In this document: positions 1-54,351 of the stretch, in pieces
Layout of the letters: every line of letters begins with the position of its first letter
How positions within the stretch are numbered: the first letter of the stretch is position 1
The notes under the pieces: model-generated
What the model was told of the DNA's origin: nothing
Databases searched by the model: none
Seen by the model: only the letters and a program-made list of their open reading frames with translations
Virus record (IMG/VR): IMGVR_UViG_3300035670_011527
Location: 1-54,351 of that record
DNA length: 54,351 bases
DNA from: a virus
Taxonomy: Duplodnaviria; Caudoviricetes
Direction: 5' to 3' (one strand)
Program-made: the position numbers and the translations under genes

Positions 1-1
1 T

Positions 2-427
2 AGATTTATTATGTATATTGATGGTATTCCATCATATCTTATCAAATCTATTGCTAGACCAACTGTATCTTTTGGTGATATCACATTAGATCACATTAAT
101 GTGAAAAGAAAATTAAAAGGTAAAGCAGAATGGCAAGATGTAAATGCTACCTTATATGATCCTGTTTCTCCTTCTGGAGCACAAGCAGTAATGGAATGGG
201 TTCGTTTATCACACGAATCTGTAACAGGTAGAGATGGTTATTCTGATTTCTATAAAAAAGATGTTGTATTCAATATGTTAGGCCCAGTAGGCGATATTGT
301 TGAAGAATGGATTTTAAAAGGTGCTTATGTTAAATCAGCAGCATTTGGTGAAGCTGCTTGGGCTAACGAAGCTCCAATGGAAATTACATTAGGTATCCGT
401 TACGACTACGCTATTTTAAATTACTAA
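2..427 (+). CDS. Tail tube protein (T4 gp19-like), 5'-partial
   Basis: The frame is open back to the window edge (R-F-I-M-Y-I-D-G). Motifs 'W.DV..TLYDP..PSGAQAVMEW', 'LGPVGDIVEEW.LKGA' and 'ITLGIRYDYA' are typical of contractile tail tube proteins, and it lies upstream of chaperone and tape measure genes. Confidence 0.8.
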   Translation, partial: RFIMYIDGIPSYLIKSIARPTVSFGDITLDHINVKRKLKGKAEWQDVNATLYDPVSPSGAQAVMEWVRLSHESVTGRDGYSDFYKKDVVFNMLGPVGDIVEEWILKGAYVKSAAFGEAAWANEAPMEITLGIRYDYAILNY

Positions 428-449
428 TATTTACCTCCCCTGACCGATC

Positions 450-487
450 AAAAGCTCGTACATTAATTTGTATGAGCTTTTTTTCTT
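450..487 (+). terminator. Rho-independent terminator
   Basis: AAAAGCTCGTACA-ttaatt-TGTATGAGCTTTT hairpin followed by a T-run. Confidence 0.8.
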
Positions 488-516
488 TCTATATGTATAT
501 ATAAAAATATATTATT

Positions 517-1281
517 ATGAGTGAGATAACATTCCCAACAGAAATCATTGAGTTGCCGAGTAAAGGTTTATTATATCCAGAAGGTCATCCACTTTCATCT
601 GGTACTATAGAAATGAAATATATGACCGCTCGTGAAGAAGAAATTCTATCTAATCAAAACTTAATTCAAAAAGGTTTAGTATTAGATAAATTAATTGAAT
701 CATTAATTGTTACTAAATTTAATTATAAAGATTTATTAGTAGTTGATAAAAATGCATTATTATTTGCTGCTCGTGTATTAGCTTATGGAGCAGATTATCA
801 AATTAAAATGAATCACCCAGAAACTAATGAAGAAGAAATAGTAAATATTAATTTAGCTGGTGTTGATAACAAACCCTTACATTCAGTATATGAAAATTGC
901 GGTGGAGTTAATAATTTTGAATTTGATTTACCACATTCTAAAGTTAAAATTACATTTAGATTATTAACACATGGTGATGAACAAGAAATTGAACAAGAAA
1001 TTGCTACTTATAAAAAAATTAAAAAAGAATATAGTGAAGCTTTAATTCGTTTAGAAAGAATTATTACTAGTGTCAATGGAGACACCAATAAAGGTGTAAT
1101 AAGAAATTTTGTTACCAACCAATTTTTAGCCAGAGATGTAAGAGAATTTAGAAAATATATGAAAGAAATATCCCCAGACGTTGATACTAAAGTTGATGTA
1201 ACTTTTGAAGATGGATATGTGATGCAAGGTGTGGAGGTGCCTATTACTCTAAACTTTTTTTGGCCTGATTTTAACCTCTGA
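517..1281 (+). CDS. Baseplate hub assembly / tail assembly chaperone (T4 gp26-like)
   Basis: 'LPSKG..Y', 'MTAREEEIL' and C-terminal 'NFFWP'; sits between the tail tube and tape measure genes. Confidence 0.7.
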   Translation: MSEITFPTEIIELPSKGLLYPEGHPLSSGTIEMKYMTAREEEILSNQNLIQKGLVLDKLIESLIVTKFNYKDLLVVDKNALLFAARVLAYGADYQIKMNHPETNEEEIVNINLAGVDNKPLHSVYENCGGVNNFEFDLPHSKVKITFRLLTHGDEQEIEQEIATYKKIKKEYSEALIRLERIITSVNGDTNKGVIRNFVTNQFLARDVREFRKYMKEISPDVDTKVDVTFEDGYVMQGVEVPITLNFFWPDFNL

Positions 1282-1537
1282 ACAGGCTCTTCAGTACAGA
1301 CAAATATTGTTACAAGAAATCCATGATCTATGTTTTCATGGTAATGGTGGATTTACTTATAGTGAAGTATATTCTCTTCCAGTAATGAGAAGAAAATATC
1401 ACATAAAGAAAATAGTAGATCATTTTGAACAACAGAGAAAACAGTTAGAAAATCAAAATAATCAACAAATAGATAACAAAATATATTCTCCACCTAAACC
1501 TAAAGATAATGTATTTAACGTTAAGAAGGCGCAGTAG
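1253..1537 (+). CDS. Tail chaperone extension, probably expressed by frameshift from 517..1281
   Basis: The frame is open from 1253 (TFFGLILTSEQALQYRQ...), has no ATG near its start, and overlaps the T7 run at 1255-1261. Confidence 0.6.
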   Translation, partial: TFFGLILTSEQALQYRQILLQEIHDLCFHGNGGFTYSEVYSLPVMRRKYHIKKIVDHFEQQRKQLENQNNQQIDNKIYSPPKPKDNVFNVKKAQ

Positions 1538-1550
1538 GCGCCTTTTATTT
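1526..1550 (+). terminator. Rho-independent terminator
   Basis: AAGGCGC-agtag-GCGCCTT followed by TTATTT. Confidence 0.7.
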
Positions 1551-1580
1551 TCTCATATTTATTATAAAACATAACATTTT

Positions 1581-3716
1581 ATGGATATAAAAATAATTTC
1601 TGAAGGTGATCCAGAGTATGAAAATTTTAAAAAAACTACTCAAAAATCTGAAAAACCGAAAAAAAAGTCTCGTGAAACAGAGTTAGAAAAAGCAACCAAA
1701 GAAACAGAAAAAGCAATAAAATTAAACAATGAATTTAATGTTTCTCTTGATAATACAAAGGAATTATATTCTGAACTTAGTGAAAATATCACAGAATTAG
1801 CATTTAATAATCGAAATTTAGTAGAGTCTTATAAAAGATTAATAAGTGAAAGTGATAATATAGGAACAATTTCAGCAGGTATTATTAGAAAACTTGGTAC
1901 TTCACAAGTAAATGCTATAGAGGCCTCTAGAAATTTAATAACAAATTTTGAAACTGATTCTAAAAAATTAAATAAAGGTATAGATACTAATACTAGTCTT
2001 ATAAACGAATTTGAACGTGAAATAGAAGAATTACGTAAAACTAAAGGTAATGAAGTATTAGTAAAATCACTTCAAGAAGCGCAAAAAAATCTTATACAGA
2101 GTAATAAACAATTAGAAACTTTTAAAAAAATTACATCAGAAATAGAAAGTATTAAAATTTCCGAAAATTTTGACAAATTTGCTGATAGTATTCCTGTATT
2201 AGGACCTCTTATAAAAAAAAATATAACTACTCCTTTTAAAGAGGGAGTAAGCGAAGCTATTAAATCAGGTGCTACATCAACAGAAGCTCTTACAGCAGGA
2301 TTTCAAAATATTAAAAAAGTAGGATTAGCTGCTTTATTTACTTTACTTGTTGAAGAAACATTTAAAGTTAATGAACAAATCACAGATCTACAACGCAATT
2401 TTGGTTTAACTAATGGTCAAGCAATTGGATTAAGATCAGAACTATCTGAAGTAGCCGCTTTAAGTGGTGATATATTCATTACTTCAGAAAAACTATTAAA
2501 AAGTTTTACAGCATTATCTCAACAATTAGGATTTCAAGTAACTACTTCTGGAGATTTACTTGAAACATATACTAATCTTACTCAAAGATTAGGACTTAAT
2601 GAACAAGATGCAACTCAACTTACTGTATTATCCGCACTACAATCTAAAAATACAAAAGATGTATTAAATAATACTATTAAAACAATAAATAATTCACGTG
2701 ATTCCAATAAGTTATTCAATAATACTAAACAAATATTACAAGATATATCTAGTGTTAGTTCATCAACTATTGCTTCTTTAGGAAAATCACCAGAAATATT
2801 AGCAGAAGCTGCTACTAAAGCACGTGAATTAGGTTTAAACTTAAATCAAGTTGAAAAAATAGCTGATAGTTTGCTAAATTTTGAGTCATCTATTAATGCT
2901 GAACTAACAGCAGAACTGATAACAGGTAAACAGTTAAATCTTGAAAGAGCAAGATTTTTAGCCCTCAATAATGATATTGAAGGGGTAATGAAAGAAATCA
3001 ACAAACAAGGTATTAATTTTACTGAGTTTACTGAAATGAATCGTATTGCTCAAAAAGCATTGGCTGAAACTTTAGGAATGAGTCGTGAAGAAATGACAGA
3101 AATGTTATTTAAACAAGAAAAATTAGCATTAGCTCAAAGAGCATCTCGTGGAGAACTTGAAGGTCAATCATTAGCAACATTTAACGCTCTTTCAGCTCAA
3201 GAAAAATTTACTAATAGTGTATCAAAACTAAAAGATTTATTTTCCTCATTAGTTATAGCTTTTTCTCCAATTATAGATTTAATAGCACTTGCTGCAGAAG
3301 GAATTGCACTAATAGTTTCACCTCTTACATGGCTTTTTTCCCAAACAGGAAAAATGGTTGGACAATCAGTATCAGCAATTACTCCTACTCCTATACAAGA
3401 TGCCTATTTTGATTCTTCTCAACAAGGCCCAATGATATTTGATAAAGGTCAACTATATCAAGGAATACCTGGAGATAATATATTAGTAGGTACAAATATT
3501 CCTTCTCCTATTACACAAGTAAGTAATAATACTAACAACTTACAAATAAATAATAATGAGATTATAAATGAATTAAAAACCTTAAAGCAAGCTTTAGTTG
3601 AATCACGCAGTATACCAGTAGTTATTGAAAATAATATAGATGGAAGACAACTTAATAAAAATACAATGAATGGTGCACGTAAAGGTTACTTAACAACACC
3701 TTCTGTATACACTTAA
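1581..3716 (+). CDS. Tape measure-like protein
   Basis: 711 aa, helical, rich in Ala/Leu/Glu/Gln, with 'LLNFESSINAEL.AEL.TGK.LNLERAR'; follows the chaperone pair. Confidence 0.75.
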   Translation: MDIKIISEGDPEYENFKKTTQKSEKPKKKSRETELEKATKETEKAIKLNNEFNVSLDNTKELYSELSENITELAFNNRNLVESYKRLISESDNIGTISAGIIRKLGTSQVNAIEASRNLITNFETDSKKLNKGIDTNTSLINEFEREIEELRKTKGNEVLVKSLQEAQKNLIQSNKQLETFKKITSEIESIKISENFDKFADSIPVLGPLIKKNITTPFKEGVSEAIKSGATSTEALTAGFQNIKKVGLAALFTLLVEETFKVNEQITDLQRNFGLTNGQAIGLRSELSEVAALSGDIFITSEKLLKSFTALSQQLGFQVTTSGDLLETYTNLTQRLGLNEQDATQLTVLSALQSKNTKDVLNNTIKTINNSRDSNKLFNNTKQILQDISSVSSSTIASLGKSPEILAEAATKARELGLNLNQVEKIADSLLNFESSINAELTAELITGKQLNLERARFLALNNDIEGVMKEINKQGINFTEFTEMNRIAQKALAETLGMSREEMTEMLFKQEKLALAQRASRGELEGQSLATFNALSAQEKFTNSVSKLKDLFSSLVIAFSPIIDLIALAAEGIALIVSPLTWLFSQTGKMVGQSVSAITPTPIQDAYFDSSQQGPMIFDKGQLYQGIPGDNILVGTNIPSPITQVSNNTNNLQINNNEIINELKTLKQALVESRSIPVVIENNIDGRQLNKNTMNGARKGYLTTPSVYT

Positions 3717-3749
3717 TATTTATAACCACAACCCTTAATTTTTAAAAAC

Positions 3750-3971
3750 ATGTCTTTACTTAGAAAAGATTCAAAATTTGATTTAGATAAACAAAAAGGT
3801 CCTCAATTTGAAAGATTAGAAAGAAATTCTTTCCTTTCTAGTCTATTTGAATCTGGAAAAAAATATTTTTCTAGTATTCATAAACTTTCATATGGTCCTC
3901 AAGGAAGAGGTCCAGAAACAAAACGTGGTCCTATTAATCCTAAAAAATACGTAGATAATTTACCTAGATAA
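3750..3971 (+). CDS. Hypothetical protein (tail module)
   Basis: 73-aa ORF translationally coupled to the next gene. Confidence 0.55.
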   Translation: MSLLRKDSKFDLDKQKGPQFERLERNSFLSSLFESGKKYFSSIHKLSYGPQGRGPETKRGPINPKKYVDNLPR

Positions 3972-5728
3972 TGGGTTTATTTACTAAATATAAAGAAAAT
4001 CAAGAAAAGTTTGTTTCTGGTTCGGTGGTATCTCAACTACCCCCGAATAGAAAAAATACTCTATTTAATGGAGCCACAATTGATGGTTCTTTATTAAAAG
4101 AAGAACAAATTACTCAAACTACTTCAACACAGGATGTTACATTAGGTAGAGTAGAATCAAGTTTATTTAAAAAACGCCAAGAATTAGATGAACAAAGAAT
4201 AGAAAATTTTCTTAAAACTCCAGGTGGTCAAACACACAAAACAAAAGAAATAAGATTAGCTAGAACTAATCCTGTTTTTTCACCTGAATTAGGATCAATA
4301 GGACAAAATCCAACTAAAAATATAATACCTAATAAAGTAGCTATTAATGCTGGATTATCTGGTGGAGGAGTATTTGAAGATAAATTTGGTTTAATATCCA
4401 ATATTACTAATGATGGATATGTAAAATATCGTAATAATCCTGATAAATCTAAATTAGCTTATTTAGCTAAAAAATATGGTTATGATAAAGGAATTAAAAC
4501 AAACGATAGTGGATTTCTTTCTGGATTTAGTGGTAGATTATCCAATTTTGCTTCTGGAGTTAATAATTTTTCTAATCAAATATTAGGTGCATTTGGGTAT
4601 AGAACACCTCCAAAAGAAGAATTATATTCCTATTCAGGTGGCCCTGGATCAGATAATGGTATTGGTATAACTACAATTTATAAATATGATCCTATAGTAT
4701 TTGATACAAATAATATTAATTTTAAAAATCTAAAAAATAGTTTTATTATACGTGATGATCCAGAAAGAAAAAAAGAAGAACGTAATATTGAAAATAATAA
4801 ATTTTGGGATAATAATTTAAGTATTGAAATTGGAAATAGAAGATTTATTGAAGGAATAGGAAATCGTCCGAGTATGTTCTTGGATAATGGACTTTTAAGT
4901 TATAGCCAAGAATTTATAAGTCAATTTACAACCTTTTATGGAAATAATGTTTTACCTAGTTCTGATCCTTTAAGATTTACCACCTCTGGTTCAGTTAAAA
5001 CAACAGAATATAACAATGGAAAATTATCACCCTATATATCAGATTATTACTCAACTAAACCTATAAATGATACAAAAAGAATAGGGAGCTCAAGTTATTC
5101 ATCAACAGGTGGTATAATTAATCCAAATTTTTATTATAATAGTAGTTCTCTTTCAGAAAATAATGTTACTAATATTGAACAAAATTCGAAAAATGATATT
5201 ATTCCTTTTAGAATAGAAATAATAGATCTAGAACTTCCTGAGCAATCATATTATCTTTATTTTAAAGCTTTTATAGATAATTTTTCTGATGATTTTAGAG
5301 CAAATTATGAATCTATAGTTTCTCCTGGAAACCCAACAGGAAAAATGTTTAAATATCAATCATTTGATAGAACCTTATCTCTTAATTTTAAAATAGCTAT
5401 TTTTAGAGAAGAAGAAGCAGAAAATATATATAAAAAATTAAATCGATTAGCTTCAACTACTTTACCAACTAATACTAATGGTGGTATTCGCAGTACCATT
5501 ACAAAACTTACAGTAGGAAACTGGTGTAAAAGATTACCTGGAGTAATAAATAGTATAAATTTTACAAATCTAGTTAGTAATCCGTGGGATATAGATAATA
5601 AAAGACCAATGGTAATAGATGTTTCTATGGGTTATCAATATTCTTCAATATATGATGATGATAATTCTATATTATATTCATCCCCTGATATTGAATATAA
5701 ATTATTAGGAAACCCAAATGCAGCGTAA
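3971..5728 (+). CDS. Putative baseplate / tail tube initiator protein
   Basis: C-terminal 'IPFRIE...FKAFIDNFSDDF.ANY...YQSFDRTLSLNFKI' resembles the tube-initiator fold; lies after the tape measure gene. Confidence 0.5.
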   Translation: MGLFTKYKENQEKFVSGSVVSQLPPNRKNTLFNGATIDGSLLKEEQITQTTSTQDVTLGRVESSLFKKRQELDEQRIENFLKTPGGQTHKTKEIRLARTNPVFSPELGSIGQNPTKNIIPNKVAINAGLSGGGVFEDKFGLISNITNDGYVKYRNNPDKSKLAYLAKKYGYDKGIKTNDSGFLSGFSGRLSNFASGVNNFSNQILGAFGYRTPPKEELYSYSGGPGSDNGIGITTIYKYDPIVFDTNNINFKNLKNSFIIRDDPERKKEERNIENNKFWDNNLSIEIGNRRFIEGIGNRPSMFLDNGLLSYSQEFISQFTTFYGNNVLPSSDPLRFTTSGSVKTTEYNNGKLSPYISDYYSTKPINDTKRIGSSSYSSTGGIINPNFYYNSSSLSENNVTNIEQNSKNDIIPFRIEIIDLELPEQSYYLYFKAFIDNFSDDFRANYESIVSPGNPTGKMFKYQSFDRTLSLNFKIAIFREEEAENIYKKLNRLASTTLPTNTNGGIRSTITKLTVGNWCKRLPGVINSINFTNLVSNPWDIDNKRPMVIDVSMGYQYSSIYDDDNSILYSSPDIEYKLLGNPNAA

Positions 5729-6017
5729 TAGAACTATATTAAAAGATGAAAATAACAAACGTTATTATAAAAACGTTTTATATCCGGAAATTCCTCTAAG
5801 TGTGAATGATATTTATGTTTTAACATCTATAAGTGATAGAATAGATAAATTAGCTTATACTTATTATAAAGATGAAACATTGTGGTGGATAATAGCAGAA
5901 GCTAATGTTGATATTATAAAAAGAGATAGTCTTTATACTGGAGCGGGTAAACAAATTAGAATCCCAACCAATATATCTCAAATTTTACAGGATTTTAACA
6001 GTTTAAATAATTTTTAA
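5718..6017 (+). CDS. Baseplate wedge LysM-like protein (T4 gp53 / P2 gpX-like)
   Basis: 'DRIDKLAYTYYKDETLWWIIAEAN...G.QIRIP' signature. Confidence 0.8.
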   Translation: MQRNRTILKDENNKRYYKNVLYPEIPLSVNDIYVLTSISDRIDKLAYTYYKDETLWWIIAEANVDIIKRDSLYTGAGKQIRIPTNISQILQDFNSLNNF

Positions 6018-8975
6018 ATGAGTACCATTTTTGAACCTATAAATGGAGATATAACTAGACAACTTGATCTTCGTCAAAAGGTAATGTCTAATGAAATTAG
6101 AAATCCAAATGTTCGTAGTGTTTTTTTAAACAAAAAATGTACTATTAGATTAGTTCCTTTAGTAAAAGATCTAACAACTATTGAAAATATAAATATTCTA
6201 GATTCAGATGATTTTATATTTGATAATTATACTTTAACTGATAATTTTTTTGATAACATTATCAATAGTGATTTAATTAATAATAGTGAATTTAGTGTTT
6301 ATACTTCTTATAAAAATAATTTTAATAATACAAAAGAAAAACCATTTGTAAAAGATTTTAATATTATTACTAGAAGTGGAAATAATTATGGTGCTACTCG
6401 TATTGGATCTATAACTATAATAATTCCTACTCGAGATCAATTTAATTTAATAGAACGTTTTTTTAGAATAGGTAGTCCATTTTTATTAGAATGGGGATGG
6501 TCCAAATATATTTTAGATGATACTTCTTCTGAATTTTTATCTTTTATAGATGACACATTATATAAACAAAAACCAGAAATAAAACAAATTGATTTAGAGA
6601 ATGCTATAATTCGAAAAAAGATAGATAATAAAGGAAATTATGATGGAGGGGTGTTTGTAATAAATAATTTTACAACAACTATACAAAACGGTAGTACTGA
6701 TTATTATTATGAATTAAAATTAGATTTAATAACAAAAGGAGATATATTAAACAGCATAAAACCATCTAAAAACGTTTCTGTTTCTTCTACTTCAACTGAT
6801 TATGCTACAACTTATAGAATAAACAGTAATCCTTTAATTCGTGCTTTAAGATTTTTAAATCAGTATCAATCAGGATATAAAGAAGAATTAAAAAACAAAG
6901 AAATATCTTTAGAAATAACAATAGCTGAAAATATAGAAGGAGAATTAACCCCAGAAATAGAAACAATAGAATTAAATAACATATTATCAATTCTACACGA
7001 ATCTACTCCTGTAAATAATTCAGTTGAATTATCTTTAAATCCTTTTAGTAATATTATTCAAGAAATAGATAGTAATTTTTTACCAATTAAAAAAACAGTA
7101 ACAAGAGAAAATCAAGTTCGTCTCCCTACCCCAGGATTATCTCCTGGTTCTTTTCAATCGTCAACTACTAGTAATAAAGAAATTACTTATATTAAATTAG
7201 GTTATTTTTTGCAAATGTTGAATCGTTTAAAAACAAAAACAGATCCAGGTTATGTTGATTTAGGATATGAATATTCTAATCCAGAATATTATTATACTTT
7301 ACAGGGCGATATTCCGAATAGTTTTAAATATGAGTGGAATTCTGATATTCATTTTGGAAGTTTTAATCCATCTAAAGTTATTTTACCTAACTATAAATGG
7401 ACTGAATTTTTAAGTAAATATGTAGCAGATTTAGATTTTTTTATTTCTTATCAAAAAAGATTTATCATTAGTAATATATTATTAAGAACAAATGTTTTAT
7501 TAGATGAAGTAATAAATTTAATAAAACAAGATGAGTTTACATTTAATAATATTATAAAAATGATATTAGATTTAATAAATACTAATACTGATAATGAATT
7601 AAGATTAACAAAATATGATCTTGAAAATGGAAGTTATACTATTGCTTCTTTAACAAATTCTAATCCAATTATAAATAATCCTTTTTCTTTAAAATTATAT
7701 AATACGGGGTCTATAGTAGAATCAGTTACAATAGATACAACAATAAATGATTCTGTTGCCAAAGAAGTTGCCATAATGTTTAATGGTTCTCCAGATTATG
7801 CTGTTTCGGCTGAAGCTGTTAGTTTATTAAAATTTAATCATGGAACTAAATCACGACTTGTTGAAAATAACAACACAAATATTGAAGATAATCAAAATTC
7901 ATCTATAGGATATTTAAATTTTATAGAAGAAAATCTTTTTAATCTCCATAAGAATATATTTTCTTTAACAGAAAATCCTAATATAGATACAATATCTACA
8001 GATTTATTAAACTATTACCAAAATTTTAAACAAAAATATATTTCCGGAATATCTTTATATGGCAATTATAAAAATATAAGAGCAGTTCCTTTGTTTCCTA
8101 TAAAAATCAAAATAACCTTACCTGGAGTTTCAGGAATAAAAATAGGTAACAGCTTAAAAATAGAGGATAGTAGATTACCAGCAATATACACAGATAATAA
8201 AATATATTATTTAATCACTAATATTGAACATCAAATCCTAAACAGATATTGGAATACATTATTGGATTTATCTCCACAGATTAATACAGATATAACTCAA
8301 TTATCAATATCTTCTACATCAACAGATATTAATCAACCTTTAAATGTTAATGATATTGGTTGGGATTTAGATACTTTTCTCAAAGCCCTTATACAGGTTG
8401 AAACGGGTATATATGAATTTGAATCAATTGTTCTTAATCGTCCTGGTATTATAGATAGATGGAGAAGAAAAGGTACAGAAACATGGAATAATAGTCCTTT
8501 ATTTAGTCAAGCATCACAAGCAATATCTGCTATTCGTGCAAGAGGACCATACCAAATTAAACCTGCTTATGTTTTTGATGCTTTAGGAAACCAACCTAAT
8601 ATTTCTAATATTGAAAAGAAAGGTGAAATTTGGCAATGGGACAAAGTAAATGAGTTAGTTAATATAGATACTATTTTCTATCAAAAACAAGCTGTTGAAA
8701 GATATCTTAATAGATATTTTCCTAAAGAAATTAATAAAAAAACATATAAAAGAGCATCAGCTATACACCATTTAGGACCAATAGGTGGAAACGATTACAA
8801 TGAAGTAAAAAGAAAAATATCGGAAGGTTTAAAAACAAATAATAAAAAATGGTCAAATATTAGAAATAATTTTATTTATTTTGAAAACACATACTGGCCA
8901 AAAATGAAAGAATATTTAGGAATAGATCCAAATTCACTTATAGATGCCGGTCAACCAAATAATTTTAACTTTTAA
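6018..8975 (+). CDS. Baseplate hub-like protein with C-terminal lysozyme-fold domain
   Basis: 'G.PFLLEWGWS', 'GNYDG', 'ITLPGVSGIKIGN' and 'IEHQI...W.T' are hub-like. The C-terminus has 'FLKALIQVE...GPYQIKPAYVFDA', a muramidase-like motif. Confidence 0.6.
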   Translation: MSTIFEPINGDITRQLDLRQKVMSNEIRNPNVRSVFLNKKCTIRLVPLVKDLTTIENINILDSDDFIFDNYTLTDNFFDNIINSDLINNSEFSVYTSYKNNFNNTKEKPFVKDFNIITRSGNNYGATRIGSITIIIPTRDQFNLIERFFRIGSPFLLEWGWSKYILDDTSSEFLSFIDDTLYKQKPEIKQIDLENAIIRKKIDNKGNYDGGVFVINNFTTTIQNGSTDYYYELKLDLITKGDILNSIKPSKNVSVSSTSTDYATTYRINSNPLIRALRFLNQYQSGYKEELKNKEISLEITIAENIEGELTPEIETIELNNILSILHESTPVNNSVELSLNPFSNIIQEIDSNFLPIKKTVTRENQVRLPTPGLSPGSFQSSTTSNKEITYIKLGYFLQMLNRLKTKTDPGYVDLGYEYSNPEYYYTLQGDIPNSFKYEWNSDIHFGSFNPSKVILPNYKWTEFLSKYVADLDFFISYQKRFIISNILLRTNVLLDEVINLIKQDEFTFNNIIKMILDLINTNTDNELRLTKYDLENGSYTIASLTNSNPIINNPFSLKLYNTGSIVESVTIDTTINDSVAKEVAIMFNGSPDYAVSAEAVSLLKFNHGTKSRLVENNNTNIEDNQNSSIGYLNFIEENLFNLHKNIFSLTENPNIDTISTDLLNYYQNFKQKYISGISLYGNYKNIRAVPLFPIKIKITLPGVSGIKIGNSLKIEDSRLPAIYTDNKIYYLITNIEHQILNRYWNTLLDLSPQINTDITQLSISSTSTDINQPLNVNDIGWDLDTFLKALIQVETGIYEFESIVLNRPGIIDRWRRKGTETWNNSPLFSQASQAISAIRARGPYQIKPAYVFDALGNQPNISNIEKKGEIWQWDKVNELVNIDTIFYQKQAVERYLNRYFPKEINKKTYKRASAIHHLGPIGGNDYNEVKRKISEGLKTNNKKWSNIRNNFIYFENTYWPKMKEYLGIDPNSLIDAGQPNNFNF

Positions 8976-8980
8976 TTAAA

Positions 8981-9526
8981 ATGTATATTCCTTCTTCATT
9001 TATCGAAAAAAAATATACTAATGGAGATGAATTTATTTTTTCTACAAATAGAAAAAAGTATATTGGTCCGTATGTCATAATAAATGGAAATAAATTTTAT
9101 AGTGGAGAAATATATAATAATTCTTCGATAGAATTAATTCCTGTTCCTAAACCAGAAGAAATCCCCTCTATTATCAAATACGATGTACTTTCTGATTTTA
9201 AAGTTTTTGATTTAAAATCATTTTCTCCAATAAACTTTTCATACAATCCTCCTACTGAACAAGATTATCAAAAAGGATCATATAAAAGATATTTTGTAAA
9301 AAATCGATCAATTAAAGCAGGAGGAATAACAGAAGTAGATTATGAAACCTTTAAAGATTTGGTTGATCAGGGTGGAAAACATGATTATAATATTTATGAA
9401 CCATTTTTTATTAATTGGAATTTGACTCAAACACAAAGAAATATTGATCAATTAAATTTATTAAGTAGAAGATACTTAGGATTAAAATCTTATTTAAAAA
9501 ACCCATCTCAATTTGTAAGACAGTAA
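8981..9526 (+). CDS. Hypothetical virion-associated protein
   Basis: 181-aa ORF closing the tail operon ('YTNGDEF', 'PTEQDYQKG.YKRYF'). Confidence 0.55.
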   Translation: MYIPSSFIEKKYTNGDEFIFSTNRKKYIGPYVIINGNKFYSGEIYNNSSIELIPVPKPEEIPSIIKYDVLSDFKVFDLKSFSPINFSYNPPTEQDYQKGSYKRYFVKNRSIKAGGITEVDYETFKDLVDQGGKHDYNIYEPFFINWNLTQTQRNIDQLNLLSRRYLGLKSYLKNPSQFVRQ

Positions 9527-9543
9527 AAAAAGTTGTATATTTA
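9512..9543 (+). promoter_or_regulatory. Bacteroidota-type sigma70 promoter (-33/-7)
   Basis: TTTG-N20-TATATTTA upstream of the PolA-like gene. Confidence 0.6.
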
Positions 9544-9564
9544 ATTAGTTATAAGAATTAATAA

Positions 9565-10860
9565 ATGTTATTTAATAATACCAAAATAAAAGGTAACTAT
9601 ATTATTTGGTGTTTGACTCATTCTGATCAATTACACCCACAATTGAATTCAATAATTGGGACCTTTCTATATAGTTTAGAAACCCAAGAATATTCTTATT
9701 TAAATTATTCTCATCCTGATATAGAACCAGTATCGAATAAAAGTTATTTTCTTGATAAAATATTTTCTAATTCTGATTCTTTTATTTTTGGAAAAAAAGA
9801 TATTCTACATTACAAAAGTACTTTAAATTATGATATAGATTCACTTTATTATTTAAAAACTAATAGTAAAATCCCATACTATGATCTAAAAACACAAGCA
9901 CATTTATTTTTTGAAAGAAAATACCAAACAATTAAAATTAATAATATAATTCCTATAACTAAACACTTAGAATATTTTAAGAAATTAGTAGAATTTATTT
10001 TACCATTTATAGAAAAAGACGAATCGTTAGATTTTTATTCTAATACTATTATACCTGTTTTACATCAGATTGAAAAAAATCCAATTAAAATTGATAAGAG
10101 AAAATTTGATAAATTTTTTGAATTAGAATATGAAAAAAACAACATAAAGAATAATCTATTATATAGTTACTATAATCCATTCTCTACTACAGGAAGATTC
10201 ATCTGTTCATATAATGGATTAAATTTACAAACTTTGAATAAAGAAAATAACTCTAAAGAAGCATTTTTACCCACTAATGATTATTTTCTAGAAATAGATT
10301 ATGATGGATACCATGTTAGATTGATTGGTGAGTTAATTGGTTATAATTTTGGTAATGAAAATGTTCATCAATATTTAGCCAAAAAATATTTTGGAGATAA
10401 TCCCACTGAACACCAGTTAAAAGAATCTAAAGAATTAACATTCAAACAATTATATGGAGGTGTTTTTTCAAAATATAAAGACATTGAATTCTTTAAACAC
10501 ACACAATATTTTATTAATAAGATATGGAAACAAGCCAAAACATATGGTTTTATAGAAACTCCTTTATCTAAACGTAAAATACACCTTACAGATAAAATAG
10601 ATTCTTCTCAGAAACTATTTAATTACTTGATCCAAGCATATGAAAGTGAAAAAAATGCTTGGATGTTATCCAATCTCTTCCTATATTTGGAGATATATAA
10701 AACAAAAGTTTCATTATATGTTTATGATGCTTTTGTTTTGGATGTTGATTCATCCGAAGAAAATATAGTAGATAATATAAAAAATATAATATCTTGGGAC
10801 GGAAAATTTCCCCTAAAAATAAAAAAATCTCATACACTGAATAATTTTAAACCACTATGA
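9565..10860 (+). CDS. Short family A DNA polymerase
   Basis: 'TTGR..C...NLQ', motif A 'EIDYDGYHVRL', motif B 'K..TFKQLYG', 'NYLIQ' and motif C 'YVYDAF'. Confidence 0.8.
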   Translation: MLFNNTKIKGNYIIWCLTHSDQLHPQLNSIIGTFLYSLETQEYSYLNYSHPDIEPVSNKSYFLDKIFSNSDSFIFGKKDILHYKSTLNYDIDSLYYLKTNSKIPYYDLKTQAHLFFERKYQTIKINNIIPITKHLEYFKKLVEFILPFIEKDESLDFYSNTIIPVLHQIEKNPIKIDKRKFDKFFELEYEKNNIKNNLLYSYYNPFSTTGRFICSYNGLNLQTLNKENNSKEAFLPTNDYFLEIDYDGYHVRLIGELIGYNFGNENVHQYLAKKYFGDNPTEHQLKESKELTFKQLYGGVFSKYKDIEFFKHTQYFINKIWKQAKTYGFIETPLSKRKIHLTDKIDSSQKLFNYLIQAYESEKNAWMLSNLFLYLEIYKTKVSLYVYDAFVLDVDSSEENIVDNIKNIISWDGKFPLKIKKSHTLNNFKPL

Positions 10861-11252
10861 ACAATAAATTGTATTGTACCTTTGTAAAAACAGAACAAGT
10901 AGATAACCATATTGAATATTTAACAGATAATTATGATATTCTGTATAATAAAATATTTGTTTTAGAAACTAAAAATAGAGATTATGACAGATTTATTTTA
11001 ACATACAATATCGATTCTGTTAATTTAAAAGAAGATGCATTTTTTGAAAATACAATTAATGTACATAGAAAAAAAGAAACAAATACGTTATATACTATAA
11101 ATGCTATAAATGTTGTTTCTTTAGAAGAAAATGGTAGAATAGATCCTAGTTATAGAATTGATTGGGAAAAATACAAAAACTGTTTACTTTTAAGTAAAAA
11201 TAATAGATTAATAAATATTTCAACTTCTCTTAATCGTATAGTGGAGTTCTGA
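10857..11252 (+). CDS. Hypothetical protein
   Basis: 131-aa ORF coupled to the PolA-like gene ('VHRKKETNTLYTINA'). Confidence 0.6.
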   Translation: MNNKLYCTFVKTEQVDNHIEYLTDNYDILYNKIFVLETKNRDYDRFILTYNIDSVNLKEDAFFENTINVHRKKETNTLYTINAINVVSLEENGRIDPSYRIDWEKYKNCLLLSKNNRLINISTSLNRIVEF

Positions 11253-11271
11253 TTATTTTTTATTATATTCA
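11240..11271 (+). promoter_or_regulatory. Putative promoter
   Basis: TATATTCA -7-like box with a degenerate -33 (AGTG) 20 nt upstream. Confidence 0.4.
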
Positions 11272-11312
11272 ATCTTTAACAACAAAACCAAAACACTTAA
11301 TATTTAGTTATT

Positions 11313-12071
11313 ATGAACATAGATGAAGTAAAAAGACGCTTGAATAAATTTCAAAGCAAACAATCATATAGTAAAGATAATTCCGATTATCTTAATGCCT
11401 TCTGGAAACCAAAACCAGAAGATGGAAAACAATTAATTCGAATTGTTCCTTATAAGTTCAATAAAGATTATCCTTTTAGTGAACTTTATTTCCACTTTAA
11501 TGTTGGAAAAAGTAGAATGTTGGCTCTTACTAACTTTGGTGAATCTGATCCAATTGTAGAGCTTGTAAACGAATTGCGAAAGAGCAATGATGCTGAAATG
11601 AAAGAACTAGCTAAAAAGCTAGCACCTAAACTTCGCATTTTTGCTCCAGTTGTAGTTCGTGGTGAAGAAGATAAAGGTGTACGTTTTTGGGAATTTGGAA
11701 AAAACGTTTACATGGATATTCTTGGAGTAATGGCTGATGAAGATTATGGTGATATCACAGATGTTGTATCTGGTCGTGATATTTCAGTTGAAACTGTAAA
11801 AGAATCTGGTAAACTTTACAATTCTACTTTTATCCGTGTAAAACCAAATACCACTCCGCTACATCAAGATTCATCTACAGTTGAAAAACTTCTAGATAAT
11901 CAAAGAGAACTTGTCAATATCTATAAAAAATATAGTTTTGATGAAATGAAATCTGTTCTTCAGAATCATATGTTGTCTCTTCAGGGCGAAACTGAACAAG
12001 TAACATATGTTGAGAATAACCCATCATCACTTGAAAGTGATATTGATGACATGTTTGGAGATGATGAATAA
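11313..12071 (+). CDS. Single-stranded DNA-binding protein (T4 gp32-like)
   Basis: 'FWKP...IRIVP', 'GVRFWEFGK', 'DITD..SGRD' and an acidic C-terminal tail. Confidence 0.8.
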   Translation: MNIDEVKRRLNKFQSKQSYSKDNSDYLNAFWKPKPEDGKQLIRIVPYKFNKDYPFSELYFHFNVGKSRMLALTNFGESDPIVELVNELRKSNDAEMKELAKKLAPKLRIFAPVVVRGEEDKGVRFWEFGKNVYMDILGVMADEDYGDITDVVSGRDISVETVKESGKLYNSTFIRVKPNTTPLHQDSSTVEKLLDNQRELVNIYKKYSFDEMKSVLQNHMLSLQGETEQVTYVENNPSSLESDIDDMFGDDE

Positions 12072-12076
12072 AAATT

Positions 12077-13156
12077 ATGGCTAAAAAAAGATCACTAACA
12101 TCAACTGTGTCTTCTTCTGTCAAGGATTTTAATCTTCAAAAATTCAAAGAAAAAAAACTCCTTACTGGAAACATTAAATTTAAATCACAAGAATGGATTC
12201 CATTTAGTAAGGCTCTTCAAGAAATATTAAGTGTTCCTGGTGTTCCGCATGGCCACGTAACTTTGTTACGTGGTCATTCTGACACCGGAAAAACTACCGC
12301 TCTTCTTGAACTCGCTGTTAATGCTCAAAAAATGGGCAAAATGCCTGTTTTTATTATTACTGAAATGAAATGGAGTTGGGAACATGCCCAACTAATGGGT
12401 CTTGAAATAGAAGAAATAGTAAATGAAGAAACAGGAGAAATTATAGACTATGATGGTCATTTTCTTTATGTAGATCGTTCTCGAATCAATACTATTGAAG
12501 ATGTAGCTAGTTTTATTATGGATTTAGTGGATGAACAGAAAAAAGGTAATCTTCCATTCGATCTTGTGTTTTTATGGGATTCAGTGGGTTCAGTGCCATG
12601 TGAATTGTCTGTTCGTTCAAATAAAAATAACAACGAATGGAATGCAGGTGCTATGTCTACTCAATTTGGAAATAATGTTAATCAAAAGATTACTCTAAGT
12701 AGAAAAGAAACATCTCCATTTACTAATTCACTTATTTGTATCAATAAAATTTGGACAATGAAAGCTGAAACACCAATGAGCCAACCTAAAATTAAAAATA
12801 AAGGTGGAGAAACTATGTGGTATGATTCAACTTTTGTTCTAACATTTGGAAATGTTACTAACAGTGGTACTTCTAAAATTAAAGCTCGAAAAGATGGTAA
12901 AGAAGTTGAATTTGCTAAACGTACTAAAGTACAGGTAGATAAAAATCACATTAATGGTATTTCAACTAAAGGAAATATTATTATGACTTCACATGGTTTT
13001 ATTTTAGAAGGCGATATAGATTCATATAAAAAAGAACATTCACAAGAATGGTCTGAAATCTTGGGTGGATATGATTTTGACATTATTGAAGAACAAGAAG
13101 ATCCAATTGAGGACATGACAGAAATTTACTCCGAATCTACAATAGATCAGTTGTAA
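12077..13156 (+). CDS. RecA/UvsX-like recombinase
   Basis: Walker A 'GHSDTGKT', Walker B 'FLWDS', 'KGG' and 'VDKNH'. Confidence 0.85.
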   Translation: MAKKRSLTSTVSSSVKDFNLQKFKEKKLLTGNIKFKSQEWIPFSKALQEILSVPGVPHGHVTLLRGHSDTGKTTALLELAVNAQKMGKMPVFIITEMKWSWEHAQLMGLEIEEIVNEETGEIIDYDGHFLYVDRSRINTIEDVASFIMDLVDEQKKGNLPFDLVFLWDSVGSVPCELSVRSNKNNNEWNAGAMSTQFGNNVNQKITLSRKETSPFTNSLICINKIWTMKAETPMSQPKIKNKGGETMWYDSTFVLTFGNVTNSGTSKIKARKDGKEVEFAKRTKVQVDKNHINGISTKGNIIMTSHGFILEGDIDSYKKEHSQEWSEILGGYDFDIIEEQEDPIEDMTEIYSESTIDQL

Positions 13157-13158
13157 TA

Positions 13159-14211
13159 ATGACCAATATTTTTTCTTTACTTGAAAATATTAAAGATCCT
13201 CTTTATGATCCTGATCTAAAGATAAACAGCAAGGTTCTTCTAATAGATGGTATGAACACCTTCTTTAGGAACTTTGCTGTTATTAATTATCTTAATGTAG
13301 ATGGAAGTCATATTGGGGGATTAGTTGGGTTTTTACGAAGTTTAGGTTATGCTTCTAACTTAACTAAAGCTACTAGGATTATTATAGCTTTTGATGGTGA
13401 AGGAAATATAACCAATAAAAAGAATCTTCTACCTGAATATAAAAGTAATCGAAATCTTACTAAAGTTACAAACTGGAAAACATTCGATAGTAAAGATGAA
13501 GAAATAGGATCAATGAATGCTCAATTAGATAGACTTATGGTTTATCTAAAATGTTTACCAGTTACTACTGTTATTGTAAATAAAGCCGAAGCAGATGATA
13601 TATTAGCATATTACAGTAAAAAATTATATAATGATGATCCTTCTTCACTAATATATTTAATGTCTTCAGATAAAGATTTTCTTCAATTAGCAAATGATAG
13701 AATTACTATTTTTTCTCCAATGAAAAAAATATTCTATAGTCCTGAAGAAGTTTTAAAAGAATATGGCGTTTCGTCAAATAATTTCTTAACATACAAAATA
13801 TTATTAGGTGATAAAACAGATAATGTTCCGGGAATAGAAGGACTAGGTCCTAAAAAAATATTAAAACTATTTCCTGAATTATCATCAAATAATCCCTTTA
13901 CTTTGAAAGATGTTCTTGAAAAATCTCGTTTTAAACAACAGGAAAATTCAATGTATGGGAAGGTGTTGATATTAAAAGAGCAACTAAGAATAAACGAAAC
14001 AATAATGGGATTACACAAAAATATATTCACCAGTGATGAACAAGATTATTTGGATGATTCATTAAACAATCCTATTAATTCTTTAAATAAAGAAAATTTT
14101 AAATTCTTATACGAAACAGATACTTTAGGAAAATCTATTTTAAACCTTGATAATTGGCTTTCAGAAAATTTTAATTTACCAAATAGGTTTATAAATGAAC
14201 ACACTAACTGA
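13159..14211 (+). CDS. 5'-3' exonuclease / RNase H (FEN family)
   Basis: 'LIDG.N', 'FDG', 'YK.NR', 'EADD', 'SSDKDFLQL' and 'GDKTDNVPGI.GLGPK'. Confidence 0.9.
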   Translation: MTNIFSLLENIKDPLYDPDLKINSKVLLIDGMNTFFRNFAVINYLNVDGSHIGGLVGFLRSLGYASNLTKATRIIIAFDGEGNITNKKNLLPEYKSNRNLTKVTNWKTFDSKDEEIGSMNAQLDRLMVYLKCLPVTTVIVNKAEADDILAYYSKKLYNDDPSSLIYLMSSDKDFLQLANDRITIFSPMKKIFYSPEEVLKEYGVSSNNFLTYKILLGDKTDNVPGIEGLGPKKILKLFPELSSNNPFTLKDVLEKSRFKQQENSMYGKVLILKEQLRINETIMGLHKNIFTSDEQDYLDDSLNNPINSLNKENFKFLYETDTLGKSILNLDNWLSENFNLPNRFINEHTN

Positions 14212-15556
14212 ATTTGGGCACAGTTTTCAAACGAAAACTCTAGCTGCTCTTATTTTCGATTTTAATTTTTTACAACAGGTTCATGATCTAATTTCAGATG
14301 AATATTTTGATAATGATGCTTCAAAATGGATTACAAAAATAGTATCTTCTTACTATGATGAGTATAAAACTACTCCCACTTTAGAAGTATTTAAAGTTAA
14401 ATTAAGTGAAGTACCTAATGATGTATTAAAAGTTGCAATTAAAGATCAATTAAAACAAATAGTAGAAAATAAAAATGTTTCAGATCTTGATTTTGTCAAA
14501 GATAAATTTATTGCATTTGGAAAGGATCAAAGTTTAAAAAAAGCACTTATTAAAAGTGTAGATCTTTTACCATTAGGAGATTATGAAGGTATAAGAAGTC
14601 TAATTGATACCGCACTAAAAGCAGGAACTGATAGAGGAGTAGGACATGAATATGTTCTTCATTTGGAAGAAAGATTTAAAGAAGAAAAACGTAATATCGT
14701 TGCTACACCCTGGGAAGTTATTAATGATTTAACAAATGGTGGTCTCGGAAATGGTGATCTTGGTTTGATAGTAGGAGGACCAGGAGGAGGAAAATCATGG
14801 ACATTAGTTAACCTAGGAAAATATGCTGTTGAACAAGGACATACAGTAATTCATTATACTTTAGAGTTAGGAGACATTTATGTAGGAAGAAGATATGATG
14901 CTGCTTTTTCTCAAATACCTGTGTCTCAAATATTAGATAATAAAGAAAAAGTAAAAGAAAAATTATCTGACATAAAAGGAAATTTATATATTAAAGCATA
15001 TCCTACAAATAATGCTACTGTTGGTACTATTAGAGCACATGTTCAAAAATGTATATCACAAGGTATTAATCCTGATATGATTATAGTTGATTATGCTGAT
15101 CTCTTAGATAGTAAAAAGGGTAGAGAAAGAAAAGATAAACTTGATGAAATTTATAAAGATTTAAGAGGACTAGCTAACGAATTAAATATTTTAGTATGGA
15201 CCGCTTCTCAAGTTAATAGAGCTGGAGCTCAAGATGATCACGTTGAAGGAGACAAAATAGCAGGTTCATACGATAAAATGGGTATTATTGACTTTGGTAT
15301 GTCTCTATCTCGTAAAAAAGAAGATAAAGTAAATGGAACAGGTAGATGGCATATAATGAAAAATAGATATGGATCTGATGGAATGACATTTTCGAGTATT
15401 CTTGATACTTCGATAGGAAAAATTGAAATATTTGAAACCTCAGAATCTGAAAATCATCCTCCATCAAGAAATTTACCTAATTCTTCTAACTTCAATAATA
15501 ATATTAGTTCAGAAGAAGCTAAAAAAGTAGCTGAAACTTTTTTTAAACTTTATTAA
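14195..15556 (+). CDS. dnaB: Replicative DnaB-like helicase (T4 gp41-like)
   Basis: 'GGPGGGKS', 'TLEL', 'IIVDYADLL', 'TASQVNR' and 'KNRYG'. Confidence 0.9.
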   Translation: MNTLTEFGHSFQTKTLAALIFDFNFLQQVHDLISDEYFDNDASKWITKIVSSYYDEYKTTPTLEVFKVKLSEVPNDVLKVAIKDQLKQIVENKNVSDLDFVKDKFIAFGKDQSLKKALIKSVDLLPLGDYEGIRSLIDTALKAGTDRGVGHEYVLHLEERFKEEKRNIVATPWEVINDLTNGGLGNGDLGLIVGGPGGGKSWTLVNLGKYAVEQGHTVIHYTLELGDIYVGRRYDAAFSQIPVSQILDNKEKVKEKLSDIKGNLYIKAYPTNNATVGTIRAHVQKCISQGINPDMIIVDYADLLDSKKGRERKDKLDEIYKDLRGLANELNILVWTASQVNRAGAQDDHVEGDKIAGSYDKMGIIDFGMSLSRKKEDKVNGTGRWHIMKNRYGSDGMTFSSILDTSIGKIEIFETSESENHPPSRNLPNSSNFNNNISSEEAKKVAETFFKLY

Positions 15557-15626
15557 AACTTCTTATAGTTTTTAAAATATATACAATATTTATGGTTAAT
15601 CCTTTAAAAAACAAAAAATAAAATCT

Positions 15627-17489
15627 ATGGAAATTAGTAATCAGATCCTTTCGGACATAACAGTTTTTATGAAATATGCCAAATTTATTCCTGAACTCAA
15701 TAGACGAGAAACGTTTGATGAGATTGTGAATAGAAACAAAGAAATGCATATCAAAAAATATCCTCAACTTGAAGAAGAAATCATTAATGTTTACGAAAAT
15801 TTTGTTCGTACTAAAAAAGTATTACCATCAATGCGTAGTTTGCAATTTGCTGGTAAACCTATTGAAATAAATCCAACTAGAATTTATAACTGTTGTTATT
15901 TACCAATTGATTCGATTGAATCTTTTGGAGAAATTATGTTCTTACTTTTAAGTGGAACTGGAGTTGGATATTCTGTTCAAACTCATCATATCGATAAATT
16001 ACCTGAGATTAGACGACCAAATCCAAATAGAAGAAAAAGATTCTTAGTTGGAGATAGTATTGAAGGATGGGCTGATGCTATTAAGTTTCTTGTAAAATCA
16101 TATTTTGGAAGAAATTCATCCACCCCAATATTTGATTTTTCAGATATTAGACCAAAAGGTGCTAAACTTATTACATCTGGTGGTAAAGCACCTGGAGCTG
16201 GTCCACTTAAAGAATGTTTAGTAAAAATTCAAAATATTTTAGATGAAAAACAAGATGGTGATAAATTAACTTCAATTGAAGTACACGATATTGTTTGTCA
16301 TTTAGCGGATGCTGTATTAGCAGGTGGTATTAGAAGAGCAGCTCTTATCTCATTGTTTAATGCTGATGATAATGAAATGTTATCTTCAAAAGCAGGTGCT
16401 TGGTGGGAAAATAATCCACAAAGAGGTAGAGCTAATAATTCAGCCGTGTTACTTCGTCATAAAGTTGATAAAGAGTTTTTCCTTAATCTTTGGGAAAGAG
16501 TTGAAGCATCCAATTCAGGTGAACCTGGAGTATTTTTTACAAATGATAAAGATTGGGGAACCAATCCATGTGCCGAAATTGCTCTTCGTCCATATCAATT
16601 CTGCAACCTTACTGAAATCAATGCTTCAACTATTGAATCTCAAGAAGATTTAAATGATAGAGCAAAAGCAGCAGCATTCATTGGAACTCTTCAGGCAGGT
16701 TATAGTGATTTTCATTATCTGAGAGATATTTGGAGAAAAACAACAGAAAAAGATGCTCTTATTGGAGTAGGAATGACAGGTATCGCTGATGGTGCTGTAC
16801 TTAATTATGATTTATCTGAAGCTTCTAAACAAGTTGTAGCAGAAAATCAAAGAATATCTGCTATTATTGGTATTAAAGCAGCAGCTCGTACATCTACTGT
16901 TAAACCTAGTGGTACTTCAAGTTTAGTATTAGGTACATCTTCAGGAGTTCATGCTCGACACAATGATTACTATATCAGAAGAATTAGAGTTGGTAAAGAT
17001 GAATCAATTTATAACTACTTAAAAGTATTTCATCCTGAATTAGTTGAAGATGAATATTTTAGACCTGATACAATTGCTGTTATTTCAATTCCTCAGAAAT
17101 CACCTGATGGAGCTCGTTTAAGAACAGAAGCAGCATTAGATACTCTTGAAAGAGTAAAGAAAATGTATATGGAATGGATTAAACCTGGACATGTACGTGG
17201 AGAAAATACTCATAATGTTTCTTGTACTATTAGTTTAAAACCAGAAGAATGGAAACCAGTAGGAGAATGGATGTGGGAAAATAGAAATAAATATGCTGCT
17301 ATTGCTGTATTGCCCTATGATGGTGGATCATATATTCAAGCACCTTTTGAGGACTGTAACAAAGAAACATATGATAAAATGATGACAAGTCTTACAAATG
17401 TGGATTTAAAACAAGTAATTGAATATGATGATTTAACAGATCTACAAGGTGAACTTGCTTGTGCTGGTGGAAATTGTGAAATAGCATGA
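15627..17489 (+). CDS. nrdJ: Class II (adenosylcobalamin-dependent) ribonucleotide reductase
   Basis: 'NPCAEI', 'TVKPSGT' and C-terminal 'CAGGNCEI'; monomeric RTPR-like length, and no NrdB gene nearby. Confidence 0.85.
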   Translation: MEISNQILSDITVFMKYAKFIPELNRRETFDEIVNRNKEMHIKKYPQLEEEIINVYENFVRTKKVLPSMRSLQFAGKPIEINPTRIYNCCYLPIDSIESFGEIMFLLLSGTGVGYSVQTHHIDKLPEIRRPNPNRRKRFLVGDSIEGWADAIKFLVKSYFGRNSSTPIFDFSDIRPKGAKLITSGGKAPGAGPLKECLVKIQNILDEKQDGDKLTSIEVHDIVCHLADAVLAGGIRRAALISLFNADDNEMLSSKAGAWWENNPQRGRANNSAVLLRHKVDKEFFLNLWERVEASNSGEPGVFFTNDKDWGTNPCAEIALRPYQFCNLTEINASTIESQEDLNDRAKAAAFIGTLQAGYSDFHYLRDIWRKTTEKDALIGVGMTGIADGAVLNYDLSEASKQVVAENQRISAIIGIKAAARTSTVKPSGTSSLVLGTSSGVHARHNDYYIRRIRVGKDESIYNYLKVFHPELVEDEYFRPDTIAVISIPQKSPDGARLRTEAALDTLERVKKMYMEWIKPGHVRGENTHNVSCTISLKPEEWKPVGEWMWENRNKYAAIAVLPYDGGSYIQAPFEDCNKETYDKMMTSLTNVDLKQVIEYDDLTDLQGELACAGGNCEIA

Positions 17490-17695
17490 TAGACAATAAA
17501 GATAGTGATAATTTGAACGAATCTTTAGGTGAGCTTGAGAGTTTTATAACAGACAATCAAGCTTTCCTAAAGAAAGAAAACGTGGATATTGATAATCTTG
17601 TTAATATATTTGACGAGATACGAAAAGTACAAGATGAAATTCAAAAATTAAATAAAAAGTTATATGATAGTACCTCCCAAACCCACAAGTCGTAA
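17486..17695 (+). CDS. Hypothetical protein (coiled coil)
   Basis: 69-aa ORF overlapping the nrdJ stop. Confidence 0.5.
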   Translation: MIDNKDSDNLNESLGELESFITDNQAFLKKENVDIDNLVNIFDEIRKVQDEIQKLNKKLYDSTSQTHKS

Positions 17696-18170
17696 GTCAA
17701 CTCCATTTTATTGGTGGAGACGTTTTCCTGTTCAAAAATATAATTCACGTCAATCATTAGTTGATCGTATCAAAGCTGGTGAATTTGATCCTTCTCCTTA
17801 TATTGAACAATCTCTTTGGGAAATTGAATGGATGAAACAAGAAATGGAAGAAGAAACATCCAACTATATCAATCATAATAGTGCTGCTTTTTATGATGAA
17901 GTTGCTGGTCCTATTAAAACTCGTTATATGAAGCGTTTCAAAAAACTTACCGAAGATAGTTGGGCGGATGAAGATAAACGTTTGTCATCATTGATTAAAG
18001 CACTTCGTGTTGAATTTTCGCTTCCAGAAATATTTGTACAAGATTTTCTTTCTGATTTTGATGGAAGTGTGTTGGAAGCATACAATAGTTTGCGTATATT
18101 TTGTGAAAAACATAATAGTGTTATTATGCGTAGGGTATATTTAAAAAACATGTTTAACAATCCATGGTAA
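17664..18170 (+). CDS. Hypothetical protein
   Basis: 168-aa ORF ('FYWWRRF'). Confidence 0.6.
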   Translation: MIVPPKPTSRKSTPFYWWRRFPVQKYNSRQSLVDRIKAGEFDPSPYIEQSLWEIEWMKQEMEEETSNYINHNSAAFYDEVAGPIKTRYMKRFKKLTEDSWADEDKRLSSLIKALRVEFSLPEIFVQDFLSDFDGSVLEAYNSLRIFCEKHNSVIMRRVYLKNMFNNPW

Positions 18171-18973
18171 ATAAAATCCTGATTAGTCATGAAGTTCCTG
18201 TAAATTTTCTATATGAAAGTAGACAATTTAATGATTATGATTATGCTCTTCCTCATTTGTTAGATAGTGATTCTCAATACAGAGAATATTTCATAAACAG
18301 CAAAAGAGAAGGACGTTATATCATAATGGATAATTCATTACATGAATTAGGAAGTGCTTATGATAATGAACGATTAGTTTATTGGATCAATGAACTTGAA
18401 CCGAATGAATTTATTGTTCCTGATGTATGGGAAGAACATTCTTCTACTTTATATAATGCAAAAGAATGGAAACAATATCAAAAAGATGGAATTATTTCAT
18501 CTAATACTAAATTAGTAGCAGTAGCACAAGGAAAAACCCATTCAGATATATTAACATGTGCCTGGATTTTGGTTAATAACTATGATTATCAAAAAATATC
18601 ATTGAGTTATGGAGCATCAGCATATAATGAAATATTTCCTCATCCCAATCCTTATATTGGAAAAATGTTAGGAAGAATTTATACTGTATCTAAATTAGCA
18701 GAAGAAGAATGGATAAAAAGTGTTAAACTTCATCTATTAGGATGTGCTCTTCCACAAGAATTTTCATATTATAATGACCCCAAATTTAATTTTATAGAAT
18801 CATTAGATACTTCTAATCCTGTTATACATGGAATCATGGGAATTAATTATGAAGAATATGGATTAAATAAAAAACTATCTGTAAAAATTGACACTATTAA
18901 AGAAATAAAAAACAAAGAAATTGTATACAACAATATTGAAAAATTTAGAAAACTTTTAACTTATTACTCATGA
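18164..18973 (+). CDS. Divergent TGT/DpdA-like transglycosylase (candidate 7-deazaguanine DNA insertion enzyme)
   Basis: TGT-fold motifs in order 'IMDNS', 'PDV', 'VAQG', 'HLLG', 'SLDTS'; next to queC/D/E and folE. Confidence 0.6.
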   Translation: MVNKILISHEVPVNFLYESRQFNDYDYALPHLLDSDSQYREYFINSKREGRYIIMDNSLHELGSAYDNERLVYWINELEPNEFIVPDVWEEHSSTLYNAKEWKQYQKDGIISSNTKLVAVAQGKTHSDILTCAWILVNNYDYQKISLSYGASAYNEIFPHPNPYIGKMLGRIYTVSKLAEEEWIKSVKLHLLGCALPQEFSYYNDPKFNFIESLDTSNPVIHGIMGINYEEYGLNKKLSVKIDTIKEIKNKEIVYNNIEKFRKLLTYYS

Positions 18974-19431
18974 ACACCTTACTTATTATTTGGTTTATTT
19001 TAAGCCTTCCATTAATACTATTTTTTATATTTAAAACTATTCATTACAAAGAATGGGCAGAACGAGAAGCAGACATTAGATTGAGAGAAATGCTCGAACA
19101 AAAAGAAAAAGAAATTAGAGAAGATGCTTTTTCTCGTTCTAGAGCAGTTAGTTTTGGAAAAACAATTGAAAAATTTGTACCATTTTTGAAAGAATTTCCT
19201 GCTGATCCTAGAGAAGCTATTTTCTTAGGTAAACCTATTGATTATATTTGTTTTATTAATAGAGATAGTAAAAAGAAATCACTTGTTCGTTTTGTTGAAA
19301 TTAAATCTGGAAAATCAACACTAAATACCCACCAAGAAAATATTAAAGAAGCTATATTAAATGGTAGAGTTGAATGGCATGAAGTTATGGTTGATGGTTT
19401 AACAGCAGAAGAAAAGAAAGATATCGGTTGA
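18970..19431 (+). CDS. Holliday-junction-resolvase-like PD-(D/E)XK endonuclease with N-terminal TM helix
   Basis: 'FLGKPIDYICF...FVEIKSG' and a hydrophobic N-terminus. Confidence 0.75.
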   Translation: MNTLLIIWFILSLPLILFFIFKTIHYKEWAEREADIRLREMLEQKEKEIREDAFSRSRAVSFGKTIEKFVPFLKEFPADPREAIFLGKPIDYICFINRDSKKKSLVRFVEIKSGKSTLNTHQENIKEAILNGRVEWHEVMVDGLTAEEKKDIG

Positions 19432-19470
19432 ATGTGAATGTAACCGATTAATAAATTAATACTATTCACA
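19423..19470 (+). promoter_or_regulatory. Candidate H-type RNA pseudoknot in the queC leader
   Basis: Stem 1 is ATCGGTTG(19423-30)/TAACCGAT(19441-48). The loop sequence TGTGAAT(19433-39) is complementary to ATTCACA(19464-70). Confidence 0.5.
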
Positions 19471-19485
19471 CAAATTAATAATATA

Positions 19486-20283
19486 ATGAAAAATAAACAT
19501 GTAGTAGTTTCACTTAGTGGTGGAATGGATAGCAGTACTTTGTTACTTCATTGTTTGGCACAAAAGATGAATGTAACCGCTCTTAGTTTTGATTATGGTC
19601 AAAAACATAGAGTAGAACTTGAACGTGCACAATCTCTTGTTGATTATCTTAGAGATAATGGACAAGAATTAAGATATCAAGTTATTAAACTTGATGGTCT
19701 TACTAATTTACTTAATTCAGCACTTGTATCTGGTGGAGCAGAAGTTCCAGAAGGTCATTATGCTGAAGAAAACATGAAAGCAACAGTTGTTCCTAACAGA
19801 AATAAAATATTTAGTTCAATTTCTCAGGCAGTTGCTTTGAGTATTTCTAATGAAACTAAAGATATAACTTATCTTGCTTTAGGAATCCATGCAGGAGACC
19901 ATGCGATTTATCCTGATTGCCGACAAGAATTTAGAGATGCAGATATGGACGCTTTTAGGATTGGAAATTGGGAATCTGAATTGGTTGAGTTTTATACCCC
20001 TTATCTCCATACTGATAAATTTGGTATTCTTCAAGATGGTGAGGAGGCGTGTGATACACTTTGTGTAGATTTTGATGAGGTTTATCGACGTACTAATACA
20101 TCTTATAAACCATATCCATCTGGAAATAGTGATTATAAATCTGCTTCTTCAGTAGAACGTATTGAAGCTTTTATTAAACTTGGAAGACCAGATCCAGTAC
20201 AATATGAAGATGAAACGGGTCCTGTTTCTTGGGAAGTAGCTAGAACTCATGTAGAACAAGTATTATCATCTTATGAAGGATAA
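19486..20283 (+). CDS. queC: 7-cyano-7-deazaguanine synthase
   Basis: 'SGGMDS', 'FDYGQKH', 'VPNRN' and 'YPDCR.EF'. Confidence 0.93.
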   Translation: MKNKHVVVSLSGGMDSSTLLLHCLAQKMNVTALSFDYGQKHRVELERAQSLVDYLRDNGQELRYQVIKLDGLTNLLNSALVSGGAEVPEGHYAEENMKATVVPNRNKIFSSISQAVALSISNETKDITYLALGIHAGDHAIYPDCRQEFRDADMDAFRIGNWESELVEFYTPYLHTDKFGILQDGEEACDTLCVDFDEVYRRTNTSYKPYPSGNSDYKSASSVERIEAFIKLGRPDPVQYEDETGPVSWEVARTHVEQVLSSYEG

Positions 20284-20298
20284 AAATAAGGAATTAAT

Positions 20299-20682
20299 AT
20301 GAAAGAAATGTGGGATGATTCATATACCAGAGCACCCAAAACTATAATTTCTGATATAGATGGTACTTTAATAGAACAAAGTGATATTAAAAATATTGTT
20401 GATTCTAATCATGAAATGAAACTATTACCAGGTGTAAGAGAAAAATTAAATGAATGGGAAAAACATGGTTATAATATCGTTCTTATAACAGGTCGAAAAG
20501 AAAGTTTAAGACAAATAACAGAATTACAATTAAGAAAAGCAGGTATTTGTTATGATCATTTAATAATGGGAGTAGGACCTGGACCCAGATATCTTTTAAA
20601 TGATGCTAAACCGAATGGACAAGTAACTGCTTTTTCTTATTGTATGAAACGAAATCAAGGATTAGAAACTATAGAAATATGA
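20299..20682 (+). CDS. HAD-family phosphatase
   Basis: 'DIDGT', 'ITGR' and 'ND.K'. Confidence 0.75.
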   Translation: MKEMWDDSYTRAPKTIISDIDGTLIEQSDIKNIVDSNHEMKLLPGVREKLNEWEKHGYNIVLITGRKESLRQITELQLRKAGICYDHLIMGVGPGPRYLLNDAKPNGQVTAFSYCMKRNQGLETIEI

Positions 20683-20927
20683 AACAATTTTATTATTTTA
20701 CAGCATCATGGTGCCAACCATGTCGTCAATTAGGTCCAATTATGGACAGAGTAGCACAACAAGTATCTGTTAGAAAAATAGATATTGATATAGAACCTTT
20801 AATAGCACAACAAAATGGAGTAAGAAGTGTTCCTACTGTTATTTTAATGAAAAACGGTGTAGAAGTAACACGTTTAGTAGGAGTTCAACCAGAAAATTAT
20901 TATATTAAGCTTTTTAATCAATATTAA
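20679..20927 (+). CDS. Thioredoxin
   Basis: 'FTASWCQPC' and 'VRSVPT'; start placed at the ATG overlapping the previous stop. Confidence 0.88.
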   Translation: MKQFYYFTASWCQPCRQLGPIMDRVAQQVSVRKIDIDIEPLIAQQNGVRSVPTVILMKNGVEVTRLVGVQPENYYIKLFNQY

Positions 20928-20931
20928 TAAT

Positions 20932-21396
20932 ATGAAAAAATTTCAATCAACAAAATTATTTGATGGTTTTTCTACATGTTTTAGACAATGGAAAGCCAAA
21001 GGAACCCATTGTAGTTTTGTTCATGGATATGGTGTTTCATTTAGAATTTGGTTTGAGGGTGAATTAGATGAACGCAACTGGGTATGGGATTTTGGAGGAA
21101 TGAAACGTGCCAATGGTCGAATTGATGGAATGACTCCAAAAGAATGGATGGAATATATGTTTGATCATACAGTAGTTGTTGCTGAAGATGATCCTATGAT
21201 GCATTTATTTGTAGAAGCAGGATATGCTGGTATTATTCAACTTCGAGTAATTCCTGCTGTTGGTGCAGAACAATTTGCAAAATTTATTTATGATAAATTA
21301 AATCCATTTATTCTTGAAGAAACTAATAATAGAGTTAAAATAGTTAAAGTAGAATTTTTAGAACACAATAAAAACACAGCAATTTATATACCATAA
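20932..21396 (+). CDS. queD: 6-carboxy-5,6,7,8-tetrahydropterin synthase
   Basis: 'HC..VHGY', 'DFG', 'FDH' and 'AE'; lies in the que cluster. Confidence 0.85.
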   Translation: MKKFQSTKLFDGFSTCFRQWKAKGTHCSFVHGYGVSFRIWFEGELDERNWVWDFGGMKRANGRIDGMTPKEWMEYMFDHTVVVAEDDPMMHLFVEAGYAGIIQLRVIPAVGAEQFAKFIYDKLNPFILEETNNRVKIVKVEFLEHNKNTAIYIP

Positions 21397-22292
21397 TGTC
21401 AATTAATCCAAATAAACTATTAATTTCCAGTGATTTTTACTCAGTACAAGGAGAAGGAATCTCATCTGGAGTACCATCCTATTTTGTAAGACTAGGTGTA
21501 TGCAACCTAAGTTGTGGAATGTCACGAAAATTTCTTAATGAACTAGTTAAAGCTAAAGAACTAGAAGATGGAGAAATTTTTGTAGGTGATCTACATGCTG
21601 AAGGTAAAGCTACCTGGACTTGTGATAGTACAACTCAATGGGCGTGGCGAGGTGAAGATAAAGAATTTCAATATCTGTTTGATAGATGGAAAGAACAGGA
21701 TATTTTAGAAGATATCAGTTCTGGAACCATTCATATTATATGGACTGGTGGAGAACCTACCATTCCACAACATCAACAAAATATCGTAGATTTTACAGAA
21801 TATGCCATTAGACATAAATACTTTACTGGTTTTATTGCAAGTGGTGATCATTGGGAAAATGGAGAACGTATAACAGATGCTTACCCAATAATCTCTGGTC
21901 CTTATTATGAAATTGAAACTAATGGAACATTTTATATTAATGATAAATTATTTAAATTACTAGATCAGATTAATTGCTCCCCTAAACTTACCAACACAGG
22001 TATGAGTGAAAAACAGCGTATTAAACCAGAAGCAATTAAACGTATTATGGAACATGATAATTATCAATTTAAATTTGTTATTAGCACAGAAGACGATGTA
22101 AAAGAACTATTTAGAGATTTTGTAGAACCTTTTAATATACCTCTTAAAAATGTTGTGTGTATGCCGGGGTTAGATAGTCAAGACGATTTCCATGAACGAA
22201 CCGAATTTGTTCTTGAACTTGCTAAAAAATATAAATTTAGAGGACTTACACGACTTCATATTAGTGCTTGGGATAAAACATTAAACGTTTAA
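21396..22292 (+). CDS. queE: 7-carboxy-7-deazaguanine synthase (radical SAM)
   Basis: 'FYSVQGEG...FVRL..CNL.C...CD', 'TGGEP', 'ETNG' and 'SPKL'. Confidence 0.88.
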   Translation: MSINPNKLLISSDFYSVQGEGISSGVPSYFVRLGVCNLSCGMSRKFLNELVKAKELEDGEIFVGDLHAEGKATWTCDSTTQWAWRGEDKEFQYLFDRWKEQDILEDISSGTIHIIWTGGEPTIPQHQQNIVDFTEYAIRHKYFTGFIASGDHWENGERITDAYPIISGPYYEIETNGTFYINDKLFKLLDQINCSPKLTNTGMSEKQRIKPEAIKRIMEHDNYQFKFVISTEDDVKELFRDFVEPFNIPLKNVVCMPGLDSQDDFHERTEFVLELAKKYKFRGLTRLHISAWDKTLNV

Positions 22293-22293
22293 T

Positions 22294-22698
22294 ATGGATA
22301 AAATATTTTATAATTGGGATGATGTTTCGCGAGCAATAGATTTTTTAGCATATTTGCTTAGAAACGAATCTATAAATCTAATTACTGGTTTACCTCGAGG
22401 AGGTCTTATTCCAGCTGTTATGCTTTCCCATAAGATGAATATTAAATATATTAACATTAATAAAACAAAACGAAAACAATTTAATACTATTGCTTTAGTA
22501 GATGATATTTGTGATTCAGGAAATACTATTAAAGGATATAATGAAATGGGATTTATTACAATTTGTATTGATAAAAAACATTCTTCGGTTGTGTCTCCTA
22601 ATTATTTTTCATATATTGCCCCTGATGACAAATATATTGTCTATCCTTGGGAAAACCCAGAATCTAAACCTATAGCTGATTATTTAAAAAATGATTGA
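22294..22698 (+). CDS. Purine phosphoribosyltransferase (Gpt-like)
   Basis: 'PRGGL', PRPP-binding 'LVDDICDSGNT' and 'YPWE'. Confidence 0.85.
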   Translation: MDKIFYNWDDVSRAIDFLAYLLRNESINLITGLPRGGLIPAVMLSHKMNIKYININKTKRKQFNTIALVDDICDSGNTIKGYNEMGFITICIDKKHSSVVSPNYFSYIAPDDKYIVYPWENPESKPIADYLKND

Positions 22699-23422
22699 AA
22701 ATAAAAGACGAAAAAAAGTAAATATTGAAGAGCTGGAAACAGCTCAATTTGGTTATGCAAATGGTATTTCAACTCAGCTGCAAAAACTAATAGAAACAGG
22801 TGAACACCGTTCACTTACACAACAAGAAAAACAAGAAATGGTTAAAGAAGCCGCTGAACATTATGGTAAATTTCTTACTGCTCTTGGTTGTGATTGGCAA
22901 AATGATCCTAACTCAATGGAAACTCCTTGGAGAGTTGCTAAAGCATATGTAAATGATCTTTGGAAAGGTAGATATGAACTTCCATCTGATATTACAGCAT
23001 TTCCTTCTGATGGTTATAGAGGTATTATTCTTGAAAAAGATATTTCTGTTGTAAGTCAGTGTTCACATCACCATCAAACAATCCTGGGTAAAGCACATGT
23101 CGCTTATATTCCTGGAGAAGAAGGAAAAGTAATTGGTTTGAGTAAAATTAATAGAATTGTAGAACATTTTGCTCGTAGAGGAGCCATTCAAGAACAACTT
23201 ACTGTAGCTATTCATAATGCTATGGATAAAATTTGTGAAGGTAATGTTGGTGTTATGGTAGTAATTCAAGCAACTCATAATTGCGTTGCCTGTAGAGGTG
23301 TTAAACATATGGGAGCAAGTATGATTACCAGTGAAGTAAGTGGAGTATTTGCAGATCATACCAAAACAGCCAAGCAAGAAGTACTTGGTTATATTAAAAT
23401 GAATCTAGAAACATATAAATAA
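22691..23422 (+). CDS. folE: GTP cyclohydrolase I
   Basis: 'TP.RVAK', 'CSHH', 'GLSK..R', 'QE.LT' and 'H.C..CRG'. Confidence 0.93.
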   Translation: MIENKRRKKVNIEELETAQFGYANGISTQLQKLIETGEHRSLTQQEKQEMVKEAAEHYGKFLTALGCDWQNDPNSMETPWRVAKAYVNDLWKGRYELPSDITAFPSDGYRGIILEKDISVVSQCSHHHQTILGKAHVAYIPGEEGKVIGLSKINRIVEHFARRGAIQEQLTVAIHNAMDKICEGNVGVMVVIQATHNCVACRGVKHMGASMITSEVSGVFADHTKTAKQEVLGYIKMNLETYK

Positions 23423-23433
23423 GGAATAATAAA

Positions 23434-23625
23434 ATGTATTATATTGCAAAAGTAAAAGTACAAGTAATTGAAGGTAAAAGAATGAAATGGAATACCGAAA
23501 CATTTTTGGTTGATGCTGTTTCTGTAACAGAAGCAGAAGCTAAAGTATATAAAGAATATGAAAGTTTTTCTGATGATTGGGAAGTAAAATCAGTTTCACA
23601 ATCTCCTGTTATTAAAGTTCTTTAA
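23434..23625 (+). CDS. DUF4494-like protein
   Basis: 'E.FLVDA.S.TEAEA' signature, typical of Bacteroidota and their phages. Confidence 0.6.
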   Translation: MYYIAKVKVQVIEGKRMKWNTETFLVDAVSVTEAEAKVYKEYESFSDDWEVKSVSQSPVIKVL

Positions 23626-23825
23626 TGCAACGACTTAATATAAACGGAAATTTATATATTGTTAAGAGAAAATTTTCTTTTAACAGAATTAAAGATGAAA
23701 ATGCTTTAGCTGATATTAAGCACTATTATGGTGCTGATTATTTAATTAAAGATATTAAAAACCAAAAATATATTTTGGCATCTAAAGTAGAAGATGCTAT
23801 CATTATAGAAGAAAAGGAAAATTAA
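23625..23825 (+). CDS. Hypothetical protein
   Basis: 66-aa coupled ORF. Confidence 0.5.
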   Translation: MQRLNINGNLYIVKRKFSFNRIKDENALADIKHYYGADYLIKDIKNQKYILASKVEDAIIIEEKEN

Positions 23826-23826
23826 A

Positions 23827-24324
23827 ATGCTATTATCTGGAAAAAATATTGAACAACATGTAACCACATCAGAATTTTCAAAAACAAATCAAGTAGGAAT
23901 TGATCTTTCTGTAAAAAAAATTGAACGAATTTACAGAGGAGGTCAAGTTCTTAAAGATAAAACTATTGTAGATTCTCATAATTATCAAGAAGTATTTGCT
24001 ACTAAAAACAATGAAGGAAGAATAACATGGAAACTTCCATCAGGAATATATGCTCTTACATTTAATGAAAAAGTAACCATTCCTGCAACTCATACAGGAT
24101 TTATTGTTTCTCGTAGTTCTATTTACAGAATGGGATCACATATTAATAGTCCAATTTGGGATCCTGGTTTTACTACTGGTGATAATGAGATGGGAACAAC
24201 TATGATAGTACATGTACCTATTGAAATTGAAAAAGATGCTCGCGTTGGACAATTTTATATGGTTTCAAATGAAGTAGTTGATGAACTTTATAATGGACAA
24301 TTCCAAAATAAAACTAATTACTAA
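23827..24324 (+). CDS. dCTP deaminase / trimeric dUTPase family protein
   Basis: 'GIDL', 'RSS..RMG', 'DPGF', 'RVGQ' and 'YNGQFQ'. Confidence 0.8.
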   Translation: MLLSGKNIEQHVTTSEFSKTNQVGIDLSVKKIERIYRGGQVLKDKTIVDSHNYQEVFATKNNEGRITWKLPSGIYALTFNEKVTIPATHTGFIVSRSSIYRMGSHINSPIWDPGFTTGDNEMGTTMIVHVPIEIEKDARVGQFYMVSNEVVDELYNGQFQNKTNY

Positions 24325-27050
24325 TGTATCAATCGATCTATTACGATCATTTTGAAAAAACATATTACATTCGAGATGATCAATATAGTGGGTTTCAAAA
24401 AATAGAATATAGTCCTGGGTACTATGTTTTAGATCCTAAAGGAGATATTCCTACATTAGATGATAAAAGATGTAGACGAATATTAGATTTACCTCAAGGA
24501 GCATATAACCAGGTTTATGAAAAAGATGTAGACAAACTAACCCGTTATTTAGTTGATCATTATTTTGAGGATGATAATCCTCCTAAATATCACAATATTC
24601 TTTATTTAGATATTGAGATTACCATTAATGGTGCTCTGACTACAGAAACCATTAAAAAAGCAATTAGTGAAATAACTTCAATTGCTTTATATGATAATAC
24701 CACAAAAGAAATGTGGTGTTTTATTTTAGATAAAACCAAGGAACTTAAACAAATTCGTCAAGCGAATAAGTTTATTGTTCCTTGTACAAATGAAGCTAGT
24801 CTATTATCAAGTTTTCTTGATAAATGGGAAGAACTAGACCCAACCATCATTACAGGATGGAACAGTGGATTTTTTGATATACCCTATCTTTATTATAGAA
24901 TACAAAGAGTATTAGGAGATAGATATGCTAATCGCTTGTCTCCTATTAAAAAAATCAAAATTAATGATTGGGATGAATCACAACCAGTAGAAATAGGTGG
25001 TATCAATCATCTTGATTATATGCTTTTATTTAAAAAGTATATTACTAAACAAGAAGATTCCTATAAATTAGGAGATATTGGTAGCAAATATGTTAACTTA
25101 GGAAAAATAGAATATGAAGGAAATCTAGATAAACTATTTAAAGATGATATAAACAAATTTATTGAATATAACCTTCGAGACGTAGATATTATTGTTGAAT
25201 TAGAGAAAAAACTCAAATTTATCGAATTAACAGTTAATATTTGTCACCTATGCCATGTTCCTTATGAAAATATTTACTTATCAACTGTATTAAATGATGG
25301 TGCTATATTAACATATCTTAAACGTAAAGGTATTGTTTCTCCAAATAAACCTACTACTATCAATAAAAGTATTAATAGTATTTCTGTAGGAGATGATGTT
25401 AAAATCCATAAATCATTGGGTGGAGGAGAAGGTATTCTCACAAAAATAGACACAGAAGAGAAAAAAGGATATGTCAAATTTAAATCAGGAGCAGTTAGAT
25501 CATATGATATTAATTCACTTCGTAAAATAGAAGAATATGCTGGAGGATATCTAAAAGATCCAATCCCTGGACTATATGAATGGATTATTGATCTTGATTT
25601 TACTTCACTGTATCCTTCTATTATTCGTTCTTTAAATATGGGTCTAGAAACACTAGTAGGCCGAATTGTTAATCACGGCAAATATGACAACAATTGGACT
25701 CTCGATGATCTCAAACAAATGAACAAAGATGAATATATTACTATTCAACGACTAACAGATGAACGAGAAATAAAAGAAACCCAAACAACTGTAGGTTCCA
25801 TTATTGATCTAATTGAGAAAAATAATCTCATAATAGCAGCAAATGGTTCTATGTTTAGAACTGATAAATCTAGTATTGTGTGTGAAGTACTAGAAGATTG
25901 GTTCAACAAAAGAAGCGAATATAAAGATCTAATGAAGGAAGCTTATAAAGTTAAAAAAGATCCAGCATTAGGAGAATTTTATGATAAACGCCAACATGCA
26001 TATAAAATCAAACTTAATGACGTTTATGGTTCATATGCTATTAATGGTTGGCGATATACTGATGGACATAAATTCATTTCAGCCGCTATTACACTTACCG
26101 GCCAAAGAGTAACCCAAGAAAGTATCAAATTTGTAAATCAATGGTTAAATGATCAACTTAATACAGATAAAGACTATGTTGTTACTTCAGATACAGACTC
26201 ACTTTTTATTCAAGTAAAACAACTAATCCAAAAGCGTTATCCTGATATAGATTTTAAAGATAGAGACAGAGTAATTGAGATTGTACTTCAAATAGCAAAA
26301 GAAATTCAGATAGAAGCTAATAAAAATCTTGATAAACTAGTTATTGATCTATTTAATATTAAAACAAAACATTATTTTGAACTAAAACAAGAAGTTGTAC
26401 TCGAAAGAGGTTATTTTTCTGGTAAAAGAAGATATGCACAATTTATTGTTAATAAAGAAGGTGTAACTAAAGAAGAATTAGATATCAAAGGCATGGATTT
26501 AATGAAATCAAATATGCCCCCTATCTACAGAAAGTTTGGTGAAGAAATACTTCAAGATGTACTATTTGGTAAATCTAAAGAAGAAATATTTGACAAAATT
26601 AATTCATTTAAAAAGAAAATGGATATTATAGACTGGGTTGAAATATCTAAACCAACTTCTTTAAAACAACTGAACGAATATATAGCAAGTAAACCATCAG
26701 CTGGAGAAATATTCTCTAAACTTGAAAAAAAATGCCCAGCAAATACTAAAGCAGCAATTTATTATAATGATTTGCTTCGTTTTAAAAAACTAGATACAAA
26801 ACATTCTGTTATAACTCTTGGAGAAAAAATCAAATGGGTTTATTTAAAAGAAAACCCATATAAAATTGATTGTATTGCTTTTCTCAGTTATGATATTGCT
26901 CCTGAAATAAAAAACTTTATAGACACATACATTGATAGAGAACAATTATTTGATACTGTTTTGAAAAATAAACTTGATTCCTTTTACCAAGATCTAGGTT
27001 GGGGAAATTTAAATTTTAACAATCATATAAATAGATTTTTTGCTTTCTAA
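24324..27050 (+). CDS. Family B DNA polymerase
   Basis: ExoI 'LDIE', ExoII 'GWNS..FD', motif A 'DFTSLYPS', motif B 'K..LN..YG' and motif C 'SDTDS'. Confidence 0.95.
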   Translation: MYQSIYYDHFEKTYYIRDDQYSGFQKIEYSPGYYVLDPKGDIPTLDDKRCRRILDLPQGAYNQVYEKDVDKLTRYLVDHYFEDDNPPKYHNILYLDIEITINGALTTETIKKAISEITSIALYDNTTKEMWCFILDKTKELKQIRQANKFIVPCTNEASLLSSFLDKWEELDPTIITGWNSGFFDIPYLYYRIQRVLGDRYANRLSPIKKIKINDWDESQPVEIGGINHLDYMLLFKKYITKQEDSYKLGDIGSKYVNLGKIEYEGNLDKLFKDDINKFIEYNLRDVDIIVELEKKLKFIELTVNICHLCHVPYENIYLSTVLNDGAILTYLKRKGIVSPNKPTTINKSINSISVGDDVKIHKSLGGGEGILTKIDTEEKKGYVKFKSGAVRSYDINSLRKIEEYAGGYLKDPIPGLYEWIIDLDFTSLYPSIIRSLNMGLETLVGRIVNHGKYDNNWTLDDLKQMNKDEYITIQRLTDEREIKETQTTVGSIIDLIEKNNLIIAANGSMFRTDKSSIVCEVLEDWFNKRSEYKDLMKEAYKVKKDPALGEFYDKRQHAYKIKLNDVYGSYAINGWRYTDGHKFISAAITLTGQRVTQESIKFVNQWLNDQLNTDKDYVVTSDTDSLFIQVKQLIQKRYPDIDFKDRDRVIEIVLQIAKEIQIEANKNLDKLVIDLFNIKTKHYFELKQEVVLERGYFSGKRRYAQFIVNKEGVTKEELDIKGMDLMKSNMPPIYRKFGEEILQDVLFGKSKEEIFDKINSFKKKMDIIDWVEISKPTSLKQLNEYIASKPSAGEIFSKLEKKCPANTKAAIYYNDLLRFKKLDTKHSVITLGEKIKWVYLKENPYKIDCIAFLSYDIAPEIKNFIDTYIDREQLFDTVLKNKLDSFYQDLGWGNLNFNNHINRFFAF

Positions 27051-27067
27051 CAAAAAGTTTGTATATT
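27039..27067 (+). promoter_or_regulatory. Bacteroidota-type promoter
   Basis: TTTG-N19-TATATT upstream of the clamp gene. Confidence 0.5.
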
Positions 27068-27074
27068 ATAACCT

Positions 27075-27800
27075 ATGTTTAATAAAGAAAAATTACTGAA
27101 TTTTATCCCTCAATATTATTTAGGAGGAAAAGTAGAGCATGCTATTTGGGTTTGTTCTGGTAATGATATATCTGTGGATTTTGTTGATGATTCCAAAACA
27201 TTAGTTGGAAAAATCAAAGCAGACAATATAGATATTGAAGCTGGATCTTATGGTATATTCAATACTTCACAGCTAATCAAAATGTTAGGAATACTTGATA
27301 ATGAAATTCTTATCGAAGTATCTAAACATAATGGTATTGCTCATAAATTTAACTTTTCAGATCAGACAACAGATATCTATTTTAGTTTAGCTGATCAATC
27401 TGTTATATCTAAAGCTCCTGAAATTAAATTAGATGAATATAATATATTCTGTGAACTTGATAAAGATTTTATTTTAAAATTTATTCGTTCTAAAGATTCT
27501 TTACCTGAAAGCTCATTAGTAACACTTAGTACTAAAAAGATTATAGGTTCAGATACATTATCAATAACACTAGGAAATAATAATATTGGATCTAATAAAA
27601 TTTCATTAACTATTGACGCTGATTTAAATCAAGAAATTCAAAATCCCTTACCATTTAATTCAGATAATATAAAAGAAGTCTTAAAAGCAAATAAAGATTC
27701 AGATAAAGCAATATTGAGTCTAAACAATATGGGACTATTAAAATTTTATTTTGAAAAAGAAAACATAACATCAACTTATTACTTAAGCCGAGAAAACTAA
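27075..27800 (+). CDS. DNA sliding clamp (T4 gp45-like)
   Basis: 241 aa, acidic, with 'GIFN.SQL...L'; lies between PolB and the clamp loader. Confidence 0.7.
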   Translation: MFNKEKLLNFIPQYYLGGKVEHAIWVCSGNDISVDFVDDSKTLVGKIKADNIDIEAGSYGIFNTSQLIKMLGILDNEILIEVSKHNGIAHKFNFSDQTTDIYFSLADQSVISKAPEIKLDEYNIFCELDKDFILKFIRSKDSLPESSLVTLSTKKIIGSDTLSITLGNNNIGSNKISLTIDADLNQEIQNPLPFNSDNIKEVLKANKDSDKAILSLNNMGLLKFYFEKENITSTYYLSREN

Positions 27801-27801
27801 T

Positions 27802-28101
27802 ATGAAAATAAAAGCACAACATGATAGAGTAGTCATTAAGATTATTCCTGAAAATGAATCACAATATGGTTCAATTATTATTCCCGATTTGGGAAAAGAA
27901 CGTCCCTTTAAAGGACAAGTAGTATCTGTGGGACCAGGAAGGACCACAGAATATGGTTCGGTTATTAAACCAACCTGTAAAGTAGGAGATATGGTTTTGA
28001 TTCCTCAGTTTGGGGCTCAATCAGTTTCTTATGAAAACGAAGAATATTACATAACAAGAGATAGTGAAATTTTAGCAATTTTGGAGGAAAACAATGCCTA
28101 A
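27802..28101 (+). CDS. groES: Co-chaperonin GroES
   Basis: 'DRVVIK', 'GSIIIPD..KE', 'VVSVGPG' and 'EILA'. Confidence 0.92.
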   Translation: MKIKAQHDRVVIKIIPENESQYGSIIIPDLGKERPFKGQVVSVGPGRTTEYGSVIKPTCKVGDMVLIPQFGAQSVSYENEEYYITRDSEILAILEENNA

Positions 28102-29719
28102 AAATATAACATTTGACAACGAAGCAAGATATGCCTTAAAAGAAGGCGCACATAAACTATATAAGAGTGTAGTTTCTACATTAGGACCTAATGGACGAAA
28201 TGTAGTAATCCAATCAGATCGTGGACCTCTTCTAACTAAAGATGGAGTAACAGTAGCAAAAAACATTGATCTTAAAGATCCTGTTGAAAATATGGGTGCC
28301 CAAATGGTAAAACAAGCTGCTGTAAAAACAGCAGATGTTGCTGGTGATGGAACCACTACTTCAACCCTTCTAGCATACCACCTAATCGAACAAGGTATGA
28401 AACTTATGAAAGCAGGTTCAAATGCTATTCAAGTAAAAAGAGGAATGGAAGAAGCAGTTAATAAAATCGTTGAATTAATTCGTGATAAATCTGAAGATAT
28501 TAGTGGTTTTGATCAGATTAAACAAGTAGCAACTATTTCTGCTAATAACGATGAAGAAATTGGTAATCTTATCGCTACCGCAATGGATAGAGTTGGTAAA
28601 GAAGGTGTTATTACTGTTGAAGAAAGCAAAACAGGTGAAACTACTTTGGAAATTGTAGAAGGTATGCAATTTGATAGAGGATATAAATCACCTTATTTTG
28701 TTACTGATAATAACACAATGACTACCAGTCTTGATAATCCTCTTATTTTGCTTTGCAATGATAAGATTACTCAAGTAAAAGAACTTCTACCATTACTTGA
28801 AGGATGTTCTCAACAAAATCGTTCACTACTCATTATCGCAGATGATATTGATGGTGAGGCACTTGCAACAATTATTTTGAATAAAATTCGTGGTATCCTT
28901 AAAGTATGTGCTGTACGTGCTCCTGAATATGGTGAAAGAAAAACACTGATGCTTGAAGATATAGCCGCGCTAACAGGTGCTACTGTTGTTTCACGCGAAA
29001 AAGGTTTGGCTCTTAATAACGTTAAAACTGAACATTTGGGTTCTTCACGAACAGTCACTGTAACCAAAGATAGTACTACTATTGTTGATGGTAATGGTAA
29101 TGAAGATAAATTAGTAGCTCGTGTAGAAGAAATTAAAGCACAAATTGAAAAAGCAGAAAGCCCATATGCTAAAGAAAAACTTCAAGAACGTTTGGCTAGT
29201 TTAGCTGGAGGAGTAGCTATTATAAATGTTGGTGCTAATTCTGAACTTGAGATGCGTGAGAAAAAAGATAGAGTAGATGATGCCCTTCATGCTACACAAT
29301 GTGCTGTTTATGAGGGTATTGTTCCTGGAGGTGGTATAGCATTATATCGTTTGTCTAAAGAATTAAATAATCTTACTCTTAATGATACTGATAAAGATTT
29401 AGGAGTAAAGATAGTTAAAAACGCTATTCAGTATCCTTTCTTTAAAATCATGGAAAATGCAGGATTATCTGATTATACTCTTGATCATGTTACTCTAATA
29501 AACAACAATGATGACTTTTGGACAGGTATTAATGTTAAAACAGAAAAGTTGGAAAACTTTAAAGAAGTTGGTATCATCGATCCTACTAAAGTAACACGAT
29601 CAGCATTGCAAAATGCAGTATCTGTTGCCGGAGCATTTCTAACAACAGAATGTGTTATTGTAGATGAACCAGAAGAAGAAAACAAAAACTCTGTGCCCGA
29701 TTATTCAGGAATGATGTAA
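28094..29719 (+). CDS. groEL: Chaperonin GroEL
   Basis: 'TLGP.GRNV', 'GDGTTT', '[13 protein letters not shown]' and 'IDP.KVTR'. Confidence 0.97.
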
Positions 29720-29720
29720 T

Positions 29721-30647
29721 ATGATTTTAACAGAAAAATACAGACCCAAAACTCTAGATGAGTTTATTGGTGATGATGGTTTTAAGAAACAAATTAGATA
29801 TTTTTTAGATAAAAAAGATATCCCTAATTTGTTATTTTATGGTGAAGCTGGAGGGGGTAAAACCTCTCTAGCCAAACTAATAGTAAATGAATTAGAAGTA
29901 CAATATTTGTACATCAATGCTAGTGATAAAAATGGTATTGATTTTGTTAGAGATGAGATTATACCATTTGCTTCTTCAATGAGTTTTAATCTAAACCCTT
30001 TAAAAATTGTAATCTTAGATGAATATGATAACACTACTATACAGGCTCAGTCTGCCCTTCGTAATGTTATTGAAACTTATAGTAATAATACTCGTTTTAT
30101 TCTTACTTGTAACTATATTAATAAACTTATTTCTCCTATTCAGTCTAGATTTCATTCTTTCAAAGTTGCACCTCCTTCCAAAAAAGAAGTAGCACTTCAT
30201 TTACTTAATATTCTTAATAAAGAGAATGTTTCATATGAGAAATCAGATATAGCGGCAATTGTAAATCAACATTATCCTGATTTTAGAAAAATTATCAATA
30301 CTATTCAGGGTAATATTATTGATAATAAATTAGTAGTTTCTTCTAATATTACTGGTATAAATGAAACACTACTATCTCAAATTAAAGATGAATTCAAATC
30401 AAGAAATAACTTTTATACCAAATATGAAAATTTGAGAAAATTACTTAATTCATTTTCTGAACGAGAATACGAATTTATTTTTAGATATTTTTTTGAAAAT
30501 GTAAATATTTTATTTACTCAAACTAATATACCCCTTGCTATTATTTTGCTTTCGAAATATCAATATGAATATAATTTTGTAATTGATAAAGAAATTAATA
30601 TAATGGCTCTATTAATTGAACTTTTAAAACTTGAAAATAATGAATAA
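29721..30647 (+). CDS. Clamp loader AAA+ subunit (RFC / T4 gp44-like)
   Basis: 'EKYRP', 'G.AG.GKT', 'NASD', 'ILDE.D' and 'IQSRF'. Confidence 0.9.
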   Translation: MILTEKYRPKTLDEFIGDDGFKKQIRYFLDKKDIPNLLFYGEAGGGKTSLAKLIVNELEVQYLYINASDKNGIDFVRDEIIPFASSMSFNLNPLKIVILDEYDNTTIQAQSALRNVIETYSNNTRFILTCNYINKLISPIQSRFHSFKVAPPSKKEVALHLLNILNKENVSYEKSDIAAIVNQHYPDFRKIINTIQGNIIDNKLVVSSNITGINETLLSQIKDEFKSRNNFYTKYENLRKLLNSFSEREYEFIFRYFFENVNILFTQTNIPLAIILLSKYQYEYNFVIDKEINIMALLIELLKLENNE

Positions 30648-30861
30648 ACAACCACAACAACAATTCAATATTGATATCAATAATACTACTGAATTTACTT
30701 GTCCAGAATGTGGACATGGTATTTTTAGAGAAAATTATATGATTCGTAAATTGTCTGCTCTACTTAGCCCAACAGGAACTGAATCTTTTATTCCTATCAA
30801 TGTATTAGCTTGTGCTAAATGCGGAGAAGTTCCAGAACAATTTATGCCTAAAATGCAATGA
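30640..30861 (+). CDS. Zinc-ribbon protein
   Basis: CPECG...CAKCG. Confidence 0.65.
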   Translation: MNKQPQQQFNIDINNTTEFTCPECGHGIFRENYMIRKLSALLSPTGTESFIPINVLACAKCGEVPEQFMPKMQ

Positions 30862-31286
30862 CTTTATTTGATCATATAAATAATCTTATTTACAAAAATA
30901 AGAAATGGGAAGATTTTACAGAAGAAGAATGTAAGTCTTTTAATGTGTATATGATTAATAAATTTATTTCAATGAAACCAGAATATACTGATGTAGTAAA
31001 CCAAATTCAGCATTATACTGGAGATTTATCTGCTCAAACTATTTTTAATTTTTATTATAACCTTTTACCTAAAAAAAAGACATATTTTAAATATATTAAA
31101 GGTAATAAAGTAGAAATAGATCAAAATATTGTTGATATATTGTGTTTACATTTTGAATGTGGAGAAAAGCATATTTTAGAATACATGAATTTATTGTCTT
31201 CTGAACAAATTAAAGAAATTTTAAATAAATATGGATTTGATAATCCTACAATAAAGAAGAAAAATGTCAAGAAATCAAAAAAATGA
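30858..31286 (+). CDS. Clamp loader small subunit (T4 gp62-like)
   Basis: 'F..YMINKF.S', 'LPKKK.YFKYIK' and genomic context. Confidence 0.65.
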   Translation: MTLFDHINNLIYKNKKWEDFTEEECKSFNVYMINKFISMKPEYTDVVNQIQHYTGDLSAQTIFNFYYNLLPKKKTYFKYIKGNKVEIDQNIVDILCLHFECGEKHILEYMNLLSSEQIKEILNKYGFDNPTIKKKNVKKSKK

Positions 31287-32211
31287 ATTACCAGATTATA
31301 TTAGAGGTTTTTCTTCAGTTGAAGTAGAACCAGCAGATTATGTTAATCATAAGACTGTATCCTATACTCAATTTTCAATGTATAGTGAGTGTCCTTATCA
31401 GTGGTATTTAACTTATGTTAAGAAAGTAGCTCCTCCTTCAATTTCTATACATTTTACTTTTGGAACATCTATTCATGAAACTCTTCAAGAATATTTAAAA
31501 ATAATGTTTGATAAGAGTGGAGCAGAAGCAGATAGATGGGATGCTGATGCTTTTTTTCAAGAAAGATTTGTTCAACTTTATCAAGAAGATTATGGAAAAA
31601 CCAATGAGCATTTTTCTACCCCATCTGAAATGAAAGAATTTTTAGAAGATGGTTTAGCAATTATAGATTATTTTAAAAAGAATAGAAATTCTTATTTTAC
31701 ACGAAATAGCCAATTATTACTAGGAATTGAAACTCCGGTAAATATTGTCCCTACTGTTAATCCTGAAGTTTATTTTTATGGAAAATTAGATTTAGTAATA
31801 TATGATACTTTCCATAATAGAGTAAAAATTATAGATATAAAGACATCTACAGCAGGATGGAATAAATACCAAAAAACAGACAAAATAAAACTTCGTCAAT
31901 TACCATTATATAAGAAATTTTTTAGTGAACAATACAATATTCCTATTGACGAAATTGAAACTGAATATTTTATAGTAAAACGTAAAATAAGTGAAAATGC
32001 TGATTATCCTAATATGCAACGAAGGATACAAGTATTTAGTCCGCCTAGTGGAAAAACAACCATAAATCAAGTAACATCAGAATTAAATAATTTTATTAGT
32101 ACTTGTTTTAATAAAGGAGAATATAATACTAATATAGAATATTTTAAAAATACCAATAGTTGTAGATTCTGTCCTTTTAACAATAATACAGAATTATGTG
32201 ATAAATCATAA
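31264..32211 (+). CDS. PD-(D/E)XK exonuclease (Cas4/AddB-like)
   Basis: 'SYTQ....ECP', 'FG..IHE', 'G.LD', 'DIKT' and C-terminal 'CRFCPF.....C'. Confidence 0.8.
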   Translation: MSRNQKNELPDYIRGFSSVEVEPADYVNHKTVSYTQFSMYSECPYQWYLTYVKKVAPPSISIHFTFGTSIHETLQEYLKIMFDKSGAEADRWDADAFFQERFVQLYQEDYGKTNEHFSTPSEMKEFLEDGLAIIDYFKKNRNSYFTRNSQLLLGIETPVNIVPTVNPEVYFYGKLDLVIYDTFHNRVKIIDIKTSTAGWNKYQKTDKIKLRQLPLYKKFFSEQYNIPIDEIETEYFIVKRKISENADYPNMQRRIQVFSPPSGKTTINQVTSELNNFISTCFNKGEYNTNIEYFKNTNSCRFCPFNNNTELCDKS

Positions 32212-32280
32212 AATATTTTGTATCTTCCCTCTTTAGACAATATGTATTTATGTATATAACAACCATTAACATAAAAATAT

Positions 32281-32478
32281 ATGTCAAAAAACAATTTAAA
32301 ATTAACATCAGTAAAAATAGATGATGAATTGTTTGAAGAATTTAAAATTAATGCTATTAAACATAAAACATCGCTACAAAAAGTAGTTAATCGTACTTTA
32401 GATTTATATAACAGAGATGAAAAATTCAGAGAAATAATTCACAATCATAATGAACTAAAAGATAAAGGAAATTTATGA
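32281..32478 (+). CDS. Ribbon-helix-helix DNA-binding protein
   Basis: 'LTSVKID.ELFEEFK...SLQKVVN'. Confidence 0.6.
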   Translation: MSKNNLKLTSVKIDDELFEEFKINAIKHKTSLQKVVNRTLDLYNRDEKFREIIHNHNELKDKGNL

Positions 32479-33950
32479 AAGAAGGGTATTTACCCCCTTT
32501 TGAACGAAAAACAATATTACTATTATCAGACGATTGCAGAATGTTTAGCGGTATCGCGACAATGTCTCGCGAACTTATATTAAATACTTGTCATAGATAT
32601 AATTGGATTCAATTGGGGGCAGCAATTAAACATCCGGATCAAGGAAAGATGTTTGATTTAGGTGAAAGTGCAAAAACAGAAACAGGAGTACCTGATCCAC
32701 AAATCAAAGTTATTCCTTGGGATGGATATGGAGATCCTACAATTTTAAGACAATTGTTATCTCAATTTAAACCTGATGCTCTGATGCATTTTACTGATCC
32801 GAGATATTGGGTTTGGTTATATCAAATGGAACATGAGATAAGAAAAAAAATACCTATTTTTTATTATAATATTTGGGATGATATTCCTTATCCATTTTGG
32901 AATCGCGATTACTATAAGAGTTGTGATATGCTTTTAAACATTTCAAAACAAACAAACAATATTGTTAAAAATGTTTTAAGAGGAGAAAATTATAAAGATT
33001 GGCAAATTCAATATGTTCCTCATGGAATTGATTCTAAAAAATATTTTCCTATTTTAAAAAAAGACAAAAAATACGAAAAATTTAGAGAAGAATTTTTAGA
33101 AGGAAAAGAATATGATTTTATAGCATTCTATAATGCTAGAAATATCAGACGAAAAAATGTATCTGATATTATATTAAGTTGGAGAACATTTACAGATCAA
33201 TTATCACCAGAAAAAGCAAGAAGATGCTTATTAGTTTTACATACTTCTCCAGCTGATGAAAATGGTACTGATTTAAACGCAGTTATTGAAACTTTCTGTA
33301 ATCAAGATACTGCTCAAGTTAAATTTACATTAAAACCACATCAAACAAGTAATGAAGAACTTAATTATTATTACAATATGTCTGATGTTCATATTTTTAT
33401 GAGCAGTAATGAAGGATGGGGATTAGGATTGACTGAATCATTAATGTCTGGAACTATGATTATTGCTCCTGTAACTGGAGGTATGCAAGACCAAATGAGG
33501 TTTGAAGATGAAAATGGAAATTGGATTGAATTTAGCGAAGAATTTGGTTCAAACCATAATGGTCAATATAAAAAATGTGGTAGATGGGCTATTCCAATGT
33601 TTCCTGGATCACGTAGTATAAAAGGTAGTATTCCTACTCCATATATTTCTGATGATACTTGTGATTTTGAAAATGGTGCTCTTGCTCTTTTAGAAACATA
33701 TAATCTTGGAAAAGAAGAAAGAATCAAACGAGGATTAGAAGGAAGAGAATGGGTTCTTTCAGATGAAGCAATGATGAGTGCTGAAAATATGGGCAAAAAT
33801 TTAATTAAAAATGTTGATATTTTATTTGAAAATTGGAAACCTCGTGAAAGATTTAGTATAGAAAATATTACTAAGATACCAAATAATTATCAAAATTATC
33901 CAATGCCTTTTACCCCCGAATTTAAAAATAAACTTAAAGAATTAATATAA
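32475..33950 (+). CDS. Glycosyltransferase (GT-B, GT4-like)
   Basis: 'VPHGID', 'RN.RRK' and 'EGWGL...E'. Confidence 0.85.
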   Translation: MKEGYLPPFERKTILLLSDDCRMFSGIATMSRELILNTCHRYNWIQLGAAIKHPDQGKMFDLGESAKTETGVPDPQIKVIPWDGYGDPTILRQLLSQFKPDALMHFTDPRYWVWLYQMEHEIRKKIPIFYYNIWDDIPYPFWNRDYYKSCDMLLNISKQTNNIVKNVLRGENYKDWQIQYVPHGIDSKKYFPILKKDKKYEKFREEFLEGKEYDFIAFYNARNIRRKNVSDIILSWRTFTDQLSPEKARRCLLVLHTSPADENGTDLNAVIETFCNQDTAQVKFTLKPHQTSNEELNYYYNMSDVHIFMSSNEGWGLGLTESLMSGTMIIAPVTGGMQDQMRFEDENGNWIEFSEEFGSNHNGQYKKCGRWAIPMFPGSRSIKGSIPTPYISDDTCDFENGALALLETYNLGKEERIKRGLEGREWVLSDEAMMSAENMGKNLIKNVDILFENWKPRERFSIENITKIPNNYQNYPMPFTPEFKNKLKELI

Positions 33951-35267
33951 ATGAAAAAACTGTGTATTGTATCATGTCCAATAGATACACTTTCAGGATA
34001 CGGAAGTCGTAGTAGAGATTTGGTACGTTCTTTAATAAAACTTAAAGATGACAAATGGGATATTAAAATTTTAGCTCAACGTTGGGGTAATACTCCTTGG
34101 GGAGTTTTAGATCCAGAAAAAGATATAGATCTTATTTCTCGTCTTGTTCCTAATATTCACCGCAAACCAGATGTATGGATTCAGATTACTGTTCCTAATG
34201 AATTTCAACCAGTAGGAAACATAAATATAGGTGTTACAGCAGGAATAGAAACAACTATATGTCCTCCTCAATGGATAGAGGGATGTAATAGAATGAATCT
34301 AGTATTAACTTCTAGTAATCATAGTAAAAAAGTATTTGAATCTGTTCAATTTAAAGTAGCAAATGAGCAAGGTCAACCTACTGGACAAGAAATAAAATTA
34401 ACAACTCCTGTTGAAGTATTATTTGAAGGATTTGATACTGATATTTACAAACATATTGAATCTTCTAATATTCTGCCTTCTGTAAATGATTTAATGAGTT
34501 CTGTAAAAGAAAATTTTGCTTTTCTTTTAGTAGGACATTGGTTACCTGGTAATTTAGGAGAAGATAGAAAAAATATAGGATTGACTATTAAAACATTTTT
34601 AGAAGCATTTAAAACAACAAATAATCCTCCTGCTCTTGTTATTAAAACTAGTTTAGGAACTAATAGTATAATGGATCAATCTGAAGTTAAAAAACGTATT
34701 TTTGATATTAAAAAACTAGTTCTTAAAAATTCTGAAAAATCACCTAATATTTACTTAATACATGGAGAATTAAGTGATGAAGAAATGAATCATTTATATA
34801 ATCATCCAAAAATTAAAGCACATATTAATTTAACTAAAGGTGAAGGATTTGGTCGTCCATTATTAGAAGCATCTCTATCTAAAAAACCTATAATAGCAAG
34901 TAATTGGAGTGGACATTTAGATTTTTTAAATTCTAATCATACATTTTTAGTTAAAGGAAACTTAGCACAGGTACATGAATCTGCTGTTAGGGAACAAGGA
35001 GTGATGAAAGAAGCACAATGGTTTAGTTTTAATATATCTGAAGCAAAAGATATAATGAAAGAAATTTTTAAAAATTATATAAAATATAAAGAAAAATCAA
35101 TAAGACAATATGTGCATGTTTCGAATTTTACATGGGATAAAATGACAGAATTATTAGAAACATATTTAGAAAAATATGTTAAATTACCTGAACTTGTACA
35201 ACTTAAATTACCACAACTTAAAAAGATTGAGCTTCCTAAAATTTCTAAATTAACTAAAAATGATTAA
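33951..35267 (+). CDS. Glycosyltransferase (GT-B, GT4-like)
   Basis: 'SGYG', 'RKN', 'GEGFGRPLLEA' and 'WSGHLDF'. Confidence 0.85.
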   Translation: MKKLCIVSCPIDTLSGYGSRSRDLVRSLIKLKDDKWDIKILAQRWGNTPWGVLDPEKDIDLISRLVPNIHRKPDVWIQITVPNEFQPVGNINIGVTAGIETTICPPQWIEGCNRMNLVLTSSNHSKKVFESVQFKVANEQGQPTGQEIKLTTPVEVLFEGFDTDIYKHIESSNILPSVNDLMSSVKENFAFLLVGHWLPGNLGEDRKNIGLTIKTFLEAFKTTNNPPALVIKTSLGTNSIMDQSEVKKRIFDIKKLVLKNSEKSPNIYLIHGELSDEEMNHLYNHPKIKAHINLTKGEGFGRPLLEASLSKKPIIASNWSGHLDFLNSNHTFLVKGNLAQVHESAVREQGVMKEAQWFSFNISEAKDIMKEIFKNYIKYKEKSIRQYVHVSNFTWDKMTELLETYLEKYVKLPELVQLKLPQLKKIELPKISKLTKND

Positions 35268-35694
35268 TACTAATATAATTTCTTGTCCTTGTTGCAACGA
35301 TGGAGCGTGTATTGAAACCAAAACAGAGTATATAACTTTATGGTCTTGTCAAACATGTGGTTATCAAACCAACTCCAGAATGACAGATGGAGCCGAACAT
35401 GTATTAAAATATCATTCTACTTTACCTAATTTAATGCAAGATTTAAAAAAAGAAATAAATGAATTAGTATGGTATCCTAGTGTGGTTAATCTTGAAAAAA
35501 AAGGAATGGTTTTTCCAGATGGAAAAAGCATTGATGATTGGAAATGGACAGCTATTTTAGCTGTAGAAGTACCAGAAGAAGAAAGAAATCAATTTAAAGG
35601 AGCTACTCATAAAATGGATATGACTACTTCTCAACAATTTGAAAGAATGGAGTTTATGGAAGCTCTTGATTATATTGGATTTTATAAACCTTAA
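35260..35694 (+). CDS. Zinc-ribbon hypothetical protein
   Basis: CPCC...CQTCG. Confidence 0.55.
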   Translation: MINTNIISCPCCNDGACIETKTEYITLWSCQTCGYQTNSRMTDGAEHVLKYHSTLPNLMQDLKKEINELVWYPSVVNLEKKGMVFPDGKSIDDWKWTAILAVEVPEEERNQFKGATHKMDMTTSQQFERMEFMEALDYIGFYKP

Positions 35695-35705
35695 TTATTA
35701 AAAAA

Positions 35706-36305
35706 ATGAAAAAATCTTTATTAACATTAGTTACATTATTTGTTGTATCCCAAACAACATTTGCACAACTCCGAGATTCGGTATTGGTTGAAAAACCTAT
35801 ATTTAGAATCATGTATTCTGAAACCAAAGAACAACCACTTTGGGTAGAATATACGGTTAGAAAAATTACAAAGGGAGCAGATAGAAAGGGAATGGATTTC
35901 TTTGAAGAAAGTGATTACCATACTTCAAATAATTACGATTATGTAAGTAATGAATGGGATAAAGGACATATGGCTCCCGCTGCTCATTTTGCTGATACAA
36001 AACAAAATTTAGCACAAACATTTACATATCTAAATTCAGCACTTCAACATCAAAAATTGAATAGAGTTCAGTGGAGATTGTTAGAAGAAAAAGAAAGAGA
36101 ATGGGCTGAAGTATTTGGTGAGTTGGATGTAAGAGTGGATGTTATTTTTGATGACGTACCACAGGTGTTACCAACAGGAGCAGAAATTCCTGATGCATTC
36201 TACAAAAGAATTTATTTTCGTAGTACCCAAAAGTGGCAATGTTATTATTTCTTGAATGAACCACCTACCAAACCTTGGAATGAATACGAAGTAGAATGTA
36301 AATGA
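35706..36305 (+). CDS. Secreted DNA/RNA non-specific endonuclease (NucA/EndA family)
   Basis: Signal peptide MKKSLL...FAQ, with 'DKGHMAPAA', 'N...Q...LN...W..LE' and 'IP.AFYK'. Confidence 0.88.
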   Translation: MKKSLLTLVTLFVVSQTTFAQLRDSVLVEKPIFRIMYSETKEQPLWVEYTVRKITKGADRKGMDFFEESDYHTSNNYDYVSNEWDKGHMAPAAHFADTKQNLAQTFTYLNSALQHQKLNRVQWRLLEEKEREWAEVFGELDVRVDVIFDDVPQVLPTGAEIPDAFYKRIYFRSTQKWQCYYFLNEPPTKPWNEYEVECK

Positions 36306-36925
36306 TTACTATAAGTTATGCTATTACTGTAAAAGATGAATTAAAAGAAATTCAACAACTAGTTCCTTTTCTTTTAAAGAATAAAAGACCCAAGGATGAA
36401 ATAGTTATTCTTTATGATCAAAGAAATGGTGATGAAAGAGTAGTAGATTATTTACTTGAGTATAATAAACTTCCTAATGTTCAAACATGGAGAGGTTTTT
36501 TTGATAATCATTTTGCAGAATGGAAAAATAAACTTACAGAATATTGTAAAAATGATTATATATTCCAGATAGATGCAGACGAAATACCTCATATATCTTT
36601 ATTACAAAATCTTCCAATAATACTAGAAGACAATAACATAGATTTGATATTAGTTCCTAGAGTAAATACTGTAGAAGGAATCACACAAGAACATATTAAT
36701 AAATGGGGTTGGAGAATAAATGAAAATAATTGGATTAATTATCCGGATTATCAATTTCGTGTTTATAAAAACATTTCAACAATTAAATGGGTAAATAAAG
36801 TGCATGAAAGACTTGAGGGATATGAAAATATTTCGTATCTTCCTGCTGAAGAAGAATGGAGTTTATATCATCCCAAAACAATAGAACGCCAAGAAAAACA
36901 AAATAATTATTATAATACCTTATGA
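36302..36925 (+). CDS. Glycosyltransferase (GT-A, GT2-like)
   Basis: 'FQIDADE', 'PDYQ.R' and 'VHE'. Confidence 0.8.
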   Translation: MITISYAITVKDELKEIQQLVPFLLKNKRPKDEIVILYDQRNGDERVVDYLLEYNKLPNVQTWRGFFDNHFAEWKNKLTEYCKNDYIFQIDADEIPHISLLQNLPIILEDNNIDLILVPRVNTVEGITQEHINKWGWRINENNWINYPDYQFRVYKNISTIKWVNKVHERLEGYENISYLPAEEEWSLYHPKTIERQEKQNNYYNTL

Positions 36926-37350
36926 GAAAATATTTACCTACATTAAGTGAACTAATAGATAGATTAAGCATTGTACAACTAAAAGAAGTTTTTATAGTTG
37001 AACATAAAAATGAATATGCTCAAGAAATAAAAGATATTATCCATGATATCAATGAAATTATTTCAGAATCTAAAGATTTAACTATTGACGGAGATTTTAT
37101 AAGGGCAATTATTGTTTTATCACAGATGAATTTACATATATGGCATAATGAATCTAATTATAGAAAAGGTATAAGAGATGGTAATAATTTAGAATTAACC
37201 CATGGATTAAATGGAATTAGAAATACTGCTAAAAATAAAATTCAAGAAAAAGTCGGTGGTAGAAAAGATTATAAAATAGATTGTTTAGCAGCTGAATTCA
37301 AAGATTGGGAAATAAGTTGGAAGGATAATTTAAATAATGATAATAGGTAA
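36922..37350 (+). CDS. Helical protein associated with glycosylation clusters (DUF6165/DUF4254-like)
   Basis: 'ELIDRLSI..LK', 'N..IWH.E...R' and 'N..RN..K'. Confidence 0.5.
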   Translation: MRKYLPTLSELIDRLSIVQLKEVFIVEHKNEYAQEIKDIIHDINEIISESKDLTIDGDFIRAIIVLSQMNLHIWHNESNYRKGIRDGNNLELTHGLNGIRNTAKNKIQEKVGGRKDYKIDCLAAEFKDWEISWKDNLNNDNR

Positions 37351-37840
37351 TGGTAGTATAGCTAGTGTTCTTCCAAATAGAGAAGACCTAGTATTTTTTG
37401 CATCTGGAGTAAGTAATAGTTCATGTATTGATGAAAAAGAATATGAACGTGAGTTTAATCTATTAAAAACAGTTCCTATCGATCAACATATAGTATATTT
37501 TTCTAATTTAGGAATATATTATAAAAAAGATAGATATACTCAGCATAAAATAGATATTGAAGAATATATTAGAACTAATTATTATAGTTATACTATTGTT
37601 AGAATAGAAGTTTGTGAATGGGTAAAAACTCCTAATACTATTTTAAATTTTTTTAAAAGACAATTAAATGAAGGTATAGAACCCATTATTCAAGATACAA
37701 CCAGATATGTTTTAAGTTTAAATGAATTTTTATATTGGATAAATATGATAAAAGCAGGAGTAAAAAATGAAATGAATATATTGGGTAGGAAAATGACTAT
37801 ATCTCAAATAGTTGAAGATATAAAACAAGGAAAATTATGA
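37337..37840 (+). CDS. Short NAD-dependent epimerase/dehydratase-like protein
   Basis: 'MIIGNGSIA', 'FASGVSNS' and 'Y..HK...E'. Confidence 0.65.
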   Translation: MIIGNGSIASVLPNREDLVFFASGVSNSSCIDEKEYEREFNLLKTVPIDQHIVYFSNLGIYYKKDRYTQHKIDIEEYIRTNYYSYTIVRIEVCEWVKTPNTILNFFKRQLNEGIEPIIQDTTRYVLSLNEFLYWINMIKAGVKNEMNILGRKMTISQIVEDIKQGKL

Positions 37841-38757
37841 CCAAAATTAAATTATATTATTTAATAATGCCTTGGCAGATAGATTATGCCTTATTATCAT
37901 TTAGTCAATTTAAAAGATCAAAATATCACTTACCAGAAGACATAGAAATAACAATAGATACTCATTTAAATTTATCTAATTACATAGTTGATTGGGATAA
38001 TAGCCAATTATCTAAAGAGTTTTTTATTAAAAAATATAATGATTTAGCAATTCTATTAAAAGACTATAAACATAATAATATCATATATGAAGGAGATGAT
38101 AATTATGGGTTATTAGATATGCAAAAGCAAGCCTATGGTAAAGAATTTGATTATTATATTTCTACTTGCCCCGATATCTATTTTAGTGAATATTTATTAT
38201 TCTATCTTATAGAATCAGCTAAATTAGTAAAAAATAAATATTTTGTTATTACTCCAGAAATTCATAAAATGTGGGATTGGACATGGGATGAAATAACTAA
38301 TGATCTTTATAAAGATATTCCTTATGATAAATGGAATTCTCCAGATATATTTGATATTGAATATAATTTGAAAAATAATAACAAAGATAGAACCTTAGAA
38401 CCAACTGAAAAAAGTAAATGGGCAATATGGTTTGATATTTGTAATAAGGCTTTTTACGAAGATTTATGTCCTCTTCATGATGATTGGATTGGTTATGGTC
38501 CTTGGGATTGGTATTCAATGATGCTATCAGAATATGCAAAAAATAAAGGCGTTGACTTTCAACAGTATGTTTTACGAGGTGAAACTATCTTTGAGTATTC
38601 TACTGGTCCTTTAAAAGATAGAAATTTTACTAGTTCTTATAAAGATTTTTTAAAAATTAAAGTAGGAGCAAATGAACAAAGAAAAAAATTTGAAGCTCGA
38701 ATGGAAGAATATCTTCAAAAAGGTATCCAAATGATTAAAGATAAAAATATAATATGA
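37837..38757 (+). CDS. Hypothetical protein, possible GT-A glycosyltransferase
   Basis: 'CPDIYF' and 'GYGPWD'; lies in the sugar cluster. Confidence 0.45.
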   Translation: MTKIKLYYLIMPWQIDYALLSFSQFKRSKYHLPEDIEITIDTHLNLSNYIVDWDNSQLSKEFFIKKYNDLAILLKDYKHNNIIYEGDDNYGLLDMQKQAYGKEFDYYISTCPDIYFSEYLLFYLIESAKLVKNKYFVITPEIHKMWDWTWDEITNDLYKDIPYDKWNSPDIFDIEYNLKNNNKDRTLEPTEKSKWAIWFDICNKAFYEDLCPLHDDWIGYGPWDWYSMMLSEYAKNKGVDFQQYVLRGETIFEYSTGPLKDRNFTSSYKDFLKIKVGANEQRKKFEARMEEYLQKGIQMIKDKNII

Positions 38758-39389
38758 TTACAGAAAGCTATTTAGGAGAAACTATTGATAAATTAATCTC
38801 CTTTTTCAAATTAAATATTAAAGGAGTTTTACATGTTGGTGCTCATCAATGTGAAGAACAAAATGTGTATTTAAAGCATATTTTTAAAGAAAATATATAT
38901 TGGATAGAAGCTATAGATAGTTTAGTTGAAAAAAATCTTCAAGAAAATCCAGAATTAAATATAATAAATGAATGTATAGGAGAAGAGGATGGTAAAAATG
39001 TTATATTTAATATATCTAATAATACTTTAAGTTCATCTATTTTAAAATTAGGTGAGCATAAAAATATTCATCCTAATGTAAAAATTGTTGATTTTTTAAA
39101 TAAAAAAACTAAAACTCTTAAAACAATCATAATAGAAAATAATTTAAAAGATAGATTTAATTTATTAGTATTAGATTTACAAGGAGCAGAATTAATGGCA
39201 TTAAAAGGTTTAGGAAATATGTTAGAAGATTTTGATTTTATTTTTACAGAAGTAAACGAAAAAGAAATTTATATAAATTGTGCATTATTAGAAGATTTAG
39301 ACGATTATTTAAAAGGTTTTAATTTTAATAGAAAATATTTAAACACACTTAACAATTATGGAAATGCATTATACATCAAAAAACATTGA
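38754..39389 (+). CDS. FkbM-family methyltransferase
   Basis: 'HVGAH..E', 'SSSIL', 'LDLQGAEL.ALKG' and 'EV'. Confidence 0.85.
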   Translation: MITESYLGETIDKLISFFKLNIKGVLHVGAHQCEEQNVYLKHIFKENIYWIEAIDSLVEKNLQENPELNIINECIGEEDGKNVIFNISNNTLSSSILKLGEHKNIHPNVKIVDFLNKKTKTLKTIIIENNLKDRFNLLVLDLQGAELMALKGLGNMLEDFDFIFTEVNEKEIYINCALLEDLDDYLKGFNFNRKYLNTLNNYGNALYIKKH

Positions 39390-39981
39390 AGAATTAAATA
39401 CTAAAGGACTTACTCATATAGATAATGTTTTACCTTTAGATTTAGCTAATCAGATATATGAACTTTATGAAAAAGAAACCGAATGGTCTCTCATAGACCA
39501 GGTTAGGCCACATCATTATAATCATGTTTTTAAATCACCTAATCCTTATCTACCTCATGAAGATGAAGCATACTCTGCTAGATTTAGTAGATCAAATATT
39601 TTGGAGAACAACGAAATTATTAAAGATATTTTTAATAAACATTTATTTCCTTTTGCTAAAACACTTTCTCCTTTTGAAATTAATGAATATGATATAAGAT
39701 GTTATAAATTAGATTCTGGAGATCATTATCGAACTCATATTGACGATTATGCTGGTTCTATTAATATGATATATTATGTTAACAAAAATTGGAGATGGGA
39801 TTGGGGTGGTATTTTAAATGTTTTATCTCATGATGATTTAGATTTTTGTGAATCTATATTTCCTCGATTTAATAGAATTACTTTATTAAATAATAAAATA
39901 TTTAGAGCCCCCCATTTTGTTAGTACTATTGAACAATATGCTCAGAATCCTCGATATACTATTGTATCTTTTAATAAATAA
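39358..39981 (+). CDS. 2OG-Fe(II) oxygenase
   Basis: 'HID', 'YYVN..W...WGG.L', 'P.FNR' and 'H.V......RYTI'. Confidence 0.8.
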   Translation: MEMHYTSKNIEELNTKGLTHIDNVLPLDLANQIYELYEKETEWSLIDQVRPHHYNHVFKSPNPYLPHEDEAYSARFSRSNILENNEIIKDIFNKHLFPFAKTLSPFEINEYDIRCYKLDSGDHYRTHIDDYAGSINMIYYVNKNWRWDWGGILNVLSHDDLDFCESIFPRFNRITLLNNKIFRAPHFVSTIEQYAQNPRYTIVSFNK

Positions 39982-39984
39982 TAT

Positions 39985-40872
39985 ATGATTGTGTTTTCTA
40001 ATTTTAGAGATTCTAAAACAGATCCATATATGGTTTTTATACAAGAACAGTATAAAGATAAGCCATTTACTTTTTGGTATGATAAATTTCCAGAAAATTT
40101 AGATCAATTAAAATATAACCCATATAATTTTTTATTTTTACATGAACCCGATGAATTTTTTGGTTTTCATAAATATGCTTTAAACCATCATTCTTACTTT
40201 TCAGCAATACTAACATGGAATAATCTATTGTTACATAATTTAAATAATGCAATTAATTTTACTTATAATGGGCAAACATTAGATAATGAATATATTACAC
40301 AGAATCATGATTTGAAAGAATTTAATGTATCTTTTTTATGTGGAACTAAAAATTTAGTTGAAGGACATCATTTAAGACAAAAAATATATAAATTAGAAGA
40401 TTTAGTAAAAATACCTAAAAAATGGTATTATGTGTTAGAAGATTATGATTTTGAAAATAATGCTCGTCCAGGATATTCTGATTATTCTAAAGATTTATCT
40501 CATATTCCAAATGGAATAGATCCTATTGGGTATGGTAGAAGAGTTTTATTTAATAATTCTATGTTTAATATCGTTGTTGAAAATGTAAAATATAATAATT
40601 GGTATAATAAAATAGGAGATAATTTTGTTTCTAAAACTATCCCCATTTACTGGGGATGCCCTAATATAAAAGAATTTGGTTATGATGAAAGAGGAATTAT
40701 TAGATTTGAAAATGAAAAAGAATTATTAGATATTATAAATAATTTGACTTCTCAAGATTATTTTAATAAATTAGAATATATTGAACATAATTACAATGTT
40801 GCAGTAGTTGATACTTTTGAAAATAATATTACTCAATTTTTTGATCAATTTTGTATTTTAAATAATTTATGA
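39985..40872 (+). CDS. GT10 (alpha-1,3-fucosyltransferase-like) glycosyltransferase
   Basis: 'FNIVVEN......KI.D.F...TIPIYWG.PN' motif. Confidence 0.7.
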   Translation: MIVFSNFRDSKTDPYMVFIQEQYKDKPFTFWYDKFPENLDQLKYNPYNFLFLHEPDEFFGFHKYALNHHSYFSAILTWNNLLLHNLNNAINFTYNGQTLDNEYITQNHDLKEFNVSFLCGTKNLVEGHHLRQKIYKLEDLVKIPKKWYYVLEDYDFENNARPGYSDYSKDLSHIPNGIDPIGYGRRVLFNNSMFNIVVENVKYNNWYNKIGDNFVSKTIPIYWGCPNIKEFGYDERGIIRFENEKELLDIINNLTSQDYFNKLEYIEHNYNVAVVDTFENNITQFFDQFCILNNL

Positions 40873-41345
40873 TATTTCCTGAAGTAAAAATATTTCAACC
40901 AGATGTTTTCGAAGATTTTAGAGGAGAATTATTCACTCTATTTAAACAAGAAGACCATGATTTAGTTTTTAATCATGATAAAGTATCTATTTCAAAACAA
41001 TATGTTTTACGAGGATTACATGGTGATCACAAATCATGGAAACTAGTTACATGTTTAGCAGGTGAAATATATTTTGTAATAGTAGATAATAGATCCGATT
41101 CTCCTAATTATTTAAAATGGGATTGGACGATACTTACAGCAAAAAATAGACGTTCAGTATTAATTCCCCCTATGTTTGCTAATGGACATTACATTATTAG
41201 TAAAGAAGCTACATTTTTTTATAAATGGTCATATAAAGGTGATTATCCAGATGTAAAAGATCAATTTACTTTAAAATGGGATGATCCCAATATAGGAATT
41301 CATTGGCCTATTTCTGATCCAATATTATCTAAAAGGGATAAATAA
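40869..41345 (+). CDS. rmlC: NDP-4-keto-6-deoxyhexose 3,5-epimerase (RmlC family)
   Basis: 'F.D.RG', 'VLRGLH', 'KLV.C..G', 'W.DP' and 'LS.RD'. Confidence 0.85.
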   Translation: MIFPEVKIFQPDVFEDFRGELFTLFKQEDHDLVFNHDKVSISKQYVLRGLHGDHKSWKLVTCLAGEIYFVIVDNRSDSPNYLKWDWTILTAKNRRSVLIPPMFANGHYIISKEATFFYKWSYKGDYPDVKDQFTLKWDDPNIGIHWPISDPILSKRDK

Positions 41346-41347
41346 TA

Positions 41348-41379
41348 TTTGGAAATTAACTTAAAATTTATTATATTTA
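41348..41379 (+). promoter_or_regulatory. Bacteroidota-type promoter
   Basis: TTTG-N20-TATATTTA upstream of the ThDP enzyme genes. Confidence 0.55.
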
Positions 41380-41386
41380 ATTAAAT

Positions 41387-42013
41387 ATGAATATTCCAAA
41401 ACACTATACTAAAGTTAGAGATATAGATCTTACACCAAATGATCTTATTTCTTTTGAAGATAAAGTAAAAAATGCTTATGAGACTGCTCAAGTGAGAGGT
41501 CCTGTACACTTATCAAAAAATAATGAAGAACAATTAATAGAGTTATTTCAATATATTCATCCTAAAGATTGGGTGTTATCAGCATGGAGAAATCATTATC
41601 ATGCTTTGCTTCATGGAATAGATCCTGATAAATTGTTTGAATGGATTAGTGAAGGTAGAAGTATGGGTATAAATAATGTTAATCCTAATTTTTATGCTTC
41701 ATCTATTGTTGGAGGTATTATTCCCATATCTTTAGGAATAGCCGCAGGATTAAAAAGATCAAATTCTTCACAAAGAGTATGGTGTTTTATAGGTGATATG
41801 ACTATGGAAACAGGAGTATTTTGGGAAGCATATAAATATTCTCAAAATATGAATTTACCTCTTCAGTTTGTAGTAGAAGACAATAATTTAAGTGTTCATA
41901 CTCCAACAGATATAGCTTGGGGTAAAAGAATGGATGTTCCTCCAAATGTAATTTATTATCAATATAAAATGTCCTATCCCCATCATGGAACAGGTAAATG
42001 GGTAAACTTTTAA
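41387..42013 (+). CDS. ThDP-dependent enzyme, E1-alpha-like subunit (minimal)
   Basis: 'HLS...E', 'R.HYHAL', 'GRSM', 'IVGG' and ThDP motif 'GD...TG...E...EDNN'. Confidence 0.85.
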   Translation: MNIPKHYTKVRDIDLTPNDLISFEDKVKNAYETAQVRGPVHLSKNNEEQLIELFQYIHPKDWVLSAWRNHYHALLHGIDPDKLFEWISEGRSMGINNVNPNFYASSIVGGIIPISLGIAAGLKRSNSSQRVWCFIGDMTMETGVFWEAYKYSQNMNLPLQFVVEDNNLSVHTPTDIAWGKRMDVPPNVIYYQYKMSYPHHGTGKWVNF

Positions 42014-42017
42014 AAAT

Positions 42018-42548
42018 ATGAAATACAGAGAAGAATTAATAAGATCAATGGAATGGTTAGCCACTAAACCAGATATTGTATTTACAGGTCAAGCTATAGG
42101 AATGTCAGGTCATGCTATTTCTGGTACTGTATCTACTGTTCCTCAAGATAAAAGAATAGAATTACCAGTATTTGAAGAAACCCAATTAGGAATGGCTACA
42201 GGAATGGCTTTAACAGGATGGGTTCCTGTTACTGCTTATCCTCGTTTTGATTTTTTTATTTTATCTTTAAATCAATTAGTTAACCATTTAGATAAAATAC
42301 AAGACATGTCTAAAGGAGACATGAAACCCAAAGTGATTATTCGAGTAGCTATAGGTTCTAAAATTCCATTCAGTGCAGGTCCTCAACATACTCAAGATCA
42401 TACTGAAGCAATACGTAAAATGCTTACTGAAGTAGAAGTAGTAGAATTAATAGAACCTGAAGATATTTTTCCTGCTTTTGAAAAAGCTTATAATAGCGAT
42501 AAATCAACTTTAATTATTGAACATAGTGAATATTATGGAAGTAAATAA
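42018..42548 (+). CDS. ThDP-dependent enzyme, E1-beta/transketolase pyrimidine-binding subunit (no C-terminal domain)
   Basis: 'ELPVFE..Q.GMA.GMAL.G', 'NQLVNH' and 'GPQH.Q'. Confidence 0.85.
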   Translation: MKYREELIRSMEWLATKPDIVFTGQAIGMSGHAISGTVSTVPQDKRIELPVFEETQLGMATGMALTGWVPVTAYPRFDFFILSLNQLVNHLDKIQDMSKGDMKPKVIIRVAIGSKIPFSAGPQHTQDHTEAIRKMLTEVEVVELIEPEDIFPAFEKAYNSDKSTLIIEHSEYYGSK

Positions 42549-43251
42549 ATATATTTCAATTTTAATTAGTTCTAGAGAACATGATAGAAAAAATTCAGGA
42601 AATTTAATAAATTTTTTAACTTCTTTAAGAAATTCTATTTCAAATCCAAATAATATTGAAGTTATTTTTAAATTTGATAAAGATGATGATATTATAGAAG
42701 GAAAACTGAATGAAGCTAAAGAAAAATGTCCTGATTTAAATGTTAAATATGTCATATCAGATAGATATGGTTATTTAGGTTTACATAAAGCGTATTATGA
42801 TTGTTTGAAGGAAGTAGATTCTAATTCTAAAGTAATAGTAATATTAGCAGATGATTTTGATTTTCATAGAGAAAGAAACTGGGATTTAGATATTATTAAA
42901 AATTCATTTCATATTCAAGATGAACCTTTTATAGTACAAGATAGTAGAAAAATAGGAAAGATGCATGATATTCCTACATTTAGTAAAAAAATTATAGATT
43001 TAGTAACTTTAGGTAATTCTTTAAGTGTAGATGGTTTTTTAATAGATTTATGTGAAATATATTTAAGAAATAATTTAAATAATTACATTGTATTTGTACC
43101 TGAATTTACTTCTAGAAAACATTGTAATTACGATGTAGGAATAGAAAGAAAAATAGAAAGTAATAAACTAGGAACATATTTAGCTTCTCAAGAATATAAA
43201 GAATTTTTAAAAAATTGTGAAAATAAAATAAAAAATTATTTTAATATCTAA
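42517..43251 (+). CDS. Hypothetical protein, GT-A-like
   Basis: 'ISILISSR', 'KFD.DD' and 'ADD'. Confidence 0.5.
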   Translation: MNIVNIMEVNKYISILISSREHDRKNSGNLINFLTSLRNSISNPNNIEVIFKFDKDDDIIEGKLNEAKEKCPDLNVKYVISDRYGYLGLHKAYYDCLKEVDSNSKVIVILADDFDFHRERNWDLDIIKNSFHIQDEPFIVQDSRKIGKMHDIPTFSKKIIDLVTLGNSLSVDGFLIDLCEIYLRNNLNNYIVFVPEFTSRKHCNYDVGIERKIESNKLGTYLASQEYKEFLKNCENKIKNYFNI

Positions 43252-43252
43252 T

Positions 43253-44416
43253 ATGAAATATACTTGGCCTTTAATTAATGATAACATCACTCAAGGTGAT
43301 AGAAAAATTTTAGCTGATTTTTGTCTAAATGGTGAGCGTTTTACGAATGGACCTAAAGTAAAAGAATTTGAAGAAATTTGGTCTAAATGGTTGGGTGTTA
43401 AATATTCCGTAATGGTAAATTCAGGTGCTTCAGCCAATTATATTTCTATTGCTATGGTAAAAGAATTAGTAGGTGAAGGAGAAGTAATTGTTCCTCCTAT
43501 TGGTTGGGTTTCAGATATATCTTCAGTTGCTCAATTAGGTATGACACCTGTATTTGTGGATGTTTCACTTGATGATTTTAATATTACATCTGAAAATATT
43601 AGAAATGCTATTACACCAAAAACTAAAGCAATTGTATTAGTTCATACATTAGGATTTCCAGCAATTAATGATGAAATTATTCAAATCGCTAAAGATAATA
43701 ATTTAATTTTAATTGAAGATTGTTGTGAAGCACATGGTGCTGTTTATAATAATCAACGTGTAGGTTCATTTGGGGATATTTCATTATTTTCATTTTATTT
43801 TGGTCATCATATTACTACTATTGAAGGTGGCACTATTTGTGTAAATGATGATAAATTATATGACCTAGCTAAATTATTTCGTTCACATGGAATGACTCGT
43901 GAAGCATCTCAAGAATTACAACGTGATTACCAGTTGATGTATCCTAATTTAAATCCATTATTTACATTTGCTGTAGCTGGGTTTAATATGCGTCCAACTG
44001 AACTAAACGCAGTGTTAGGTATTGAGCAAATGAAACGTTTAGATTCTAATATAGAACGTAGAAGAGAAAATCTTGATATTTGGTTAGACAACCTTGATAA
44101 TTCAAAATTTATGACTTTTTTTAAAAGACAAGGAAATAGTAATTTTGCTTTACCTCTTATGATGCAAGAAATTACTCGAAATAAATTAAAAAATATTTGT
44201 AATATTTTAGATAAAGAAAAGGTAGAATATCGTTTAGGAACAGCTGGAGGAGGAAATCAGGCACGTCAGCCATATTTGAAAAAATTTCCTCACAGAATAG
44301 AAGGAACATTATCTAAAGCAAATTATGTTCACAATAATGCTTTATATATAGGAAATCACACAGATTTAACTAAAGAACAAATTATTAACTTATGTAACAA
44401 ATTAAACAATGTTTAA
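43253..44416 (+). CDS. PLP-dependent NDP-4-keto-6-deoxysugar 3-dehydratase (ColD-like, DegT family)
   Basis: 'NSG.SAN', 'EDCCEAHGA' and 'SFYFGHHITTIEGG', with His at the position of the Schiff-base Lys; 387 aa. Confidence 0.8.
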   Translation: MKYTWPLINDNITQGDRKILADFCLNGERFTNGPKVKEFEEIWSKWLGVKYSVMVNSGASANYISIAMVKELVGEGEVIVPPIGWVSDISSVAQLGMTPVFVDVSLDDFNITSENIRNAITPKTKAIVLVHTLGFPAINDEIIQIAKDNNLILIEDCCEAHGAVYNNQRVGSFGDISLFSFYFGHHITTIEGGTICVNDDKLYDLAKLFRSHGMTREASQELQRDYQLMYPNLNPLFTFAVAGFNMRPTELNAVLGIEQMKRLDSNIERRRENLDIWLDNLDNSKFMTFFKRQGNSNFALPLMMQEITRNKLKNICNILDKEKVEYRLGTAGGGNQARQPYLKKFPHRIEGTLSKANYVHNNALYIGNHTDLTKEQIINLCNKLNNV

Positions 44417-45380
44417 AAATCAAAAAATATTAATAACAGGTGGAGGAGGAATGATTGGTAGATCATTGGTAAAATTCTTTCTTGAAAAAGAAGCTAAAGT
44501 AACTATTGCTGATCTTACTGTACCATCTGATTTACCTCATGAAGTAGAATTTATAAAAGTTGATCTTCGTTATTTTGATCAATGTGAAATTATTTGTAAA
44601 GGAATGGATTATGTTTTTAATTTAGTAGGAATTAAAGGTTCTCCTAAAATGTGTGCTGAACAACCGGCTGATTTTATGGTTCCTATGCTCCAATTTAATA
44701 CAAATATGATGGAAGCAGCCCGAAGAGCCAATGTTAAATGGTATCTATATACGAGTTCTGTTGGAGTATATGCTCCAGCTGAAGTATTTGTTGAAGATAG
44801 TGTGTGGTCAACTGTTCCATCACCTAATGATCGTTTTGCTGGTTGGGCTAAACGTATGGGAGAACTTCAAGCTGAAGCATATTCTATTCAATATGGTTGG
44901 AATAAGGTATCAATAGTAAGACCAGCAAATGTGTATGGTAATTATGATAATTTTAATCCAGCAAATGCTATGGTTATTCCTTCTCTTATAAGAAAAGCCC
45001 AAGAAAACGATATACTTGAAGTTTGGGGAGATGGCACTACTATTAGAGATTTTATTCATGCTGATGATGTTGCTTTAGGAATGATATTTGTTGTTGAAAA
45101 TCAAATTACTAAACCTATGAATTTAGGATCAGGTAGAGGATATTCAATTAAAGAAATAGTAGACATGGTTGTAAAACATTCTCAAAAAGAACTTAAAATA
45201 AAATGGTTAACAGATAAACCATCAGGAGATAAAATTCGTTTGTTTGATATGAATAGAGCTAAATCTTATGGATTTGATATTTCAGTATCTTTAGATGAAG
45301 GTATCCGTAGAACAACTGAATGGTTTTTAGATAATAGAGATATTTTAGATAAACGATATAACGCTTTTGTGGATCATTAA
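44409..45380 (+). CDS. NAD-dependent epimerase/reductase (GDP-fucose synthase / ColC-like)
   Basis: 'GGGGMIG', 'RPANVYG.YDNF' and 'VWGDG...RDF'. Confidence 0.8.
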   Translation: MFKNQKILITGGGGMIGRSLVKFFLEKEAKVTIADLTVPSDLPHEVEFIKVDLRYFDQCEIICKGMDYVFNLVGIKGSPKMCAEQPADFMVPMLQFNTNMMEAARRANVKWYLYTSSVGVYAPAEVFVEDSVWSTVPSPNDRFAGWAKRMGELQAEAYSIQYGWNKVSIVRPANVYGNYDNFNPANAMVIPSLIRKAQENDILEVWGDGTTIRDFIHADDVALGMIFVVENQITKPMNLGSGRGYSIKEIVDMVVKHSQKELKIKWLTDKPSGDKIRLFDMNRAKSYGFDISVSLDEGIRRTTEWFLDNRDILDKRYNAFVDH

Positions 45381-46069
45381 TGGCTAGATTTCTTGTAACC
45401 GGAATTAATAGTGGATTAGGAAAACATTTATTTGAAACATTGCCTGATTCATTAGGATTAGATAGAAATAATTTTAATCTTATTAAACATGAAAATTTTG
45501 ATACTATAATTCATTGTGCTTTTAATAAAGAAACAAACATAATAGATTACAAAAAATATATAGACGATAATATATTTTTAACTCAGCGTCTTAAAAAATT
45601 AAACTATTCTAAATTTGTTTATATATCTACAGTAGATGTATATCAAGAAAATCATAATATGTATTCTCATTTTAAAAAATTTGCTGAAACACTATTGGAT
45701 GATGATGACTTAATATTAAGATGCCCAATGTTATTAGGATATACAATGAAACCTAACCATTCTGAAAGATTAAAAAACAATGAAGAAAAAATAGGATTAT
45801 CTGGAGAATCTTTATTTAACTATATTTTAATGGATGATTTAGCAGAATTTTTTAATAGTAACGACTATACAAAATATACAGGAGTACTTGATTTTGTATC
45901 TAATGATGTAGTTAAACTTCAAGAAGTTAAAGATTATTTTGGATCAACAACAAAATTAGGAGAATATGTTTATAAAAATAGTTTGGATTTTGTAAATCCT
46001 ATATTTAAATTAGACAAAAAATATAATAAATCATCTTTTGATAGAATAAAACAATATTATGGAAAATAA
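45380..46069 (+). CDS. Short NAD-dependent epimerase/dehydratase
   Basis: 'TG..SGLG', 'IIHCA', 'STVDVY' and 'Y..FK'. Confidence 0.7.
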   Translation: MARFLVTGINSGLGKHLFETLPDSLGLDRNNFNLIKHENFDTIIHCAFNKETNIIDYKKYIDDNIFLTQRLKKLNYSKFVYISTVDVYQENHNMYSHFKKFAETLLDDDDLILRCPMLLGYTMKPNHSERLKNNEEKIGLSGESLFNYILMDDLAEFFNSNDYTKYTGVLDFVSNDVVKLQEVKDYFGSTTKLGEYVYKNSLDFVNPIFKLDKKYNKSSFDRIKQYYGK

Positions 46070-47018
46070 TTTTTTTAAAAATAAAAAAGTAGTAGTTACT
46101 GGAGGATCAGGTTTTATAGGAACACATTATCTTCTTGAATTATTAGATCAAGGAGCCATCGTTAAGACTCATACTCATAATAAACCCCTTCAAATTCAAG
46201 ACAATAGACTTGATGTAGTGGAGAATATAGATTTAACCAATCTTAATGATTGCATTAGATTAATTGAAGGAGCAGATTATGTAATTCATTCGGGTGGTCA
46301 AATAGCCCACCCTTCTACTGTACCTACTGATATTCAAATATCAATGCAGAATATTCTAGTATTAGGAAATACACTTGAAGCATCATATAAATTAGGAGTG
46401 AAACGATTTTTAGATCTAAATAGCTCAACAGGTTATCCTGATGTTCGTAAACCATTAACAGAAGACGAATTTTGGAATGATGAACCATATAAATCTTATT
46501 ATGGATACGGATGGATGCGTCGTTACAGAGAAAAATTAATGGAACACGTATCTAAATTTTCAGGAATGGAAATAGCTTTAACACGTGGAACTGCTATTTA
46601 TGGACCATATGATAATTTTGATCCTAAAACATGTCACGTGGTTCCTGCTTTAATTAAAAGAATATTAGATGGTGAAGATCCTTTTATTGTTTGGGGTACT
46701 CCAGATGTAGTTAGAGATTTTCTTTATGTAAAAGATGTTGTTAAAGCTGCTTTATTGGTGCTTGAAAAGGGAGAATCTATGAGACCCTATAACATAGGAT
46801 CAGGTATAGCAATAACAGTAGGAGATATAGTTAATGCTATTTTAAAAGCAACAAATAAGAATCCAGAAGTTATTTATGATGAAACTAAACCTACTACAAT
46901 TCCCTTTAGAATGGTTAGTACAGAAAGATTAACAAATGAACTGGGTTTTGTTCCTTCCTATACTTTTGAAAAAGGGATCCAAGAAACAGTTAACTGGTAT
47001 ATAGAAAATTATGAGTAA
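46059..47018 (+). CDS. NAD-dependent epimerase/reductase (GDP-fucose synthase-like)
   Basis: 'GGSGFIG', 'YGPYDNF', 'HVVPALI' and 'VWG....RDF'. Confidence 0.8.
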   Translation: MENNFFKNKKVVVTGGSGFIGTHYLLELLDQGAIVKTHTHNKPLQIQDNRLDVVENIDLTNLNDCIRLIEGADYVIHSGGQIAHPSTVPTDIQISMQNILVLGNTLEASYKLGVKRFLDLNSSTGYPDVRKPLTEDEFWNDEPYKSYYGYGWMRRYREKLMEHVSKFSGMEIALTRGTAIYGPYDNFDPKTCHVVPALIKRILDGEDPFIVWGTPDVVRDFLYVKDVVKAALLVLEKGESMRPYNIGSGIAITVGDIVNAILKATNKNPEVIYDETKPTTIPFRMVSTERLTNELGFVPSYTFEKGIQETVNWYIENYE

Positions 47019-48021
47019 TGCCTTAATAACGGGTATAACGGGAATGGTAGGTTCCCATCTATTAGATTTTCTTATAAAGAATACTGATTGGGAAATTTAT
47101 GGATTTCTCCGTTGGTATGATAGATTAGATAATATTGAACATCATTTTCAGAGTATTAATAATAAAGATCGAATTCATTTAATTTACGGTGATTTAAATG
47201 ATTATTCTTCTTTACAAAATGCAATAGAAATATCTAAACCTAATTATGTTTTTCATTTAGCTGCTCAATCTTATCCTCAAACTAGTTTTGATGCTCCTTT
47301 AGAAACATTGCAAACCAATATAATTGGAACAACTAATTTACTTGAGGTATTAAAAAAATCAAAATACAAAAATTCTATCATTCATGTATGTGCAAGTAGT
47401 GAAGTATTCGGAAGAGTAAGTAAAGAAGAATTACCTATTAATGAAAATTGTAGATTTCATCCTGCTTCTCCTTATGCTATATCAAAAGTAGGAACAGATT
47501 TAATAGGAAGATATTATGCTGAAGCATATGGTATGACTATCATGACTACAAGAATGTTTACCCATACTGGTCCAAGAAGAGGAGATGTATTTTCAGAATC
47601 AACTTTTGCTAAACAAATAGCAATGATAGAAGCAGGACAACAAGAACCAAAAATATATGTTGGTAATTTAGAATCACTTCGTACATATGCTGATGTAAGA
47701 GATGCAGTTAAAGCTTATTATATGTTGGTAACTATTAATCCTAAACCAGGTGAATATTATAATATAGGAGGAACATATACTTGTAAAATAGGCGATATGT
47801 TAAGTTATTTAATCAATCAATCATCAGTTAATAATATTGAAATTGTAATTGATCCTGAACGTCTAAGACCAATTGATGCTGATTTACAAATACCTGATAC
47901 TACAAAATTTCAAAATCATACAGGTTGGAAACCAGAATATACTTTTGAACAGACAATGAATGATCTTTTAGAATATTGGAGAGATAAAATAAAATCAGGA
48001 AGGAAATTTTTAAGGAGATGA
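47011..48021 (+). CDS. gmd: GDP-mannose 4,6-dehydratase
   Basis: 'ALITGITG..GS.L', 'HLAAQS', 'SSEVFG', 'P.SPYA.SK', 'GNL...R' and 'RP.D'. Confidence 0.8.
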   Translation: MSNALITGITGMVGSHLLDFLIKNTDWEIYGFLRWYDRLDNIEHHFQSINNKDRIHLIYGDLNDYSSLQNAIEISKPNYVFHLAAQSYPQTSFDAPLETLQTNIIGTTNLLEVLKKSKYKNSIIHVCASSEVFGRVSKEELPINENCRFHPASPYAISKVGTDLIGRYYAEAYGMTIMTTRMFTHTGPRRGDVFSESTFAKQIAMIEAGQQEPKIYVGNLESLRTYADVRDAVKAYYMLVTINPKPGEYYNIGGTYTCKIGDMLSYLINQSSVNNIEIVIDPERLRPIDADLQIPDTTKFQNHTGWKPEYTFEQTMNDLLEYWRDKIKSGRKFLRR

Positions 48022-48758
48022 AAATATTAGTAATAGGAGATAGTTGCTTAGATATTTTTAGATATGGAAAAGTAAATAGATTAGCACCGGAAGCTCCAAT
48101 TCCTATTATTATTCCTGAAAAAGAAACATCAAATCCAGGAATGGCTGGAAATGTAGTAGCTAATTTAAAGGCACTTGGTGTTGATGTAGATTTTATAACT
48201 AATAAAAATGAAATCAAAAAAATTAGATATGTTTGTTCCAAATATAACCATTTACTTTTAAGAGTAGATGAAAATGATAAATGTGAACGAATTGACATTT
48301 CTGTTATATCTTTTGATATATTTGAAAATTACAATGCTATAATTATTTCTGATTATTGTAAAGGATTTTTAACCGAAGAAGATATCCAATATATTTCTCA
48401 GAAATCAAAAATACCTGTATTTTTAGATACAAAAAAGTTATTAGGTAATTGGGCTCATGATGTTGATTTTATAAAAATTAATTATAATGAATATGAAAAT
48501 AATATTAATATCTTAGAAACAGATAACATCTTTAAGAATAAAACAATAATTACTAGAGGAAAATATGGGTGTAATTATAAAGGAAAAAATTATCCTACTA
48601 TAGATGTACCAGTAAAAGACGTTTCAGGAGCAGGTGATACTTTTATAGCGGGATTAGCAACCGAATATATTCGTTCTAAAGATATAGAAAAAGCTATTGA
48701 TTTTGCTCAAAAATGCACAACAATAGTAATCCAAAAATCTGGAGTATCTACAATATGA
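48018..48758 (+). CDS. PfkB-family sugar kinase (HldE/RfaE domain I-like)
   Basis: 'RLAPEAP.P', 'G.AGNV..N', 'SDY.KG' and 'DVSGAGDTF'. Confidence 0.85.
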   Translation: MKILVIGDSCLDIFRYGKVNRLAPEAPIPIIIPEKETSNPGMAGNVVANLKALGVDVDFITNKNEIKKIRYVCSKYNHLLLRVDENDKCERIDISVISFDIFENYNAIIISDYCKGFLTEEDIQYISQKSKIPVFLDTKKLLGNWAHDVDFIKINYNEYENNINILETDNIFKNKTIITRGKYGCNYKGKNYPTIDVPVKDVSGAGDTFIAGLATEYIRSKDIEKAIDFAQKCTTIVIQKSGVSTI

Positions 48759-49609
48759 AAACAGCCGCTTTAATTTATGGAAGAAATGATGGATATAAAG
48801 AAGATAATAGATTAATAGTTCATATAAATTCTCTATTAGAAACATTTGATGAAGTATTGTATCTTGATTGGAATTCAGATGATGAAAAAGGATCTGTATT
48901 AAATAATATAAAACATAAACTTCCCCAGATAGGTAAAATAAAACATTTTGTTATTCCTGCTAGTATAGTTTCAGAAATATATAATGGAATAGAAGGAATA
49001 GGAGCATGTATTTCTCCTATTATATATAATATTTTGATAAGAAGATGTGATGCAGAGTGGATGGTAGCTACAACAAATGATATTATAGCACCTAATAAAG
49101 ATTTATTTGTTGAATTTATGAGTAAAGTAAATAAAAATACTTTTTATACTTTTTCTAGAAGAGACATTGAAATTAAAGAACTAGAACAGTTTGGATTTGA
49201 AAAATGGAGAGAATATAGAGAAATACTAAACAAAACAACAGAAGAGAGAAGAGTATATGCAAAAGTAACCCCAAATGATAATTATAGTATTATAAATTGT
49301 TGTGGAGATTTTCAATTAGCCCATAGAGATCTATTATATAGTATTAAAGGATTTGAAGAAAATATGTTTTTTGCATGTTATGCTGATACCAATATTCAGA
49401 AAAAAGCTGTAATGAATGGTTATAATTTGGAAGCAATATATAATATTCCTTTATATCACATGTCTCATATAGGAATGGGAAATGATGGATCATCGCCATC
49501 CAAACAAAAATATAACGATCCTTATTACTGGGTAGAATATTTTAAAAAAAGTGAAAATGATGAAAACTGGGGATTAAATAATATAGAAATAGAATATGAA
49601 ATAATATAA
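48755..49609 (+). CDS. Hypothetical protein, GT-A-like
   Basis: 'GRNDGY', 'DWNS', 'N..IRR', 'GDFQL' and 'GFEE'; start placed at the ATG overlapping the previous stop. Confidence 0.55.
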   Translation: MKTAALIYGRNDGYKEDNRLIVHINSLLETFDEVLYLDWNSDDEKGSVLNNIKHKLPQIGKIKHFVIPASIVSEIYNGIEGIGACISPIIYNILIRRCDAEWMVATTNDIIAPNKDLFVEFMSKVNKNTFYTFSRRDIEIKELEQFGFEKWREYREILNKTTEERRVYAKVTPNDNYSIINCCGDFQLAHRDLLYSIKGFEENMFFACYADTNIQKKAVMNGYNLEAIYNIPLYHMSHIGMGNDGSSPSKQKYNDPYYWVEYFKKSENDENWGLNNIEIEYEII

Positions 49610-49986
49610 TGAAAAAAACATTTGATTTTTTAGAACCAAGTAAGATAGTTCCAAAAGGATGGGGACATGAACATCATATAGTAAATAATTATGATTATTG
49701 TTTAAAACTTTTGATATTTGAAAAAGGAAAAAAGTTTTCTATGCATTATCATATCAACAAGACAGAAACATGGTATGTTAATAAAGGACATTTTAATTTA
49801 TATCTAATTGATACTAATACTTCTCAAATTCAAAAATATGATTTTAAAAAAGGAGATATTTTAACCTTATATCCTGGACAACCACATCAATTAGAAGCCT
49901 TAACAGATTCAGAAATAATTGAAGTATCAACATATGATGAAAGTTATGATAATTATAGAGTATTTCCAGGAGATTCACAACAATGA
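49609..49986 (+). CDS. Cupin-fold sugar isomerase
   Basis: 'VPKGWG.E', 'SMHYH..K.ETW', 'PGQPHQ' and 'EVST'. Confidence 0.75.
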   Translation: MKKTFDFLEPSKIVPKGWGHEHHIVNNYDYCLKLLIFEKGKKFSMHYHINKTETWYVNKGHFNLYLIDTNTSQIQKYDFKKGDILTLYPGQPHQLEALTDSEIIEVSTYDESYDNYRVFPGDSQQ

Positions 49987-50387
49987 AAATATGGTCAAAT
50001 GGGTGTTTTGATTTATTTCACTATGGACATCTAAAATTATTAGAATTTGCTTCTCAGCAAGGAGAAGAATTATTTGTAGGAATAGATAGTGATTATAAAA
50101 TCAAACAAAAAAAAGGCAACAATAGACCTATTATTCCTCAAGAACAAAGAATAGAAATTATAAAAAATCTAAAATTTGTTAACAAAGTATTTGTATATGA
50201 TTCTAATGAAGAATTAGAAAATACAATTAGATTAGTAAAACCAGATAGAATTGTGATAGGGGATGATTACAAATATCAAGATGTAGTAGGTGAAAAATAT
50301 GCAAAAGAAATTATATTTTTTCCTAAACTTGATGGTATTTCTACTTCCTTAATTGAAAATAAAATAATTAATATGTATAATAAATAA
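49983..50387 (+). CDS. Nucleotidyltransferase (HldE domain II / cytidylyltransferase family)
   Basis: 'NGCFDLFHYGH', 'KG..RP', 'G.DY' and 'STS'. Confidence 0.88.
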   Translation: MKIWSNGCFDLFHYGHLKLLEFASQQGEELFVGIDSDYKIKQKKGNNRPIIPQEQRIEIIKNLKFVNKVFVYDSNEELENTIRLVKPDRIVIGDDYKYQDVVGEKYAKEIIFFPKLDGISTSLIENKIINMYNK

Positions 50388-50394
50388 AATTATT

Positions 50395-50850
50395 ATGAAA
50401 ATTGATATTAACAAGATTATACACGAAGAACTTGATAAAATTCTTGGTCGTGTTAAAGAACAAGATGAAGAAGATACACAAAATATTGTTTCTCCTTCTG
50501 TTAATACTGTTGTTTTTAACAACATAAAATATCGTTTCAAAACTGGCGTAAATAGAAACCCAACTAAACTTGGAATTAAAATTCAATTTACACCTATGGA
50601 AGGAATGGATCCCCAAGACCCAGATGAACGCCAAAAACAAGACGCACTACTTCAGAAATATCTTAATAAGAAGTTCCAAGAATATGGTAAACCATCTTTA
50701 GTAGTCGATTTTGATACAGACGTTCCAAACCCAAATACAACTGGATTCATAATTCGTTTGGGTTTGATAGAATCTTTAGTAGATTCCTTCTTTAAACAAG
50801 AATCTGAATCCGATGCCATCAGCAATACACCTGACGATAGAGCAGATTAA
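50395..50850 (+). CDS. Hypothetical protein
   Basis: 151-aa ORF preceded by the ATATGTAT motif. Confidence 0.55.
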   Translation: MKIDINKIIHEELDKILGRVKEQDEEDTQNIVSPSVNTVVFNNIKYRFKTGVNRNPTKLGIKIQFTPMEGMDPQDPDERQKQDALLQKYLNKKFQEYGKPSLVVDFDTDVPNPNTTGFIIRLGLIESLVDSFFKQESESDAISNTPDDRAD

Positions 50851-51463
50851 ACATGCGATGAGCCGCACTATGAGTAATAAGGCGGCCGCACGTTATTTAG
50901 GAGTGGATTATCATACTTACCGTAAATACGCTAAGTTATATGATGACCCAGCAACAGGTAAAACTCTATTTGAAATTCATTTCAATCGTGCTGGAAAAGG
51001 AATTCCAAAACATCTTACAACTAAAATAAGACAAGGCGAAGAACTACCTCCATTACAAAAAATATTAAATGGAGAAGTAGAGATTTTAGCTTCTTTTAGT
51101 ATAGATAAATTAAAAGCAACATTACTGCATGAAGCTGCTTTATTAGAAGAATGTGGTCATTGTGGTTTTAAAGAAAGAAGGGTTATAGACCATAAAGTTC
51201 CATTATTATTAAATTTTAAAGATAAGAATAAGAAAAATTGGAAACGTGAAAATTTAGAACTTCTTTGTTATAATTGTTATTTTCTTCATGTAGGAAACGT
51301 ATGGAGTGAAGAACAATTGAAACAACTTGAGGATTATGATAAAGTAAATCCAAAAGAAGAAGAAATAGAATGGGAACTCGATCAACATCATATTGATCAT
51401 TTAAGAGAATTAGGGTTGTGGGAAGATTCCAAACCTGAAAACGAATACATAAGTCGAATATAA
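50813..51463 (+). CDS. HTH plus degenerate HNH/zinc-finger protein
   Basis: 'AAARYLGV.Y.T' HTH; 'CGHCG ... N...ENLELLCYNC'. Confidence 0.6.
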   Translation: MPSAIHLTIEQIKHAMSRTMSNKAAARYLGVDYHTYRKYAKLYDDPATGKTLFEIHFNRAGKGIPKHLTTKIRQGEELPPLQKILNGEVEILASFSIDKLKATLLHEAALLEECGHCGFKERRVIDHKVPLLLNFKDKNKKNWKRENLELLCYNCYFLHVGNVWSEEQLKQLEDYDKVNPKEEEIEWELDQHHIDHLRELGLWEDSKPENEYISRI

Positions 51464-51467
51464 AATT

Positions 51468-51932
51468 ATGAAAAAACTACTAATAACTTTTATTACTGCC
51501 TTTTTTCTATTATTTAATTTTAATTCTTTTAAAGAAAAAATAAAAATAGAACCAGAAACATTAACATATCAGCATTTTTTAGAAAATGATCCTGTTTTAA
51601 ATGCTATAGCATATGTTGAAAGTAATCATGATACTAGTGCCATTAATAAAACAGATGGGGGAACAGGATTACTTCAAATTACACCAGTAATGGTATATGA
51701 TATAAACAGAATTAATAGATTAAAAGGAATACCCATTTATTATTCCTTAGAAGATCGATTCAATCCTTATAAATCTATCGAAATGTACTATATATTTAAC
51801 AACTATTATAAGCATTCTGAACCAGAAGAAATAGCAAGAGCATGGAACTCTGGACCAAAATGGTATACTAAAACACACAAAACAGATAGATATTGGGAAA
51901 AAGTTCAAGAAACACTTGAATCAGCTCCTTAA
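51468..51932 (+). CDS. Lytic transglycosylase / lysozyme-like protein with N-terminal signal or anchor
   Basis: 'AIAYVES', 'GLLQI', 'ARAWNSGP', 'YW.KV' and a hydrophobic N-terminus. Confidence 0.75.
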   Translation: MKKLLITFITAFFLLFNFNSFKEKIKIEPETLTYQHFLENDPVLNAIAYVESNHDTSAINKTDGGTGLLQITPVMVYDINRINRLKGIPIYYSLEDRFNPYKSIEMYYIFNNYYKHSEPEEIARAWNSGPKWYTKTHKTDRYWEKVQETLESAP

Positions 51933-52009
51933 ATTTCATATATTTATGTTATAGATGACCATAAGGCATCTATATCTAATAACTTATCTAAATGAAAGGA
52001 AAAAAAACA

Positions 52010-52468
52010 ATGACAACACTATTAGAACGAGTTATGCCGTCTGCATATCATCCCTGGAGAGATATTGAAAACGCATTTACAGAAGCAGATTTGCTCTTTA
52101 AAAACGTTTTCGATTCAAGTTCAACTTTTGATTCCGTTTTAAACACTAAACTAAATTATCCTGTTGATATTTCTGAGACAGATAAAGGTTTAGTATTTGA
52201 AGTAGCAGTAGTTGGTTTAGATAAAAAAGATCTAACCATCAAAACAGAAGCAAATACTTTACGTATTTCTTACGTAAAACCAGAAGCAAAAGTAGAACAA
52301 CCAAAATATATCCATCGTGGTATTTCTCGTCGTTCTTTTGATTTCAGTTTCAAAATTAGTGCTAGATACGATGTATCTAAAGTAAAAGCAAATATGGATA
52401 AAGGTTTACTCACAATTGAAGTACCTTTTTCAGCTGAAGCTGAACCGAAAGAAGTTAAAATTGGTTAA
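52010..52468 (+). CDS. Small heat-shock protein (Hsp20)
   Basis: 'YPVDI.E', 'YIHRGIS.RSF' and 'A.M..GLL.I.VP'; AAAGGA SD before the ATG at 52010. Confidence 0.9.
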   Translation: MTTLLERVMPSAYHPWRDIENAFTEADLLFKNVFDSSSTFDSVLNTKLNYPVDISETDKGLVFEVAVVGLDKKDLTIKTEANTLRISYVKPEAKVEQPKYIHRGISRRSFDFSFKISARYDVSKVKANMDKGLLTIEVPFSAEAEPKEVKIG

Positions 52469-52475
52469 AAATAAT

Positions 52476-52500
52476 AGGGACCTTCGGGTCCCTTTTTTTT
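52476..52500 (+). terminator. Rho-independent terminator
   Basis: AGGGACC-TTCG-GGTCCCT followed by a T-run. Confidence 0.9.
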
Positions 52501-52515
52501 ATATTCAAATTAAAA

Positions 52516-52875
52516 ATGGAAAAAAGAGAACTACAAGTTTATATTGACGAAATTATAGAAAATATAAATAAAACACTAGTATCAAAGGGTAAAGAATATC
52601 AAAAAGGAGAAAATGTATTCTCAAATTTTGAAACCAATGCTGAAGATTTGGGTTTGACTCGATATCAAGTTTGGGCTATTTATTTTAATAAACATGTTCG
52701 CTCTATTTTGAACTCAATAAAAGTAAATCCAAATAATCCCAATAATTCTAACCTCTCAGAAGAATTAGAAGGAAGATTAATGGATGCTATTGTGTATTTA
52801 ACACTGATGTATGGGATGATAAATCAAGAAAAACCTAATTCTGAAAAACAATCATATTATTCTAATCATACTTAA
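52516..52875 (+). CDS. All-alpha nucleotide-modification-associated protein (DUF1599/MazG-like)
   Basis: 'K.KEY....F.NF', 'KH..SI' and 'E....R..D...Y'. Confidence 0.55.
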   Translation: MEKRELQVYIDEIIENINKTLVSKGKEYQKGENVFSNFETNAEDLGLTRYQVWAIYFNKHVRSILNSIKVNPNNPNNSNLSEELEGRLMDAIVYLTLMYGMINQEKPNSEKQSYYSNHT

Positions 52876-52900
52876 TATGTATGATAATAAAACTGATAAA

Positions 52901-54127
52901 ATGGATATAATTGATTTATTTTTAAAACGCTATTCTTATAAATTTCCTAAAGGATACATTGATATTGATGATCAAAATGATCGTATAATTTTAGAATCTA
53001 TTTTTAATAATTTAGGTTTAGAAATTAATCTTAATGAACAGGAAATAAGAACAGTTTCAAGAGATAAAGTACCAGGTAGAAAAGCTTCTAACCAAAAAGC
53101 ATCAGAAGAAGAGATTAAACAAGATATAGAAGATGCAACTTCTAAAGAAGATTTAATTAAAATTATTCAAGATTTAAATTTATCTTCTGATCAATTATCT
53201 CGTTTAAAAAAACTAATATTTAATCTAAACACTACAGATGAACTAGATGATTTTCTAAATAAAATAGTAGCTGAAAAAAATATTCCTGCTTCTGAAGTAA
53301 CCAAATTCGGTAATTTAATTAAAGAAAAAGGATTAGAAACAGAATTTGTTGAATATTTTAAAAATCCAGCTGATTTAGATCTTAATGCTAGTAACTTTAC
53401 TAGTCTTATACCCAATATAGATAAAAAAGAATTACTTGATTTATATAGAAGTATGGGATCGGCAATTGTTCAAACTGTATCTATAGGTCCAGGTGAAATA
53501 CCTTTTATAATTTGGTTTAAAAATGTTAAAAAACGAGATTCAAAAGGAGATTTAGATGTAGATGGAAAAAATGTTGAGTTAAAAGCATCCACTAAAGGAG
53601 CAGGAGCAGTTGTAGCAAAAGGATATAACAGAGGAGAATGGAAAACAACAAAAAGAAAAGGACGATTTGAGGAAGTTATAGAGGGATTAGGATGGTCAGA
53701 TGAAGAACTTAAAAATGATGCATTAAAAAAATTAGACGAAAGTTTAAATTGGGCCTCAAAAATATCAGATATATATGATTTATATTTTCAAGATGATAGT
53801 TTTAATCAATCTGAATTTATAGAAGCAGTTAAAAATATTCTTGATAACATTTATACTAAATCAGATTGGCAAAATGGAGGAAAATATTTTAAATTAGAAT
53901 CTTATTTTAATAACAATGACATGGATTCTAATAGATTTAGAGTAGATTTAGCTAAGGAATTAGTTAATGAATATAGAGAAGCAGAAGGATTTGACGGTAT
54001 TTTATATGTAGATAAAAACGGAAATTTAAAATATCTTCAAGAAGAAGAAATAATAGATAAAATCGGAAAAGAAATTAAAGTTTCGGGTCCATCTGATGAT
54101 GTTCCTCGTTTAGTGTATAAAACATAA
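52901..54127 (+). CDS. Hypothetical protein with PD-(D/E)XK-like core
   Basis: 'GPGE...GDL.VDGK.VELK'; likely start at MDIIDLFLK (52901), downstream of the ATATGTAT motif. Confidence 0.5.
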   Translation: MDIIDLFLKRYSYKFPKGYIDIDDQNDRIILESIFNNLGLEINLNEQEIRTVSRDKVPGRKASNQKASEEEIKQDIEDATSKEDLIKIIQDLNLSSDQLSRLKKLIFNLNTTDELDDFLNKIVAEKNIPASEVTKFGNLIKEKGLETEFVEYFKNPADLDLNASNFTSLIPNIDKKELLDLYRSMGSAIVQTVSIGPGEIPFIIWFKNVKKRDSKGDLDVDGKNVELKASTKGAGAVVAKGYNRGEWKTTKRKGRFEEVIEGLGWSDEELKNDALKKLDESLNWASKISDIYDLYFQDDSFNQSEFIEAVKNILDNIYTKSDWQNGGKYFKLESYFNNNDMDSNRFRVDLAKELVNEYREAEGFDGILYVDKNGNLKYLQEEEIIDKIGKEIKVSGPSDDVPRLVYKT

Positions 54128-54175
54128 TTTTAAAGACTGATTCATAGCCAGTCGCCCTATTGGGTAAATAAGTTT

Positions 54176-54218
54176 AAGAGAGTTGTGGCCTCATTTGTAG
54201 GTCACAACTCTTTTTTTT
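54176..54218 (+). terminator. Rho-independent terminator with an overlapping promoter
   Basis: AAGAGAGTTGTGGCCT-catttgt-AGGTCACAACTCTTTT plus a T-run; TTTG(54194)-N20-TATATTCA(54218) overlaps it. Confidence 0.8.
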
Positions 54219-54249
54219 ATATTCAACAATTCAAATTTATAATACAAAC

Positions 54250-54351
54250 ATGAAAAAAGTAAAAATTATAATTGTAGGTGCAGGTGTTTCTGGTATTCAT
54301 GCTGCTACTAAACTTGTAGATAATGATTATCCCGGACATTTAATTACTATC
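54250..54351 (+). CDS. FAD-dependent oxidoreductase, 3'-partial
   Basis: MKKVKIIIVGAGVSGIHAATKL contains a Rossmann GxGxxG motif; the ORF runs off the window. Confidence 0.7.
   Translation, partial: MKKVKIIIVGAGVSGIHAATKLVDNDYPGHLITI

Follow-up and report, generated by a model that had tools for sequence, protein, structure and literature searches.

Genes of the glycan island

The window, meaning the whole stretch of 54,351 nucleotides that was analysed, derives from a large uncultured phage. Its relevant genes are as follows, the GT4-type pair marking the start of a glycan island and keeping its upstream position in close relatives.

32475..35267, + strand: two GT4-type (Glycos_transf_1) glycosyltransferases, 491 and 438 aa (PF00534, 5.8e-9 and 5.5e-8; phrog_2170, glycosyltransferase)
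36302..36925, + strand: GT2-family glycosyltransferase, 207 aa (PF00535, 5.8e-6; relatives' copies 50-61% identical)
36922..37350, + strand: small conserved protein of unassigned function, 142 aa (75-83% identical in relatives)
38754..39981, + strand: FkbM-family methyltransferase (211 aa; PF05050, 1.2e-9) and 2OG-Fe(II) oxygenase (207 aa; PF13661, 2.1e-10)
39985..40872, + strand: GT10-like glycosyltransferase, 295 aa
40869..41345, + strand: heptose-type 3,5- (or 5-) epimerase, cupin fold, 'RmlC-like' (PF00908, 1.8e-39)
41387..42013, + strand: ThDP enzyme alpha, 208 aa
42018..42548, + strand: ThDP enzyme beta, 176 aa
42517..43251, + strand: inserted ORF of at most 244 aa, separating ThDP beta from ColD
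43253..44416, + strand: ColD-type PMP/PLP-dependent C3-dehydratase, 387 aa (PF01041, 2.7e-80)
44409..45380, + strand: Fcl-like extended SDR, 323 aa, Ser/Phe/Lys triad (Epimerase, 7.1e-45)
45380..46069, + strand: short SDR, 229 aa, TGxxxGxG and YxxxK motifs (Epimerase, weak, 1.3e-4; phrog_540, nucleotide-sugar epimerase, 1.2e-8)
46059..47018, + strand: second Fcl-like extended SDR, 319 aa, Tyr kept, Arg at the Lys position (Epimerase, 3.1e-44; aligned to 7ll6 and 1bws)
47011..48021, + strand: GDP-heptose-type 4,6-dehydratase, 336 aa (GxxGxxG, SSE and YAISK motifs)
48018..48758, + strand: PfkB-family kinase, 246 aa, like HldE domain I (heptose-7-phosphate 1-kinase)
48755..49609, + strand: glycosyltransferase of GT-A fold, 284 aa in the database gene call
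49609..49986, + strand: small cupin, 125 aa (Cupin_2, 5.3e-9; Lyx_isomer, 6.4e-6)
49983..50387, + strand: cytidylyltransferase-fold nucleotidyltransferase, 134 aa, like HldE domain II (FDLFHYGH motif)

All of the genes named in an earlier, sequence-only reading are present at the positions it gave, and they overlap or are separated by only a few bases, never by more than 41, a spacing as in an operon. That reading placed the unit at 40869..48021, but its 3′ boundary has to be moved, as the functional unit runs on through the HldE-like kinase, GT-A glycosyltransferase, cupin and HldE-like nucleotidyltransferase genes (48018-50387). The block is kept at 75-90% identity across dozens of independent contigs and is thus not a product of chance.

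Upstream, the FkbM methyltransferase and 2OG-Fe(II) oxygenase are candidate tailoring enzymes. The 142-aa protein, for which profile and PHROG searches gave no family match, accompanies the cassette, and in two differently arranged loci (L081 and L070) it adjoins ThDP and 2OG genes, the oxygenase there also lying beside the ThDP genes. The presence of a GT10-like gene just ahead of the pathway is supported: though lacking a Pfam or PHROG match, the ORF is placed by the ESM Atlas among GT10-like clusters (feature score 0.98 to clusters with PF00852 in 44-67% of members), a structure row there, at TM 0.78, is good enough to count as Glyco_transf_10, and tblastn links it weakly to an ORF of another locus (L014) that is GT10-positive. 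The inserted ORF at 42517-43251, missing from the earlier gene list, is specific to this contig, with a homologue in none of 62 further loci and in none of the 11 close ones, in which just 3-9 bases separate the end of ThDP beta from the start of ColD. Its only match, a weak one to a PHROG glycosyltransferase (9.9e-4), suggests that it is possibly a GT-A-like transferase.

The minimal ThDP pair and its linkage

The alpha protein consists of the diphosphate-binding (PP) domain only (E1_dh, 1.1e-12, profile positions 8-170 of 300) and the beta protein of the pyrimidine-binding (Pyr) domain only (Transket_pyr, 1.2e-9), Pfam giving no Transketolase_C domain in the latter. On the fused phrog_34187 (405 positions), alpha matches 2-200 and beta 237-405. 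The GD(M/G)...EDNN motif of alpha is conserved across clades, and beta can be aligned with the Pyr domains of E1 beta subunits, the Glu of 'PVFEE' among the matched residues, so that the predicted enzyme looks competent. It resembles pyruvate dehydrogenase (PDH) E1 alpha (2.5e-9). A role as PDH E1 is nevertheless impossible, given that the C-terminal part of alpha and the C-terminal domain of beta are missing and that neither E2 nor E3 turned up in a scan of 52 window ORFs (Pfam for 27, PHROGs for 25). The description of a minimal split enzyme is therefore sustained, as is the forecast that it would be mis-annotated: in source records such proteins go by names like 'pyruvate dehydrogenase E1 component alpha subunit' or 'transketolase central region-containing protein'.

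According to one account, E1-type (alpha-KADH2) enzymes use pyruvate to attach C2 branches to NDP-keto-sugars, at either C3 or C4, and activity of KbDH-alpha/beta on ketones has been demonstrated in vitro (PMC12247030). The proposed branching is by analogy with such E1-type enzymes of actinomycetes; by sequence the phage pair is no more than E1-like. A literature search found no published biochemical test of this ThDP family.

Linkage was counted in related viral loci whose heptose-type dehydratase gene has 9 kb or more of sequence on each side, 32 in all. The minimal pair is present in 22, an E1-type pair of larger size (276 + about 305 aa) in 7, and neither in 3. In the two loci where it was mapped, the larger pair fills the place of the minimal one, flanked by the epimerase and ColD genes, and replacement by a paralogue at an unchanged position speaks for an E1-type step as part of the pathway. 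Split pairs 48-59% identical to that of the phage occur in bacterial loci with GDP-heptose-route genes: SIS, GHMP kinase and NTP_transferase in L027, GHMP kinase and an NTP_transferase-HAD fusion in L034, and GHMP kinase, HAD phosphatase and NTP_transferase in L035, which are predicted to represent GmhA, HddA and HddC. The sugar cluster of L035 also contains malic enzyme, a pyruvate source. A more distant fused clade (44% identity) has a Zn-ADH gene before the enzyme in 15/15 loci and a PfkB kinase gene next to it, usually after, in 12/15, often with nucleotidyltransferase and cupin genes adjoining. There a 4,6-dehydratase is sometimes missing from the surroundings. In one locus (L024) the fused homologue lies among capsid genes, accompanied by no more than a Zn-ADH plus a short-chain dehydrogenase and by no sugar-activation genes; the reaction common to the family may thus not need a 4-keto-6-deoxy sugar.

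Tailoring enzymes and the sugar precursor

Two of the identities proposed earlier had to be given up. The dehydratase, read as GMD, matches the C. jejuni GDP-D-glycero-D-manno-heptose 4,6-dehydratase 7us5 far better (2.6e-111, 375 bits) than true GMDs (about 1e-44; E. coli GMD 1db3, 4e-44, 155 bits), and with the NCBIfam gmd model TIGR01472 it scores 186 bits against a cut-off of 415. The cupin epimerase, read as RmlC, has C. jejuni heptose epimerases as its best PDB matches (7ang, 1.6e-47; 8dco, 7.1e-47), with RmlC 1dzr at 6.8e-25. The PLP enzyme, by contrast, is ColD-like as described, with His replacing the catalytic Lys: the best PDB match of this DegT-family protein is ColD (2gms, 5.3e-60), the first His of FYFGHHITT aligns with ColD His188, the position that the mutant entries H188N and H188K alter, and His is kept at the Schiff-base Lys position in 61 of 62 ColD-like matches from the fetched loci.

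The three SDR genes all have the SDR fold, as had been read. Compared with E. coli Fcl, the 323-aa protein has Phe at Tyr136 and no equivalents of Cys109 or His179; the same Tyr-to-Phe change is present in the active heptose C4-reductase MlghC (PMC7949155), and the protein is a candidate C4 or branch ketoreductase. The 229-aa short SDR, found in only some minimal-pair loci and in no larger-pair locus, is a candidate ketoreductase. The slot of the 319-aa SDR is a variable cassette position, relatives' SDRs being either 73-90% or only 27-38% identical.

Of the genes beyond 48021, the kinase matches TIGR02198 (4.1e-41; 141 bits, under the 345 cut-off) and the nucleotidyltransferase TIGR02199 (5.8e-30; 104 bits, under the 181.5 cut-off) and phrog_7878 (2.3e-37). 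The small cupin, which accompanies the two in cyanophage loci, is a candidate sugar(-phosphate) isomerase or epimerase, a search of the PDB giving no informative match. The GT-A gene has no Pfam match and 970 homologues, all without names; its AlphaFold model (pLDDT 73, pTM 0.80) resembles K4CP (5e-11) and SpsA (7e-9) by Foldseek. A profile scan of the window found no GmhA (SIS) or GmhB (HAD) homologue. HldE-type enzymes normally lead to ADP-beta-heptose, whereas the phage tailoring enzymes resemble those of GDP-alpha-heptose.

Because the dehydratase and epimerase are heptose-type, the adjacent genes HldE-like, and GDP-heptose-route genes present in the bacterial loci, the precursor is most likely GDP-D-glycero-D-manno-heptose rather than the GDP-mannose first proposed, and the product would be a heptose analogue in place of a GDP-linked yersiniose-like sugar. 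The GDP linkage itself is retained, the ColD, dehydratase, epimerase and Fcl-like proteins being nearest to GDP-sugar enzymes and the adjacent transferase GT10-like.

A proposed branched heptose and its alternatives

The sequence of 4,6-dehydration, C3 deoxygenation, two-carbon branching at C4 and reduction in the sequence-only reading agrees with the genes present, and no better reading of them is available. What the sequences show is the identity of the genes, the His for Lys exchange, the reduced E1 architecture and a linkage that is conserved; the substrates, step order, carboligation and acceptor glycan of the following route are inferred. The heptose nucleotide would come from the host and/or the phage HldE-like kinase, cupin and nucleotidyltransferase. 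The dehydratase would give the 6-deoxy-4-keto sugar, from which the ColD-type enzyme, by PMP chemistry, would strip the C3 hydroxyl to leave a 3,6-dideoxy-4-keto sugar, with C5 then inverted by the cupin epimerase. The ThDP enzyme would decarboxylate pyruvate and the hydroxyethyl-ThDP carbanion attack the C4 ketone, on chemical grounds the only electrophilic sugar carbon after ColD action, yielding a 4-C-acetyl tertiary alcohol whose acetyl group one SDR would reduce to 1-hydroxyethyl. The remaining SDRs may turn some of the 4-keto sugar into unbranched deoxyheptoses instead, and the GT10-like and other transferases would place the sugars on an acceptor glycan. Four C. jejuni enzymes make GDP-3,6-dideoxy-heptose (PMC10440746), and the phage dehydratase, C3-dehydratase, epimerase and Fcl-like reductase (MlghC-type triad) each have a counterpart among them, one to one, the ThDP pair being the phage addition.

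A different proposal keeps GDP-mannose as substrate and a GDP-linked yersiniose-like branched 3,6-dideoxy-hexose as product, with the HldE-like neighbours serving another sugar. It draws on the closeness of the C3-dehydratase to ColD of the GDP-colitose pathway, on the GT10-like transferase (GT10 enzymes use GDP-fucose-type donors), and on a Patescibacteria locus (L029) where the same kind of split ThDP pair has a canonical GMD (PF16363, 477 bits) and a NUDIX gene as neighbours, presumably an arrangement typical of GDP-fucose or colitose clusters. Such a hexose is distinctly improbable in view of the dehydratase scores, the heptose-activation genes adjacent in phage and bacterial loci alike, and the heptose-type epimerase, C. 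jejuni epimerases and reductases being reported as highly heptose-specific (PMC7949155). The ThDP enzyme might instead serve an earlier step, producing, in the manner of a transketolase or DXS, a ketose phosphate that the cupin would isomerise, the PfkB kinase phosphorylate and the nucleotidyltransferase activate. The gene neighbours of the fused clade, weak DXP_synthase_N matches (1.7e-5) and a split transketolase also carried by locus L026 are in keeping with this highly improbable scheme; however, the domains are of E1 and not of transketolase type, the phage ThDP genes, 6 kb away from the kinase, are surrounded by genes for NDP-sugar tailoring, and a pyruvate-derived 1-deoxy-ketose would, by chemical inference, not be isomerisable to an aldose. 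Moreover, GmhA acts on sedoheptulose-7-phosphate from central metabolism, so the bacterial loci, having GmhA, need no dedicated precursor enzyme.

It is also conceivable, though unlikely, that no sugar is branched and that only unbranched GDP-6-deoxy- and 3,6-dideoxy-heptoses are made, the ThDP pair forming acetaldehyde, acetoin or an acyloin, a small molecule derived from pyruvate that would be a substituent or serve another purpose. Both Fcl-like SDRs look like C4 reductases and persist in loci without a ThDP gene (L096, L098); C4 being quaternary after branching, a C4 reductase would be superfluous, which counts against branching. The trio in L024 also fits, as we take it to resemble acetoin/butanediol enzymes, and the four core enzymes are enough by themselves to complete a pathway that is already known (PMC10440746). 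Against this, the ThDP genes are embedded between those for epimerase and C3-dehydratase, with reading frames overlapping or near-touching, an E1-type pair is present in 29/32 full-flank loci, even where the minimal form is replaced, and C-branching is the only role for E1-type pairs inside NDP-sugar clusters documented in section 2.2 of PMC12247030.

Acetyl branching at C4 followed by reduction is thus preferred, at about an even chance. For the operon as a whole, the balance is similarly even that it provides a route to a GDP-linked C4-branched 3,6-dideoxy-heptose for a phage-directed glycan. The unbranched core of such a route is one already known from C. jejuni, and the ThDP pair, in its predicted role, would be the added part.

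The phage contig and its sugar operon

The contig is that of a phage, and its 54 kb, of about 27% G+C and with every long ORF on the plus strand, encode a baseplate hub, gp32-like SSB, UvsX-like recombinase, DnaB-like helicase, ribonucleotide reductase, family-B DNA polymerase, clamp loader, GroEL-like chaperonin and 7-deazaguanine enzymes (QueC-like, QueE-like and GTP cyclohydrolase). No phage polymerase in the phage record collection searched exceeds 34.7% identity to that of the contig, so the lineage is an uncultured one. The window stretch is present in four DNA runs from one study, labelled subsurface metagenome, one of which may be where it comes from, and the lack of an RNA run among those listed says nothing on expression. 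The chaperonin gene is at 28094-29719 (phrog_5725, 1.8e-163), and the 7-deazaguanine genes, at 19486-23422, suggest that the DNA of the phage is modified with 7-deazaguanine.

A glycan island extends from about 32.4 to 50.4 kb. At its centre is the sugar operon, across which reading frames overlap or nearly touch, the longest gap being 41 bases. All the genes that a sequence-only reading had named were recovered in place, its three SDR genes included.

39985-40872, plus strand: putative GT10-like glycosyltransferase
40869-41345, plus strand: cupin-type epimerase
41387-42013, plus strand: ThDP enzyme, alpha chain (208 aa)
42018-42548, plus strand: ThDP enzyme, beta chain (176 aa)
42517-43251, plus strand: inserted ORF (up to 244 aa)
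43253-44416, plus strand: ColD-like PLP enzyme
44409-45380, plus strand: SDR (323 aa)
45380-46069, plus strand: SDR (229 aa)
46059-47018, plus strand: SDR (319 aa)
47011-48021, plus strand: sugar-nucleotide 4,6-dehydratase
48018-48758, plus strand: PfkB kinase
48755-49609, plus strand: GT-A glycosyltransferase (ORF 48713-49609)
49609-49986, plus strand: small cupin (125 aa)
49983-50387, plus strand: nucleotidyltransferase

The GT10-like ORF does not match PF00852, nor any Pfam family even at E=5, and it is the ESM Atlas feature and structure neighbours (GT10-like clusters) that carry PF00852. Elsewhere in and around the island there is a non-specific DNA/RNA endonuclease within it (35706-36305, PF01223, 1.1e-26) and an HNH endonuclease after it (50813-51463), and the ORFs at 35260, 36922, 37337, 37837 and 50395 gave nothing usable from Pfam (E<=5) or PHROGs. 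One of these (36922-37350, 142 aa), for which the ESM Atlas gave no family either, shows 75-85% identity among relatives; its homologue adjoins a 2OG oxygenase gene and ThDP genes in two differently ordered loci (L081 and L070), and is also present in a locus with no ThDP gene (L098), making it a conserved cassette companion. The ORF at 42517-43251, inserted between ThDP beta and ColD in an otherwise fixed operon, has only a weak PHROG glycosyltransferase match (9.9e-4), and, with no homologue in any of 73 related loci (11 close and 62 further), it is a recent insertion, a gene gain.

From GDP-mannose to a probable GDP-heptose

The C. jejuni GDP-3,6-dideoxy-heptose pathway of serotypes HS:5 and HS:11 consists of a heptose 4,6-dehydratase, a PLP-dependent C3-dehydratase, a C5-epimerase and a C4-reductase (PMC10440746). 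Homologues of all four enzymes are adjacent in the phage; its dehydratase and epimerase find their best PDB matches there by wide margins, and its C3-dehydratase is of the ColD type with His. With a homologue of each C. jejuni enzyme side by side, this part of the operon is a new, viral instance of a pathway already described, and its sugar is most likely a heptose and not a derivative of mannose. The differences are that the phage has HldE-like genes (PfkB and cytidylyltransferase-fold) in place of HddA/HddC, that its setting is viral instead of a bacterial capsule locus and that its gene set is larger by a ThDP alpha/beta pair and two SDRs.

The earlier proposal of a GDP-mannose-derived sugar is retained for the GDP linkage, the tailoring enzymes of the operon all resembling GDP-sugar enzymes, and is unlikely to hold for mannose, to which neither dehydratase nor epimerase points. 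The dehydratase had been taken for GMD, a label not borne out by its TIGR01472 score (186.3 bits against an equivalog cut-off of 415). Its best solved relative is the C. jejuni GDP-D-glycero-D-manno-heptose 4,6-dehydratase (PDB 7us5; 2.6e-111, 375 bits, residues 3-334), whereas true GMD structures score 120-155 bits (about 1e-44 or weaker); the SDR dehydratase motifs GITGMVG, SSE and YAISK are present. Similarly, what had been called RmlC is indeed an RmlC-like cupin, but heptose epimerases are nearer to it than RmlC (1.6e-47 as against 6.8e-25). Matches to PDB entries 7ang, 7an4, 8dco and 8db5 range from 1.6e-47 to 2.4e-46, those to C. jejuni heptose 3,5- and 3-epimerases overall from 1.6e-47 to 2.2e-44, and its rmlC equivalog score is 116 bits against a cut-off of 155.75.

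The PLP enzyme (DegT/DnrJ/EryC1 fold, PF01041 at 2.7e-80 over residues 24-384) does have His in place of the catalytic Lys, as had been noticed from the sequence. His185 aligns with ColD His188, the Schiff-base column being marked by the H188N and H188K mutant entries of ColD, and across the fetched loci 61 of 62 ColD-like matches have His there, the lone exception being an aminotransferase-like DegT protein with Lys from a Chloroflexota locus (L027). The match to ColD (2gms, 5.3e-60) is stronger than that to the [2Fe-2S] E1 dehydrase (3bcx, 3.8e-48), and no ferredoxin-reductase-like gene for an E3 partner was seen among the window ORFs scanned. A PMP-dependent 3-dehydratase of the ColD type, nearer ColD than E1 dehydrase, is predicted.

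Directly 3′ of the dehydratase gene are an HldE-domain-I-like PfkB kinase, the GT-A glycosyltransferase, the small cupin and an HldE-domain-II-like nucleotidyltransferase, so that candidate heptose-supply genes, the HldE-like kinase and the nucleotidyltransferase, adjoin a heptose-type dehydratase. The top NCBIfam family for the kinase, which is some 70 residues shorter than the model, is rfaE_dom_I (141 bits, cut-off 345), and for the nucleotidyltransferase it is rfaE_dom_II (104 bits, cut-off 181.5). The classical product of HldE-type enzymes is ADP-beta-heptose, in contrast to the GDP-sugars to which the tailoring enzymes point. Neither a SIS nor a HAD homologue was found in the window; ORF 48713-49609, considered as the missing GmhB phosphatase or GmhA isomerase, was rejected for either role, its model having a GT-A glycosyltransferase fold, and the 125-aa cupin had matches only at chance level in a PDB sequence search. 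Two other loci with ThDP genes, L027 and L034, have dehydratases 54-57% identical to that of the phage beside genes for a GHMP kinase, an NTP_transferase and either a SIS or a HAD protein.

Two of the three SDRs have non-canonical active sites. On alignment to E. coli GDP-fucose synthase, the 323-aa SDR has Phe at the position of the catalytic Tyr136, with Lys kept, and lacks the Cys109/His179 epimerisation pair, and the 319-aa SDR keeps Tyr and His and has Arg at the Lys position; the same columns are non-canonical in relatives. The 229-aa SDR has classical TGxxxGxG and YxxxK motifs. The C. jejuni heptose C4-reductase MlghC is active with Ser107/Phe136/Lys140 (PMC7949155), a triad that one of the phage SDRs shares, so such sites need not imply dead enzymes, and the case for novel chemistry in SDRs lacking the Tyr is weakened. 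The SDR slot upstream of the dehydratase (46059-47018; also in L007-L010 and L047) is occupied by proteins either 73-90% or only 27-38% identical, a swap between otherwise near-identical cassettes that recalls the serotype-specific C4-reductases of C. jejuni.

A minimal ThDP enzyme and the loci that carry it

That the ThDP enzyme is a minimal split one, of 208-aa and 176-aa chains without a beta C-terminal domain or E2/E3, was confirmed. Of the 300 positions of the E1_dh profile the alpha chain covers 8-170 alone, and the beta chain matches only the Transket_pyr domain, with no Transketolase_C, so the 384 aa of the pair amount to PP and Pyr core domains alone and neither chain is a full-length E1 chain. 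The ThDP/Mg motif, GD(M/G)...EDNN, is conserved in all nine aligned family members, and the Glu of PVFEE in the beta chain aligns with the ‘lnE’ of E1 beta Pyr domains, a Glu with an activating, catalytic role in the latter. Both chains map to the two halves of the 405-position phrog_34187 (labelled unknown function), and as homologues of about 400 aa in cyanophages S-SM2 (SSM2_198) and P-TIM68 are fused, alpha and beta probably associate.

A pyruvate or other 2-oxoacid dehydrogenase E1 would be expected to reach equivalog scores, to have the E2-binding beta C-terminal domain and to be accompanied by E2/E3, and none of these was found: in NCBIfam the alpha chain scores 85 bits for PDH_E1_alph_y against a cut-off of 393.85, the beta chain 46 bits for E1 beta against 321, and E2/E3 genes were not seen among the 52 window ORFs scanned. 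Absence of the alpha C-terminal region and beta C-terminal domain fits an enzyme that never meets E2. What is present, an alpha PP domain and a beta Pyr domain encoded in an NDP-keto-sugar cluster without E2/E3, is what would be expected of an E1-type sugar-branching enzyme. A YerE-type single chain with TPP_enzyme_N/M/C was considered and is ruled out, the matches being to E1_dh, DXP_synthase_N and Transket_pyr only. YerE-type enzymes are single-chain members of the decarboxylase (AHAS-like) superfamily, with a ThDP fold different from that of the E1 type. It is under decarboxylases that one review places them (PMC12247030). The prediction that annotation would mislead was borne out, public records calling these genes pyruvate dehydrogenase or transketolase, and virome surveys may miscount them as central-carbon auxiliary metabolic genes.

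The family is abundant, with 3,719 protein clusters at E<=1e-5 in a length-restricted search, the best 120 of which are nearly all of about 208 aa, and it is spread over phages, Pelagibacteraceae single-cell genomes, Chloroflexota, Patescibacteria, Omnitrophota and DPANN archaea. Three sets of loci were compared. Wherever the contig is long enough, the 11 close viral loci (84-88% identity) agree in their gene order, which is epimerase, ThDP alpha, beta, ColD, SDRs, dehydratase, kinase. Split pairs at 43-59% identity, from a genome collection, come from Pelagibacteraceae single-cell genomes and from Chloroflexota, Patescibacteria, Omnitrophota and DPANN bins, with neighbours as follows.

L027: NTP_transferase, SIS (GmhA-like), ThDP alpha, ThDP beta, heptose-type dehydratase, GHMP kinase (HddA-like), NUDIX, SDR, epimerase, SDR, in that order
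L034: NTP_transferase-HAD fusion, dehydratase, epimerase and GHMP kinase, adjoining the ThDP pair
L035: GHMP kinase, HAD, NTP_transferase, malic enzyme and, besides the minimal pair, a full-size E1 alpha/beta pair
L029: canonical GMD, in contrast to the other split-pair loci

Two ThDP systems, the full-size E1 pair and the minimal pair, thus coexist in one bacterial sugar locus (L035:2849-4726 and 14004-15140), and in a Pelagibacteraceae locus (L026:7277-9026) a split transketolase adjoins the minimal pair.

The third set, 15 fused-type loci (L001, L002, L014-L024, L038 and L039) at about 44% identity, is mostly cyanophage-like and includes some duplicates. A Zn-dependent alcohol dehydrogenase precedes the fused gene in all 15, a PfkB kinase accompanies it in 12, and nucleotidyltransferase and cupin genes are often present. 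In L019 the ThDP gene is followed by a methyltransferase fusion of 800 aa (11185-13587) that weakly matches GT9, a heptosyltransferase family (9.1e-5), and then by APS kinase and sulfotransferase genes, another family link to heptose glycans. In L024 the fused gene is with Zn-ADH and short-chain dehydrogenase genes amid capsid genes, a setting that hints at virion glycosylation; capsid, cement and Mu-F-like genes flank the pair, which adjoins a gene for an 887-aa protein with a weak MptE-like match.

The bearing of these loci on function was approached from the other side by searching viral contigs with the heptose-type dehydratase, which gave 62 loci, of which 32 extend 9 kb or more to either side of it. 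With duplicates kept and retrieval resting on close similarity, these counts are those of a single phage group and do not speak for nature as a whole. Among the 32, the minimal ThDP pair is present in 22, a larger E1-type pair (a 276-aa E1_dh protein and one of about 305 aa with Transket_pyr) in 7 and no ThDP gene in 3; 28 have ColD and 25 the epimerase. In the two loci mapped, L050 and L075, it is the larger pair that stands between epimerase and ColD, where the minimal pair would be. That a paralogous E1-type pair takes the place of the minimal one there argues for an E1-type reaction as an integral step of the pathway. The replacement block (L050:3619-6943, L075:1540-4832) comprises DJ-1/PfpI, a 227-aa cupin, a 128-aa protein, the 276-aa E1 alpha and the E1 beta of about 305 aa. 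All three loci with no ThDP gene keep ColD and two keep both Fcl-like SDRs, which therefore do not depend on the ThDP step.

Proposed branching at C4 and its precedents

Precedent for the predicted reaction is given in the review, where actinomycete E1-type (alpha-KADH2) pairs in NDP-sugar clusters add a pyruvate-derived C2 branch to a keto-sugar, at its C3 or C4, KbDH-alpha/beta couples pyruvate to cyclic ketones in vitro, and the branch ketone is later reduced, methylated or transaminated (PMC12247030). An in-silico survey cited there (reference 70), which may bear on novelty, is credited with some 120 clusters of the alpha-KADH2 kind and over 200 of the YerE-like kind. YerE/YerF act likewise on CDP-4-keto-3,6-dideoxyglucose (PMC9306805). 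In the phage, C4 would be the sole electrophilic carbon after the ColD step, and because ColD too requires the ketone there, the steps would be chemically workable in one order alone, with dehydratase, ColD, (epimerase), ThDP enzyme and reductase acting in turn. By analogy, addition of a C2 unit by the ThDP pair would give GDP-4-C-acetyl- and then 4-C-(1-hydroxyethyl)-3,6-dideoxy-heptose, a product for and against which the balance is about even.

For the family at large the proposal, at a little short of an even chance, is that the widespread minimal E1-type enzymes (PP + Pyr, split or fused, about 384-400 aa) are stand-alone carboligases placing a C2 branch on GDP-4-keto-deoxyheptoses, with a nine-carbon, C4-branched 3,6-dideoxy-L-heptose as product, and that phages, with their own transferases, use it to remodel a host envelope glycan or decorate the virion. 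Because the constant partner of the fused clade is Zn-ADH and not a 4,6-dehydratase, the common reaction of the family may differ from C4 branching of heptose. A rival, in which the ThDP enzyme would make the precursor as a transketolase, is a minor possibility.

The phage system has several relatives among known ones, none the same. Antibiotic branching pathways use dTDP-hexoses and their ThDP subunits are full-size E1 chains of about 300 aa or more each, whereas the phage sugar would be GDP-linked and probably a heptose, and the phage pair is a PP + Pyr core, though sibling phage loci do have chains of 276 and about 305 aa. In the GDP-colitose pathway (GMD, ColD, ColC), ColD is, among solved structures, the one nearest to the phage C3-dehydratase and shares the His-for-Lys replacement, and the phage SDRs are Fcl/ColC-like; ColC, however, is bifunctional, and the phage has a separate cupin epimerase, a dehydratase that is not a canonical GMD and the extra ThDP step. 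The fused cyanophage homologue (S-SM2 SSM2_198, P-TIM68), annotated ‘transketolase central region-containing protein’, is of the same ThDP family (44% identity) and adjoins homologues of the PfkB kinase, nucleotidyltransferase and cupin, but it is fused, preceded by Zn-ADH and not flanked by ColD, heptose dehydratase or epimerase. With the aldgamycin, avilamycin, paulomycin and kibdelomycin enzymes the phage shares a two-subunit E1-fold ThDP enzyme in an NDP-keto-sugar cluster without E2/E3 and, as predicted for the phage, pyruvate as donor, a ring ketone as the site of the C2 branch and a ketoreductase after it (PMC12247030, PMC4802897, PMC4425429). The logic of YerE/YerF (yersiniose A) and of the ErwE/MyGE ‘unifying scheme’ is also the same, with a ThDP-borne acyl anion added to C4 of a 3,6-dideoxy-4-keto nucleotide sugar and the side-chain ketone then reduced, but YerE acts on a CDP-sugar (PMC9306805) and the phage enzyme is E1/Transket_pyr-type without the full TPP_enzyme N/M/C.

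The core deoxyheptose pathway and E1-type sugar branching are both of kinds already described. New are their proposed combination on a heptose, a ThDP enzyme stripped to two domains and the setting in a virus. Literature searches, from whose coverage most subscription journals fall outside, so that they are not proof of absence, found no paper joining a ThDP enzyme to the heptose pathway, its tailoring or phages, and no description of a nine-carbon C4-branched 3,6-dideoxy-L-heptose sugar class. If a carboligase, the ThDP pair would be the smallest known E1-type maker of tertiary-alcohol C-C bonds, attractive for biocatalysis and defining a new branched heptose. For phage biology, the operon and its relatives point to complete, cassette-variable heptose-tailoring pathways carried by phages, akin to those behind Campylobacter capsule serotypes.
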